64,000 bases of DNA from Hyaloraphidium curvatum SAG 235-1 (lineage: Eukaryota; Fungi; Monoblepharomycota): positions 372,001 to 436,000 of the forward strand of contig JAIVFI010000002.1 in the NCBI GenBank assembly GCA_025558095.1, written 5' to 3'. Both the position numbers and the translations under genes were made by a program. The notes beneath the pieces are model-generated. The model worked only from the letters and a program-made list of their open reading frames with translations. It ran no database searches and was not told the DNA's origin. Numbering within the stretch: position 1 is the first letter of the stretch; each line of letters opens with the position of its first letter. Below are positions 1 through 64,000 of this stretch, in pieces.

Positions 1-11
1 AGTTCACCCTT

Positions 12-653
12 ATGGGAATGTCAGGATCCCTGGAACACCAGGAGTGGCTCCGCCCCGATGAGCCCAACGGCTGGTTCCGTCACACCGACCTGCTCAAGGG
101 CACCAATGTCTCCACGAACGGTGTGCTTTCCAGAGTTTCGCGCGGCGCCGGCAGATACCGCCCGTCGGACCGCCCAGCAGACGGTTCCCGGAACCGTCTC
201 TTGAGTAACAACTTCACGAAGGTCGCCGCCGCAATGTCGCCCGCTGGCCACGAGGCAAATTGCAAAAGCTCCGGCCACGCCAAGTTCCTTGGGCACACTG
301 TCTACGTCAAGCTGAAGAACGGAGGCAAAGGTCGCTGGCGCGTCGCGGTCGCACACCCCGACCCGGTTCACAAGCCGCTGAAGCCGTACGGGATTGGGAA
401 CCACCTTTCAATCACGTTCCACAGGGACCCCGACCAGCACGGGCGTGCCTCGGAGCCCGGCTGTGCTAGCTCCTTTGGCGGACCCGAGCTGCTTGAATCG
501 GTTGTGGAGGCTCTCCTTCACCGGTATCTGACGGAGACTGTGGCAGATCGGGATTGGCTGGAGGACACCACTGTCCCAGTGGAAGATCGAGCTGCCCTTA
601 CGTCGATCATTGAGCAACTGGTCGATGACGACTTTGAGTGGATCGAACGCTAG
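12..653 (+). CDS. hypothetical protein (possibly 5'-partial)
   Basis: 213-aa ORF with plausible composition; no motif recognised. Confidence 0.35.
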   Translation: MGMSGSLEHQEWLRPDEPNGWFRHTDLLKGTNVSTNGVLSRVSRGAGRYRPSDRPADGSRNRLLSNNFTKVAAAMSPAGHEANCKSSGHAKFLGHTVYVKLKNGGKGRWRVAVAHPDPVHKPLKPYGIGNHLSITFHRDPDQHGRASEPGCASSFGGPELLESVVEALLHRYLTETVADRDWLEDTTVPVEDRAALTSIIEQLVDDDFEWIER

Positions 654-735
654 TGGCTGAACGGGACTGCCGCATGAAATCTGACCTCTGTGGTGTACAA
701 GCTCATATAAACTAGCCGCCATCCGATCATCCGAA

Positions 736-1053
736 ATGAAACCCTTGCTCGCTGAAGCTCCGGCCCTGTTCGGCTGCGGCTGCAACCGCGGCCCCGGGCT
801 GCGCATCGGCTACGCGCCGGGCACCCTCACGCACCAGCGCGACTTCAACGAGGCGCTCCCCGCCGTCGCGCGCATCCTCCGGGCCCGCCCGGACGTCCGC
901 CTTGTCTACTTTGCGCCGTACCTGAACGCCTCCGAGTTCCCCGCACTGGCCAACCTCACGTCCCGACCAAGGCGATGGTGGCGATGGAGAGGGCGGGGAC
1001 GACGCGGAGTGATTCAGCAGCGTTGCGCGAAATTTGGCCGTCTGTATGTATAG
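736..1053 (+). pseudogene. glycosyltransferase (GT4-like) fragment
   Basis: RIGYAPGTLTHQRDFNEALPAVARILRARPDVRLV resembles the IGYxSGTxTHxxDF segment of bacterial-type glycosyltransferases; similarity and high GC3 stop at about 965. Confidence 0.4.
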
Positions 1054-1089
1054 GCACCGCATGGGGTTCAGCAGCACAGTACATCATAT

Positions 1090-2185
1090 TCAGGCATAAC
1101 CTCCCGAAAAGGCTGGCGCCGCCCATGGGTCCGTGCCTTTGATGAATCGCCACAGCTCAAGCAGAGTGTTCTGATCCATGATGTCCATGTCAAGCTCGAT
1201 CTCGTCGGTCTCTCCGATGCCAGGCATGCCACGGCGGATGATTTCGACGACCGTGGCCAGCCGGTCCGAGTTTTCGTTTCCCAGCTGTTCGATGGCCAAC
1301 GACAGCTCCCTCTTCTGCTCGTAAGTGACGGTCAAAACAGCCTTGGGCTTCTTCTGCCGCGGCTTCTTGACGCCCCCGTTCGCGTTCGCCTCCTGGGCAC
1401 GTTGCCGCGCCAAGGTGGTCGCCGTGTGCTGGTAGCGCAGCGTCCCGTCCTCGGCCTCCACAATCCTGCCAGCCTTCCACTTGACGCCGCACGCGTTGCA
1501 CAGAGTCCCCGAACCGTGCGGGCCGCTCCGCCCTGAGCGGCAAAAGCAGGCCAGGAATGTGGTTAGTCAGAGCCATAATGCTCAGAAGGGTGTACCAACA
1601 CGTCGGCGTGACCGTGATCTGGCAAAACTCGCACGTCCTGCCCGTCTTCACCTTTTTCGGCTTCGGTCGGGAGCTTGACGGTGGCGGAGGTGGGAAATCT
1701 TGGGTGGGGAAGGCCGGTGCCGGCTCCGGCGCGAAATGTCCATGATCTTCGGTTCCCGCCTCGGGCGCCCAACCGGCTGCCTCGGGTTGTGTCCAGTCAG
1801 CAGCTTCTGGGGTCCAGCCAGCGGTCTCTGGCGGTGCCCAATCTTCGTGGGCTGGCCCCGGAGCGCTGGCCTCTTCCCTCGCTGCCCGCTTGCTTCCGAC
1901 GGAAGACGGCGCCCTGTCCGACTCTGAATCGTCGCTGCTCGAGTCGCGACGCTTGGACTTTTCCTTCCTCCCCCGCTTCTTGCTCTGCTGCGTGAGGATC
2001 TGCAGCTGCTCCTGCAAGAGCGCAAGCTGGGCAGAGCGACCGTTGTACTATCGCCAGAAACCAGCTCATAGACCGACGCGCACCTGGCCCTGCATGGCCG
2101 ACACCTCGTCCCAAGTCGTGCTGCTCTTCGACGGCTTCGAGGCCTTCCCGCCGCCTGACGACTTTCCCTTCTTCGACTTTGACAT
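1090..2185 (-). CDS. GATA zinc finger + ET (extra-terminal/NET) domain protein, 3 exons
   Basis: Introns 2012-2083 and 1533-1599 give CEFC-x18(QITVTPTWRSGPHGSGTL)-CNAC; C-terminal TYEQKRELSLAIEQL...VVEII...EIELDMDIMDQNTLLELWRFI is a Bdf1/Taf14-type ET domain. Confidence 0.8.
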
Positions 2186-2444
2186 CGCCGAGCCCGGTCC
2201 GCCGCGCCGGGCCCAGGCAAATGACAGCAAAGAGGGAACGTGAGCCTGGCCCGCGCTGGGTGCGCCGCTGTGGAGGCGGGACGAGGGGGCACAATGACGG
2301 AACAATCTCGCGGACGCAGTCGCCGACGCGCGCGCGTGCATTTCGTCCACCCATCCTTCCTCTTTGGCGTATATTTAGGCAGCAGCAGTAGCCGACGCTC
2401 GACTGCCTCGCTAAAGGCGTCTGTCATCGAAACGGACATCAGAT

Positions 2445-3875
2445 ATGGCACCTGAAGCCCCAGGGGCGAAGCGGGCAGAGGGTGCCAGATCTTCGACAGA
2501 GACACCCGTCAACGTGACGCCCTTTAACGTGCTTGTCGTTTGCAGACTCAACAACGCTTCTTGCTTGAACCTTGTTCGGGACATGGTTCCGTTTCTCATG
2601 CGGAGCGCGCCGGTGCCGGTCGCAGGCATCGAAAGAGCGAGCACCTCCGTGTTCCTCGACCACCGGATCCACGGGGATATCTTCTCATCGATGGTTGATC
2701 TTTTCGCCGATGAGCCGAATGGAACGCAGCTTCACAGGCGGCTTCTTCCCTACGTACCACACCTCACTGATCTCGCGTGCCCCGACCTCGTCATTGCCGT
2801 CGGCGGGGACGGGACCATGCTAAACGCCGCGTGGCTCTTCAATCGCCCCGACGTCGCGCTGCCCGCAATGATTGGCTTCAGGGCCGGTGACAATGATCCT
2901 TCGCGTCTGCAGGCCGCACGTTCGCCGGGGAGGATGATGATCTCGGATCACGCGGGCCCTGGACGCGGCATCGTGAACCGGGGCTTCGGTGGCCGGCGAG
3001 GTGTGCTCGCCGTGCACGAAGGCAAGCGCTGGAAGGAGACATTGGCGGGGCTTTTGGATCCTGCTGCGACCTCCGGGCGGCCAGGGCTGGCGCTCGAGTT
3101 CCAAGTCGTTCCCCGGACCCGCTTGATGTGCACGTTGCTTCGTGGTGCCGCCTGGGGCGGTCCGAGCTCTCTCTCTACCGCCACCCTCGCACGGCGGCCG
3201 CCATTTTCTCCTCCGACCACCTCCTACACGACCTATCTCACGCTGAACCCGAAGGATCCGCACCTCGCGGATCACGGGATTTCGCTTTGCGTTTTAAATG
3301 ATCTCTGCATCGACCGAGGTCCGAGCTCCTTGTTGCTGTCCCTGGACGTCTGGCTGGGTCGTGATGCCGAGGGAGCCGTGGAGAGGAACAAGGTGGTCAC
3401 GGTCGCCGCCGACGGCTTGCTCTTCTCGACACCCACTGGATCCACCTCGTATTCACTCAGCGCGGGCGGCTCGGTCGTCCACCCTCGGTGCGCTACGAGC
3501 GTCTCGATAACGCCGATTGCCGCGCATGAGCTCGCCATGCGGCCTTTTGTGCTACCCCTCGGCATCGATGACCCTCAAGACGGTGGCGCGGCCCCGTTTC
3601 TGGAGGTCGTCGTGCCGGCTGATGCCAGGGAACCCGCCGACGACTCCTTCTCCGCCCCCGCTTCCTCCGGCGGCACCGTGAAACCTGTTTGTTGGGCGTC
3701 CTTCGACTCTCGACTTCGAATCCCTCTCTACAGGAACGATCGGATTGTCATCCGGCGGGCAAAGCACCTCGTGCTTACGATAGAAGAGGGAAGCGGCACA
3801 GATTGGGGCGCGGAGCAATCGGGGGCCGACGGACCTGGCCTCACTGATTCCAGGTTGCGCGGCGAAAGACTCTGA
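2445..3875 (+). CDS. NAD(+)/NADH kinase
   Basis: GGDGT motif, VLND, and DGLLFSTPTGSTSYSLSAGG signature. Confidence 0.85.
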   Translation: MAPEAPGAKRAEGARSSTETPVNVTPFNVLVVCRLNNASCLNLVRDMVPFLMRSAPVPVAGIERASTSVFLDHRIHGDIFSSMVDLFADEPNGTQLHRRLLPYVPHLTDLACPDLVIAVGGDGTMLNAAWLFNRPDVALPAMIGFRAGDNDPSRLQAARSPGRMMISDHAGPGRGIVNRGFGGRRGVLAVHEGKRWKETLAGLLDPAATSGRPGLALEFQVVPRTRLMCTLLRGAAWGGPSSLSTATLARRPPFSPPTTSYTTYLTLNPKDPHLADHGISLCVLNDLCIDRGPSSLLLSLDVWLGRDAEGAVERNKVVTVAADGLLFSTPTGSTSYSLSAGGSVVHPRCATSVSITPIAAHELAMRPFVLPLGIDDPQDGGAAPFLEVVVPADAREPADDSFSAPASSGGTVKPVCWASFDSRLRIPLYRNDRIVIRRAKHLVLTIEEGSGTDWGAEQSGADGPGLTDSRLRGERL

Positions 3876-3988
3876 CTCCAGGTTGGTTGCTGGAAAGGGG
3901 ACCTGCGTTTGCCTCCAGGAGCTTACGCTCCCCCGCCGCTACCTGCCATGTAGCTTCGGAGCGGCCGCGAGCGCCAGCGAGCCCCGCG
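3841..3988 (+). repeat. dispersed ~150-bp repeat, copy 1
   Basis: ctgattccaggttgcgcggcgaaagactctga...ccccgccgctacc...atgtagcttc...gagcggccgcgagcgccagcgagccccgcg, shared with 6555-6670 and 16661-16925. Confidence 0.85.
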
Positions 3989-4185
3989 AAGACTTTGAGC
4001 TCTCTACGTGTAGGCACGCGAGCGACAATTGAAAAGTCCTCGCTCGTTCACTCGATCGCGTTCGAATCAACGTCGAATTCTACAGCCCGCCTGCCCGTTC
4101 AAAGCTTCTTGGAGCTGTTTTCTGAACTGGGGCCGGAATTGCAGTGGACCGTTGAAGAGACCGTCCTCAAACGCCGGAGCCCGGG

Positions 4186-6520
4186 ATGTCTGCGCACGAA
4201 GTCCACGCTCGCGGCCCGGCACCGTCCCCGGATGTCGGACCTGGACACGACGCCCGGTCAATGCTCCTGACGAACTTGATACTGCTTGGCTTTGACGCGG
4301 CGCGCCCGATGCGGTCTTCGGTGCTACCCTATCAAGGTGTCCTGGACGGATATACTGCCACGGAAGGCGCGGACGGCGAGACGGCGCTGGAAGCCGACAT
4401 GTTCTCCAAAAGCGGACCCAAAGGAGCCAGTTTGGCGTTCGAGTGTGTAGCGAGATTCTTGTTTGGACGGCTAAGCGCAGCCGAGGCAGCCGAGGTGGGG
4501 CAAGGAGCCGGCCAACGAACGGGACGTGCCTGAGGCAGAACGCAGCGCTTTGCAGGTTGCCTCTACGTGCTGACGCGGACTGATGCGAAGCAGTTTCGCA
4601 ACGTTGCTTTTGAGTGGATTTCAGCCCTCAAGAAGAATGGGCACCTTCGCGGCGCCGAGGTTGTGGTTCGCCGGAGCTTCTTCGACGATTGCAGGGGAGA
4701 ACGGTAGGGGTCGACCTTGAAACCACTGTCAACGTTCTGACCGTCCAAGATCAGATTTGAGGGTATGATGCTGGCTTTGTCCGAGTATGTGCTTCGGACC
4801 GAGCTGGGAAGGGAGCTGGGGGAGGACGGTGAGCTAAAGCTGCTTTCCGTACAGGACGAGAGGCACTGCTGACGCCCGCTAAGCTCTGCCAGCCTTTCTC
4901 GACATCGCCAATTTGCGAAGAACCTATGGGGCGGAATCCACCAGCGCCCTCCATTACTCCTTGAATTTTCAGTCGCGTGGGCTCGCTGAATCGGTGGCAT
5001 CGTGGACCATTCAGAGCTCTGAATTCCAGCAAAGGGCCCTTTCACTCGGAATTGAACTGGAGCACCGTCGGAGAGGCGCCATCGACGATTGCTTGGTGCT
5101 GGAAGACGACCTCGCACAGATCGATGCCGACAACGTTCCAGATCTTGCCGCACTTTTGGCGTCCATGGATCATGATCTGGCAAAGCTCCTGAACTCTCTG
5201 TATCGCTGGTTTCCTTCTCTCTTTGCTGCCCACGGTCATTATCTGAAAGCCCTGATCAGCCCTCGCGGTGCGGACCCTCTGTATCCCGATTGCGAGCCAT
5301 CTCACGAAGCATTTGCCGGACTGAATCGCCCGGTGTCTTTGGCCACGCCAGAATGGACCGCTGCGCTGAAAAAGACAGGCATCGTGCCCGCTGCAAACAG
5401 GGAGCTTGGACATGATTTTGTTGCCTCAGCCGAACTTTGGAAACTGGAGTTGTGCTTGATCTCCGGCGCGTTGAATGCGGCTGTGCCGCCCGGAACGGTG
5501 CAATCGGGTTTGGAAACTGTTCTGGAGCGCCACGGCGTTGGCGTAGCTGTTGACGCCCCGGGTCATGGAAAAGCTGCATCTATGCCCATTTCTGCAGTTT
5601 TTGCTGCGGTGGCCGAGTCCACATTGGACCTCTTGTCCCAACGTATGAATCTCGTCCATCCGCTCCCCAAGAAAGCTGTACAGACTCTCGATGACGTTCG
5701 CCAGCTTTCTGGGATTGATGAACACGCGGATCGGAAGGTCACGCGGAATCAGTCGGTCGGAGCGACGCAGTTTCAGAACCAACGCGGGACTCGAGACAAA
5801 GAACCTGCTTCCGGCCCAATGACTCTACTCGCCACAATGCCAACAAACAGCTCCCGAGAAACTGGACTGCATGTTGCATCGAATGATTCGCACGAATCGC
5901 AAGACTTCCTCTTGCCGGCTCTCTCTCTGCCGTCGTTCAGCTTGCTGGCTGCCCGTCCGTTGCTAGCATCGGGCGCTTTCGAGTTTCCACCGACTCCGCC
6001 CCGAGGTCGTGCCGAAGCTAAAGCAGTTGGCGAAGGACGCTCGAAGTTGCAAAAGTTCCCGTCTAGCTATGGATCCTCGGACCACACCCGCTCGCAGCGC
6101 CAGAGATTGGAAGCTCGCGCAACGGGACACGTTTGCCTGCCACTTCCCCCACAGTCTGCGCAAACACGCCAGAATGCCCTCCGAAGAGAACAGGATCGGG
6201 AACCCTCCAGGATGCTCGAGAGCGGAGCAGGGGCAACGGCTCGTTCCTTGCGCGAACCAAAAGCGGAAAACACGTCGTTCGATTCGAAGGAACGAAGAAC
6301 ATCCGCGACCTGGGAGGGTTCATCGCTGCCTTCAGGATGGGATGAATCCGGACGCTGCGAGGGTGTGAAAGACGATGACATGGCCAATGCTTCCCTCCCC
6401 TCCGGTGGCGCAGAATCCAGTCCGATACATGTGGAGCGAGGTGAGGGAGGTCCGATACGACGCGATGTTGCGTCAGCTGATTCAAGGTCTCAGTGTTCAA
6501 GCTCGATTCTCCATTTGTGA
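4186..6520 (+). CDS. HAUS6: HAUS augmin-like complex subunit 6 family protein (spliced)
   Basis: LLTNLILLGFD...FECVARFLF...KQFRNVAFEWISALKK...VVRRSFFDDCRGE|RFEGMMLALS matches the HAUS6 N-terminal domain across short GT-AG introns; long low-complexity 3' exon. Confidence 0.7.
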
Positions 6521-6554
6521 CGCCCAAGAAAGCAGCGCGACGGAGCCCGCCCCC

Positions 6555-6670
6555 CTGTGATTACAGGCTGCGCGGCGAAAGACTCTGATTCCAGGTTGCT
6601 TGCTGGAATGGAGACGTGTGTTGCACGGGAGGAGCCGCGTTGCCCCGCCGCTACCTTCCATGTAGGGCTC
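6555..6670 (+). repeat. dispersed repeat, copy 2 (diverged)
   Basis: gattacaggctgcgcggcgaaagactctgattccaggttg...ccccgccgctaccttccatgtag, preceded by a C-run. Confidence 0.8.
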
Positions 6671-6741
6671 CTTGCCCGTGCCGTAGCCGATCATTGAGGC
6701 TGGAGGATGGAAGAGAGCATGTAGCATTGTCTCTGCTCGAG

Positions 6742-7666
6742 TCACCCTCGGCCCAGGAAGATCCGATCGCGAGCCACGACGTCGGAGTCTGTTGGAAAAC
6801 CGTCCGATCGCCCTGAACCTAATCTCAAGAGAATTCTGGCAATCCAGTCCTCGTCCAGTAGATTCTGCGTCCGCGCGAGAGCAGATTCCAAAGGATCATG
6901 GGGGACTTCGTCCCACTTTGCTTCCCGTACCGTGGAGACGCGGAGCAAGCTGTCAGTCCCGAACTCGTGGAACACTCGCGTATCATGCTGTTTGAGTAGC
7001 ACATGATCCACACGTGTATGCATACGGAGCAGCACGAGGAAGCACTTCGGCATGACACGCTACGCGAGAAAAGATGTTTCAGCGGAGACGACGTGCCTAC
7101 GAGTCGTTACTCACGATCTTGACGGAGCACCGAGTGACGCCATTGTCGGCAAGCTCATCTTCGTACAACACGACCTCCGAGAAAAGCAGTATCTTCTCGC
7201 GGGCATCGGTAAGCAGGTTCCAGTTGATCGCATCGCTGGCTTCGAATGTGCGAATCGCGGCATCCGGGAACACGGTGCCCCTGTACCGGGAATGGTAGGT
7301 CCAATCGTAGTCGTGCTGGATTCTGATGAGTGCCTCGGCGTCTGCGTGGTCCCTCGCTGCCGCTGTCCACACGGCGGCCGCCTTGACCTTCGGGACCGCG
7401 GGTGCCCCCGTTCCGACTCCAAAGCTCTCCGAGCATCGTTCCTCCTTCAAGGGCGACCACATGCCCTTCAATGCATCCACAGAGTCGAAAACCAACTCCA
7501 CGCCGCTGGCCCTGTGGACGATGGAGACACGGTTGGAAAAGACCATGTCGGGAAGCGCGGCAAAGTCGTGTGTTCGACGCAGGTCGTCCAGCTGCGACGA
7601 CGACAGAATGGGCGTTTGATTGACGACGGAAAATAGGAACCCTTCATGTTCCAGGCCCTTCTGCAT
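6742..7666 (-). CDS. TIP41: TIP41/TIPRL type 2A phosphatase regulator
   Basis: LPDMVF, YDWTY, LYEDELADNG and RVMPKCFLVLLR...RVDHV...DTR motifs; one intron near 7060-7113. Confidence 0.9.
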
Positions 7667-7844
7667 AGGCGAGGTGTGTGTCGGAGGACGGGGTGACGAC
7701 GCCGAATGCCGATTCCCGTAGCCCACACAGTCCCCGCCCAAGCCCAATACGCCAGACAATGAGAAACTACTCCAGATTCAGCTCGGCCCGGCTCAGCTCA
7801 ACTCCTCGGAATCGCCTCCGGTTCATCATCCGCCTAGAAGGACT

Positions 7845-8690
7845 TCACTCGTCACGCAGATCACGAATCCTCCTCATTCTGGCTATCGTCAGGGAGAGAC
7901 TACGTCGGTCGTCCAAGTGCGCACTCACCGCGCCGGTACCAGCCGACCGCCAAGTGTCCAATTCATTGTCCAGGTCCTCCTTCGATTTCGGCTGCGCTCG
8001 CTCTCCCTTCGATCGTCCGGCCCGTCCTCCTCGACCTCCTCCCCGTCTGACAACACGACCATAAGACGCCGTCCGATTCACTGACGCGCCAATGACGCAC
8101 CCCGAGCGCGATCCCCTCCCATCCGACCCGGTGGTATTGTCCGCTGCCCGAGCGGTCTGCCTGCTCGTCTGCGGCACCTTCGTTTGAATCACCTGGACAG
8201 GAATGTGAGACTCAACCATTCGCTCAATAGCCGGCCCAGGACTTGCTTCGATCGACATGGGCCTGTCATCCAGCGTTACTCGGTCGTACCGTTTCTTGGC
8301 CTTGATCGCGTCGTTGGCCCTCGCAAACGTGACCACTGCCGTGCCGTCGCGTAGCTTGACATCCAAGACGGGGCCAACTGGGGAAGACGCGTGCAATGGA
8401 GTGCCCTGCCCCGCGGTCCGGTCGGTTGCAGCCGGGCCTTCACCTTGGCCAAACAGCTCCATTAAATCAGAGTCCGAGACTGACGTGAGGATACCAGAAA
8501 CGCGGATACGACCAGCACCCTCCGGAGCCCCTTTGCCCCCCGGAGCGGAAGAGGCAGCGTTGCGTGGGTTGCTCCGCGCGGGGGTTTCATTTCGAGCCCT
8601 GTTCCCGCCCCCTCCCTGGGGCCTCTTCGGACGATTCTGCTTGCTCTGCTTGATGAGATCGTCCAGGCTCAAGTCGAGGCGGTCCGCCAT
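7845..8690 (-). CDS. YRA1: mRNA export adaptor Yra1/ALYREF (THO complex subunit 4)
   Basis: REF-N MADRLDLSLDDLIK, central RRM, REF-C KSKEDLDNELDTW; introns present, 3' end approximate. Confidence 0.85.
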   Translation of the reverse strand: MADRLDLSLDDLIKQSKQNRPKRPQGGGGNRARNETPARSNPRNAASSAPGGKGAPEGAGRIRVSGILTSVSDSDLMELFGQGEGPAATDRTAGQGTPLHASSPVGPVLDVKLRDGTAVVTFARANDAIKAKKRYDRVTLDDRPMSIEASPGPAIERMVESHIPVQVIQTKVPQTSRQTARAADNTTGSDGRGSRSGCVIGASVNRTASYGRVVRRGGGRGGRAGRSKGERAQPKSKEDLDNELDTWRSAGTGAVSAHLDDRRSLSLTIARMRRIRDLRDE

Positions 8691-8826
8691 GGCCAGTTGG
8701 CAACGGTCGATGCGCAGGTGGATGTTCCAGAACGGACGAGGATACCACACGCGCCCCCCAACCCCGATACATCACGCGATCACGCTTTGATTCCAACCAC
8801 CGCAATTACCAGTATACATCAACAAG

Positions 8827-10916
8827 CTATTTGAGCAGGTCTTGGATGATCGCGTTCGACAGAATCTCCCGGCCGTCCGTGAACAGTGCCCAACCGCGCG
8901 GATCGAAGCCCCCGAATGCAAACTTGAGCCGCTTCTCCATCATGGTGACCGGATCGATGGTGGGGTCGATCTTCAGCCTCGGAAGCGACGCCAAAGCCTC
9001 GCTCTGTCCTTCGCGCCGCTCAAGAGATGCCGAGGAGCCGTCCTCCTTTGCAACAGCTCCAGATTCGGATGGCCCCGTCAGGCGCTCAAGGGCCTCGGCG
9101 CTCAGCCTGATCTTGCCTTCATCGGTGCCAAGAACGCCCTGAACGTCACGGATGAATATGGCCAGCACTTTGAGAGGGATCAGTTTTTGACAAGTCAAGA
9201 AGCGGCATGCCGCCACAACCCACCTTGATCGGGGTACCTTTTCTTGAAGAAACTGTACAGGAACATGTCATCCTCGCCGGAATCGCCAGCCAGGATAAAC
9301 TTCCGACGTGGAAATTGTCGAAAGATCTTCTCGATCGACTCGAGCTTGCCTTGGTTCGATGGTTGGAACGCGTTTCGGAAGCTCGAGTCCGAGAAGAAGA
9401 TTGTCCTCATGTGAAATGAGCCAGGCGGAAAGCCGTAGCGGCGGAGGAGATCGACGACGGTGGGGAAGACCTGGCGCGGCAGCAACCAAATGAAGCCAAC
9501 GACACAAAACCATCACCAACGGTGTCTCACCTGCCAGGGGGCCGCAGAAACGTAATGCACGCTCACCCCCGCCTTCCAAAGCCTCTGATACGCCTCTGCC
9601 ATGCCCGGTGTGTCCTTGGTGTCCTGCAGCAGAGCGTTTGCAAGCACAGCAGAGGCGCCCTTGACAATGTCGGAGCGCTTGATTGTGTCGTCGACATCGC
9701 TGATCAGCGATATTCCCTCGCTATCCAGCAGCTCTGCGGTGCCAAAAGCGCTGTACGTATCCCGTGGAACTTCCACCTTCAAATGCACATGGCCATGCGA
9801 GTTGTTTACTTCCGGTGACGATCGCCACTCTGTTACAGCGTCCGACGGAATACAAATAAGGCTGGAAAAGCTTCCATTTGCATCGGATCGAGTTCGAGTT
9901 TCGTATCTGGACGAATCCTCCGTAGTGTTGCGATCCCGACCATCGTTGGCCTCATCCAAGCTGTCGTCATCGTCCTCCTCGGCAAGCAAATCGTCAAGCA
10001 ATGATTCGTCATCGGGCCTTGGAGATGTTCCCAGCTCTTCATCGTCCTCGGCATCGCCATTAATGGTTAGAGCACCAGCAGTGGACGCCTTTAGCACTGC
10101 CTCTGTTGCGCGCGGCGGAAGCGGAGGTGGTTCGGCACGGGCACTCAAGGTGAGCGTAACCGGTTCAGCAATGTTGCCTTCCTCGATTAAGGAGTCCGCT
10201 TGCGCCTGACGCTGCGAGCCATCGTCCCGGCGGACCTCGTAGGGATGTGGGTCTTCGCCAGAGGCATCCAATGGCCCCACGATCGAAACCGCCACATTGC
10301 ACTCTGCCGTCCTGGTTAAGTACATATTGAGACGCATGTCGAGCGTCTGGAGTGAGGTATTGGGATCGGCGGAGATAGTGCTCCGGAAGACGCGCTACGA
10401 CACTTAGTGTCTGTGACTACGCCGCGAAAAAGACCAATGGCCAACCTTTGTGAAAGATTTGATCACTCTTTTGCGCAATGAGTTGTCTTTCACCGTGTAT
10501 ACCCATCCGCGCACCTGGAAAAGTGTGTCGAAACGACCGCCTGGAAGAGGCCTCGGACGTTCCACGCACCTGTACCGACCATGTGCCGCTCTCCGATAGG
10601 TAGCCGTAGGTCGGAATTACCTGGATGGCGTCAGTCGGAACCTTGCTGAAACTCGATAGTGTGGTGCTCTCACAAGGCAGTGCTCCTTCTGTTCCTTCTG
10701 GACGGCAGAAGCGCTGCCGCTCGCTTCCCCCGATGATGCAGCCCACGGACTCGAAGAAGCAACGAAGGCGCCTAGCCACGAAGACTTGGAGCTGCGGCGG
10801 GCGCTTCCGGATGCAGATCCAGCAACTTTGGGCCCTGAATCGCCAGCAATGTCCCCCGCGGGCGAGTCTCTGCCAATCGCAGCAATCCCGGCTGCAGGTG
10901 CTTGAGCGGACTGCAT
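8827..10916 (-). CDS. APP1: App1-type phosphatidate phosphatase (multi-exon)
   Basis: GISLISDVDDTIK (DxDxT), HYVSAAPWQ, FPPGSFHMR, FPRRKFILAGDSGEDD; start approximate. Confidence 0.8.
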
Positions 10917-11067
10917 GATGCTTGGAACTGGTACGATGCTTCGTCGCTCGTCGCCTATTGGGAGCCCGAAGCCAGGCAGCGCGACGATGATGAGCGCGCT
11001 CGCACACATGCGGCCCCTCGTCCAACCTGTCCCCTCCCCCGGGAGTTCGAGCCGATTTTGCAGGAAC

Positions 11068-12210
11068 ATGCCTTTAGTTCACCTGGCTCGCAATGCCTCC
11101 AGGAAGATACCTATCCTGGCTCCATTCCGGACCTTGCATTCTTCTCTCGTTCACCGGACCCGCGGAACCCCGAGCGCACGCACGCGTTTCGCGCATGCGT
11201 CGGAAACTGAATCGTGGCATTCCCTCTCGGGACTTGTTCGACCGTTTCTTTTCGCGTCTGGCGTGTCGGCCGCGGCTTTCGCGCTCGCCGCTTTCAAGAC
11301 GGAACGCGACAACGTCGACGGTACCAGGCGCGCTGCTGAGCAGGCCGCGGCGGACTCGGCGCGATCGTTTTCTTCCCGCCTCTTTGGGCATCGCCCTCTG
11401 CAGCCGGATCCGCAGACCGTTCGCCACAACGAGGCCCCGACTGGCTTTTTCGGACGCGTCGCGAGCATGTTGCAAATGTCCCTGTTGGAGCTGACGCCGG
11501 AGATGCGCGTCATTTCCGGGCTTGTCACTCTGAATGCCGCGGTGTTCTTCGCTTGGCAAGTGCCGCAGCTGCAGGGTTTCATGATGAGGCACTTCCTGCA
11601 ATTTCCTTCCGACGGAGGTCGCGGAATTACCATGCTGACTGCAGCGTTTAGCCATATGAGTCCGATGCATCTTGGGATGAATATGCTCGGCCTTGTCAGC
11701 TTTGGGGGCATTTTGGGGTCTGTGTTTGCGAGCCCGGACCAGCGTTCATCTCCAGGAGGCGCCCGCTTTCGCGAGCATTCCGACCCCTGGGCCGGAGCGT
11801 GGGAGCTTGCCGCCTTTTTTGTTGCCGGCTGCATGGCCAGCTCTTTCGCATCGCAGGCAAACAGTGTGCGCTTGTTCGCCAAAACGGCGGGCAAGTCAGT
11901 CGCACCGAGTTTGGGCGCCAGCGGAGGCGTTTACGGTATCGTCACGGCCGTCGCGCTGGTGTTTCCTTGGACTGGGGTGCACGTTTTGTTCTTTCCGGTC
12001 TCGCTCAGGCTGGGGACCGTGCTGCCCATCCTCCTTTCCCTGGACTTTGCCGGGGTCGTCCTGAAATGGCAAACATTCGATCATGCAGCCCACCTCGGGG
12101 GTGCTGCGTTCGGGTACATGTTCATGAAGTGGGGAGGGAGGGAAGCGTACCTCGACCTTCGAAAGCGCATCCGAGCTCGACTATCCGGCGGCGTTACCGC
12201 GAAGGAATAG
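11068..12210 (+). CDS. PCP1: mitochondrial rhomboid protease (Pcp1/PARL)
   Basis: FSHMSPMHLGMNM, SLGASGG (catalytic Ser), FDHAAHLGGA (catalytic His). Confidence 0.9.
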   Translation: MPLVHLARNASRKIPILAPFRTLHSSLVHRTRGTPSARTRFAHASETESWHSLSGLVRPFLFASGVSAAAFALAAFKTERDNVDGTRRAAEQAAADSARSFSSRLFGHRPLQPDPQTVRHNEAPTGFFGRVASMLQMSLLELTPEMRVISGLVTLNAAVFFAWQVPQLQGFMMRHFLQFPSDGGRGITMLTAAFSHMSPMHLGMNMLGLVSFGGILGSVFASPDQRSSPGGARFREHSDPWAGAWELAAFFVAGCMASSFASQANSVRLFAKTAGKSVAPSLGASGGVYGIVTAVALVFPWTGVHVLFFPVSLRLGTVLPILLSLDFAGVVLKWQTFDHAAHLGGAAFGYMFMKWGGREAYLDLRKRIRARLSGGVTAKE

Positions 12211-12331
12211 AAACGCAAGCCACTGATTTTCGCAATTCTATTGGCCCCATGACTTTTGCATCGGCGCAGCCGGCCTGGGCTTTCAGACGGCCTGGGCGGC
12301 GACATCGAAGTACTATCAGTTCCAATTGCGA

Positions 12332-13730
12332 TTATGATCGAGTCGCACAACCCACCCTGGCAAAGCCGACCCTGTTTTGGCCCAGGTCGTAAATGGAGTA
12401 GTACACCCTCAAAAACACGTCCCCGACGATCCACAGTGGCCCTGCCGGCGGCGGAATGTCGATACCCATGAAACCCGAGATGCACTGCTCTCCGCCGCCG
12501 ATGGGGCTCGCTCCGGCACGGAGCACGTAGTCGTCCGCTGTGCCCAAGTCTGTCAGCACGATCGCCTGCGCAGATCCCCAGCAACACACTTACGGGTTAG
12601 CTCAAACTCTTTCCCGGCAAACGTAAGGTTCAGGACGGGCAGGCTTGCGACCGTGCCGCAGTCCAGTATGTACTGGCCCGCAAAGTTCTTCTTTCCGCCG
12701 ATGCGCTGGTTGAGCTCGTCCGCTTCGGCCACCGGCATGGCAAACAGCGAAGAACCGGTGTCGATGGCCGCGCGCTTGGTCTCGATGGGCAGCTTCTTTC
12801 CCCCAAGCTTGGCGCCCTGGAGCTCGACCTCCCAGTAGCCCTTCCTGATGACGGGGGCCCACGTTACGGGACCCTCGTAATGCTCTTCGTTCACGCCGCC
12901 AAGGACAATCTCGCCGCCGTCGTCGTCGCCGCCGTTGTTGAGCCACACGCCGATGACCGGCTTGTCGACCAGCTTCCTGTTCACCATCGTGTAAAATGGC
13001 GGAGTAACGTGCTGAACCGAGATGGTGTCGTAGCCCAGGCCGAGGATGCCGTCGAAGCGTCCCAGTGCGAACGTGATGCCGGGTTCCTTGACGGACTCTC
13101 CAAAGTCCTGGCCCTCGATTTCGATGTCCGCGATGGTCACGACGTCGTTGCTGATCACCCCTTCGAGCGACCCCGTGCCGTAGCGGATGGCAAACTCCGT
13201 GCCGTTCTCCTTGAACGTCGACGACTGCGAAGCATCGAAGCGACGGTGCAGAAAGCAGGCGATTGAGCTGCACCGCGTGCTGGGGACCCAGAGGTTGCTC
13301 GACCCCGTGTCAAAGACCACGGTGAAGGGCTGCGGTGGGGTCCCTTCGGCCCATGGGCGCATCAGCGACATCCAGGCGACAAGCTGAGAATGCCCTCACC
13401 AATGCCAATCTCGCCAAAGTACTGAGCATTCATGTAGTTGGTCAGCGGCACGCCATGTTCCCCGGACGCGGCCACCGGGGACGAAGCCGCGTAGCGGGCG
13501 ATGTACTTTTGCTTGAGCGACGATCTCGCCTGTCCATAGTTGGCCATCATGCGCTCGTACGCGTTGGCATCGCGCTTGAGCTTGATGCTGCGCGGGAACG
13601 CGTCAGTTGCCCAGACGAGAAGGTTCTGTCGGCAAGCCTGCAGGCCGACGCACCTGGCGGCCTTCGCGTCGACGACTGCGATTAAGTATAGCGCAACGAG
13701 CGCAACCAGCAGTGCGCCGGGTCGCATCAT
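12332..13730 (-). CDS. PEP4: vacuolar aspartic protease (proteinase A / cathepsin D-like)
   Basis: Signal peptide, [23 protein letters not shown] and AIDTGSS catalytic motifs, WIVGDVFLR; several introns. Confidence 0.92.
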
Positions 13731-13838
13731 CTTCGTGACGCGGTGGGCCGACAGGCTTGCGTATCAGGATAGTAGGCCCCACTCCGTTCTAACCACTTCG
13801 GTCTACAGTACATCATCACATCACACCATCCGGGAAGT

Positions 13839-14987
13839 CTACTTGCCCGCGGAGTACTTCTTGTAAGTGGACACAAGCCAGTCGTTCACGAGGAGCGTGA
13901 TCATGGCGTGCGGAGCGATCCGGACGTAGTACTGGCATGAACCGGAGAATCCAATCAGGCGGAGAACACGGGTTGCGAGACTCAAGAGCCCCCACCGTAG
14001 GGAATCCGCGGTAGAAGGACAGAGGACCCTCGTTCCGAAGCACCTTGGCCGCGCAGTCCAGCGATCCTTTGTACGGCATGACTCCGTCGGGGCCGGGCTT
14101 CTGCTTCTGCATGCGGGTCTTGACGAAGTCGAAGGGCAGGGAGAAGAAAGAGGCAAAGAAGCCGGCGATTGCCGAGGCACCGAAGTTGGCCCCCGGTCCG
14201 GGTCCAAAGGCCTTGGTCAGACGATCCTTGGACTCGGCGTACCCAGCGAGCATGCCCAGGTTGAGCTGGAGGCAGTCCGTCAGCGAACATCGATCGCTTC
14301 AGCACGCTAACGCGCCAACGCACGGCCATGGCACGCGTCACGGTGGGAAGGCACCCGCGGAAGAGACCCGAGACGCCCTCCTCGCGCGTGATCCTGACAA
14401 GGGCGTTGCCGACCCCCTTGTAGTTCCGGCGCTGCTCCGGGGGCAGCATGCCGTCGGACTGCATGCGCACTAGAGCCAGATCCGCGGGAGTCCCGACCAC
14501 GGCACCGAGGCTGTTGCGACGCGGGACGGATCAGCGGCGAACGGCGCGGGAAAGATCGCCACCCACCCTCCGGCAGCGAGACCGGCGATGGCGCGCTCGG
14601 TGGCCCCCACCGGCTTGCCATCCTTGGGCTTCAGCATGTCCATGAACGTGTTGAAGAGGCCCATCCGCGCTGTGGTGTAGGTGGCCTGCCGCAGCCAGGC
14701 GGCACCGATGCCCCTGTAGAGGCTGCCAAACCCGTCGGACTTGATGATCTGGCTGGCCAAGGCAAACGGCGAGGCGCCGGCACCCTTTGCACCCTCCCCG
14801 GCAATCTGGATGCGGACCTTGATCATGTCAATGGGCTGGATGACGGTCTTGAGGAATCTGGGTGAGCTGGGCAGCCGAGCCAGGTGATGACGCGACGCAC
14901 CGTGGCAGCGATGCCCGAGAGACCGCCGAAAACATAGGGCTGGACGACCTTGAACGCCGCGGCGAAGGAGCTGCTGTCGCCGGACAT
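13839..14987 (-). CDS. mitochondrial 2-oxoglutarate/malate (dicarboxylate) carrier, SLC25A11-like
   Basis: Carrier motifs QPIDMIKVR, TPADLALVRMQ, LPFDFVKTR; LRQATYTTARMG; RIAPHAMIT. Confidence 0.9.
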
Positions 14988-15540
14988 GGTCTGGGGCGCG
15001 TGGCGTCAGAACGGGCCCGAAGCCATCTCTCGCCCGCGGGAAAAGACGCCAGCAAGGCCTCCGATAACGCGCGAGGCCCGTGTCATTCCGAGCACGCGAC
15101 GCACCTCGTTTCTCGGGCTTGGTGAGCGGAGGAAAAGTTTTCGGATGATTTCGGCCCGCTGCTGGCCGGCGCGCCGGCGGTACGTGCGATCACAAGCACA
15201 GGCCTAACCTTCCCCTCCCTCCGATCGCGTCGTTGTCGCGTTATTCGGTCGGGCTGCCATGCCATCGTCAAGGACTTGCGTTCACCCGCGCGCGGCCGAG
15301 CTTGTGGTGGACTCTCCCTGGGTGTGCGTGATCGAGAGGGGACGTGACCAGCGCTCGGTCGCGTACTTGGCCTTCAGGCTGCCGTTGCACGTGGTCGAAT
15401 GGTATTGCCGCACCCAATACGGTAATCAGGACGGCACGGTGGGTCCTTCCTTCCTGCGCGGCGCTCATTCCGGTTGATTACTCCACCTTCAGATTCCGAG
15501 AGGTCCGTCTTACTTTGCATTCGACGACGGCAAATGCTAC

Positions 15541-16635
15541 GTGGACCAACGATGCCGCATCGAGCCGCTTGCTGTTCAAAGACGGTCTCGGGATGAGCTG
15601 AAGTACATGCGAGGCTATCAAAAGGGGGCAAAGCTCATTCACAGGCCCCTCGCCGAGGTTGTTTCCGCAATCGTCCCGCTTTACCTGGAACTGGCCTGCC
15701 GGAAGTGCGGCGGCAGAGGCTGCACGACAGCCGATGCGGACGAAACTGCCGACACCGTCACTCGAGAGCGCAGCGCAACGCCTGAGCACGTGCAAGGGCG
15801 TGAACCTTCGGTCCCGCTGAAGATCGGTCCCTTCACCACCGATCTTGACGAAACCAACATCATTGACGGGTCCAGGAAGAGACGAGACCCGGATGCTTCC
15901 CGCGGGCAGTCTCTCCCAGACGTAGAAGGTGCTCGAGCTCCACGAACTCCAACGATACGCGATTTGGTTCCGCAGGCAGCAGACCACATGTGCCTGCATT
16001 GCAAAGGAACGGGGCTTGAGCCAAATGTTCCTCCCCATGCGGCAGCGGACAGCGCTGCGCACCGTACCGAACGAGGCGTCACCGGAGCAGGAAACCGGAA
16101 AGCAAAACGGCCAAAGCAACCTCGAGAGGAGATAGGTCGGCCGCCAGACAGCGATCACGCGAAAGCAGGAACGAGTGCAGTGCATAGGCACGGCCGCCAT
16201 ACCAGGGGTCCGAGAGGCGATGTCGTTTCGAGGGCTCCAACCACGGATGCTGAAGTTCCAGCCAAGGGCGATGTGGTCCTCGATCCCACGGACTGCGATT
16301 GGGAAGGTTTTGGCGACGATTCGGACCCGGATGATTCCTGCGATCGTGCCCAGCTCTCCAGCATGCAGTTGTACTCTTTGGCGCTCCGTGAGAGCGGCGA
16401 GGACATGTGCTCACAGGTGGATCCCCTTGAACTGCCTCCCGACGCCGTGGATCTGCACAATGAAGTCATGTCGGCGTACCTTGAGTGCCTTGTCGAATCG
16501 CAACGCGGGGAACGAGCGTGGTTTTACTCGCAGCGCTGTTCCAATTGCAAGGCAGAAACGGATCGCCGGACGTGTGAGGCGTGCGTCAGCTACTTCGATA
16601 TCCATGGAGTCAATCGGCCACTGATTCTGGGATGA
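15541..16635 (+). CDS. hypothetical Cys-rich protein (CxxCxGxG-like motifs); start uncertain
   Basis: 364-aa ORF with CRKCGGRG, CLHCKGTG and C-terminal CSNC...CEAC. Confidence 0.45.
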   Translation: MDQRCRIEPLAVQRRSRDELKYMRGYQKGAKLIHRPLAEVVSAIVPLYLELACRKCGGRGCTTADADETADTVTRERSATPEHVQGREPSVPLKIGPFTTDLDETNIIDGSRKRRDPDASRGQSLPDVEGARAPRTPTIRDLVPQAADHMCLHCKGTGLEPNVPPHAAADSAAHRTERGVTGAGNRKAKRPKQPREEIGRPPDSDHAKAGTSAVHRHGRHTRGPRGDVVSRAPTTDAEVPAKGDVVLDPTDCDWEGFGDDSDPDDSCDRAQLSSMQLYSLALRESGEDMCSQVDPLELPPDAVDLHNEVMSAYLECLVESQRGERAWFYSQRCSNCKAETDRRTCEACVSYFDIHGVNRPLILG

Positions 16636-16660
16636 GCTGGCCGCCCCCCCCCCCCCCCTC

Positions 16661-16925
16661 CTCTGATTCCAGGTTGCGCGGCGAAAGACTCTGATTCTGG
16701 GCTGGTTGCTGGAAAAGGGGACCTGCGTTTCCCTCGAGGAGCTTACGTCTCCCCACCGCTACCTTTATGTAGCTTCCACCGCGGAGCGGCCGCGAGCGCC
16801 AGCGAGCCCCGCGTCGGCGGGCACGTACCCGGCCGGCGCTGGCAGGCACATGCCCCGCCGCATCTCCCATGTAGCTTCGCGCGGAACGTGGCCGCGGAGC
16901 GGCTTGCGAGCGCCAGCGAGCGCCG
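16661..16925 (+). repeat. dispersed repeat, copy 3, with internal duplication
   Basis: Highly similar to 3841-3988; preceded by poly-C; the atgtagcttc...gcggagcggc..gcgagcgccagcgagc unit occurs twice. Confidence 0.85.
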
Positions 16926-17112
16926 GTGTCTGGGGAGGGGCATGCCGGTATCTGGGATGAGCTGTTTGGTGGGCATCGTCGGTATCAGCGGCTAGGAGTT
17001 GGAGTCGGTGTGTTGAGGCCGGTCGATGAATACCCGCCAGCGCGCGCGAGGCAGGGGCGTCCCTTCAACCTGCTCTTCATCAAGAAGCCGCCTTTATTGA
17101 GTGATGTACAGC

Positions 17113-19684
17113 TCATTTCTTCTTCTCCAAAATCTACGGAAGGAGGGGCATCAATCACCTAAACGCGACTAAACGCGACGAGCGTCGGATCAGTACCCAC
17201 CTTCTTGCACACTTCCTGAGCGGCGATCGGAACACGGGTGCCGGGTCCAAAGATGAGGCTGCACCCCGAGTCGTACAAGAACTGGTAATCCTGGGGCGGG
17301 ATCACGCCCCCCGCGACGACGACCATGTCGCCGGCGCCGAGCTTCTTGAGCTCGGCGACGAGCTGAGGAACCAGGGTCTTGTGGCCGGCGGCCTGCGACG
17401 AGATTCCCACAACGTGAACGTCGGCGTCCACTGCCTGGCGCGCGACCTCGGCGGGTGTTTGGAACAGCGGGCCAACGTCGACGTCGAAGCCGAGATCGGC
17501 GAAGCCGGTGGCGATGACCTTGGCGCCGCGATCGTGGCCATCCTGGCCCATTTTGGCGACAAGAATGCGCGGTCGGCGGCCTTCCTTCTCAATGAAAGAC
17601 TAAGAGGCGGGCGTAAAATGAATCCAAAGGACCGCGAGCGGTGTCGTCCCGCACTCACGTCCACGACCTTCAGCGTCTCGCTGATTTCGTCCGTCTTGCC
17701 ATATTCGGCCCGGTAGGCGCCGCTAACCATCCGCGTCGTCAGCGCGTGGCGACCATAGACCTTCTCCAGCGCGTCCGAGATCTCGCCAACAGTAGCCCTG
17801 GCGCGGGCAGCTTCGATCGAAAGTGCCAGCAGGTTGCCTTCCCCGGAACCGGCGGCCTTGGTGAGCTCCTGCAGGATGGTATTGACCTTGTCGTTGTCGC
17901 GAGACGCGCGGATCTTTTTCAGCCGAGCGATCTGCCCTTCGCGGACCTGCGTATTGTCGATGACGAGCACGTCGATGGGATCTTCCTTCTTCAACCTGTA
18001 CTTGTTGACGCCAACGATGACCTCTGTGCCCGTAGGCCGCAATCAGAAATCCATCAACCCGAGCCATTAAGCTAACGAACCTGCTCCCGAGTCGATCCTA
18101 GCCTGCCTCTTGGCAGCCGACTCTTCGATCTTCAGCTTGGGCCAACCCGCAGTAACGGCCTTGGCCATGCCTCCGACCTCCTCGCACTCCTTGATGATGT
18201 CGAGCGCGGAGTTGTAGATCTCGTTGGTCAGGGACTCCATGAAGTAGGATCCGCCCCAGGGATCGGCAACCCGCGGGATGTAGGCTTCCTCCTGAAGGAT
18301 CAGCTGCGTGTTCCTCGCGATGCGGGCCGAGAACTCGGTCGGCAGGCCGACCGCCTCGTCGAACGAGTTGGTGTGAAGGGACTGAGTTCCGCCAAGGGTG
18401 GCAGCCATGGCCTCGATGGTGGTGCGGATGATGTTGTTGTACGGGTCCTGCTCCGTCAGCGACCAGCCCGACGTCTGGCAGTGTGTCCGGAGCAGCAGCG
18501 ACTTTTCGTTCTTGGGCTCGAACTTTTCCTTGATCAAATTTGCCCAGAGGCGCCGCGCGGCACGCAGCTTCGCGACCTCCATGTAAAAGTTCATTCCGAT
18601 TCCGAAGAAGAAGGACAGGCGCGGGGCGAACTGGTCGATCGTCATGCCGGCGCGGATGCCGGTCCTCGCGTATTCCAGGCCGTCGGCTATGGTGAAGGCA
18701 AGCTCGAGGGCATTGTTGGCACCGGCCTCTTGGATGTGGTAGCCCGAGATTGAGATGGAGTTGAACTTTGGCATGTGCTGCGAGGATGAATGATCAATCA
18801 AGGGGATGACTGCGACCCAAGTTCAACCACCTTGGACGTGTAGGCGAAAATGTCGCCGATGATGCGCATGCTGGGCTCCGGCGGGTAGATGAAAGTGTTC
18901 CTGACCATGAACTCCTTCAGAATGTCGTTCTGGATCGTGCCCGCCAGCTCGGCTGGCTTCGCACCCTGCTCCTCCCCGGCCACGACGTACATGGCCAGCA
19001 CGGGGAGCACGGCACCGTTCATGGTCATCGAAACGGACATCTTGCTGAGCGGGATGCCGTCGAAAAGGATCTTCATGTCCTCGACCGAGTCGATCGCGAC
19101 GCCGGCCATGCCCACGTCGCCGACCACACGCGGATGGTCCGAATCGTAGCCGCGGTGGGTGGCCAGATCGAACGCGACGGACAGCCCCTGCTGGCCGGCC
19201 GCCACATTCGCCCGGTAGAAGGCGTTGGACTCCTCCGCCGTCGAGAAGCCCGCGTACTGCCTGACGGTCCACGGCCTGTTTGTGTACATCGAGGCGTAGG
19301 GGCCGCGGGTGTACGGGAACTTGCCCGGGATCTCGCCGGGCAGGTCCGCGACGTCGTCCTTTGTGTACACGGGCTTCACATCGATGCCCTGCGGGGGGCG
19401 TCAGCGGGCCCGGGTGGCGTCGCGCGGCACGCACCTCGGCGGTGCGCCACACGAGCGACAGCGGGTCCTTTCCCTTGAGCTCCTTCGCGACGAGCTTCGT
19501 CCACTCGGCATCGATGGGCCGCGCGAGCCGCACGGGGTCGGCGTCGCGCGCCGCGCGCGTGGAGGCGAAGCTGCGGGCCTGCGGGACGGTTGGCGGCGGA
19601 CGGGACGCGCGGCGGTGCACCCACGTGCGGCCGCCGGGCCAGCGCACGCGCTCGCGCGGACAAGCGGGCGAACGCGGCCTCCAT
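17113..19684 (-). CDS. MUT: methylmalonyl-CoA mutase (adenosylcobalamin-dependent), mitochondrial, multi-exon
   Basis: [49 protein letters not shown]12-binding [10 protein letters not shown]; Arg-rich presequence. Confidence 0.97.
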
Positions 19685-19830
19685 CGGATGGGGAGGGGAG
19701 CCAAACTGCGGAGCCGGGTCGGGCCGGGCGGCGCCGGGTCATCATCACCCCTGTCGACCCGACGGCGGGTAGGTTGAATTAAACGACAAAGGCCTAGGTA
19801 GGGTATCGATCAAATGCTCTTGGCTGCGGT

Positions 19831-21195
19831 TCATCGGTCCAAGCTTCGAAGGGCAACCAGCTGGTCGACCGCATCTGCAGAGTGACATCGCGAAATGAAG
19901 CATGAGGTCGCGCACGGAGGCGAGAATGGAAGCCCGACCTTTCAAAAGCCTAAAGTTGTAATCCAGCAAGGCTTGGCTTTCGAACCTTCCGTCGCGAAGG
20001 AGGGCAACGACCGCAAGGTGCCTCCAGATAGTCGTCAGCGAGGTGCGCAGCCGCATTGGTGTGCGCTTACCGGCCGACTTGCCGCAGATGGAGTACCATC
20101 CCACTGCTGAGTCGTATCGTGCTGCCGCTTTCCCCGTCAAAGACACTCTCCACGTTCTCGAACGACGCATCGCGGGAATAGATGGACGAAACGTCCAGCG
20201 CAACGTCGATCATGTCCGAGCAGAGCTCGTAAGACTGCACGTCCACCGGTGATGAGTCGGTTGCGATGTAGATCTTCGACACGACATCGAAAAGGAACGC
20301 TTTTTCGATGTTGGAGCTCTGACGGAGTGTCGGAGTGGTGCCCCAGCACGGCAACAAGGCGGTCAGACACCAACGCTACAGAGATTGTTGAGGAGATTCT
20401 CGAGGGTGGGAAGCTCAACGATGAGCTTCTGGATGACCTTGCTGAAGGCCTCGAAGATGGAATGGTCGTAAATGGTTGTGAGGTAGAAGCTGAGCTGGAC
20501 ATTTTCGAATCCGGCATCCCCAAGCTCGTCCGTGATCCTCTGATGGATATCGCGCTGGGTATCTGCGGCGTAGAGCAGCCTCAGGGGGCGCCGAATCACC
20601 CAATCATCGCCCAAGCCCACCAATCTTCTGGTCTTCCGACAGCCCGTCCACCTTGTGGATAAAGACCTCAAAGGCAATCTTCGGGTTGATTCGGTATGCG
20701 GCCGTGACGATCATGAAAAGGCGAGCCAGGGATTCCATGTAGTCGTCCTGGATGGCGAAGTGTCGGCGGCGATGACTCGGGTTTCGCCCGGCCAACGGTA
20801 CCTGGGCGTCCAGGACAAACACCAAAACGCCGCACCGCTTGTAGACGGCCTCCGCGTCAAAGCTGCGGTCGAAAGCGTCCGCATGCCCGGGAAAATCCCA
20901 CAGCTCAAAGTCCGTGAACGATCTGGGCAGCTCAAGACGTCAGGCCCCGTCCATGCCGCGATCGCGGGCCGGGAGGACGCACGCCACATCCATGCGACCT
21001 ATCCTGCTCGTGCTTTCCAGGAAGAGCGTCTCGTTGGGCGACATTTTGTGGAACACGACGCGTTGGATGCTCGACTTGCCCGACCTTTCGCGGCCGCCGG
21101 AATGGACGTTCAAGAGGGGCGGGGGCGCGGCTTGGGGCGCTCGCCCACCTCCGAAGGCCCATCAGGATCAGAAGCGGCCGGCCCGGGTCCCCCAT
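19831..21195 (-). CDS. GTR2: Rag GTPase Gtr2/RagC-D (multi-exon)
   Basis: LMGLRR|[68 protein letters not shown]. Confidence 0.93.
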
Positions 21196-21377
21196 CGCGA
21201 CCGCGGTAGCACAACGCGTACAGAGTTTCCGCTGCTAAAAGCTAAGCTAAGAACTCCTCGCTGCTAAAGAGCCATTTATGGCCGTTTCGGCAAAGCTTGC
21301 CCACCCTACCCGCGCGCGCGCTCCACACCGGACAGCCCCGAATTGGAATCGCCCGTGCACCCCGAGCTCGAGAACAA

Positions 21378-22442
21378 ATGCCGCCAATCCGGTGGAGAAG
21401 GTTCATATTTGTTGCTGCCTTCCACCTGGCGTGCTCTAATGGAGCAAACAGAGTCGTCCGCTCGACACGGTCTCCTGTCGGAACCACTCGCGCCCTGCCT
21501 GACGCTTTGCGGTGGAGGATCATTTGCAAATGGGCAGACGGCCAGCCAAAGGCGCAGATCGCACGGGAGCTTTTGGTTTCTCGTCGGAGCGTGGCCCGCG
21601 TCGTTACCTGCTTCACGACGTGGGGCTGCGTGACGAGCCCGCTCACCGGCCGCCGAGGACGCAAACGCCTTCTGAGCCCGGGCCAGGAGCAGCAAGTCGT
21701 AGACTTTGTCGTGGCAAACAACACTCTCTACCTGGATCAGATCGTCTCGCGCGTCTCGGATGCCTCTGGAGTACAGTTCTCCGTCAGTGCTCTTTGGGAA
21801 CTCCTCCACCGGAACGGAATCACCCGGAAGGTCGTCGAGACGGCGGCAAAGGAGCGCTGCGAAGCACAGCGCATTGATTTCCAGCTGAGGATATCAAAGT
21901 ACGACCCGCGAATGATCGTAGCCGTGGACGAATCAGGGTACAACGAGAACACGCTTATCCGCAAGTACGGCTGGGCTCCCATTGGGCTACGTGCGATTGC
22001 TTCCGTTCCGTTTGTGAGGGGCCAAAAGTACAGCATCCTGGCCGCTATGGACATGAAGGGCTACGTTGCTTGGCGTTTTCAAGAGGGGTCAATCAAAGGG
22101 GCTGACTTTTGCGACTTTCTCGAGAAGGACCTCCTCCCACGCATTCCAACGTTCAGTGTCATCCTTCTGGACAATGCAAGCATCCACAAGGATCCGCGCA
22201 TTCGTCCTCTCTGCGAGAGATTCGGAGTTTTCCTCGAGTTCCTGTCACCATACTCCCCGGACTTTGACCCCATTGAGCACTCCTTTTTTCACCTCAAGCA
22301 GCTCATGAGGAGGTACGAGGACTTTGTCAGGACGTTTCCAGACGCAAAGGACGCTATCAACTTCATGTGCACTCAGATTACTGAGGCCATGGCACGGGCT
22401 TGCTTCAAAGGGGCGGGATACCGCATTGACTTTGACTGCTAA
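21378..22442 (+). CDS. IS630/Tc1-mariner DD34E transposase, apparently intact
   Basis: HTH N-terminus, VAVDESG, ILLDNASIH, SPYSPDFDPIE with exactly 34 aa between D and E; probable in-frame 60-nt intron 21392-21451. Confidence 0.92.
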   Translation: MPPIRWRRFIFVAAFHLACSNGANRVVRSTRSPVGTTRALPDALRWRIICKWADGQPKAQIARELLVSRRSVARVVTCFTTWGCVTSPLTGRRGRKRLLSPGQEQQVVDFVVANNTLYLDQIVSRVSDASGVQFSVSALWELLHRNGITRKVVETAAKERCEAQRIDFQLRISKYDPRMIVAVDESGYNENTLIRKYGWAPIGLRAIASVPFVRGQKYSILAAMDMKGYVAWRFQEGSIKGADFCDFLEKDLLPRIPTFSVILLDNASIHKDPRIRPLCERFGVFLEFLSPYSPDFDPIEHSFFHLKQLMRRYEDFVRTFPDAKDAINFMCTQITEAMARACFKGAGYRIDFDC

Positions 22443-22504
22443 ACGAGTACAGGGCTACTAATGTAACGTTGCGATTACTTGCAAATAACAGATGTTAAAT
22501 TCGT

Positions 22505-24931
22505 TCACGAGTTGCTGTACAGATCGGACCCGACCATGACAACATCTTTGGTGCGCTTCCCAGGGAGGCAGTACAAAGCAATGTGCCCTTCAACGGCGGG
22601 AACGTCGATGAGCTTCTGCTGGGGAGAAAGCATCTCGAAGGGGAGGAGGTGAAAGGTCATGGTCTTTTCCCCTGCAGGGTCCTGCCACTCAGCCTTGTGG
22701 TGATCTTTGAACTGGGGACACTTCGTGACGATGCTCCAGACGGTCTCGTCCCCAAGTAGTCTCTCCTTGGGCCACAACGGAGCTGATGCGGCAATCTCGC
22801 CGTCATCGTTGCGCTTGCTCAGCGAAACGGAGTAGGTCGGCTTGAAGTTGCCCATGGGGCCGTCGGGCGTAAAGGCCATAGGCTCAGTCACGCCTGCAAT
22901 ATGGAGATGCATCCAGATGGGTGTGAAAGACGCTGTACGCACGGTCGCACCTGGCGAGGGGCCCGCGTTGGGGGCAGCGAGGGGGCTCATGAACGGGTTC
23001 CCGTCATTCTGTTCTCGGGGGGCACCACCAGTGCCCCAGTCCGGCTTGGACATGACAGGAACGGTCCTGGCAAGACCTTGCTTCCGAAGCGATGCCCGAA
23101 TGGCGTCGAGAGCCGTCGTTCCGCCCGGGGGGTTTTCGAAGTCGACGTAGTCGGGGTCGGTCGGGGTCAAGCCTTTCTTTTCCGTCTCTATCTGAATTCG
23201 GTGTAAGCGTACAAGACAACGCGGTAAAGTAACGATACATACGGCCATCCGTACCCAATGATGGGAGTCCTGAAGGTCGAACTGGCCGTGGCACATGCCG
23301 TGCATCAGGAAACAGCGTGGGCCGTGAACCCGGGTCATCAGGTCCCCGACGTGCGTGTGGCCCCTCGTCTTGCACACGGGAATGTAGAGCTTGTTGAGCT
23401 TAGACAAACGATCGGGCAGGCTGGATGTTGTGCCAGCTGTTCCAACTTCTCTCCCACCAGTGACCTGCTCGGGCCACGGAAGTCTCGTCGACATAGACAT
23501 AACCAGCAAAGACGCCGAATCCTACCACACCGGTCGACGTCCCCAAGGGGTTGGCAGTCTGTGTGGCAGCCTGGACGGCGGCGGGGTCGAACAGGGGCGG
23601 GGCACCGAGAGCGCCGGCCTGGGACAAGCCAAACGTGATGCCCTTGACCTCCACAATGTCGATTCCCGGAATGAGCTGACGCCGGCGCAGCAAGTTACGA
23701 AGCGCCTCGTCATCGGTAACGTGGCAGACATGCACGTCTTTGGGCTTTGTCGAGTTATGGTTGCCCGAGATGTAGGTGAGCAGAGGTGCCCCATCCGAGC
23801 GGTGCGGAACGAATACGCCGATGTGCCAATTGGGGCTATGGATCTGCTTGGCAGCTTGACCCAAGAACGCCGCGATGGTGATGCTGTCGATCGGCCCCAG
23901 ATCGAGCTGGACGGTGGACATCGTAGAGCCCATCATCTTGGTGCCAGTTACAGCCGCAAACTTGACTGGAACATCGCATGTGAGCGTAATGCAAGAAAAA
24001 GCGCGATTGCTGCGATTCCACACCCTCATAGACGGTAGCGAGCTCAGCCTTCTCCTTGGCCGTCAATGGCTTGGTCGGTTTCTCGTCTGCCTTCTTTCCT
24101 CCCTTCTTCCGCTTGGGCCCCCATTCGAAGTAGGCGGCCTCCACGACCACGGACGACTCGCTCGAAGGGGTGGGCGGCGGTTTGGGCAGAGCATGGGTGA
24201 TTCTGGACGGTGTGTCGTCGAGAGGTGCCGATGCCGGCTCGGATTCCTCGACAACCACGGCGGGCTTGGGTACAGTGCTCTGCGTCTGATGCTTCTTGCT
24301 CATGCGTGCTTTCTTCGGAGCCTGTTGGGAGCCATCTTCTGCGTGGTGGCTTGGGGATGGTAACGGTCGTGACGAATCACCATCCAGTGCCCACCTTTCC
24401 CTTGCTGGCAGCCCGAGCAAATCCAGCTCATGCTTTTGCCGGGCCTCTTGTTGATGCCGTTGCACCTTGTGTGCTGGTAAACCTTGCACTCGTCGCAATC
24501 GATCATGGGCTTGCCGTCGTCGAAGTCGTGCCCCTCGGCACCGCAGACGCACTTGAAATCCCAGCTCTCCGCGTCCGCGCTGTCGACGTCCTCATTGCTC
24601 GTAGTAGTGCCTTGTTTTCCTGAAGGGGAGGAGTGCTGTCAGTCCGGCTGCCAAACGGGAACCGACCTGCAGCTCGGACTGCCTCGTAGCACGTCTTGCA
24701 CACGGAGTGGTCGCCGGCCTGGAGCTTCTTCTGTCCCTTGATTCTCGTGCCGCAGACCTCGGCATTGTCACGGCTCAAGGTGATCCAGCGCAAGTAGTCG
24801 GAAGGGCGGCCGGCCTTCTGGAGCGTGGACTCGTGGGCGTCGCGCTGCCTGCAGTTCCTGTTGCAGACGACGCAATTGTCACATAGAGCGCATGAAATCT
24901 GAAACTTCTCCGGGTCCTGCGGAGGCGCCAT
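22505..24931 (-). CDS. PHD-finger protein (multi-exon cargo gene)
   Basis: WDFKCVCG...MIDCDECKVYQHTRC...WICSGC is a C4HC3 PHD finger; extra N-terminal Cys cluster; long unknown C-terminal exons. Confidence 0.7.
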
Positions 24932-25019
24932 TGCCTTCTTCCGTGGGCTGGGGGGGGGGGCAGATTCGAGGACGTTTGGTGCCTGAGTTTTGCGCGCGCG
25001 CGGGTGGGCAAGCTTTGGA

Positions 25020-25232
25020 GAAAGGGCAATAAGGCTGAACAAGCCGTCAAGCGGCTAGCCCTGACAAACATTTCGCCTATGCACGATGCAGGAACAGCGA
25101 AATCAGTCTGCCGGGGTAAAGGTTTGTGGAGGCCACGATCAACGCAGAAGGGCGAAAGTGCCCGATCAGCGAAGTACGGGCAAAGAGGCGAGAGAATAAA
25201 TAAGAGGGAGAGGAGAGGAGGGATGGAGGCGT
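25020..25232 (-). ncRNA. candidate omegaRNA region of Fanzor A
   Basis: Directly 3' of the Fanzor stop; hairpins atttcgc/gcgaaat, tgca/tgca, agccg/cggct; function inferred from Fanzor locus architecture. Confidence 0.3.
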
Positions 25233-28200
25233 TCACGACTTGGAAGGAGCCGCACGACGCCGGCGGGCCGCGGTGTCCCCGCTGCCTTCCGAGCCTCGAG
25301 CGCGACCCCCAGAGCGTCCGCCGGGCATGTAGTCCCCATCTCCGTCATCATCAGGAGCACCCCGAGCCTGCCCACGAGCACGACGAGGAGCGGCGGCATC
25401 CTGGGCGGGTTCGACGGCCGTCGGGCTCGCGATCTCCTGGGATTCGGCAGCCCGCAGTCCGCGGGAAGACGGGTGCGCACGGGCTCCCGACCCCGGCTTG
25501 AAGCCGAGCGGCCGCGCGCCGTCGAACAGGAGCTGGTGCCAGAACAGGTAGAGCATGTTCCGCGCGCTGTTGATGTCCCGGTTCCAGCGCACGTGGCAGG
25601 TCCGGCACTCCTTGACGCGCCACGTCTTGCCCACGAGCTGGCCCGATTTGCACCGGTTGCACTTCTGGCTGCTGCCGTGCTCGTGGATCGAGACGCCGAC
25701 GACGACCTTCATGAACTCGCGACGGTAGGTGATGAGGGGCGCGGAGGCGTGGCCTTGGCTGTTGTGGGGGAAGACAGCAGCGCCCACAGCGGCCAGAAGC
25801 GTGCCGATCCGGCAGGTCAGGGGATCCTTGGCACCTTGCCGCACCATCCAGAAGAGCACCTGGCGGGAGCGGAAGTAGCGCGCGAGTCGGCGCCGCCTGG
25901 GCATCAACGAAGAGTGAGCGAGGTCAAGGTGGTCTGCAAGCCGCGAGACTTGCCTCAGTTCCTCCTGACCGTAGAAGGTCGTGACCTCCCGAAGATCCGC
26001 GAGAACGTAGTCGGCGTACTCGGCGTAGCCCTTGTACGTCAGAGACCGCGAAGTCGGGATCCTGGACTGCCACTCGGCGATCGAGATCCCCGTCCGCGCG
26101 AGCGTCGTCTCCTTGAGCATCCGCTGCAGCTTTGCCTCGTCGCGGACGAAGCCAGACTTGTGGCGGTACAGCGAGGTCGAAGCACGGCGCTCGATCTCCC
26201 AGCTTCCGCGGGTGCCGAAGCCCGTAATCCCCCAGATGCGGTCCCGCGCGGCGTCGGTGCCCACGCCGAAGAACTCCTTGAGGTGGCGACGGTGCTTCTT
26301 CTCCTCCGATTTGGAGCGTTTGCGGTACGTGGGAGGAGGGGAGCGCGCGGCGGGGTGGCTGCGGCGAACGGGATCATCGAACTGCGAGTACGGGCGGAGC
26401 TGGTGGAGCGGGTTGTTGCACACCGGCGGGCGACCCTCCCGGGCGGCCTTGGCGGTCTCGTCGCAGTAGTGCTGCCGGCGCAGCTCCTTGATCCGGCCAG
26501 TGGAGAGGAGGGTCTTGGGCTGCTCCCTGATGATGATGTACCGCGTGATTTTGCCGTCGGGGTGCCGCACGACGATCGCGCTGTCGAGATCGGACAGGCG
26601 CCGGTTGGCGTTGGCGTACCCGTTGCGCGGGTCGAGCAGCTTCAGCCCAAGCTTCTTGCCGATGGTGAGGTCACCGGCGAGGAACTCTTTCCTGTTCGGG
26701 TCGAAACCGGCCGGCGTGCAGTTGAGCCTCCCCGCGTTGTAGCCGATCCGCTCCTTGATCTCCTCGCGCCCCTGCGGAGTGTCCAGCGCGTAGCGCGTGG
26801 CCGCATCGCCGAGCCGATGCTTCTTTGGCTTCGCGGGCTGTCCTGCGCTTGGGACGCGGGCACCCCTCGAAGGCGGCTGCGCCGGCTGCCCTGCACCCGG
26901 TATACGAGCACCCCTCGAAGGCTGCCCGGCGCCTGCGCTGCCCGCCTGCTTGCCGCCGCCCGCCTGCTTGCCGCCGTTGTCCGACTGCCCGCTTCCAGAG
27001 CCGCTCCGATTCGTCTCGCCCCGCTTGCGCACGATAACGATCTCGTACGTAGTCGTGAGGAGGTGCAGGCTGGCGCCGTCGTAGCTGAAGTGCCGAGGGA
27101 TCGACTTGGTCGTGGCCGTCTCGTGGAAGGTGAGCGCCGAGACGCCCTTGCGCGAGTCCTTGCTCCCCGTCTTGCGCCGCTTGCCGGTCCGGAAGATCTC
27201 GTTGAGCCAATACCCCGGGTCCTGCTTCATGACCGCGACCTCGGGCAAGGCGTGCGCACCCGCCCTGGAATCTGTCAGGATCGAGCTATGCACAGAGAAA
27301 CAATGAACTCACTTGACCAAAGCCTCGTGAATGGCGGTCATGGAGAAGGGCATCATCCGAGGACGGAAGCGGATCTCCGTCAGCAAGGTACCGGGAGACT
27401 TGGATGCGATCCAGGCGGGTGCCGCCGGTCCAGCCTTGGCCGCGTCCTTGCGCGAAGCTTTTGAAGCGGCCGTCGCCTCGACAGCAGCGGCGTGAACGCT
27501 GGCGATGCCTTCCCGGAGTTCGCGCTCGCGCTCAAAGAAAGGATCGTCCTCGGCCGCATCTTCGTCTTCCGCGACGCGGTCTTTGGAAAGGTGCTTCTCG
27601 AGCTGCACCGGCTCGCCGCTGCGTGTACCGTGCAGAGCCGCCGTGCGCATCCGGACGGAGCGCTCTCTCTCGAAAAAGTCATCGTCCGCGCCGTCGTCAG
27701 CTTCCTCCACGACCAGGGGCTCCGAGAACGGCGAAGCGGAAAACTTGGTGTACCCGTGATCGGGCCCCCGGTGCGGCACAGGTACCGCGGCCCGCTTCTC
27801 CGCCCGCCTCTGCTCGCCCGGCCGCGGCACGGCTTTGCCGTGCTCCCAGTACACCCTCTTCAGCTTGAAAAGGCGGTCGATCCGCTGCGCCTCCGTCTCG
27901 GGCTTGCGGCGCCGCTGCGAGGCGAGCTGGTGGGCATCCGTACCCGCCTGCGGAGCATCGACCGGCGCGCCGACGTCCATAGCGTCTCCGGCAGCCAGCG
28001 TTCCACCGACATTGGACGGACCGCCAGCACCGGATGACAGTCCTTCCCGCGCGCGGAAGAGCTCGGGGTGGTTCTCCCGATTCCTTGCCTCGATCCGGCC
28101 GCGTTGCACCTTGAGCTTCAGCTTCACCGCGTAGAAGGGATGAACGCTGGCTGACCAGTCCTTTTCCTCCAGCCCCGCAATGCCGAGCACCTTGGGGTCC

Positions 28201-31200
28201 GTCTCGCCGGCCTCGCGCCTGCGGATGAGCTCCCGCACCTCCCCTTCGGTCGACCGGCGCAGATGAGGCGGCACGTAGAGCTGGCCCTCGCGCGCGTTGT
28301 GTGCGCGCATGGCGTCGTTCGTGGGGAAGAAATAGGGCAGGTAGACGAAGGGGAGGTGGTGCTGGAAGCAATAGTCCATCGAAGCACGGATCTTGTAGTT
28401 GGCTTTGGTGATGGCCAGCGCCACGGCCTTCAGCTCCGGGTCGCCAAAGGTCCCCTTGAAGCGCCCCTCCGTATACTCCTGGAAGTGCTCATAGCTCTCC
28501 TTCTGGTCGTCAGTCCACACCCTTTCCTGCGTGATCCGCGGCGGGAACGAATGTTTGATCGGCGGCAGCCCCTTGGCCTCGCGCTCCAGATGGCCCCAGA
28601 CCACGTACGTCGGCGGGGGCTTGGGGATGCCTTTGCCAGAGGTCTTGCCGTTCGCACCGGAAAGCTGCGACCCCTGGACGTGCTCGGGATAGCAGCCGCG
28701 AAGCTCCTGGACGCAGTAAGCACCGAGCAGCGAAGCGTCGATGCTCATCTCGTAGGCGCGGTCTTTGCGAGGCTGCAGGAGGATCGACTCGCGCACCGCG
28801 GGGTCGACCTGCGCAAAGACCGCGCGGCGGAGGCAGTGTACGGCGGGATTCTGCGATTCGGCGTCCCTGACCCAGAAACGGGCCTCTGAGTGAACACGAC
28901 GAAAGCTCTTGTCGTCCGAGAGATAGTGCCCAAGGCCACCAGGGCGCTTCCAGAGCGGGAGAAGGAGGTCGTAATGCCGGTACCCGCACAGCAAGAGGCA
29001 CAGCACGGGATCACCCTCGCGCTTCTCGGCAGCGCCTTCGACCGCGATCTCCCGAGCGACCTCGAAGTGCAGACCGTGCTCGCCGTTTACCACGCAGATC
29101 CTGACGCGCAGCTCCTTGACCAGGGACTGCAGCGCGAAGTGATCGCCCCAGTAGAGGGCCTGGTCCGTCCCTTCGACCGCGGGTGCGTCCAGCCGCATAC
29201 GCTCCGCCAGCTGCGCGACGATGCGCTCCGGAACCAACTCCGGCGCCTCGAACTGCTCCAACCCGAGGCCCGCGGCCCAGCGAACCTCGTGCATGGGGTC
29301 GATCGTCTCGTCCAGCCTCGCGAAGAGCTCTTGCCGACGTTGCGGGCTCGTTGCCTCGTCCTCGAGCTCCCGACGCTCTTCTGCGGTGAGCTCAGGCGGC
29401 CCAAGATGCCCTTGCCGAAGTCCGTCGAGCAGGCACTGCACGAAAAAGTGCGCGGGAGTTCCAGGCTGCCGCGCTTCGCCCATCACCTCGTCCGCCACCA
29501 CGGAGCGCAGCTCGCGAACGGGACGACGGGCCCCCGAAATGCGGCAACCTTCCGACACCGATTCGAACAGGCAGTCCCCCTTGTCCGGCATGGTCTTGAT
29601 TTTCGCGAGCACCGCACCAACCACAAGGTTGCTCGCCCCGCGCGAATCGATAAGCTCCTGAATCTTGTCGATCTGCCGCACGAGCTCTCGGGCGCGAACC
29701 TTCAAAGTCTCGGCGGTGTGCATGTCGTAGGCGCTCAGCTGGCCCCGCATCACGACCAGGGAATGCACCTTCCCGCGCACAATGTCCTGGTCGATGGGCG
29801 ACAGAGGGTGCCGGCACGCGAGCTTGAGCAGCGCCGGAAGCTCTTCCTTCTCAAAGGCCTGGATTTGGAGGGCACAGTCGGAAAGGCTGGCCGCCGCGTG
29901 AACGTCGATGTTGAAGTGCCGAAGCGCCGAGAGCTCCTTGGCAGTCAGCTCGGGCCGGCAAAGGTCTGCGATCGGCTCGCCGCCGTGGGCAAAGTCCACG
30001 ATCTTGTCCGCCACCTTGGACGCCTTCTTCGAGGGCAGCGCAACGTCCTCGAGCTTGTAGGCGCGCTTGACGAACGCCTTCTCGTGCGAAACGAAGTTGA
30101 CGGCGATCTTGGTCTTGAAGTTCGCCTTGGCCATGGAAACCATGTCCATCACGGCGGTCTCGACGATGCCTTTGTAGGTGAGCTTGAGCCGCGGTAGGTG
30201 CGGGACGAGGATGCGCTTGGCGGCAGCCAACATGACCACGACGAGAAGCTTGTTCTTCCTCTTCCTCTCCGCGACCTCCTCTGCGGTCTCCTTCCGCTTC
30301 CCCGCATCCTTGGTGGCTGCCTCACCCTGCTGCGCGGGCGCGGGCGCTGCGGCGGAGCCCTCAGCGCCCTCGGGGTCGATCGTGATCTCGGCGGCCGCGG
30401 CGTCGACCTCCATTCCCTCGCGCGACTCCTCGTCCAGCGAATCGAGCATTGTCACGTCCTTGTCGCCGCCCGAGTCCTGCGGCAGCTGCATGGACATCAG
30501 CGCGTCCTCGAACGGCTCGTCCACGTCGATGGCGTCGGCGCTTTCGTCCGGCCCGCTCCCCCCGGCTGCATCATCGCAGCCTTCCTCCCCATCCCCAGCA
30601 TCCCCAGCATCCGCCCGCGCCGACTCGCGCAAATGCCCGGCCTGCTCGTACAGCTCCTCGTCGAGGCGGTCGACGTCGACCTCGGCCTCCCGGGCAAGCA
30701 GTTCCGCGGCGCACTTTCCGATCTCCTCGATCTGACGCCGGAGCTCGTCGAGGTCGGGGGGCTTCGGCACCTTGACGGATGGCGCGTTCCTCGCGTGGGC
30801 ATTGCCAAGGTTGGGCGAGACCCTGGAGCCCGTGGCCAACGACTTGACCACCGAGTAGGCGATGGCCCACAGGTTCTCAAAGTCTGCGTCGCGCAGGTCC
30901 TTGTGGAACGGCCCTATGTCGTAGTGCTTCTCGCCGTCCGGATCCATGATGAGGTGCATGGTGCAGTTGACGAGCAGAAGGACGACGATGACGATTGGGG
31001 TCCCCTCCAGCGCAGTCTTCTCGAGCACCTCGATGGTCTGCTTGGCAAGGTCGCCGTAGCTCTCGAACTGCCTCCCGTCCAGCACCACGGTCCTCTGCAT
31101 GGCCTCGCGCAACACAGCAGCCACGTCCTCTCGCCCGCGCAGGGTCTCGGTCGATCGCGCGTACCAGTTCAGCGCGCTGGTGGGACAAGAGCAGGGCCTG

Positions 31201-33805
31201 TCGACGAGGCTGGCGGCGCATATCGGGCAGGTTTCGAGGCGAAAAGGGGCAGCAGCGCCGGTCGCGGTTCCGCCGTCCGGCAGTCGGCGCCGGATAGCCT
31301 CCCGCATGATCTCGTAGGCCTTGTCCAGCGCGTCCTTGGGCATGAGGTCGCTGTGAACGAAAGGCATCAGGACGAGGTCCGCGCGAGACGAGGAAAAAAC
31401 CTTACTCGATCCGCATGTGCGCATGCTCCGCGGTTACGTGGGTGACGTAGTTGAGCGGCGAGTCGAGCACCTGCTCGCACCCCGGGCAGCCAAAGTGGCG
31501 GCGCTTGTAGTGTCCCGCCAACCACTTCTCCGCCTCCTCCTTCGACTTGAACCCCCTCGCAACCTCGTGCGTCGGGCTGTCGCCGCAGCAGAAGCAGCGC
31601 ATGTTGGCCCAGGGCTCCAGCATGGCGACTGTCCCGCGCGTGACCCCGACCCAGCGCTCCAGGTAGCGATCGAGCGCGGTCCGCTGCTGGCTTCCCGCTT
31701 GTCCCAGGTCGTCGTACCCGAGCAGAGCAAGCATCACGGTGAGCTCTTGCGCGCCCTGGTACACCGCCTTGGACGCCAGCTCGTGCAGCTGCACGGGGAT
31801 GGGCCTGTCGCCGGTGATCGCGATCCCGGCCGCAGCGAAGGCCTCCTCGATGGTTTGCGCCTGCGGAGCGCGTTGCATCAAGGCGATGCACCGGGATCCC
31901 AGCTACGAGCCAGACCCACCGGCACGAATGCGCTACGTGCCCGGAAGTCGAGGCCCGCTGCGCGCGCCACCGAGCCGCCGACATCGACAAACTCCTTCCA
32001 AAACGGCACTATCTCCGCGTGTACAGCGGGTCTCCACTCGACCTTTCCGGACCCCTGCGCCTCAACCGGCACGCGAACGTTGACGTAGAGGGTCAGGAGC
32101 GAGAGGTCGTTCTCGGAGAGCCGCCGCACTAGCTCCCCGGTTACTCGCAGTCGTATGTCGATTCCGATCTTGGCGAGACCATTGCGGATGCTCAGCGCCA
32201 GATTCTTGTCCTTGGCCACGGGGTGCTTCATGCCTCCCAGGATCGTCTCGACGAGCAAGATACCCCGGTTCGGTGCTGCGCCCTCGGGCTCCTCGTCCTC
32301 GCGCTTCAGGGCCAACTTGAACCGCGCCAGCGTGTTGTGCATATTCTCCATCATGCTGTCCCTTTCCGCGATGCTTGCGGTCACCTTCCGAGAAAGGAGC
32401 AGCTCCTCCACCTGCTTGAAGAACGCGCGGGACACATCCGACGAAGCGTTGACGAGCTCAGGGACGAGGTGAAGATCAAAGTAGTAGTCCTTGATGTTCA
32501 GGAGCGGTAAGGCCGGCAAATGCTTGTCGGCGGCCGCGAAGAGCACCTTCAGAACCCCTTGCTCGTTCCTGCCACCGCTTATGATGCGCGCCAGCGCTTT
32601 CGCGCTCGAATGATCCCTGCTGTCCGCGATGAGGTCGTCGACGGTATAGGGAAGGTGGTCGTCCTTCTCGCCGAACACTGCAGAACGGGGCACGTCGGGA
32701 GCAGGATCCGTGCACGCGCCAGTCGCGACGGCAGCCCGTGCCCCGGCGGCTCGAAGCAAATGCTCTGCGACCTTCGGGTGAATGGCTTCCAGGAAGTCCG
32801 CGAGTCTCCCATTGTGGGCAAGCTGGCCGACGATGCAGAGGTGGAAGTTGACGAACTCGTCGGGCAGCTCTCCGTTCCACTTCTTGCGCTGGGCGTCCGA
32901 GTACTTCTTGCGCTGGGCGTCCGAGTACCTTCCAATGACGTCGCCGACGGGCGAAAACGGCTGCGCGAGAGTCAGCGCGTGTCCCAGGAAGTCCGATTTG
33001 AAAGCAGGCGGAGCCGTCTGCCCCAAGGCGATAACGTGCTTGTTCAACGTCGAGTTGAACTTCTTCCCGAGTCGGCACCCCGAGGACACTTCGACAAACT
33101 CCTTCAGGGTCCAGGGGCGCGCGAAAGCGCTTTCTTCGATCCCCAAGAGCGACGCAGCCTGTGATGAGGACGCGAGAGGGATGAAAGAGTCAGAATTCGG
33201 CAGGGTGATAGGAAACGAGGGAGGCGTCTGAACTCACGGAGCGTTCAATCTCCTCATGTGAAAACGAGCTCAATGAAGGCAGATCCTTTTCCGCAGTAAC
33301 GTTTGACGGCGCAGCCTGCGCTCGACGGGCGGGGACCGGTGCTGCAGCGCCCGGCGCGTTCAGAGAAAAGGCATCCCCGGGATGCGTGGCGCCCCTGCCC
33401 ACCGTGGCCGCCGTTGTCGCGTTGCACATTGCTCGGACAGGGTCCTGCGTGATGCTGAGTGCCGTCTTCGCACATTCTGACGCGTTTGGGCGCGCCCGTT
33501 CGACGGCCTCGTTTTCTCTGTGAGGAGCGATCGTGCCACGAATCCGTGCGGCCTCTTCTTCGCTCAACCTCACACAGTGCCGAAAAGTCGGCGCCAAATC
33601 CATCGCCGCAATTTCGCCAATCGCCCTTTCTATCGATCTGACCAGCTCCTGGACCGTGGACGGACAGTCCTTGCGGACCCTGCTCTTGATCATCCAGAAC
33701 ACGTGCTCAGCCGGGTCAAACTCGGGCGATCGCGGCCTCAAATAGACAATATCCAGGCCGTTCCTGCGAGCTATCTCCTGGACTGCTTGGTAGGCTTTGC
33801 CAGTT
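25233..33805 (-). CDS. giant Fanzor A (ZnF + OTU insertion + RuvC), spliced in frame to the transposase C-terminus
   Basis: RuvC-I GFDPNRK, RuvC-II IHEHGSSQKCNRC, ZnF/RuvC-III CRTCHVRWNRDINSARN; introns 33159-33237, 31861-31919, 31351-31405, 27265-27312 and 25897-25953 join all ORFs in frame (~2,750 codons). Confidence 0.85.
28960..29600 (-). other. OTU cysteine protease/deubiquitinase domain inside Fanzor A
   Basis: MPDKGDCLFESVS (Cys box), YWGDHFALQSL (WG motif), LLLCGYRHYDLL (His box). Confidence 0.8.
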
Positions 33806-34558
33806 CCTTTTCGACGCAAGATCGGGACCCGTCGGGCCTCCGGACGGTCCTCCAGGGGGAGCCGTGGAAGCCCGCGTTGTCGGCGATGACCTTGACGGGA
33901 CCAGTGCTATCACCCGCCTTGATGGACTCGAGGAAGGCGCAGAATCGTTCGGTGGTCATGTTGCCCTCGTAGATCACATAGGACACTATGTTGCCGCCAA
34001 AGTTGCCCTCCCTCGGCGCCATGGAGATGCACAGGCAGAGGAACAGCTTCTTCCCGCGGCCGGAAGGCAATTCGATGACAGCACGCTCTCCCTCGGGAGC
34101 ATAGCCGTAGGGAAGGGGCTCGTTGATGTGGAACGACGACTCGTCGAGGGCGAGCAGGTTGCCCGACGCGGCTGCAGCCTGAATGGCCTCGTTGAAGTCG
34201 AGATGGCGCTGCGGCTGCTCCAGTCGCTCCACGTTCCTGATAGTTAGCCGCTTCCGAGTAATCTTTCGCGCCCGAAGCAGCCGCGAGACGTGCTGCTGAC
34301 AGATGGAGACGCCGAACTCCTCCTTCACCGCCTTCGCCAGCTCCTTCTGCGTGATGACAACCTTGCCCGTCGCCATCTTGACGATGAAATCGACGACTTC
34401 AACTGTCGCTTTCCGGGGTCGCACCGAGGATCGTAGCCGTCCCGAAGGTAGTTGCGAACCATTCTCGGCGAGACGTCAACAACGCCGCCGATTTCCGCGA
34501 CGCTCATCTGAGTACGCTGCCGCAAGCGCTGAGCAACAAGGCGCTTCTCAATGTGCAT
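33500..34558 (-). pseudogene. IS630-like transposase module of element A (two frameshifts)
   Basis: HTH, LALDESSF, VIADNAGFH, SPEFDPAE; 16-nt deletion at ~34423 and 1-nt deletion at ~33806 relative to copy B. Confidence 0.85.
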
Positions 34559-34697
34559 CGTTGGTTTTGGGCTTTTAGGAGCAAAGGGATGGAACGACCT
34601 TGCGGAAATGAAATTTAAGGGACTTTGCGCCAGGCGTCGGGGTTTGCAGCTCTACGGGACCGTAAACACACGCGACTTACGCCTCCTCATCACGAAA

Positions 34698-35488
34698 ATG
34701 CCCCCGGCACAGGTCAGTATGGACATCAGCTTGCGTTTCTGGGCGGAGAGCTGCGTTCCTGGGGGGGGGAGCTGCGTTCCGGAGGGACGCGTGCCTCTCC
34801 GGGCCGGAGCCCCACGCACGGCTGGGCTGCAGGACGAATGAGTAGCCTGCCCCCGCTTCGCGGTCGGGGCGACGGTTTGCTCAAGTCCAGGCTCTGACTG
34901 CTTTTTTGCCTACGTGCGTACGGGAACACATCGCCATCTCGCCCGCTACGACCTTTGCGGTTGTGCCGACGCGCTCCAGAAATCCAAAGTCGCAAAGGCG
35001 GGGGCAAAGGGCAAGGGCGCGAAGGGGAAGAAGGCCGCGCCGTCCAAGTTCACCTTGGATGCCTCGGAGCCCGTCCGGGACGAGCTTTTCGACGTGGCTG
35101 CCTTCGAGCGGTATCTGAAGGAGCGGATAAAGGTCGACGGGCGCACCGGGAACCTCGGGGATGCCGTGACCGTGAGCCGTGGGTCCTAGTGCCGCGAATT
35201 TGGAGCGGAACGGATTCTGACCGTCATCTCTAGGCGCGGGCAACATTGTCTCCGTGACCGTGCAGCCCGGCACGCCGTTCGCGAAGCGCTACCTGAAGTA
35301 CCTGACGAAGAAGTTCTTGAAGAAGAACTTAATTCGCGAGTACTTGCGGGTGATTGCCACGGAAAAGGGGGCGTACGTTCTTCGGTGGGTCGAGATCGCA
35401 GGGAGTGCCGTCGCTGGTTGCTGACCCATCGTCTCATAGCTACTACAAGGTTGACCAGGGCGAGGACGAGGAGGGTGCTGACGAGTAG
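34698..35488 (+). CDS. RPL22: 60S ribosomal protein eL22
   Basis: FDVAAFERYLKERIKVDGRTGNLG, KRYLKYLTKKFLKKN; 4 exons. Confidence 0.95.
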
Positions 35489-35862
35489 ATGCCGTGTACG
35501 ACGTTGCATCGATTGTGACGGTCTCAAGGATTCAGTCCACTCTTGGGTCACTTTTCCCGGCAAAACAGATTTGCTCAATTCCTCCACAATTCCCAAGTTG
35601 GCAGATTCTGCCCAGTGTCGCTCCACACGACACGGTGAAAAACGAGATGGAGGCTCAACGATCGCGGGATGGTTATGCTCGTCCAAGTGAGCACGGCCGC
35701 GGCCGGCCTCCTGTCACCTCCTTGTCACCCTGCTCACCACCTCGGCCAGACTTGGAAAAGAATCCCGTGCAGCTCCCTTCGATCCCTTTCCCTCATGCAG
35801 AGCCAGGACTAGCCATCGTCGGACACGCCGCTGCTTTGCGCCCCGCGGCCCTACATCACATC

Positions 35863-36807
35863 ATGCCGTCGCGGCCCAGGGCGACACGTGCGGTTCGCCT
35901 TCCGAGTTCTCCACCGAAGCAGCGAACGTTGGAGGGCCAAACGAACAATAATGCTTCAAAGGACGCGAAGCCAGTGCATCAGGAAGAACCTTCCGTGGAA
36001 CAGGCCAACCGCGGCTCAGCTGCCGCCCACTTTCTCGAACGCCAAGTTACCACCAGTCATGGCACAGGAAGCCCTCCAATGCCCGTTGCTGCAGACGGTG
36101 AGATTTCAGTTCCCGCGGCTGCAGAGGGCGAGAAGGCCAGAGGGGACCGGGATAAGACTCTCGGAAACGGGACGCACAATGGCACCGAGCCTAGCGGGCT
36201 TGCATCAGATTCGTCAGACGTGGTGTCTGCGCAGGAAGCCGTGGAGCCAGCTTCCGAAAGCCAGCTCGAGGGAAACACAGCCGCCGAAACTCTGGAAATT
36301 GACACACCAGGTCCTGAGCGCGCGCTGGACATGAACGAGGTTCCCCCCCCCCTGCCGCTCACCAGCGCAGACGCATCGGAGTCACCCACCGAGCAGGAGG
36401 GCCCACAGGAGTCTCAAGATCCATCCAACCATTTGGGCGTCCCAGCCCACGATGACGTGCAGAGCGGGGATCGCCCGATCGTTGAAAGCGAGACGGTTGC
36501 ACCCGAGATTGCTGCGGTTTCGGACTCGATCGCTCCTCCTTCGGACGCGGTCGCCCCTCCTTCGGCGGATATCGCAGCTCCTGAACCAGACCTTGTGTCG
36601 GCAACCGCAGGAGCTTCGGGCCTGGAATCTCAAGCGCATGCTTCAGCCAGCTTGCACACCTCCATTCCCGAGGAGGGCCGCAAGGGACCTGATCCCGGCA
36701 ACGAAGAGGAGCACAGCGAGCAGACAAACGTGACTTTAGAGGGACCCTCGGAGTTGGAGGCAGCCGCTTCGACAGCAGATATCGTCCACAGCACAGAAAG
36801 CACCTGA
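35863..36807 (+). CDS. hypothetical acidic low-complexity protein
   Basis: Long open frame rich in Ser/Glu/Pro/Ala from ATG 35863; no domain recognised. Confidence 0.45.
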   Translation: MPSRPRATRAVRLPSSPPKQRTLEGQTNNNASKDAKPVHQEEPSVEQANRGSAAAHFLERQVTTSHGTGSPPMPVAADGEISVPAAAEGEKARGDRDKTLGNGTHNGTEPSGLASDSSDVVSAQEAVEPASESQLEGNTAAETLEIDTPGPERALDMNEVPPPLPLTSADASESPTEQEGPQESQDPSNHLGVPAHDDVQSGDRPIVESETVAPEIAAVSDSIAPPSDAVAPPSADIAAPEPDLVSATAGASGLESQAHASASLHTSIPEEGRKGPDPGNEEEHSEQTNVTLEGPSELEAAASTADIVHSTEST

Positions 36808-36938
36808 TTTCTTGATGTATGCTACAAAATCAGCGTGCCCGACAAATCAAAAGCCAGACTAGACCTAGCACCGCGTCTCCTTTGCCCATAAGCACCGAGA
36901 GTTCGCCGCGGTTCGTATTGTCCGTGCGCTCCGAACCT

Positions 36939-37652
36939 CTACCAAACCGAGCTGTTGCTCGCCGCAAGGAGCTTCGTCAGCGATTCAAAACGGATCGATT
37001 CCGTCACCACCGCAGCTTTGATGTCGTTGTCGCTCGTCAGAGGGGGGCATGCAACGTCCCGGTCCGACTCGTCCATGCTCCATCCCAGGCCGGCAACGTA
37101 GTCGCGCGCGCCCTCATCGTCCAGCTCCAGCCACTCCCCGACGAGCTTGATGCTGACCGACTGGTAGGCAGCGGCGAGGGTGCGGGCAATGAAGTCGCGT
37201 ACCCTGTCGTCAAAGTTGCTGCAAATGTCCACGATCCTCCTCGCCTCCTCGTTCTCCTTCAGAAACGCCCAGAACTCCTTGAAAGACGCCGTTTCGAGCA
37301 TCTGCTGCATCTTGGTCAGGATAACCAGCGCAGTTTGGGCGCAGACTTCGTCCGTGAGGAGGCAGCAGCAGAGGCCGAAGTCCGGATCCGGGAGCGCCGT
37401 GAGCGCCTTGACGAGCGCGGCGGCCGCAACATCTGGATTCAGGAGATCCGGGTTGAACTGGTACAGCTTGAGCAGGGCCAGATTCGCGTCGCGGTCGTAC
37501 GTGTCGTTCCTCAGCTGCGAATCGAGGTACCCTTCCAACGCCGGTATCTTTTCCGGATTGTAGCGCTCCACCGAATCGATAATGTCACGAATCTCATCGG
37601 GGCGGCTCTGCTCGGCCGCCTGAAGGTAGTCGCTGAGCTCAATCCCGGGCAT
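36939..37652 (-). CDS. EIF3K: translation initiation factor eIF3 subunit K
   Basis: ERYNPE...YDRDANLALLKLYQFNP...KALTALPDPDFGLC, PCI domain. Confidence 0.92.
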   Translation of the reverse strand: MPGIELSDYLQAAEQSRPDEIRDIIDSVERYNPEKIPALEGYLDSQLRNDTYDRDANLALLKLYQFNPDLLNPDVAAAALVKALTALPDPDFGLCCCLLTDEVCAQTALVILTKMQQMLETASFKEFWAFLKENEEARRIVDICSNFDDRVRDFIARTLAAAYQSVSIKLVGEWLELDDEGARDYVAGLGWSMDESDRDVACPPLTSDNDIKAAVVTESIRFESLTKLLAASNSSVW

Positions 37653-38102
37653 CGCGTCTCGAAGAAAAGCTAGAAGTTCGACGCGTTATTTGTTTTCATC
37701 ACGCCGGGCGCTGAACCAATGCTCGCGTAAAGGAGCCAGACGTTGTCACCGGCGCGCCCGCGGATGATGCTCCCGGACCGCCTACGACCGTGGCTCTTGG
37801 GTTAAGGTCCCGGAAAAACCGCCAACGACCCTCGCGGGGTGGGCCACGAATGTGGCCGCGGGTCACCAGCGACGACCCACGACCTTTCTGATGCACTTGA
37901 CGGGCTCAGCACGCACGTGCCGACTCGGATGCTGATTGGTCTGTGGTTGGAACGAGGCCCGTGGTGGATGGCTCTTCAGTGCAATTCGCGAGGCGGCACC
38001 GGCGCGGTGCCGTAACTCAATCGGGACTACACTCGGTTCAGTACCCCCTCTCCTTTTTCGGGTCTTAAAGTGTGGGAATCGAACGAATTCCTTGTATTGC
38101 AA

Positions 38103-38830
38103 CTAGCGTGCCTTATCCGGCGGTTCTGGTTCCGCCATCGTCCCCCCGTCGGCACGGGATGGGGATTCCAAGGCACCGCCACCGGCCTCTGGGAGGCTGA
38201 AGACGCCACTTTGGCGAACCAAGTTCACGTAGTATGCCTGTAGCTCGTCCGCTTGAATGGAGAGCCTCCAGTCGATGAGAAACAGAAACTCCAGCTCCAA
38301 AGTGTTCAGCTCGCGCAGCGAAATTCCACCGACCCGCGCGTAGTGAACGTTGGTACAGAAGGAATCGCAAAGCTCTTTCGCCGCGACCGTCAGGGCCGCT
38401 ATAATGAATCTGGCGACGAGTCAGCACATTGAAAAGCTTTACGGCCAATTCGTACCTATGTACAGTTAGGCTTGATATGACAAACATGCGGTGCCGCTCG
38501 CAGACGCGATCGATGTACACCAGGAGCATGATCAAAGTTGTCTTCTCCAGAGAGGCGTATTTGACACAGCGGCGGAGGTATTCGATGATGGTTATGGGGG
38601 GGATTTGCCGCGAGTGGAAACGCGTCAGATTGGCCGGAGTAACGCTGATCCGGTCGTTGAACTGGGTCAGGCGAAGCAGCATGTCGCCTGGCGGATAAGA
38701 GTCAATTGCCGGGGCAACAGTTTGATTGCAGATGCCCACCTATCATCTGAATCAGCTGTTCTGGCTCGCACGCGTGAAACTCGCCCGCCACTGGTTGAAG
38801 CGCCCCGCGTGACGCATCTGCGCCTCCCAT
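38103..38830 (-). CDS. PHO80: Pho80-like cyclin (3 exons)
   Basis: LTRFHSR, YIDR, SSLTVHR|FIIAA, FCTNVHYARVGGI, LNTLELEFL. Confidence 0.9.
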
Positions 38831-39132
38831 TCGTGCCGAGTTGCGCAAGAAGAAAGTCCGTACAAGGCGAGGCGATCACGCTCGTTCCGTTGAACGCGAG
38901 AGCGCCGCCCTGCTCCCGCTCCAGACGAGGATGCTCCCGAGGTGGCGCCGATTCCTCGAGTACCAGTCCCACTGTGTCTACGGCCCGTGGTTCGCGATGG
39001 GAGGACCAATGACGCGTTTCCAGCATGGCACACTGCCCGCACTATGGACCCGGATTGTCGGGCGGAAAGTTGGCCTCTCGGCAATGGGAAGACCCATCAC
39101 GCACCATTTGGTCCTTTTGCGCCTCACACGTT

Positions 39133-41340
39133 CTATTCGTCGCGGCGGCTGGAATCAACGACCCTTCGCACCGCTCCTAGAATCAGAGGGGTGACCCCCG
39201 GCTCTGCCTGCAAAGCCGCCAGGACATGGGACTCGCCGTGGGCAATCAGTCCCACAGCGATTCGCTCGATCGCCAGTACAACGTTTGCGCTCACGATGTG
39301 GAGCGCGCCCGAAGACTTCAGATGGCCAAACAGTTGCTCATGGGCTCCCGAGCGCCGATGCTCCGTCGCTCGGATGGCAAGAATGCCGGCCGCATATCCC
39401 ACACGATCCGCCCATCTCCTGCGGTCGCGATCGCCGACGCAGGCATCCCGCAGTGCGATCAATTGGGCAAAAGCTCGCTCGGCCGCCGTGGGATCGTCGT
39501 CTGCTCTGCTCTCAACCAGCAAGCTCCAGGTCCAAGCATCGGGCCCGCTGCCCCGCTCGCGCATCTGCGCCAAGATACGATCCGCTTGTTCCAGATCTCC
39601 TGCCCACAAGTGTGCAGCAATGAGCCAGTTCCACGAAACGATGTCATGCTCTTTCAACTTTCGGAAGGCAGCAAAGGCCCGGGACGAGTCTGGGACGCAC
39701 GAGGCTAGAGCGAGCGCCTTGCGACCGGAAACATGAAGCCGCGAGGTGTCTCCCAATTGGTGCCGGAGCTCTGCAAGTCTCGGAGAAGCATCGTCCACCT
39801 CTTCCAGGCGACTAAGATAGCCTCGTGCAAGCGTCCGGCCAAAACTGGGCTCCTTGTCTAGTGCAGGCTGCGAGCCGCGAGCCTCGACGACAAGGGAATC
39901 TAGGCGATCGAGGTCCCACCTGTTCATGTAGTGCAAAGCAAGCTGACGGAAGATGGCCGGATCTTTCTGCACATTATACCGTTCCATTGTCGCGAGGGTC
40001 TGCAGCACCCCATCGGCGTTCCCGTCCTCGACAAAGTCCTTGAGCGCATGCGCATAGAACCCGCTCCGAGGCTCGATGCCCATGCTGTCCATCTGGGACA
40101 GCACGCGCTGCATGCCCGCGCTGTCGCGCAGGTGCGCGAGTTCCTTGTAAATGGTGAGGTACACGGATTCGTCCGGTTCGACGCCAAAAGATTGCCCCAT
40201 CGTGGCTGCCAGTCGCAGCGCCTCGCTGGCGTTTCCAGCGCGGACCCAATCGCGCACGACGAACCTCAGCACGTCCAAGTCCGGCTCGCAGTCCATATCC
40301 AGCATGGCCGTGAAAAGTGCCATGGACGACGTAATTGAAGGCGAATACGCAATCACGTTGCGGAAACTGTTCAGGTTCGGCACTAATGTGGAGTCTTTGC
40401 CGCTCGCAGCCGCCAGCAGAAGGTCCATGGCATTTTGGAACTTGCCGTTCCGGGACATCACCAGGAGCAACAGATTCCACGCCTCAATCCGCTGCTGACC
40501 GCGCAGCGCCGGCCCGGCATTCTCCCAAGCACGGCGCGCCAAGGCCACATCATTCAGCGAGGATGCAACCCGGATGCAGGCGGCATGTGTCTCTGGCGCC
40601 ATCGCCAAGCCGCGGGTGTGCAACGCCTTGTAAAGCCGCACGGCACCAACCTCGTCTCCAGAACGCCCAAGTTCACGGAAAAGCAGATGGCGCGACTTTG
40701 CTAAAGCTTTGTCGGAGACGAGTTTCTCGAGCTCCGAAATGAACGACTCTGCTGCGGCCAACCCCGGCTTTCCCCGCAATGCAAGATCACGAACGATGCG
40801 CTCCGCGAGTTCCTCGACAACCCCAGTGGGGAATGATGCCACTCGTTGGGGTTCTTTGTGGCCAGGCAGCAGACCGCGGCCGGCCATATCGTCCATGATG
40901 CGCGCGCACGTAACCGAACCGTGGAAATTGGCTTTGCTGCTCGCTGTCCTCCAGCCCCTGGTCCATGTGTGCAGCCAGCCCCCCGAGGCCTGGTCGGCGT
41001 AGAGTCGAAGAAGGGCAACGTAGTCTGCTTCTCGCAGTAGCAGGACTTCCGACGCGGTTGATGAGACGCTGCCGTAAAGTGCAGCCGCCAAGGGCCAGTT
41101 TCGGGATGAAACTGCGGCTCGGAGCTGATCCACCCGGTTCCTCCGTGGAAACGATGCTTCATCAGCCCGCTCATCCCGGCCAGCTTCCGCAGCGGCCGAC
41201 AACGTAAAGTGGCAAGCGGGTTGCACAAGCCGCGACTCGCGATGTTTGCCAGACAATTGCACACTGGCAAAACGCGGCACCAATTCCGAAAGCTCGCGAG
41301 GCAAGAGCCAACGTCGGAGCAGCATCGCGGTAGTGGCCAC
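39133..41340 (-). CDS. pentatricopeptide repeat (PPR) protein, mitochondrial
   Basis: Repeated ~35-aa units (WNLLL...A..L..M...PD/PN) in a 735-aa ORF. Confidence 0.8.
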   Translation of the reverse strand: MATTAMLLRRWLLPRELSELVPRFASVQLSGKHRESRLVQPACHFTLSAAAEAGRDERADEASFPRRNRVDQLRAAVSSRNWPLAAALYGSVSSTASEVLLLREADYVALLRLYADQASGGWLHTWTRGWRTASSKANFHGSVTCARIMDDMAGRGLLPGHKEPQRVASFPTGVVEELAERIVRDLALRGKPGLAAAESFISELEKLVSDKALAKSRHLLFRELGRSGDEVGAVRLYKALHTRGLAMAPETHAACIRVASSLNDVALARRAWENAGPALRGQQRIEAWNLLLLVMSRNGKFQNAMDLLLAAASGKDSTLVPNLNSFRNVIAYSPSITSSMALFTAMLDMDCEPDLDVLRFVVRDWVRAGNASEALRLAATMGQSFGVEPDESVYLTIYKELAHLRDSAGMQRVLSQMDSMGIEPRSGFYAHALKDFVEDGNADGVLQTLATMERYNVQKDPAIFRQLALHYMNRWDLDRLDSLVVEARGSQPALDKEPSFGRTLARGYLSRLEEVDDASPRLAELRHQLGDTSRLHVSGRKALALASCVPDSSRAFAAFRKLKEHDIVSWNWLIAAHLWAGDLEQADRILAQMRERGSGPDAWTWSLLVESRADDDPTAAERAFAQLIALRDACVGDRDRRRWADRVGYAAGILAIRATEHRRSGAHEQLFGHLKSSGALHIVSANVVLAIERIAVGLIAHGESHVLAALQAEPGVTPLILGAVRRVVDSSRRDE

Positions 41341-41664
41341 AGGCCCGGTGCCGGGTGATCGATAGTGGTGTTTTCAAAACAACCGGGACTCTGTGCCAAT
41401 AGAAGGTCTATATCACTACCTAAAGCGGAATATAGGCCCTTGAATTCCTAATCACCGCATATCATTCTGACGCTCTGACGCTTTGATCCCTTCACGTCTC
41501 TATCTCCACCATGAGCTAAACAACAACTACCAAATTGCCGAGCTGGAAGCGCACGTCAATCGTCAGCGTCGTCAGCCCGGTGGTCATGGGGAAGGCGGTT
41601 CCGGAATTCTGGCCGATGAAGTCGATGATCAGAGGCTTGATCCTCAGGTACCGAAAGTGCATCA

Positions 41665-42694
41665 GAATGGGTATTGCGTCGATGTTTTGAACCGTCCTGG
41701 TCGAGCTATGAAGTCAGTAGTAGAGGTCTCGATCGATGATTGCTTACGCACTGCCAGAGGGCGGGTCCGTTGAAGACGTTCTGGCAGAAGACCTTGATGA
41801 CCGCCTGTGCAGGCGGAAACCCGGGCGTGCCTTGATGTCCAGGTATGAGCAGTATGGCAAGAATGTGGGGCGCCAGTCCGTTCATGATGGCATTGCCAAG
41901 CGCCCGGAACTCCCTGTTGACCATGTTGGATGTATCACCGTTGGCGATCTGGAAGTAGCGTCCGATGGATCCCGATTGCATTCCATGGTTCATTCCCATG
42001 TTGATCACATTCATTTTCTTAACTGCCGGACCGACGGGCTGCGCCATCAGGATGTTTCCATGGAGCACCCTATTCATTGCGTGCAACGGGAACCAGGGAG
42101 GCATTGGCAGCCACCAATATGCTGGATTGAAGACCGCCAGAGAAGGTATGAGGGCCCACTGCAAGGGGCCGAAGACGCCAAAGTTTTGAAGAAAGTTGTG
42201 CACAGTCCCGTGAACGGTGGGATCGTAGACCAGGGCGCCCCAACGCACCCGAATGAAGTGGTCTATGGAAAGAAAATCCCGAGGACCGGCCAATGCCAGG
42301 GGAAAAGCCATGTGCCGGCCTCAAGAAACCGGGGGTGCAGAGGATTGACGGGATTCGCGCGGGGATCCGCCCGTGCTCGAGCCGGGTGAGCCGAACCCCA
42401 GTCAACCTCATTCACACAATTCCTGCAGCTCGTTGGTGAGCTCCACTCGGGATTGCCTCCGACGTAGCCGCTGACCTTCTTTTTTTCAGACGTCGGTAGT
42501 CTGCGCCCGCTTCGCTCTCCGCCGGCATGGCATTCGGGTGCCGGGTCCGAGTCCGCCTCGCCGGCTGCATGGCCATCCACTGCACCAGCCGGGTATAGGT
42601 GGGCCGCAAGTACACGGTTCGCGAAGTGCGCAATGCTGACCTCGTCCTTGTTCCTTCGCACCTCCTCCAGGACGCTGGTGACTAGAGCCGCCAT
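41665..42694 (-). CDS. hypothetical spliced protein, head-to-head with Fanzor C
   Basis: ORFs 42263-42694 and 41706-42311; hydrophobic, Asn/Gly/Pro-rich second part; exon structure approximate. Confidence 0.4.
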
Positions 42695-42798
42695 TGCCTC
42701 CGACCTCGACCCCTGCCCAAGTCACCGCATCGAGGTCCGTTCCCTCGACCGTCGACGAGGATCAATCGAGCTCTAACATTGTTTGCAATAGCAGTGAC

Positions 42799-45700
42799 AT
42801 GGGGTCGAAACGAGGGCGAACATCGGACAAGGGGTCGGACAGCGACGATCCCGGCGAAGGGTCTTCGGCACACCCACCTGCTCCCCGGAAGCGCGCCAAC
42901 CAAGCCGGCGAATCCGAGGTCGTCGATGCTGCAGCTCAGCTTCCCGTGGGCGTGGCCGTGCCGCCCAACTCCGAGTCCGACGACACGGAGCTCGCATCGT
43001 CGCTGGTGGCCGCCGTGTCGCAGAATGAGACCGAGTCGGACGACTCCCGGCCCAAGGAGGCGATTCCCCAGAAGCGGCCCCGCAAGGACGGCGACAAGGG
43101 CAAGGAGCAGGCCGAACCCGTCCCGTCGTCTCCGAAAGGCCCCGAGCCCAAGAAGGCGAAGAAGAAGGGCTACGATGCCGCCGCCGCCACTGCCCAGGCG
43201 GCCCTGGCGCCCGAACATTCTGCCCACCTCGAGCAAGCCAACGTGCCCACCGGTTGCCCCGCCCTGCTTTGCGGAAACACTGATCATTGGGATGCCGGTC
43301 ACGGCGACGGGAGCGGCTGCCAGTTGTTTCCCTGCGGGAGCCTCTACCACAACACCAAGGAACATCTGAAGCGGCCTGATCCCCGCATGCCTTTCATGTG
43401 CCCGCACTGCGACCCGCTTAACACGCTCGACCACGACGAAGGCTTCCACTCGGTCTGCGGCACGTGTGGCGAGCGTGACCATGGCGACATCGCCCACGCG
43501 CACCCTTGCGACGCCCTCGTGTGTACCGGGAGGATCTGGGCGTCGCGTTCAAAGGAGGAACTGTGGGAGATGGTCGCAAATGGCTTCCTGTCCGAGAACG
43601 TGCTGTACTCGTGGTTCCCCCTGATCTCGTACGAGGACCACGTGCTCGAGCACAAGCATACCTTCGTTTCCGTGGAGGAGCCCAACGGTTGCCGGCCTTT
43701 CCTCGTTCACTGCGGCTCGCTGGGCCACACGCGCGCGGCGCACGGCGGGGTAGAGCCTCTGTACTGTTCGCAGTGCGGATCGTTTGAGCACCGGGCCAAG
43801 GAGCACGTGCACTACATGTCTGCGTGCCACACGAGCGCCAACGGCTGCGGACAAAGGGGTCACTCGAAGGTTACCGCCGGGGCCTGCGTGCTCAACATCA
43901 ACGATCTGAAGAAGCTCACGCCCAAGGAGGCGCTGGACGAGCTCATGGGCCCGCAGTCTGCCCAGAGGACCGTTGTCATGGCCTTCCAAAAGTTACTGAG
44001 GTACGGGGACCGGACGGCGCGGGAACCCGCGAGCCCAGAGGAGGAACTAGCTGCCACGCTCTACGAGGTCATCGAGGATGCCATCGGGCGGTTCACGAAG
44101 CTCTCGTTCGAGATGTCTCTGTTCATGGACCTCTTCTTCAAGTACGTGCGCGACTTGCGGCTACTGGGAGGGAACCTTAGGTACCCTCACCTGGACATGA
44201 GCCTCGGCCTGAACGCCTTCTTCGCCGTGGCGGCGCCACTCCACGGCGACGAAGACCACGCCGATACTCTGGTGCCGCTTTTGAACACGTTCCGCGACAC
44301 GGAATGGCTGGGCTGCGTCAAACGAGCTGCTCTTCACGGCTACAAGCGGACGTCACGCGTTGGCCTCGACCAGATCATGCGGACCGCGTCACAAGGCTAC
44401 GTGACGGCTGCCATGAACTCGGTGAAGGAAAACCTGCACGATCGGGTGCGCGCGTGGACGATCTGCAGGCTGCGCATCCCGCTGCACAAGCACGGTCGGT
44501 TTGGCCCCCAGCAACCAAGCCAGGGCCGTACGCTCACGAAGGGCGAGACCACGGCCATCGCGACCCACTTTGTCAACAGCCTGAAGTTCTGGGATCCGAG
44601 GGAGCACCCCGCCAACACGAACCGGCCCTTCACGCTGCCAAACAACGAGCTCTACGACAAGGTCATGACCGACCCGCTGCTCCTGGAGATCGCGACGTCT
44701 ACACCGAGCTGCGCGACGACCTGCTCAAGGGTCTCTACCTCAACCCGTACTGGGTCGCGTACCACTGGCAGAGGTTCTTCGACGTCCTGTTCCGCATCCA
44801 GCGGGAGCACGAGGAGCTGCGCAAGAAGCTGGTGCAGTGGACGGAGAACTTGAGCAAGAGCGAGAGGAAGTTCGCTCTCCGCAACTTTCCCTACAACCAC
44901 AAGCTCGTGAAGCCCTTCAACGTCCTCCCGCGCTTCTCGACCGAAGCCAAGCACATCCTCATCGACCGCATCGCTCTTCACCAGCTCATCCAGGTGGCGC
45001 AGCGGCGGCTCGGCCAGGAGCCCACCTCGATGGCCGACTACCTCGCCGCGGAAGCCGAGGATCCGGAGCACTGGTGGCGTATGTTCTTCCGGCCGGAGAA
45101 GGTCAACACCGGCGGCGCCGAGAATCCATCGAGGCACTTCGACTACTCCTTCTCCACCAACGCCGTGCAGGCCTCGATCACGGTTCTCGTGCGGAAGCCG
45201 TCGGAGGAGCAGCCCGGCACGTCGTTCTCCGACATCAAGATCCCCGGCATGTCCGTTGCCGGGCTCGACCCCGGCAGAAAAGACATCCTCACGGTTTCGA
45301 CGGGGCTCTCGACGCCGGGGGACGACAAGCACCACGGCCACAGCAAAGCCGTCAGCGTCTCCGCGGGCGAGTACTACCACCTCGCCCGGTACAAGAACAA
45401 CACGTGGAAAGCAAACCAGCGCAAGAAGCGGCACCCGTCCATCCTTGAGATCGAGCGCGACACGCCCGTGGCCAAGGCCTCCACGGTCGCGGACACCAAG
45501 CTGTACATCCACCACTGTCTCGAGCACCTCTCCACGATCGTCGGCTTCTACGGGACAAAGGTCCACCGGCGGTCTCGGTTCGACCGGTACATCGGCAAGC
45601 ACACCGCGCAGGAAGCCGTTGCCGAGAAGGTCATCAAGGGCTGCGGCGTCGAAGCGGAGCGCCTTATACTTGCGTTCGGCAAGGCCAGGTTCCGTCACAA

Positions 45701-46111
45701 CATGCGCGGCGGCGTAACGACTCCAGGGTCGGCACTGGCGTGGCTGAAGCGCATCCTGCGCCGCCGCGGCGTCACGGTCACCGAGGACGTGGAGGAAGAC
45801 ATGACGTCGCAGATCTGCGCGGCGTGCTGGGAAAAGGTCGGCAAACAACACCCGAAGAACGGGCACTACCAGATCAAGGATTGCAGAAATCCGGATTGTT
45901 TGATCAAGTGCTGGAATCGGTTCGTTGCCTTGGGTTCTCGTCACGCAGCTCCTGACACTTCGGCCGCAGGGACGTCATGGCTGCCACCAACATCCGCACC
46001 ATTGCCTTGTCGGAGATCCTCCACGGAGGCAGGCCTCCCGTGTTCTACTCGACGCGGAGGGCCAACTTCGAGGGACGCGATCCGGCGGGCGCGGGTGTCA
46101 TCGTCAACTAG
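42799..46111 (+). CDS. Fanzor1 (TnpB-like RuvC nuclease) C with Cys/His-rich N-terminus; one frameshift at ~44693
   Basis: RuvC-I VAGLDPGRKDI, RuvC-II VEEDMTSQICAAC, ZnF CRNPDC, RuvC-III WNR|DVMAATNI across intron 45920-45969; LILAFG. Confidence 0.9.
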
Positions 46112-46400
46112 GGTCTTTTGGCCCTCCAACGACTCTGCGTGTGTGACGATCCCGCTCAACGGTCAACTCTTGCGATCTTGAGTTCGCTCTCGAAAGCAAG
46201 GGTCGTGGCCGATCCGATCCCGACTGAGCTATGCAATGATGTTTTGATCGGGCGGGGCATCTATCCGCGAGCTCGGTCCGGGCGATCAGTGATCCTGAGA
46301 AGACCCCGGCGGGTGGGAGCAGGAACCAAAACAATGGAGGTAGGGTTCATTGCTCCGGAGTCGGCGTAACCAATCGCCGTAGTACGAGCAGGATGCCGGG
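46111..46400 (+). ncRNA. candidate omegaRNA of Fanzor C
   Basis: Dense hairpins right after the stop: gggtc/ggccc, acgactct/agggtcgt enclosing gag-TTCG-ctc, ggagca..gaacc/ggttc..tgctcc, cggcg/cgccg. Confidence 0.45.
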
Positions 46401-46966
46401 AGGTATTGTGGTTGGCTTAGTTGTGGGTCAGAGGCTCCCGTTCATTCTGTAAACGGTACTATGTTGATCGGCTCCACTGCAAAAACGGGGGGGACCAAAT
46501 GCCCCGATTTCGGCGCGATTCGTCTAATCCCAGCGGCATTTTTGGGCTGCGGCCGGACAGGTGCGTCCACGTGAACGCGGGAAAGGGCCTGCGGGAAGGG
46601 AGACGCCCTTGCGGCCGGGACGTTTGAGCCGGCCGCTTGGGACGCCCGCTGGGCCGCCGCTTGAGCTGGGGATGACTTCTTTTAGATGACGAATCTGAAA
46701 GCTGGGCCACGAGCCTAGCATACGATGTCACGTACGAGGCATTTGTCTGAAGCTCGAAGACGCTCCGCCTCCTCGCGAAGCTGTTTGTTGGGACCGTTCT
46801 AACGCTACGCCTTCTCCAGCAGCTCGTTTACCCGTCATCTCGATTGTTCCTTGATTTGTGGCAACAGGGGGCTCGGGCGCCGCGCTGAATCGGTCATGGC
46901 AGCCATTCAGGGGGAATAGAAGTCTCTTCGGTAGCCTGCCAAGCAAGTCCCCATCCAGGCCGTACA

Positions 46967-47817
46967 TCACGCCGAAGCCATGTTAACTCCTTGCTTCTTC
47001 TTTGGATTGGCAATCGTCCTCGGCTTCTGTCCGAGCGCCTCCGCGACCCCGACGCTCCTCAGGGTGGTGCCCCGGCAGACGCCGCAGTACTCGATGGGCA
47101 TTGTCCGCGCGGCTTTGATCGCCGCGGCCCGTGCGGCTTCCTCGGCGCCGTCGCCGGGTTCCGACGGTTTCCCGTACTTTGCCGCAATCTCCGACTCCCA
47201 CAGAACGATGCGCTCGTGCGCGCCAGAAAGCCCGGTCCCCTCGCACCATTCGCAGCTTTCGTAGTCGGCTGAATCATTAATCAATGAGCATTCGACGAGG
47301 CAAGACATACCGGCTGTCGAAGAAGTCGGAGGCGAGTGTGGCCACCGCCTCGAACATCGGGCGGTCGAGATCGGGGCCGAGCACGGCGACGGCCTGCTCG
47401 TACCCGAGCCATTTGCGCATTTCGGCCCTGTCCACCGTGGCGAGGTCAACTTCATCGACCTTGGACGCGTTGTCGACGAAGCTGACAGGGGAGGCGGCGA
47501 ATGGCGGTCAGGGCGCCGACGCGTCGATACCTGTACTTGAAACCCACAAGGCGCCCTCGTGGAAGCTGAAATAATAAATGTTCCGGGGCCCGTACTGCAA
47601 GACCTTGGTCTTCCTGACGTTGAAGTAGTCTGACGGACGGAGTGGCTTAGGAACACGGCAGCGACGAGCGCGGGAGGGGTGACGGCTTACACCACTCGCA
47701 GATATGGCGCGGCATGAACAGCACGAGCCACTTGCTATTTTTGAAAGTGACCTTTCCGAAGCGGTTCCTCGGCGGTACCAGGGGAACCGGCGCCGCCGGA
47801 GCCGCCGCGGTGGCCAT
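46967..47817 (-). CDS. hypothetical 4-exon protein with CxxCxG motifs
   Basis: Three short GT-AG introns join MATAAAP...ICEW|YFNVRK...|FVDNAS...|DYESCEWCEGTG...CGVCRGTT. Confidence 0.55.
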
Positions 47818-47906
47818 TGTATGCGTTGTGGGACCGTGGGACCGAGGGACGGCTGTTGACCAAGTGTTGTCGTCATTGAGGTATTGACGATCACATCCTG
47901 ACATAG

Positions 47907-50342
47907 TCAGATCTTTGCAACCGCTCTCTCCGGCCTCGAGTCGGCCGCCTTGATCGCCCGCACCTCCTTCCTCGCCCTCGCTTCCCAGGCCAGCACGCGT
48001 TTGCGCTCCACCCCAATGGCCTCCCAGCCCCACCATCCCGACCCCATCCAGCGCCGGCGCAGGTGGCGCTGCACCTCCTCTAAGGGGGTGTCGGGCTCCT
48101 CCGGGACCAAGCGCCGCAGATTTCTCAGCGGGCCAGCATCGCCGTCCGTGGCCAGGTCCCAGCAGAGCGCCAACACGGGCGAGAGGTCCCGGGCGTCGGG
48201 CTTGGCGAGGTAGTACGGCTGCCGGAAGGCGTGCATGTCGGCGATGGTCCGGAACGCGGCCTCGTGGTCGCCCGTGCGCGCGGCGCCGTTGGCGAGGCCG
48301 ACAAAGAAGCGGGACCACTCCTTCCGGCCTCGGCCCTCGTCGGCGCGGCGCTTTTCGCGCTCGCCGGGGCTCAGCGAGAGCCGCTCCAGCGCGGCCTCCT
48401 TCCGTGCGTCCCAGTCGAACAGGTGCTCGCGGAAAAAGGCGTCCCCGTGCCTCGCCATGAGCCGCGCATCGTTGGTGACGGCCGTCGCGACGTAGAACCT
48501 CGAGAGCCCGCCCCACTCCTGCCCCTGGAGCAGCGGTTCCAGCACCTCCATGGTCTCGACCAGTTTCAGGCGCAGGAGCGGGTGGCGCCCGTGTAGCTCC
48601 AGGTAGCGGTGCACGGCGGCCGCGCCAACGAGGCGACCGCCCTTGGAGCCGTCTGTGTGTCGGTCTCTGCGTACCATCCAGTTAAACAGGGCCCTGCACT
48701 CTGCTACGGCATCGTCGACGCTCGCGATGCCGTGCAGCAAGTTCGGGAAAGGAGGAAGGGCGCCCTCGGCGCGCTCCTCCGGAAAAGTCAGTAGGACGGC
48801 GGCCGGAGGCACCGTTGGCGGCGGGTCGTAGGCCGGGGGCAGATCGGCCGGTTCCGCGGGCTTCCAGCCCGCCGCGGCAAAGAGGTCGCCCGCGACGTCG
48901 CCGAGCGGGACGGCCACGCCGTCAAAGGGCACCGGGCCCCCCAAGTCCGACCCGTCCTCGGCGCCCACGCCCGACTTGCGCGCGAGCCGCCGCCGCTCGA
49001 GCCACTCCGCAAACGGCAGCACTCGCCTGGAAGCGGCGGGATCGCGGGCGTGGTCCCGGATCCTGCGGCCGCGTGTTGCGCGCTCGACCTCGCCCTCGAG
49101 GTGCACGAACCAGTCCCCCACCGCGTACGCGTACGCCATGAGCATGTTTGCCGCGAAGCGGTCGTCGGGCGCGATCTCTGGGTGCGCCATCGCGGCGTTC
49201 CAGACGTCGCGGGCGCCCAGCAGGTCGCCCGCGCGCGCGCAGGCCACGAGCAGGCCGTCGTAGGTGGCCAGGCTCGGCACGAGGCCGCGTGCCAGCATCT
49301 GCGCGAGCAGCCTGAAGGCTTCGGCATGGAAGTCGGGGCGGCGCATGCACGCGGCGATTGCGGCGGTGTACGTGAATGCGGTGGGCTCGATGCCCCTGTC
49401 GCCGACCATCTCGGCGTGCAGGTCGAGAGCGCGTTCGGCGCTGCCGTCCTTTGCGGCGCACGACATCATTGTGGCGTACAGGTCCCTGTCTGGCAGGATG
49501 TTGAGGGCGTTGCGTGCGTGGTCGAACGTGCGCCACGCGCGGGCCAGGTCGCCCGCGTCGACGCAGCCGGCGATGAGGGTCGTGAAGATGTGCAGGTTGG
49601 GAGCGATGCCGCGCGCCTTGAGGTCCTCGTACAGGCGGTATGCGGCATGCAGCTTGCCGGCGTCGACGCAGCCCTTGATGAGCGTGCCGAAGGTGTGCTC
49701 GTTTGGGGCGACGCCCGCGGCGAGCATGGCGCGGAAGGCGGCGGCGGCGGCGGGCAGGTCGCGCGCGCGCACGTGTGCCAGCAGCACGCCGTTGTGCGAG
49801 CGCACGTCCGGAGCGAAGCCGAGGTCGGGCAGCAGCTCGAAGGCGTCGAGCGCGGCGGCGGTGCGGCCGGCGAGCGCGCAGCCGTGGATGATGCGGTTGA
49901 CCTCGAGCAGCAGCGCGGGCGCGCCCCCGCCCTCGGCCCCGCCCTCGCCCCCGGGTGCCTGCTCGCCCGCTAGCCCGGGTGCCTGCGTGGGTGCCCCGTC
50001 TGCCCCGTCGGCGATGACCGGCTCGAGGGCGGCGAATGCGGCGCGCAGCGACAGCAGCCGCGGGTGCGGGGGCGGGTGGCGGGGCGCGGGCGCGGGCGCG
50101 GCCACGGCGTGCAGGATGCCGTCGGCGAGCAGCGACACGCGGGCGGCGGGCGGCCCTCCCGCGGGCGGCGCCGCCTCGAGCGCGTCGGCGCGCGCGCGCA
50201 GCCCGCGCAGCGTCGCAGCCGCAGCCGCCTCGCGCCGCCGCCGGAACGCGTTCGCCGCGCGCTGCCGCTGCTTGGCCGCGCTGTGCTTGGGCCGCGCCCA
50301 GCCGGGGACGGGCACCGGCGGCCGGCGGAGGTGTCGAAGCAT
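47907..50342 (-). CDS. PPR protein (Ccm1-like), mitochondrial
   Basis: Canonical tandem PPRs (PDVRSHNGVL, PNEHTFGTLIKGC, PNLHIFTTLIAGC, PTAFTYTAAI). Confidence 0.9.
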   Translation of the reverse strand: MLRHLRRPPVPVPGWARPKHSAAKQRQRAANAFRRRREAAAAATLRGLRARADALEAAPPAGGPPAARVSLLADGILHAVAAPAPAPRHPPPHPRLLSLRAAFAALEPVIADGADGAPTQAPGLAGEQAPGGEGGAEGGGAPALLLEVNRIIHGCALAGRTAAALDAFELLPDLGFAPDVRSHNGVLLAHVRARDLPAAAAAFRAMLAAGVAPNEHTFGTLIKGCVDAGKLHAAYRLYEDLKARGIAPNLHIFTTLIAGCVDAGDLARAWRTFDHARNALNILPDRDLYATMMSCAAKDGSAERALDLHAEMVGDRGIEPTAFTYTAAIAACMRRPDFHAEAFRLLAQMLARGLVPSLATYDGLLVACARAGDLLGARDVWNAAMAHPEIAPDDRFAANMLMAYAYAVGDWFVHLEGEVERATRGRRIRDHARDPAASRRVLPFAEWLERRRLARKSGVGAEDGSDLGGPVPFDGVAVPLGDVAGDLFAAAGWKPAEPADLPPAYDPPPTVPPAAVLLTFPEERAEGALPPFPNLLHGIASVDDAVAECRALFNWMVRRDRHTDGSKGGRLVGAAAVHRYLELHGRHPLLRLKLVETMEVLEPLLQGQEWGGLSRFYVATAVTNDARLMARHGDAFFREHLFDWDARKEAALERLSLSPGEREKRRADEGRGRKEWSRFFVGLANGAARTGDHEAAFRTIADMHAFRQPYYLAKPDARDLSPVLALCWDLATDGDAGPLRNLRRLVPEEPDTPLEEVQRHLRRRWMGSGWWGWEAIGVERKRVLAWEARARKEVRAIKAADSRPERAVAKI

Positions 50343-50367
50343 TCCTGCGTCTATTTGTTTAGGCTGC

Positions 50368-51554
50368 TCACAGCTGCACCCCTTGTGCCCGACTCTCAAA
50401 GAACCGTGCGAGCACCTCGTCCGACGCGCGCCCCGACGTGATCTCGCCCTCAAACACCTCGCGCTCCAGCCGGTCCATCGTCGTCCGCACAGCCTCGGAC
50501 GCACGCAGCTGGTCGATCAGCGCGTCAGAGATCTGCCGCCACATGGCCTGCCGGACCGATCGGTGAGCGTCCGCGCCTCCGACGCAAGACAGCACGCCCC
50601 GCCCGAGATCCCACCTTGACGTTCTGGCGCCCGCGCTTCTCGTCCCACTCGCCCTTCTCGACCATCACGCGCTGGTACTCGCACATCGCGTCCCACACCT
50701 CGGGTATGCCCTTGCCCGTGAGCGCGGAGACCCGCATCGCCCGCGGCCGCCAGTGCGGCGACACGGGCGGCAGGTACATGAGCGCGGAGCGGTAGTCGGT
50801 CTGCCCGCCGGGAGGAGTGTCACACGAATTGCCCACGTCCGGCGGTGTACGGCGGGGAGCCGCCCACCTGGGTGCGCGTCGCCTGCGCCTCGAGCTCGCC
50901 GTCGGCCTTGTTGACCACGAGCAGGTCCGCCAGCTCCATGACGCCGCGCTTGATGCCCTGCAGCTCGTCGCCGCCGGCAGGCGGCACCATCAGCACGTAC
51001 ATGTCCACCATGTCGGCCAGGATGACCTCGGACTGGCCCACGCCGACCGACTCGACAAACACCGTGTCGTAGCCTGCGGCCTCGCACAGCAGGATGGCCT
51101 CCTGCGTGTTGCGCGCCACGCCGCCCAGCGCGCCGCGCGACGGCGACGGCCGCACATAGGCGGCGTCCGCGGCGGCCAGCCGCTCCATGCGCGTCTTGTC
51201 GCCGAGGATCGAGCCGCCGGTGCGCTGCGACGACGGGTCGATCGCCAGCACGGCCAGCCGCCGGTGCGCGCCCAGCAGGTGCACGCCGAACGCCTCGATG
51301 AACGTCGACTTGCCGACGCCCGGCGGGCCGGTGAAGCCGATGCGGAACGACCGCCGCGCGCGGCCGTACCGCGCCCGCCGCGCGTGGCGCAGCGCCGCCG
51401 CGAGCAGCTCCTGCGCCGCGAGGCGGTGGTCCGCGCGGCTCGACTCGACCAGCGTGATGGCCTTGGCCAGCGCGCGCCGCGACCCGCCGACGAGATCGGC
51501 AAACAGCGCTCGCGCCTCGGCCGCCGCAGCCTCGGCTGCTAGCCCGGCGATCAT
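50368..51554 (-). CDS. MMAA: methylmalonic aciduria type A GTPase (MeaB/ArgK family)
   Basis: [53 protein letters not shown]; two introns. Confidence 0.95.
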
Positions 51555-51666
51555 TGTTGGGCGGGATACCCGGGGTATGCTTATTGACTTGTTTACTACC
51601 TCCCTTCCTTCTTGCAGCTACTATATTGTCTCATACTCAATACGCTGGGGCCGGGGCTAGCACGTT

Positions 51667-52719
51667 ATGCTGCGAGCGCTTGTCAGGGGCGTCCACGCTC
51701 CTGCCGGCAGGCGGACGCCGGCTCCTGCTCGCAGTGCCGCCCGCCGCTTCCTGTCGGCGGACGCCGCGGCCGCGATCAAGAGGACCCCGGCAGAGGCCGC
51801 CGCCCGCGTGGCATGCCTCCATCTGGTGCTGTCGCGCTGGGGTTTGGAGCGCACCTGGGACGCGTGGAACGGCCCCGAAGGAGGAGATCCGCGGCAGCGC
51901 GAGCTCGTGCGGAACCGCATCGCGCAGGGGTTCGACCTGCTGATGTCCAAGGTTTACTCCACCGGAGCGCACGACCGCATGACGCCCCGCGAGAAGCAGC
52001 TGATGGACTTGGACCTGGGGACGTGGTGTGCCAACAAGGAGCGCGAGGTGGAGGGACGCTGGGAATCGGCCGGCATGATCTGCTGGGCGCTGCAGCTCAC
52101 GGGGGCCGCGGTGCCGCCGTACTGGGAACCTTTCGAACGCAAGGAGCTGTTCCAGGCCACCGGGATCCAGCCGTCCGTGCCGGACAGCGTGTCGCGGTTC
52201 CTGGACGGGCGCGTGCACGCTTTCCGGCCTGCCGGAGATATCGCGGACGCTCTGCGGACAGCCGAGGTCTGGTACTGGCGTGCAAGGGCCCAGAGCGTGT
52301 GGGAGCTCAAGCGCGACGTGCTGGAACCCAGTGCAGCGGACAGTGATCCGGAGCTCGAAGCGAAAAGGAAGGAGGCTCGGAAGCGCATCCCCAAGGCGCT
52401 CAAAGATGTGGCCAACGGCATCGAAGGTGCGATCGGCCAGGCCGCGGTGCGATGCGCGGAGGACGGTCTGATCCCCAGAGAGGTCGGCGGCGACTACGGG
52501 GTCCAGGTGGCCGGCACTGGAGAGGCCGGCACCGGAGGGGCCTCCGCGTGGGCCCGCTACTCGGAGCTGGATCAAGCAAGCATCGACAAATTACGGGAGA
52601 TTGCCGAGTATCGCTGCTCGGCCCTGGGATGGCTCGCAGGCCACGAATGGGATAACGACGGCAACCTCGCGTTCGTCAGCCCGCTTTCCATTTGGCAGCC
52701 AACGGAGAATGCGACATAA
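51667..52719 (+). CDS. uncharacterised protein, DUF4272-like, with possible mitochondrial presequence
   Basis: RWESAGMICWAL and EYRCSALGWLAGHEWD resemble DUF4272 motifs (recalled, not searched); intronless. Confidence 0.5.
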   Translation: MLRALVRGVHAPAGRRTPAPARSAARRFLSADAAAAIKRTPAEAAARVACLHLVLSRWGLERTWDAWNGPEGGDPRQRELVRNRIAQGFDLLMSKVYSTGAHDRMTPREKQLMDLDLGTWCANKEREVEGRWESAGMICWALQLTGAAVPPYWEPFERKELFQATGIQPSVPDSVSRFLDGRVHAFRPAGDIADALRTAEVWYWRARAQSVWELKRDVLEPSAADSDPELEAKRKEARKRIPKALKDVANGIEGAIGQAAVRCAEDGLIPREVGGDYGVQVAGTGEAGTGGASAWARYSELDQASIDKLREIAEYRCSALGWLAGHEWDNDGNLAFVSPLSIWQPTENAT

Positions 52720-52781
52720 CGGATCGCTCCTGCGAACACCATTCTCGCGGCTTTGCACCCAGGTCCTGCTGCCAAAGCGGA

Positions 52782-54072
52782 TCACGCTTGCAAATGCAAT
52801 TTGCCTGCTTCGGGGACGGCTGGCCTGTCGGGTATCATCGACCGATCAATCCCGTACATGTCGACGGCATCCTGGCGGGCGGGATCAGGCTTCCCTTCCA
52901 AAAGTAGGGCGGGGCACGGCACGGACAATACCTTCCAGTCGCCATAGGTCAAGTTGAATATGAGCTGCCGCTTGCCCTGCTTCGCGGCTTGCTGGTTCTC
53001 TGCCTCGTATCCCTCGTCTATCTCGTTGCTGTCCTCTAGAGCGTGCGTGAACATAGAGAGGACCAACGGATCAGCGCGCCCGTACCGATGTAAAGCAGTC
53101 CGTCCTCTTCCGATACAGCGCACCGAACCCGATCGTCGCGCACGAGAAAGGAAACGAAAAAGAGGTTCTCGACCGTCTGGCCGAACCCCCGCACGGGATC
53201 GGGGTTGCAGATGAATCTGAACAGGTCGACGGGGCCACCTGCACGATGCACCTCGTTCTTGAGGCACTTGTGCACCCCCTTGACCAGCTTGGTCGTTTCC
53301 TGAACGGACTGCTTCTCCAATTCTTCGGCGCTGACCTGTCAGGTTTCCCGGTGGGTCGCTGGCGGCATTCGCCGGGGCCGATCGCGCTCACTTCCGCCAC
53401 AACCACGGCCTCTTGGTTCCGCTTCCGCTCCCCGACCTTGCGCTCCCGTTTCTCTTTGGGTTTGACCTCCAAGGGTCCGAGCCTGTCTGGGTCAGTCGCC
53501 TGTGCGCCGGCTCCGGAGCAAACACCCACATAAAGCCCAGTGCCGGCGGACGTCGGCTGAAGGTGAACGCCACCTGGCCGGCGGCTTTCCAGTCCAGATC
53601 CGCACGGTCCCCGGCCCCATACGCGAGCTTCGCTGCCACCCGTTTGATGAAGTCTTCGACGTCGAACTGGCTGGAATCGGTGCGCAAGTTCTCCGCCTTG
53701 ACTGCCGCAATGTCCGCAATGGTCTTGAGGACCTTTGAGTCGAGAACGGCCTCCTGGGTACGCTGGACTGCAGGGAGTGCTCTAGTAACGCTTGACCCGA
53801 GACGTAGTCCCGCCACCACCTTTCTTGTGCAGCTTGTCCACGCGCCGCACGTGCGATGCAAGATCGTAGCTGTCGGCATTCAAGAGAGATTCCTTTTCGC
53901 CTGGACAGGCCGTGAGCGCGGGATAGGGGAAAGTGAAACGGGCGTCCCAACGCTCGAGGTTCTCCAGCTCCTTCCGGTAGTCCCTCCGAATCTCCCGAAT
54001 CGTCGCCTCGTCCTGAGCCGGCATTTCGGGCAGCTCTGCCGGCTCGTCGCCGGCATCGCTGTCGCGGGACAT
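52782..54072 (-). CDS. NSE4: Smc5/6 kleisin Nse4 (multi-exon)
   Basis: REIRRDYR, EAVLDSKVL, LFRFICNP...FGQTVENLFFVSFLVRD, QLIFNLTYGDW. Confidence 0.88.
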
Positions 54073-54128
54073 CGGGAATGGTTCACCTCGTCACTAGCTT
54101 ATGGTGGTCTGTGTTAGCCTAACTCATA

Positions 54129-54384
54129 CACAGTTTCCTACGGAACCCTTATCCATCCTCGGAAACTTTTCGAGTGCTAAAAGAGGTCCCTAAAAGGGTA
54201 GATCAAGCCATGATCACGATCTGTGATTCGGCTGCCCAGACGCGAACGTCCGGGAGTGTTGGTGAAGATGTCCGTTCACCAGAGCCCGGCGAGCGATCCC
54301 GATCGCGTCGCACAAGGTAAGGTGTCCGGAGAGGAAGGAAGCAATAAATAGTGTCCAGGAGGCACCCGATGAAGGTAGCGCCCT
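54129..54384 (-). ncRNA. candidate omegaRNA of Fanzor B
   Basis: Between the stop and the putative element end; minus-strand hairpins tggtgaa/ttcacca, cccggacg-TTCG-cgtctggg, agcc..atcac/gtgat..ggct, ctcg/cgag. Confidence 0.45.
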
Positions 54385-57300
54385 TCACCGGCGGCTCGAA
54401 GGCCGGCCTCGGCTTCCCGCAGAACCACCAGGCCGGAAATCGTCGTCGTCCTCGCCGGTGTCAACAACGCGCACATTCCTCCGCGCGGCAGCGGCCCTCT
54501 TGCGAGGCCCGCCGCCCTCGGAGGCATCCGCAGCGCGCTTGGCACCCGCTGCCTTGGCCTTGCCACCCTTCGGAGGCGCCTTGGCACCGCTGGCGGGCTT
54601 GTAGCCCAGCGGCCGGGCACCGTCAAAGAGCAGCTGGTACCAGAACAGGTAAAGGATGTTGCGGGCGCTGTTGACGTCGCGGTTCCAGCGCTTGCGGCAC
54701 AGCCTGCACTCCTTGACACCCCACTTGCGGCCGTGGAGACGCCTGGAATGGCAGTCGGAGCAGTTGGCGCTGGACCCGTGCTCGTTGGTGAGGACGCCAT
54801 CGACGAGCCTGAAGACTTCGCGTCGGAAGGTGATGATGGGCGCCGAAGCATGCCCCTGGCTGTTGTGCGCGAAGACAGCTGCCCCGTACGCCAGGACCAT
54901 CTTGCCGCGCTCCTTCCCCGGTTCCTTCAGCGGATCTTTCGCGGTTTCGCGAGCCATCCACATGAGGATCTGGCGGGAGCGGAAGTAGCGCGCGAGACGG
55001 CGGCGCCTGGAAAACGGCAAGGTGTCAACGATGTTGGCTAAAGGTACCGCTCCAACGACCTACCGGAGGATCTCCTGCGCGTAGAACTGCGTGACCTCGC
55101 GGAGGCGCTTCACCACGTACTTGACGTAGGCAGCGTAGTCAAGCAGCCTCATCGACCGCGAGGTCGGAATTCCAGACTGCCACTCTGCGATGGACTGGGC
55201 CGGCTTCCCGTCCAAGGGCTTGAGCATTGTCGTCTTGAGCATCGACTGCAGCTTCTCCTCGTCCTTGACAAAGCCGGCTTTGCGGCGGTAGAGCGACGTC
55301 GAGACCCGGCGCTCGAGCTCCCAGTGCTGGATCCGGCCGAATCCCGTCTTGCCCCAGACCTGGTCCCGCTTCTCGTCCGTGGGCACGCCGTAGAACTCCA
55401 TCAAGTGGCGAGTGTGCTTCTTGGACGCCACTCGTCCCCTGAACCGGTCCCTCGGCACGGGCTCAAACTCGCGGTAGACGTCGTGCAGGGGGTTGCTGCA
55501 GCACACGACGCCGCCCGCTCGGCTGGCCCTTGCCGTCTGGTTGCACGAGTGCTCGAAGCGGACGCCGTAGATTCGGCCGGTGGAGAGCAGCCCGCCCCGG
55601 TCCTGGCGCCGGAGGAAGACGCAGCGGGTCTGGGTGCCGTCGGCGTGCTTCACAACGAGGCAGGAATCGAAGGCGGACAGGCGCTCGTTGGCGAACGCGT
55701 ACCCGCCCGACGAGTCCAGGAGCCGACGACCGAACAAGGCCACCAGCTTGATGATGCCGACGTAGAACTCGCGACGGTTCGGATCAGCGGCCATGACGGT
55801 GCGCAGTAGCTGGGGATCTCCGTCATAGACGACCCGTACGAGCTCCTTCCGAGACTGCGCATCATTGAGATCGTACTTCCTGGACAGCTCGCTCGCCCAG
55901 CTCTTGCGCGGCGCCTGCTGCGAGATGTTGAAGGCCGCATTCGCCGCGAGCTGCGCCGCACGCTCGGCCGTCCCGCTCGCCCGAGACGCAGCCGCCTGCT
56001 GCGACGCCGCCTGCCCCGACCGCTGCCGACCTGCCGCACCGGTGGCCGCCCTGCCTTTGCCGCTGGGCGGCCCCGTTCCCGAGCTCGGCCGCGGCTCCGA
56101 CCCCAGCCTCTTGCGCGGCATCTGCTTCCCCGTCCACGTCTGCGTTGTCACGTGAAGGGATACCCCGTCGCTCCGCACGATGCACCAGATGGTCTTTTCG
56201 TTGAGCGTCTCGTTGAACTTGAGAGCGGAGACGCCATCCAGCGCGCCCTTGCTGTCCCGAGAAGCCTTGCGGTTGCGCGACCGCTTGCCCGTGCGGAAGG
56301 CTTCCTGAAACCAGAAGGCCCTGTCGCGATTCATCACCGAGACTGGCGGCAGGCACCGCATCCCGGCCTTCTCGAGAACAGCACGCCAGGCGGTCATGTC
56401 GTAGGAAAACATCCGGGGAGCGAAGCCGACCGACAGCGCGAACGAGCCCGCAGGCCTCGACCTGATCCAAGCCGGCCCTTTGTCCGCACCGTTCTTGGCC
56501 GTGCTTTCAGTCTGCTTGACGCTGCCGCCGTTGATCGCCTCGTTGACCGTGACATGGCCCCTCGGCGTCTCGGCGTTGCGCTCCGTGGCCGTCTCCGCGG
56601 GGATTCCGGCCGCCTGCGCCTTGAGATGAGCTTCACGCGTCCGATCTCGCAGCTCCGCTTCGCGGTCGAAGAAGGTCACGTCGCCTTCGGCGTCCACGTC
56701 CTCCACGACCGTAGGCGCGGACAAGGATGCCGATGCGAACCCGCGCTTGGTGTACCCGTGATCGTGCTGCGTCTCGCTTCGGATCTTGTCTTTCTTGCCC
56801 TCCAGCTTCGCCGCACGCCTCGCCTCGCCCTCGCGCATGATCAGCTTGTTGTGCTGCCACCGAAAGCGCTTGTCCTGGATTGCCTGGTCCCGCTTCTGCT
56901 CGTCGGTCAAGTGCCTCCGGCGCTGCCTCCCGGTCCGTCCGCAGCACGAGTCCTCCGCATCCGAGTCGACCTCCGCGAACTCCGCGCGTGGCAGCGGCGC
57001 CTGCGGTCCGTCCACGTCCATCGCGTCGCCGTCCCCCGACCTGTCGCCCTCGCGCGACACGGCATGCCCGGCGGTGCCCCCCTGCGGCTTCGGCTTCATC
57101 CGGGGGAACTTGTCCGGGTGGTTGCGCTTGTTCAACGCCGTGCTCTCCTCCCTCACCGTCGCGTTCATGCGCTTGAGGTTGTAGTAGGCTCGGATCGCCG
57201 CGTACCACGGACGCTTCTCCAGTCCTTCGATGCCCAAGACCTTGGGGTCGGTCACGCCCGCGAGCCTTTCGGCGATGAGCTGCCGTAGCTCCGCCTCAGT

Positions 57301-60300
57301 CTTGTGCCGGAGGTGGGCCGGGGCGCGGATCTGGCCGGCGAGCGAGTTGTGCTTCTCCATGTCCGCACCGATGGGCACCAGGTAGGGGAGGATCTCGAAA
57401 GGCATATGGTGGCGATTGCAAAAGTCCATGCACCCGTATGCCTCGAAGTTGGCCTTGGTGATCGCGATGGCCTTGAGCTTGAGCGGGTCGCTGGCGTGGA
57501 GGCGCTCGAAGTCCTCCTTGCCATGCTTCTTGAACCACTCGAACTTGGACCTGTCCTCGGGCGACCAGTTCCTTTCCTGCGACAGCTTCGGCGGGAAGTA
57601 GTTGTGGAACGCCGGCAGACCCTGCTGGATTCGCAGAAGGTGTGTCCAGACGACCCAAGCAGGCCGGGGCTTGGGGACACGGCGCGCGGAGAAGGGGCTG
57701 CGCGAGTCGGCGATCTGGTCCGCGGATCTCGGGTCCGTAGGCATCCCGAATCCGTTCTCCGCAATAGGCAAGCGCGAGGAGGACGTCCGTGCTCGCCTCG
57801 TAAGCACGCTCCTTGCGATTCTGGTGCAAAATCGCGTCCCTGACGCTCGGAGCAATGTCGGCAAAGATGGAGCGGCGGAGGCACGGAATTGGAGCTCGGT
57901 TGCCGCCCCGCAGCCAGTACCTTCCCTCCTGCAACGCGTGCTCGAAGGATGCGACGTCCGACACGAACAGCCCGAGGCCCTCGGCGCGCTTCCACCCCGG
58001 CTTCAGCATGCCGTAGCGGCCTTCCGGCTCGGCAAGCAAGCAAACAACCATCCTCTTGCCCCGCTCCTTTTCCGGCGTCGCATCCCTGCCGGCCTTGTCC
58101 ACGATGACCTCGAAAAGGTTAGTATCCGACCTGACGATGCAGAAATCCATCGACAGCGACCCGGCGAGGATGCGGAGCGCCCCATCGTCTGCGGCAAAGA
58201 GCGCGGCGTCCGTCTTGCCGTCAAATTCCGGGTCATCCGTGCGAGACCGTCGCATCCTCGAAGCGAGCCTCTGCACCACACTGTCGGGCACCTCCGTGGC
58301 TGATGCAAAAGTCTCGAGGTTCAGGTTTGCCGCCCACTGCACGATCTCGTCCGCCGTCGATCCGCTGGCCTTGATCTTGCCGATGAGCTTCTCCAGATAC
58401 TCGTGCGCAGCCGTGCCCTTGCTGCGGCAGCCGCGCTCGAACTCATCAGCGAGGCCCGCGCGCACCTTCTTGGCCGTGAACGGCCCTCTCGGATGGCCGG
58501 CGCCGGAAAGAGCGAGAGCGATGCCTCCAAACACGTGGTTGGGACCGTCGGGCAGTTCGTGCAAGGCGGCCATGACGGCGCCCGGAGGAAGCGCTGCAGG
58601 CGGGGGGTCGATGATCGAGCTGCGCAGTTCATCCACCTCGTTCCACAGTTCCGTCGCTTCCGCCTTTTCCGGCGGATCTACCTCACTGCGCTCCTCCTTG
58701 AACACGAACAGGATGTCAAGAACCCTTTGGAGGCGGCGCACGTGGATGTCGACGATCTCGTTTTCGGCCCGGGTCCGCGCCGGCAGCGCCACGAGCTTCC
58801 GCAGCGCGGGAAGCTGCCGAGTCCGGAAGTCATCGACGAACACGCGCGCGGTGGGGACGTTGGTGACGAGGGAGTCGACATCCAGGTCCGAGTCGATGCG
58901 GAGGGACCTGTAGTCGACCTCGCCGAGGTCGGATCGCCCAAAGTTTTCCAGGGGATCCTTGCCGTTGAAGAACTCGATGGCGTACTTGACGAGCTTGCCG
59001 CCCTTCTTCGTCGGAAGCTTGACGGCGTGGAGCGCGAGCACTTGACGGATGTAGCGCTCGACCTGCTTCATGAATGTTCCGGAGATCTTGGTGGCAAAGT
59101 TGGTCCGCATCTGCTCCACAGCCCCCAACAGAGCTTCCTCGATAACCTTGTCGAACTGGAGCATGGCATCCTTCAGCCCCTCCTCGGGAATCTCGGCGTC
59201 AAAGACGGCGATTATGAGCTTCAAAAGGAGTTTGCGGAGCCGCTCGCGCTCCTTTGCCTCCTCCTCCGACTCCTTGGGACGAGGAGCACCGGCATCGGCA
59301 TCCCCCGACGCAGCCGCCTCTGCAGTCGTGGGGTTCTCGGCCGCGGGGACTTCGCCCTCCTGCACCGCGCCAACGTTGACCTCCTCGGCGTCGAGCAAGT
59401 GGTCCGCGTCGACGGCCTCCCCAGCATCAGCGCCTCCATCCGCCGCCGGATCCGCCGTCATCATATCAAACGTCTCGGCGAGGAGGTCGGCGTCCGATGC
59501 GGCGTCGTGACCTCCATTTCATCCCCGCTTTCGGAACCGTCGTCCGCGTCCGCCCCGGTGCTCGGCTCGATCTCGAGGCGGCCCGCGTCGTCGAAGAGCC
59601 CGGCCACGGTCGCCGGATCGTCCATCTCCGCCCCTGCCATTTCCACGTCCCCAGCCTCTTCTCCGTCCGAGGCGGGCTCCGCACCAGCTTCCGCCGAATG
59701 TCCGAGCGTTCCGTCGAGTCCGAGCTCCTGGCACTTCTGCGTCATATCTGGCTGCTTCGGGATGTTGCGCAGCACGGGGGCGTTGCGCGGGCGCGCGGAA
59801 CCAAGGTTTGGCGAAGGATCCTTGCCCGTCGCCCTAGCCTTGATCACGGAGTACGAAAACCTGAACAAGCAGTCCATGTCGGCCATTGCAAGGTCCTTGT
59901 GGATCCCGGGCACCTCGTACTTCTCCTCCCCGACGGGGTCCTGGATCGCGTGCAGCGTGAGCGCAGAGAGCAGGGCAGTCATGATGACAATCGGCGTGCC
60001 CTCCACGATGGTTTCCTCCAGGACCTTGAGAATGTCGTCCGCCATCTTGCTGTGCGCCTTGAACTCGCCCACGTCCAGCACGATGGTCATCATCTTCACC
60101 ATCTGGACCGCAATCTCGATCTCCTCCTCGCCCTTATTCCGCTGCCGTGCACTTTCGATCAGACGATGCGCAAAGATAAGCAGCTCCGGATGACAGGTGC
60201 ACGCCTTCTTGGCCGCCGTCGGCTTGAAGTGGCACAGCGGGCACTCCTGCCCCTTCTGCACCGGCGGCACGGGCGGTCCCAGATCGCGCCCGACCTCGAG

Positions 60301-62500
60301 CAGCCGCCTGCGGAGCTCCTCTCGGATGAGGAAGAAAGCAGTCGTCGAGAGGTTCTGCGGCATCAGCAGCCTGTACAGACGCGCGTCAGTGCTAGTCGCG
60401 CAAGCCAGCAAACGCAGGCACGCACTCGAAATCCGCCTCCGGGTGCGCCTCGACGACGTGGTCCAAGAAGTCGTCCTTCGAATTCCGAAAAGCAGTCTTC
60501 CGCGAACGCTCATCCGCATAGCAGGTTTGGCACTTCCAGTGACTCCCTTTCTCGTGCTTCGCCTGCCATTTGCGTGCGTCCGCGTCCGAGTGGAAGCCCT
60601 CGACGACGCGCAGCGTGGGTGTCTCGCCACAGAAGAAGCACGGAGCGCACTGAACACCCAGCGAGATTTGGTAGCGGTGGATGAAGCAGAACAGCTGGGT
60701 CATGTAGGAGTCCAGCTTCTTGCGGTCAGGCGTTCCGGGCTTGATGACGCTTGTCCACTGAAGAAACGACAAGGCGCCGGAAATCCGGGTCGGGTCCCGC
60801 GATCCGTAAGCCCGGAGCAAGAGAGGAACGAGGAACTCGTCGTCGCGGCCAATGCCGGCAGGCGGACCCGGGATCGCGCACGCCGTGGCGCACTCCTGCA
60901 GGGTGCGTGCCTGCGTTCGAGAGGAACATCAGGTGCTCATACCAACGCGACAGCGCGCTGCGAAACCCACGGGAACAAAGACCGGCCCCTGTGACGCCAA
61001 GGAGATGCCCCTCTGCGATGCGAGCTCGCGGAGAACGCTGAACACTTCCTTCCAGAACTGCATCTTCTCGGCAAACGATCCGGCTCGACAAGCCAGCTGC
61101 GTTCGCTTGGCGACAGGTGCCGGTGTCCCGTCCGATTGCGCCTCTCCCTGCGCGGGAGAACCGGGACCCGTACAGGGACGGGGACCTTGACATGGAGCGC
61201 GAGAAGCGACACCTCCTCGTCCGAAAGCGCGCAGAGATGATCGCCCATGTCCAAGTGCACGCTCAGGCCCAGCCTGTCCATCCCCTCACGCATCAGCTGG
61301 GTCGTCTTCTTCTTGATTTCCGCCGCGGGATGCTGCATCTTTTCCAGAACCTCGCGGAATTCAACGCGCTGCCTCGCCGCACCGCTATCGTTGCCTTCGC
61401 CGCCGAAACGGAGCACCGGGCCGAACTTCTCCAGGATGGCCCGAAGCGTCGCAATCATCGTGTCCTTTTCCGGTTCGCTCGCCGCGGCCTTCTTCTTGAG
61501 CAGAGCGGCATCGATCGCACCCAAAGCCAGGTTCTGCCGGTCCTCAGGCGCGTTTGCGAGCTCGGAAAGGAATCGTTCGCGGAAGGGACGGTTTCGGGCA
61601 TCCTTCTCGTCCTTGAGCGCGCCGAGGTGCACGCATGCGGAAAACAGCGCGTTCTGCACGGCCTGCACGTTCTTTCCGTTGCCCATGACGGAGGCAACGA
61701 CCGGAGCGGAAGAATGAGCCGAGTTGTGCACGTCCATGTCCTCGAGCTTCGTGGGCACCGAGCTGGCAGACCCAGCGCCGCTCCCTTCGTCCGAGCTTCC
61801 CTGGAGATTGAACGGCAGGCTTTTCGGGTAGAAGGGAAGGCCATCTTGTACGAGTTTGGCGGCGACGAGGAGGTACGCGTTTCGGAGGAATGGTGGCAGG
61901 CCGGCGAAGTCCTTGACTGCTGATTTCGCCAAGCCCTGCGTTTGCTCGCGCCATAACACCCGAGCACGGCGGGAACGAAAGACAGGGGATCGCTCTTGCT
62001 GATTATGCCTCCCAGAACGTTTCCCTTATCAAGGCCCCAATTCTCGACGATCTTGGCCAGGTGGGGCTTCAATCCCCTCTTGATGCTGCCGTTCGTGTCC
62101 GGGACGCCATCCATGCAAAGAGTCAAGAATTCTTCCTCAGAGACGGCTGCAGAGAGGTCCACATTGCGTCCGGCCGTAGTGGCAGCCCAGATCTGGGGCA
62201 AGAATTGGCGGGTCAGAGTGCAGTCGCACAAGGAGGCGCCCCCATCCGCGCGACCTACCCGACCCAAAAGCGCGTTCCTCGATGCCAGTCCTTCCGCCTG
62301 CACTTCAGCGCCATTTTCCTGAGCGGGAGCCGCGTGTTCGGCCTCCGGCGTGGGGTCCAACCGGTCGGGAACTGCGCCGCCCCGTGAAATGAGCCCCGCC
62401 GCCGCCGCCGCGTCCTCGCCCCTTACCGTGCTCGCTTTCGCCCTTGCAGTGCCCTGCGTCATGCTCAGCGCGGTTTCTGCACATTCTTGCTGTTCTAGAC
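54385..62500 (-). pseudogene. giant Fanzor B (degenerate OTU; frameshifts at ~61915, ~59510 and ~57720)
   Basis: RuvC AADPNRR / TNEHGSSANCSDC / CRLCRKRWNRDVNSARN intact; colinear with Fanzor A with shared intron positions. Confidence 0.85.
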
Positions 62501-63564
62501 GCGATTGTGTGTCGTTTTCGTTTTCTCTTGCTCGGCGAATCCGATCAGCCTCTTCCTCGCTCAACCTCACGCAGTGCCGAAACGTCGGCCCCAAATCCAT
62601 CGCCGCAATTTCGGCAATCGCCCTTTCTATCGATCTGACCAGCTCCTGGACCGTGGACGGGCAGTCCTTGCGGACCCTGCTCTTGATAATCCAGAACACG
62701 TGTCCAGCAGGGTCAAACTCGGGCGATCGCGGCCTCAAATAGACAATATCCAGGCCGTTCCTGCGAGCTACTTCCTGGACTGCTTGGTAGGCCTTGCCAG
62801 TTTTCTTTTCGACGCAAGATCGGGACCCGTCGGGCCTCCGGACGGTCTGCCAGGGGGAGCCGTGGAAGCCCGCGTTGTCGGCGATGACCTTGACGGGACC
62901 AGTGCTATCGCCCGCCTTGACGGAAGGCGCAGAATCGCTCGGTGGTCATGTTGCCCTCGTAGATCACATAGGATACTATGTTGCCGCCAAAGTTGCCCTC
63001 CCTCGGCGTCATGGAGACGCACAGGCAGAGGAACAGTTTCTTCCCGCGACCGGAAGGCAGCTCGATGACCGCACGCTCTCCCTCGGAAGCATAGCCGTAG
63101 GAAAGGGGCTCGTTGATGTGGAACGACGACTCGTCGAGGGCGAGCAGGTTGCCCGACGCGGCTGCAGCCTGAATGGCCTCGTTGAAGTCGAGATGGCGCT
63201 GCGGCTGCTCCAGTCGCTCCACGTTCCTGATAGTTAGCCGCTTCCGAGTAATCTTTCGCGCCCGAAGCAGCCGCGAGACGTGCTGCTGACAGATGGAGAC
63301 GCCGAACTCCTCCTTCACAGCCCTTGCCAGCTCCTTCTGCGTCACGACGACCCTGCTCGTCGCCATCTTGACGATGAAGTCGACGACTCCAGCTGTCACT
63401 TTACGGGGTTGTGCCGAGCGTTCCCCCGACCGAGGAGCGTAGCCGTCCCGAAGGTAGTTGCGGACCATTCTCGGCGAGACCTCAACGACGGCGCCAATTT
63501 CGGCGACGCTCATCTGAGTGCGCTGCCGCAAGCGCTGGGCAACGAGGTGCTTTGCGATTGACAT
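62500..63564 (-). pseudogene. IS630-like transposase module of element B
   Basis: Highly similar at DNA level to 33500-34558; 8-nt deletion at ~62920 and catalytic Glu changed to Gly (SPEFDPAG). Confidence 0.88.
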
Positions 63565-64000
63565 TGTCCCGCAGGTTTGGTTGAACGTGCGCGGCGCGAC
63601 CTTGCGGAAATACAGGGAGAGGCACTTGTGGAACTGCACCACGCAGTTGACACGCAGTTGAACCCGCGCCCGATGGCGAGCATTCTCGCGGAACGCGTTG
63701 AAGAAATCCAGCGCGGGTCGAATGGCGCTCAAAGTAGCTTTAACTTGCTCGTTCGCGAGCTTATGCGGATCGCGGACCGCTTCCCAGGGGGCCTGAGCGA
63801 CTCTGTCATTCGTGGCGAACTGGAGCAGGTGCAACCTATGGCAGCCACGAAGTTGTGCTCCTGATGCATTGAAGTCGGCAGGTCGTATCCAGAGGACCAA
63901 GACGGACCCACGGTCAGCGCCGGCGGACTGTTGCGTATCCGCAATCTCACGGACTTTGCAGAGAGCGAACAGGCGGTCGGGGCATCGACTTCCGGAGCTG

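Follow-up and report, generated by a model that had tools for sequence, protein, structure and literature searches.

Anatomy of two decayed elements

The window, by which we mean the whole 64,000-nt stretch of Hyaloraphidium curvatum SAG 235-1 DNA that was analysed (assembly GCA_025558095.1, contig JAIVFI010000002.1, positions 372,001–436,000 of the forward strand), carries two decayed elements of about 9.6 kb, copies A and B, which lie 29 kb apart. Each codes for an IS630/Tc1-type DDE transposase followed by a multi-exon Fanzor1 nuclease. In both copies the transposase frame remains open into a homologous linker of roughly 100 codons, after which come a phase-0 intron and the Fanzor1 exons.

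Copy A is read from the minus strand. Its first exon comprises the transposase (33540..34558), with two helix-turn-helix (HTH) motifs and a DDE triad, and the Ala-rich linker (33238..33539). Intron 1 (33159..33237, phase 0) separates this exon from exon 2 (31920..33158, 413 codons), a helical region for which no family or structure match was found. Within exon 2, 24 nt are tandemly duplicated in frame (32879–32926). Intron 2 (31861..31919, phase 0) has the same position and phase in copy B and in the related element L001, and is followed by exon 3 (31406..31860), whose Cys/His zinc-finger-like module is kept in copy B, in the relatives L001 and L002 and in the sister protein P0080. A stop-start overlap in intron 2 of copy A does not keep its frame in copy B and was therefore dismissed as the branch-point motif. 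Beyond intron 3 (31351..31405, phase 2; also in copy B and L001) lies exon 4 (27313..31350, 1,345 codons), which holds a Cys motif, an acidic tract, REC-like helices from around 30130 and inserts, including an OTU cysteine-protease/deubiquitinase domain (28950..29627; Cys 29573, His 28976). Intron 4 (27265..27312, phase 2) is not in copy B and is present in L001, L002, L014 and L015. Exon 5 (25954..27264) encodes WED-like strands, the RuvC-I Asp, a clade-specific Cys/His insert and the bridge-helix region. Intron 5 (25897..25953, phase 2) has GC-AG boundaries at a site that is GT-AG in copy B and in the same four relatives. Finally, exon 6 (25233..25896) carries the RuvC-II Glu (25682), a C4 zinc finger, the RuvC-III Asp (25577), a basic low-complexity tail and the stop.

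The four other introns of copy A are GT-AG, and all five have branch-like motifs. The introns proposed by the first-pass annotation are confirmed at their stated positions, with phases 0, 0, 2, 2 and 2. Its total of 9,045 nt, or 3,015 codons including the stop, is reproduced as simple arithmetic from the exon lengths when two deletions called by comparison with copy B, of 16 nt near 34425 and of 1 nt near 33808, are restored. Exons 2–6 alone encode 2,568 amino acids in an intact reading frame.

Copy B (54385..63564, minus strand) has the same domain order, as had been claimed. Its introns (62193–62258, 60911–60970, 60371–60425 and 55007–55063) correspond in phase to introns 1, 2, 3 and 5 of copy A. 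About five frameshifts interrupt it (near 62924, 61915, 61100, 59470 and 57718), and public gene calls over it consist of two fragments. Outside RuvC, the proteins of the two copies are 30–45% identical.

A recently shared transposase block

The copy A transposase retains its catalytic D (codon 34145), D (33881) and E (33708) with DD57E spacing, compared with 34–37 in IS630-Tc1-mariner transposases. It matches Pfam DDE_3 (E=3e-9) and, on a fragment, NF033545 (E=2e-21). HTH motifs, DDE_3 domain and triad thus place it in the family, with the Glu changed to Gly in copy B (62705). The two deletions break the copy A frame, and both transposases are dead. Word-index protein searches with a transposase query, with exon 4 and with an exon-5 profile returned no new relative, and exact look-ups of the copy B transposase and copy A exon-4 open reading frames (ORFs) found no database record.

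The two copies have 92% identity across this block, with the remainder near saturation: dS is 0.12 in the transposase block and 0.7–1.4 elsewhere, with a step at 33540, and the transposase dN/dS is 0.27. This divergence pattern indicates that the copies came to share the block recently, and the missing stop up to 33540 therefore counts as one observation rather than two. The idea that a young IS630 element inserted separately into each of two Fanzor genes was rejected: no terminal inverted repeats (TIRs) were found, there is no stop, and diverged yet homologous sequence flanks the 92% block on both sides.

A giant Fanzor1 with an optional OTU insert

The C-terminal region has the pattern D ... 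E-x6-C4 zinc finger ... RD that characterizes Fanzor1. The RuvC-I residue was assigned to a conserved DPN motif (copy A codon 26702); the D/E/D triad is intact in copy A and in copy B (55785, 54783 and 54678), and the catalytic residues are kept in all aligned family members. Against a profile of Fanzor1-like matches of about 690 amino acids, hhalign gives 99.9% for the RuvC-II/zinc finger/RuvC-III region of exon 6 and 94% for the RuvC-I/bridge region, and the best PDB sequence match is GtFz1. Profile similarity assigns the predicted nuclease to Fanzor1 rather than to Fanzor2 or TnpB. The domain order given previously holds for the HTH-DDE transposase, the helical region, the Cys/His fingers, the OTU insert and the RuvC/zinc-finger end; its REC and WED labels correspond to collinear motifs. 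The REC-like helices give a weak hhalign value (E=0.067), and the WED-like region has no significant profile or structure match. An AlphaFold model of exon 5 was poor (pLDDT 48) and had no fold match. Searches were run exon by exon rather than with a full-length fused query.

The OTU domain is a genuine insert but not a constant one. In copy A its Pfam score (E=4e-4) is below the cut-off, but the Foldseek matches listed are all OTU domains, and the fold is accompanied by the catalytic Cys and His. These motifs are also present in L001, where the domain sits at another insertion site; the domain is missing from L002, and copy B has lost both catalytic residues.

Metagenomic relatives have introns 2–5 at matching positions and in matching phases, and the giant-Fanzor relatives form one clade (SH-aLRT 98) in a tree without Fanzor2 references, indicating that giant Fanzors are a real family. 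Homology between the first exon of L001 and the end of exon 2 is not significant, so that intron position and phase form the only link there. Scans of viral and prokaryotic-genome contigs revealed no family member, nor was there one among the matches listed from a metagenome contig scan, which were generic RuvC motifs.

One reading frame or two units

Whether the transposase and the nuclease form one gene depends on the linker and intron 1. No stop lies between the DDE fold and the intron-1 donor site in either copy, and in shuffles the probability of an open frame is 0.04 and 0.05. The two linkers share 33% protein identity and are homologous despite near-saturated silent sites. A strict intron pattern has 28 matches in 128 kb, which include both linkers in phase 0. 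In copy B, an unbroken 487-codon frame (61458..62918, minus strand) extends from D2 of the transposase across the linker and an in-frame 66-nt intron into exon 2, of which the first ~90 codons are in the homologous frame, so splicing is not required. Together, the open homologous linkers, the matching phase-0 introns and this splice-independent frame support a single fused transposase–Fanzor reading frame at the DNA level. The earlier claim of a spliced fusion with a giant Fanzor1 therefore stands for the DNA, from which a fused transcript and protein would be predicted. A codon-position test on the DNA alignment of the linker was uninformative, as the same test also failed on the known coding exon 3.

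The most serious competing explanation, which we judge unlikely, is that there are two functional units: the giant Fanzor would be made mainly from an internal start in the 3′ part of the transposase or in the linker, the transposase would be separate or intron-retaining, and the fusion would be at most a minor read-through isoform. Both lesions of copy A fall within the transposase and none within the 2,568 Fanzor codons (chance 0.013–0.021), a hint that the Fanzor may be independent of the upstream frame. The dS step shows that the halves have different histories, as in chimeric Mariner–Fanzor elements (PMC3627910). Two sister elements, known from gene calls alone, carry a DDE_3 gene on the same strand and 5′ of a Fanzor, an order that speaks for the fused reading, but the two are called as separate ORFs in different frames, which fits two units; one of these DDE_3 genes (610 amino acids) ends 25 nt before a finger-bearing Fanzor of 1,252 amino acids. 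Copy A also offers Met codons in frame (33693, 33603 and 33429), and its intron 1 contains an in-frame stop (33190–33192), such that intron retention would yield free transposase. However, in copy B the transposase frame continues into exon 2 without meeting a terminator even when unspliced, and the linker is kept open in the transposase frame of both copies. No linker Met is common to the two; the only shared in-frame Met towards the 3′ end of exon 1 is within the last helix of the transposase. Poly(A)-like motifs occur 3′ of both Fanzor stops but not after the transposase.

Element ends and insertion sites

Downstream of the copy A stop, a proximal non-coding tail (25030..25232, minus strand) that is homologous to the copy B tail contains a poly(A)-signal-like motif (25195–25202). 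A separate Tc1/IS630 DD34E element (21279..25029, plus strand), with a TA duplication and imperfect TIRs of ~28 nt, is inserted in this tail. Its distal part (21200..21278, minus strand) is a candidate right end or 3′ part of an omegaRNA. With the Tc1 discounted, a 12-nt motif at 21219–21230 is located 262 nt past the stop, and the corresponding motif in the copy B tail (54100..54384, minus strand) is at 54127–54138, 259 nt past the stop; in both copies the last two letters of this candidate right-end motif are TA. The ~280-nt tail is conserved between the copies (shuffle p<=0.01) and is a candidate omegaRNA, split in copy A by the Tc1. Folding of the tail yields modest z-scores of about -1 to -2, no structure shared by copies A and B emerged, a comparison with Rfam gave no match, and similarity between the copy A and L014 tails is not significant at the end motif.

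Upstream, a 15-nt non-coding motif (34595..34609 in copy A and 63597..63611 in copy B, minus strand) is shared only between the two copies and may be a left end or a transposase-binding or promoter motif; the host gene next to it in copy B starts at ~63673 on the plus strand. The two conserved end motifs have an inverted match of only 5–7 nt. Comparison of the left and right regions of both copies, which are old, yielded no significant inverted match that would indicate TIRs, and no target-site duplication (TSD) was found around them. Both copies are located in bidirectional promoters of head-to-head host genes, and the unrelated Tc1 is inserted in the same place as copy A.

A proposed transposon protein with a homing nuclease

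We favour, with a probability of roughly 0.6, the interpretation that these are copies of a ~9.6-kb IS630/Tc1-type fungal transposon whose single spliced gene would encode a transposase–Fanzor protein of ~3,000 amino acids capable of restorative homing. In order, this protein would consist of the HTH-DDE transposase, a flexible linker, the helical region, zinc fingers and an insert-swollen Fanzor1. The transposase would cut and paste the element, here into promoters shared by host genes lying head to head. Loaded with an omegaRNA formed by the 3′ end of the element plus flanking host sequence, the Fanzor part would re-cut the empty donor site, after which homologous repair from the sister chromatid would restore the element, following the published homing model (PMC13565253, PMC10432273). 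Fusion would guarantee co-expression and delivery of the nuclease in cis to the site just vacated, and in copy A retention of intron 1 may supply free transposase. Speculatively, the OTU, finger and acidic inserts could be accessories for chromatin access or protection from ubiquitin-dependent turnover. The transposition and homing steps follow what is known of Tc1/mariner elements and OMEGA systems. The excision-repair role raised in the first-pass annotation fits the intact RuvC triad. Indeed, the intact D/E/D residues make cut-and-paste with RNA-guided re-cutting a likelier mechanism than integration in the manner of CRISPR-associated transposons (CASTs).

CASTs (Tn7-like, Cas12k) likewise encode an RNA-guided protein with a DDE transposase. 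Their effectors rely on TniQ/TnsC and a CRISPR array, and the known ones are nuclease-dead. It is quite improbable that the fused protein is a single-chain, spliced eukaryotic counterpart in which the Fanzor steers its own transposase and the guide sets the site of insertion or re-insertion. We consider it very unlikely that the Fanzor binds a guide-matched target while the tethered transposase inserts the element alongside. Such a device would need covalent linkage and a long flexible linker, the large inserts that separate the transposase from the nuclease call for an explanation, and both copies are in the same type of site. Nevertheless, the CAST-like coupling suggested earlier has no positive evidence: in contrast to CAST effectors, RuvC is intact; no TnsC/TniQ-like partner was detected by Pfam/NCBIfam searches of every exon, and no CRISPR array is present among the repeats. 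Moreover, a flank-derived guide would point back to the donor site rather than to new ones, and open, AT-rich DNA explains the promoter preference, as the Tc1 in the same place illustrates.

More doubtful still is a domesticated, immobile host gene pair derived from a transposase–Fanzor element, serving, for example, RNA-guided targeting of chromatin or deubiquitination. Low copy number (one annotated protein found), introns with host-type signals, the lack of a detected TIR or TSD and the 29-kb distance between the copies are consistent with this idea, but both copies are broken, their flanking genes differ, their proteins are highly diverged and related elements adjoin DDE_3 genes. Least probable is a polyprotein cleaved into transposase and Fanzor by the OTU protease, one form of the protease-processed polyprotein suggested earlier. 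It recalls some viral OTU-like proteases, which cleave polyproteins, and agrees with the confirmed fold and the Cys/His of copy A and L001, but is weakened because the OTU domain is optional, catalytically dead in copy B and placed within the REC-like region rather than at a domain boundary.

Relation to known systems

The favoured fused transposon protein has partial counterparts. In the Tc1/mariner elements PGv-1 and PUl-1, a 5′ DDE transposase and a 3′ Fanzor1 are separate ORFs, with TIRs and TA duplications, and the elements are chimeric, with a shared transposase block of ~1 kb and divergent 3′ parts (Bao and Jurka 2013, PMC3627910). The order and the chimeric block pattern are the same here, but the frame is one continuous spliced frame, the Fanzor part is ~4 times larger and no TIR was found. 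Reported Fanzors, of 500–800 amino acids, are encoded beside their transposase, and reported Fanzor1s average 620 amino acids, the largest having about 800 (PMC10432273, PMC10711439, PMC10530073). SpuFz1, GtFz1 and other Fanzor1 nucleases share with the predicted protein a RuvC-II Glu that immediately precedes the C4 zinc finger, the RuvC-III motif, the bridge region, introns and a conserved 3′ non-coding tail. In the predicted protein, however, the core extends over ~1,640 amino acids, is preceded by an N-terminal extension of ~1,370 and is accompanied by an OTU insert, extra Cys/His modules and a transposase. IS630-linked TnpBs of the DDE-6 branch, mostly from prokaryotes and giant viruses, likewise pair a DDE transposase of the IS630 family with a nuclease of the TnpB/Fanzor type, as separate genes between symmetrical ends and with no mention of fusion (Altae-Tran 2023, PMC10691335). 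We could not find a literature description of a single-protein transposase–Fanzor arrangement.

Even if the fusion fails, the analysis exposes an unannotated clade of Fanzor1 proteins of >2,000 amino acids with zinc-finger modules, which acquired an OTU domain at two different positions and whose genes are split into fragments by gene callers. Why cut-and-paste transposons keep Fanzors is an open question in the field. If true, a transposase–Fanzor fusion with an active RuvC would unite both activities in a single molecule and open the homing model to direct testing, and it would be a natural template for asking whether guide-directed insertion evolved in eukaryotes.

A predicted spliced frame from transposase to Fanzor1

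The gene model was searched one exon at a time and its intron phases were verified arithmetically. In copy A (25233–34558, minus strand), all five introns proposed in the first-pass annotation were recovered with branch-like motifs (33159–33237, 31861–31919, 31351–31405, 27265–27312 and 25897–25953; phases 0, 0, 2, 2 and 2), with GT-AG ends for introns 1–4 and GC-AG ends for intron 5. Exon lengths plus 16-nt and 1-nt deletions, both visible against copy B (54385–63564, minus strand), add up to the proposed 9,045 nt.

As had been claimed for the N terminus, exon 1 matches an IS630-type transposase with HTH and DDE_3 domains. Its spacing in both copies is DD57E (33881–33708 and 62879–62705), with an insert of ~23 aa in the segment joining the second Asp to the Glu, and a search of 5.8 billion proteins found no close relatives. 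At the other end, exon 6 bears out the assigned RuvC and zinc-finger terminus, matching the Fanzor1 RuvC-II/C4 finger/RuvC-III end (hhalign 99.9%; GtFz1 is the top PDB match). The end of exon 5 resembles the Fanzor1 bridge region (hhalign 94%), and the most plausible position of the RuvC-I Asp is a DPN motif that is kept in all seven exon-5 sequences covering that position. The RuvC catalytic triad is intact, and by its catalytic motifs the predicted nuclease is a Fanzor1. A Pfam match below the cut-off agrees with the matches listed for the predicted model's fold, all OTU domains, in placing an OTU insert within the Fanzor. The proposed domain order holds for HTH-DDE, OTU and RuvC/zinc finger; the REC and WED labels correspond to weak collinear motifs. 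Exon 2 of copy B contains roughly 70 additional bases and a frame change (61060–61130), possibly an insertion or an additional intron.

In both copies, the transposase frame passes the point at which the neighbouring ordinary Tc1 transposase ends, and ~100 stop-free codons lead to a splice donor, an open frame seen in 4–5% of shuffles. The linker of copy A is homologous to that of copy B (33% identity, silent sites near-saturated). Over its two strands together, the window contains 28 matches to a strict intron pattern, among them one at the end of each linker, and intron 1 is in phase 0 with the following exon in both copies. Intron 1 of copy B is 66 nt and stop-free, so that even without splicing an open frame of 487 codons leads from the second catalytic Asp on into exon 2. 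Between these points, the sole in-frame Met shared by the copies sits in the last helix of the transposase. A poly(A)-like motif lies 3′ of both Fanzor stops, and none was found 3′ of the transposase. At the DNA level, the claimed fusion is supported by one reading frame with homologous linkers and a phase-0 intron in both copies; the fused protein is a prediction. We put the probability that a working ancestor produced a fused transposase–Fanzor protein at roughly 70%.

Other observations weigh against the fusion. A giant Fanzor made from a start codon of its own would fit one feature of copy A: both frameshifts fall in the transposase, and exons 2–6 carry neither stop nor frameshift (chance 1–2%). 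The transposase core also differs between the copies at only 5–9% of four-fold sites (dS 0.12), compared with 47–69% for the linker and every Fanzor exon, indicating that the transposase block was recently exchanged or homogenised, as in described chimeric Mariner–Fanzor elements (PMC3627910). A dN/dS of 0.27 shows that it remained under selection afterwards. Neither transposase can function today, because that of copy A is frameshifted and that of copy B is frameshifted with Gly for the catalytic Glu. Public gene calls over copy B comprise two fragments.

A family of giant Fanzors

Exons 5–6, used as queries among 1.8 billion representatives, retrieved ~20 close fragments besides copy B from metagenomes and sequencing runs. 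Their contigs, none of which extends as far as the transposase, carry the large exon, then exon 5 and a final exon, as in copies A and B. Contig L001 has introns 2 to 5, L002 has introns 4, 5 and apparently 3, and L014 and L015 have introns 4 and 5, all in unchanged phase. A quick tree of 147 columns groups twelve last-exon sequences in a single clade (SH-aLRT 98), and on these comparisons we regard the giant Fanzor as a real family. The OTU domain is an optional part, missing from L002, located further downstream in L001 and devoid of its catalytic Cys and His in copy B. Extra introns and small exons are apparent past the RuvC-III exon in the basic C-terminal tail of L014, L016 and L017, and L015 has an additional intron within exon 5. 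An annotated 1,366-aa protein of Amoeboaphelidium occidentale (P0021, KAI3659768.1) resembles two tandem Fanzor1 copies and is probably a gene-prediction merger.

A sister lineage (ENA ERZ27297709) has large, apparently intron-free Fanzors directly 3′ of DDE_3 genes. One, P0080 (1,252 aa), carries the exon-3 finger at its N terminus (hhalign 90%, 0/300 shuffles) and is preceded, at a distance of 25 nt and in the same orientation, by a 610-aa DDE_3 gene; a second element from the sample (the contig of P0136) begins with a 398-aa DDE_3 gene. These gene calls show an old DDE_3–Fanzor pairing, independently supporting the association. In the gene calls the paired ORFs are in different frames, so a spliced link is neither proven nor excluded there.

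Fanzor1 proteins are known up to about 800 aa, in contrast to this giant family. IS630/Tc1 transposases adjoining TnpB or Fanzor are known as separate genes (PMC3627910, PMC10691335), in agreement with the first-pass annotation, whereas a single spliced frame is predicted here. Literature searches, covering few subscription papers and no Repbase, found neither a natural transposase–Fanzor fusion nor an OTU-bearing Fanzor.

Insertion sites and element ends

The window comes from a eukaryotic chromosome that is densely packed with genes, has short introns and is ~61% GC (contig JAIVFI010000002.1 of NCBI assembly GCA_025558095.1, attributed to the early-diverging fungus Hyaloraphidium curvatum); it is host DNA, and a virus or provirus is excluded. 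None of the contigs used in the analysis looked human. Copy A separated head-to-head genes for RPL22, whose top three solved-structure matches we take to be fungal ribosomes, and Gtr2/RagC; copy B likewise separated an unnamed gene and Nse4. Elsewhere lie a nuclear RNase P RNA gene (37787–38037, plus strand; Rfam 84.7 bits), two multi-repeat PPR genes (39133–41340 and 47907–50504, the second within a 71–74% GC stretch, 48001–52000) and three copies of a dispersed ~130–150-nt repeat (3827–3988, 6538–6665 and 16652–16813; 79–87% identity), possibly a small non-autonomous element.

Only ~108 nt separate the start codon of copy B from the adjacent gene, so the left end must be very short; upstream, the copies have one 15-mer alone in common. 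The 3′ tail is the expected place of a Fanzor omegaRNA. That of copy A is interrupted by a separate Tc1/IS630 DD34E element (21279–25029, 3,751 bp, TA duplication) with an apparently intact transposase (21378–22442, plus strand), a PHD-finger cargo ORF (24303–24638, minus strand) and further minus-strand cargo ORFs without assignment (338 and 220 aa). The TIR core of this Tc1 element is similar to the 15-mer. With copy A rejoined across this insertion (non-coding flanks), the tails align over ~280 nt, and a 12-mer that occurs nowhere else in the window lies 262 nt (A) and 259 nt (B) after the stops; comparison of the two revealed no convincing shared RNA structure. A T/A/G-rich motif common to the tails of L014 (3656–3705) and L016 (~1565–1612; shuffle p=0.01), which a short stretch near 54095 in copy B resembles, is possibly a family end motif. 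The transposase is of Tc1/mariner type; TIRs and TSDs were sought at the ends of copies A and B, and none was demonstrated.

A proposed model for element maintenance

The first-pass annotation also suggested guide-directed, CAST-like integration, which is possible but unsupported: the predicted nuclease has not lost its catalytic residues, and a guide derived from the flank would target the donor site. The element is not a CAST. The annotation further suggested a protease-processed polyprotein; cleavage of this kind by the OTU domain is unlikely because that domain is optional and internal.

Fusion combined with homing is the reading we moderately favour. Its observed basis is the anatomy, the intact RuvC triad, the conserved tail and past selection on the transposase. 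For transposon-borne OMEGA nucleases, a model of empty-site cleavage followed by restoration through homologous repair has been put forward (PMC13565253, PMC10432273). By analogy, the element would work like a Tc1/mariner–Fanzor1 element: the DDE domain would cut and paste it, the omegaRNA-guided nuclease would then cleave the empty site, and homologous repair would restore the element there. Fusion would couple expression of transposase and nuclease and bring the nuclease in cis.

Follow-up and report, generated by a model that had tools for sequence, protein, structure and literature searches.

A single Fanzor1-like gene of about 2,300-2,570 codons, situated in an IS630/Tc1-type element of the fungus Hyaloraphidium curvatum, carries within its chain a divergent OTU-type deubiquitinase domain with a full predicted catalytic set. 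This OTU segment and an intact RuvC triad share one spliced, transcribed reading frame. The gene lies in the window, by which we mean the whole 64,000-nt stretch analysed here (contig JAIVFI010000002.1, positions 372,001 to 436,000); all coordinates are positions in the window, and all features are on its minus strand unless marked (+).

Three GT-AG introns, all in frame, are predicted at 31919-31861, 31405-31351 and 27312-27265, and an RNA-type contig of 8480 nt, starting at 33189, skips exactly the 59, 55 and 48 nt of these introns. This splicing evidence consists of one contig from one run, the RNA type of which is inferred and is fitted by the spliced joints. The first transcribed exon seen (31920..33189, with an open frame from 33158) encodes a domain of unknown type, and is followed by an exon with Cys/His zinc-finger-like motifs (31406..31860) and by the 4038-nt exon that carries the OTU domain (27313..31350), which has no internal joint. 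The OTU frame ends with a stop at 27309, 16 codons short of the RuvC frame, and the two are joined only via the 48-nt intron (27265..27312), which holds that stop and is missing in a paralogous element 29 kb away. Beyond it lie WED-like motifs and the RuvC/zinc-finger core (25233..27264). Since the RNA contig skips the introns and leaves the 4038-nt exon unjoined, the OTU segment is exonic and in frame with RuvC, and is not spliced out of the mRNA, an outcome that the preliminary description had allowed for. The joining of the two exons in the RNA contig also rules out the OTU frame as a separate gene, and a second gene nested by insertion is ruled out by an OTU exon that shows neither frame break nor joint.

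Within the RuvC part, a further GC-AG intron is predicted at 25953-25897; at the matching position, the paralog has an intron that is equally long (57 nt) but of the GT-AG type. The predicted GC-AG intron lies outside the stretch aligned to the RNA contig. With this intron removed, the spliced model runs for 2568 codons without a stop, while translation from the first in-frame ATG (32354) would give a protein of ~2,300 aa. This ATG lies 835 nt downstream of the RNA contig start, after two out-of-frame ATGs, and coding similarity to the paralog extends upstream of it. Homology searches on the gene were made exon by exon.

The OTU-fold cysteine protease domain occupies 28950..29624 (about residues 601-826 of ORF1), as placed by HMM, Atlas, motif and model evidence. 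Its three motifs lie where the preliminary description had put them, in a single 1371-aa open frame (31424-27309): DKGDCLF starts at 29585, YWGD at 29153 and RHYD at 28979. The complete Cys-His-Asp set that had been claimed is present in the sequence, as Cys618 (29573-29571), His817 (28976-28974) and, two residues further on, Asp819 (28970-28968); together with the Trp-Gly pair (29150-29145), the Cys loop, Trp-Gly loop and His-x-Asp/Asn follow one another in the order typical of OTU domains. The spacing, which had also been called OTU-like, is so in one part only: Trp and His are 58 residues apart (49-78 in homologs), whereas Cys and Trp are separated by 141 (57-85 in homologs). The extra length in this Cys-to-Trp segment (29190..29460) corresponds to an inserted helical stretch of ~60-80 aa. 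Such a lobe would be compatible with activity, because active Legionella Lot deubiquitinases have long helical lobes at the same position (PMC7690952).

Several lines of sequence comparison converge on the assignment. An OTU HMM built from 11 independent OTUs, with the query excluded, scores 13.3 bits against the frame (the best of 2000 shuffles reaches 9.0), and the ordered three-motif pattern, although defined post hoc from the sequence already known, recurs in 0 of 200,000 shuffles. An ESM-Atlas feature search, which uses the unfolded sequence alone, ranks OTU clusters first (0.92, 185 shared features). The Pfam OTU profile (PF02338) matches with E=7e-4, but at 20.5 bits the match falls under the curated cut-off of 23.3; in the genome scan with PF02338 the Fanzor-borne OTU scores 16.1 bits. 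Alignment to five host OTUs with hhalign gives probabilities of 12-15%, covering the Cys-loop part only, and a PDB sequence search with the OTU piece returned no match. The segment is confirmed as a divergent OTU domain whose catalytic set is, by prediction, complete.

The residue at -3 relative to Cys618 is Lys, with Asp absent, and the Glu after Trp-Gly is also absent. Together with the long insertion near the ubiquitin site, these departures would suit an alternative in which the fold matters and catalysis does not, the domain acting as a structural spacer or ubiquitin-binding module with leftover or low-activity residues. Against this, two host OTU genes, L047 and L048, likewise have neither the -3 Asp nor the Glu after Trp-Gly, yet keep Cys and His. 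These two genes (GDCLF / GD type) are also the ones that resemble the Fanzor OTU motifs most.

Structure prediction is in line with the motif evidence. A single-sequence AlphaFold model of the segment gave no reliable fold (pLDDT 36). The model used for comparison was built from an 11-row alignment with all three motifs in register and OTU rows included, chosen over two MAFFT alignments that misplaced the Trp-Gly loop out of register; it has a pLDDT of 78.5 and a pTM of 0.74. Its best structural match is the Wolbachia OTU 6w9o (Z 13.5, rmsd 3.1 over 138 aa), followed by OTUD1/3, yeast Otu1/2 and the nairovirus OTU (Z 11-13), and nearly all of the 33 matches with Z>=5 are OTU-type deubiquitinases. 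The top Foldseek and VIA matches are all OTU as well; giant-virus OTU clusters are among the best, with a Pandoravirus OTU as the best Foldseek match (E 3.8e-7, 24% identity). The fold-match evidence is partly circular because OTU rows entered the model's alignment; the HMM scoring and the Atlas search are free of this circularity. OTU is thus the answer of the language-model, HMM and fold searches alike, where a structure or profile search could have contradicted it, and the segment is firmly predicted to adopt the OTU fold.

At the other end of the chain, the nuclease part has the layout of a Fanzor1. The published rule for this family places a Glu six residues before CxxC-x(12-18)-CxxC and an Asp 4-8 residues later (PMC10711439); here the Glu (25682) stands six residues before a CxxC..CxxC zinc finger with 14-residue spacing (25661-25596), and the final RuvC Asp (25577) follows 6 residues after the finger. 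The C-terminal part matches PF07282 with E=1.2e-7. The RuvC-I motif (Asp at 26702) keeps the catalytic Asp-Pro but reads DPN where Fanzor1 has DPG, as it also does in the paralog and in two further Fanzor families of the same genome. An insertion after RuvC-I lengthens the distance between the RuvC-I Asp and the Glu to 320 residues, outside the published range of 125-275 (PMC3627910; measured there to the TS motif). We therefore file the protein as a divergent variant of both families, given the missed PF02338 cut-off and the missed DPG fingerprint, and not as a standard member of either. On these motifs, the Fanzor part probably represents a divergent clade that would work like Fanzor1.

The preliminary description had placed the OTU domain between a REC-like region and the WED/RuvC region. 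The domain is indeed internal and N-terminal to RuvC, but the REC assignment finds no support: for the NFKTKIAV motif (30122) in the region N-terminal to the OTU domain (29640..30290; 25% identical to the paralog), hhalign against Fanzor C gives a probability of 0.14%, and PDB and Atlas searches of this region are blank, although the motif resemblance makes the label plausible by eye.

Other Fanzors occur nearby and elsewhere in the genome. The window holds a third, more ordinary Fanzor1 at about 42700-46100 (+), with a DPG motif, a weak match to GtFz1 and a long Cys/His-rich N-terminus. Two multi-copy families (L020-L029 and L030-L037) have sharp right ends and DPN; in both, RuvC-I is followed by a Cys/His insertion, and the linkers are long and rich in proline. 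The surroundings are those of a host chromosome, with ordinary intron-bearing host genes and the nuclear RNase P RNA (Rfam RF00009) at 37787-38037 (+) in the flanks, which rules out a proviral stretch.

The gene sits in a eukaryotic DNA transposon with a DDE_3 transposase upstream and a defined right end. The transposase gene, of IS630/Tc1 type (33190..34560), has two frameshifts, caused by deletions of 16 nt and 1 nt relative to the paralog. Downstream, the stop is followed by 200 nt of a tail (25033..25232), then by an inserted, TA-flanked, multi-copy Tc1/IS630-type element of 3.76 kb (21277..25032), and finally by the distal 56 nt of the tail with the right terminus and a TA (21219..21276). 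The terminus is common to the paralog (54127-54138), the two elements ending in the same TA-flanked 12-mer; a left end was not found for the OTU-Fanzor element. Once the insert is skipped, the distance from stop to end is 256 nt in both paralogs, and the two tails align with a score of 114 (chance 63+-11, maximum 101) and have folding z-scores of -2.7, here for the proximal 200 nt, and -1.8. Rfam has no match for the 256-nt tail, and no intact second copy of the OTU-Fanzor tail was found elsewhere in the genome; a 76% match to its first 84 nt (G000:C33:419507-419598) may reflect a pyrimidine-rich tract only. The 256-nt tail is a probable omegaRNA.

The 3.76-kb element (25032-21277) is young, with 98-100% identical copies on contigs C7, C19 and C2, and carries a PHD-finger-like cargo gene; short derivatives of ~390 bp are present on several contigs. 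Its own TA-flanked copies on other contigs rule out a 13.4-kb composite element with PHD cargo. The RNA contig, judged by its 8480-nt length, extends about 700 nt beyond the Fanzor stop into this insert (27200 to about 24500). With its tail split 56 nt from the end and its transposase frameshifted, the copy is probably immobile and may lack a guide of its own; it looks to have been immobilised recently, with a Fanzor-OTU frame that has stayed open and continues to be expressed.

These observations bear on the proposal, made in the preliminary description, of an RNA-guided deubiquitinase. In this scenario the omegaRNA would bring the OTU domain to a target, where ubiquitin on histones or repair factors would be removed and repair steered towards copying the element back. 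It would draw on an OTU domain and a RuvC domain with all three acidic residues in one polypeptide, on the 256-nt tail conserved in both paralogs, and on the suggestion by the authors of Ginger1 that such proteases act on DNA-repair ubiquitin (PMC2836005). However, the tail is interrupted by the insert, a search of the genome gave no other intact copy, and the terminal sequence is part of the Fanzor1 scaffold (PMC10711439); the OTU domain ends about 740 residues before RuvC-I, and the paralog has kept RuvC and the OTU fold but lost catalysis. The proposal is weakened accordingly, and we regard it as unlikely. We take a similarly sceptical view of its extension to a two-enzyme RNA-guided machine, in which a guide would deliver both the nuclease and an active deubiquitinase that edits ubiquitin at the break and so favours transposon homing.

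The paralogous element (about 63580-54127) arranges its parts in the same order. Its pseudo-OTU (57980..58594) is 36% identical to the OTU domain, and in it Cys is replaced by His, Trp-Gly by Ala-Ala, His by Arg and Asp by Gly. The OTU segment is 36-37% identical between the paralogs, as against 25% for the preceding flank. Third codon positions are 32% identical, near saturation, while second positions are 60% identical, which indicates that the split is old and that both copies have been under protein-level selection. In the tree, the stem that leads to the pair is long (2.88), and the terminal branches measure 1.09 (OTU-Fanzor copy) and 1.28 changes per site. The paralog's codons for Cys, Gly, Trp and His differ by 2-3 base changes each, too many for recent decay, given transposases that are 92% identical; recent decay of catalysis is thus ruled out. 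The transposase genes (34560-33190 and 63563-62500) are 92% identical in DNA, whereas the Fanzor parts are 25-46% identical in protein, pointing to 5' modules that were recently exchanged or homogenised by gene conversion. The transposase frameshifts differ between the two copies.

Two conclusions follow for the catalytic residues. Their retention over a branch of 1.09 changes per site, with third positions near saturation, argues for selection on catalysis in the OTU-Fanzor lineage, an argument that rests on two sequences because there is one intact copy and there are no outside relatives. Conversely, the paralog keeps the segment but has lost Cys, Trp-Gly and His, indicating that catalysis is dispensable in its lineage. 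The alternative in which only the fold matters is supported by this second point, as the paralog's domain is more conserved than its preceding flank with none of the catalytic residues left; but it would be unlikely (about 5% by a rough estimate) for Gly, Cys, Trp, Gly, His and Asp all to survive ~1 change per site through chance, and we rate this alternative as low in probability, too. That the domain is an inert passenger, a functionless fragment captured by a dying element, might be suggested by the single copy, the broken transposase and the split tail. It is at odds with the better conservation of second than of third codon positions, and with an open frame of 2568 codons that is transcribed and spliced, and appears most improbable.

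Relatives of the domain were sought more widely. Family and profile scans found no third Fanzor-borne OTU in the genome, a word search found no outside relatives of the OTU region, phmmer with 651 aa against 1.84 billion representatives returned the paralog only, and viral and metagenome contigs yielded no relative. The tree gives no resolution as to the OTU donor. As part of the explanation that we favour below, we infer that the OTU domain was captured long ago by an ancestor of both giant Fanzor1 genes.

A possible link between transposase and Fanzor raises a further alternative. An in-frame GT-AG intron candidate (33237-33159) would connect the transposase to the Fanzor exons in a frame of about 3,000 codons, which the OTU domain might cut as a polyprotein protease in the manner of tymovirus and arterivirus OTU-like enzymes; viral deubiquitinases often process polyproteins too (PMC9741609). 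Such a fusion remains a candidate only, because the RNA contig starts at 33189, inside this intron and right after the transposase stop. Furthermore, no LRGG-like site is present and no di-glycine site was found conserved between the paralogs, which leaves the self-processing suggested in the preliminary description poorly supported. The model also matches classical OTUs much better (Z 11-13.5) than TYMV PRO (6.9) or PLP2 (4.7-5.0), and a step essential to this scheme would be missing in the paralog. Polyprotein processing therefore seems very unlikely.

The explanation we favour, although tentatively and at a little under an even chance, is that of a captured deubiquitinase that protects the giant Fanzor protein or its complex from ubiquitin-driven removal. 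The OTU domain would cleave ubiquitin and, being tethered to the nuclease, would act mainly in cis, by removing chains from the Fanzor of 2,300-2,570 aa itself and from its partners in the transposon or break complex. Chain removal would prolong the life of the Fanzor and its partners against proteasomal or p97 removal. The domain would then be an accessory counter-silencing module, dispensable for DNA cutting, so that one lineage could lose the active site and yet keep the fold. The sequence offers no feature by which a cis substrate could be told from one on chromatin. Among the roles put forward in the preliminary description, the best fit is protection from degradation, as other transposon-borne deubiquitinases suggest by analogy: for those of Helitrons, it has been proposed that they keep proteins needed for transposition from being degraded by the proteasome, and transposon OTUs are still without an activity test (PMC9741609).

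Compared with known Fanzor1 proteins (SpuFz1, GtFz1 and PpFz1; Mariner/Tc1-borne, Bao and Jurka 2013), the Hyaloraphidium gene is alike in its RuvC core, which has a Glu six residues ahead of a C4 zinc finger and a final Asp, in its introns, in the DDE transposase upstream and in a TA-flanked terminus after a tail of ~250 nt. Near-identical transposases with diverged 3' parts in related elements are also seen in PGv-1/ESvi-1B (PMC3627910). It differs in its length of 2,300-2,570 codons, as published Fanzor1 proteins have 600-800 aa (PMC11423790, PMC10711439), in DPN for DPG, in the 320-residue span from RuvC-I Asp to Glu and in having an enzyme domain of another class within the chain. The notable insertion described in a Fanzor is that of PpFz1, a cyclophilin-binding domain of ~100 aa called FRI (PMC11423790, PMC10711439), and extra domains are mentioned in general terms by Jiang et al.

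Transposon proteins with OTU or Ulp1 domains have been described before, in Ginger1, Helitron and Mutator elements (PMC2836005). The OTUs of the Ginger1 transposase and of Helitron-Helentron RepHel proteins (PMC2836005, PMC9741609) resemble the present case in that a ubiquitin-family protease is fused to a DNA-cutting transposon protein and is sometimes pseudogenised; their partner, however, is a transposase or RepHel, with the protease as a C-terminal domain in Ginger1, whereas here it is an RNA-guided nuclease with an internal domain. With classical (PF02338) and Pandoravirus OTUs the domain shares the fold (Z 11-13.5), the Cys and Trp-Gly loops and His-Tyr-Asp, but identity is at most about 24%, its helical lobe is 60-80 aa longer and it stays under the Pfam cut-off. 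The lobes of Legionella LotA/B/C are 178-210 aa and their Z to the model is lower (6-9), indicating analogy and not kinship. By analogy, then, the gene resembles a transposon-borne deubiquitinase attached to a Fanzor1-like nuclease. The pairing of a Fanzor with an OTU or cysteine protease was found in no paper or database entry, in searches of a mainly open-access literature.

Fanzors, which have been described as compact single-function nucleases, can thus grow about threefold and absorb a eukaryotic signalling enzyme without losing the RuvC core. The repeated capture of ubiquitin and SUMO proteases by DNA transposons (Ginger, Helitron, Mutator) now extends to an RNA-guided nuclease. The two paralogs, one with an active-site-complete and one with an active-site-dead OTU on the same scaffold, offer a natural test pair for the role of transposon deubiquitinases, and the OTU insertion point may mark a site in Fanzors that is tolerant of fused effectors. 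A guide-targeted, active deubiquitinase, if true, would be the first RNA-targeted ubiquitin eraser in nature.
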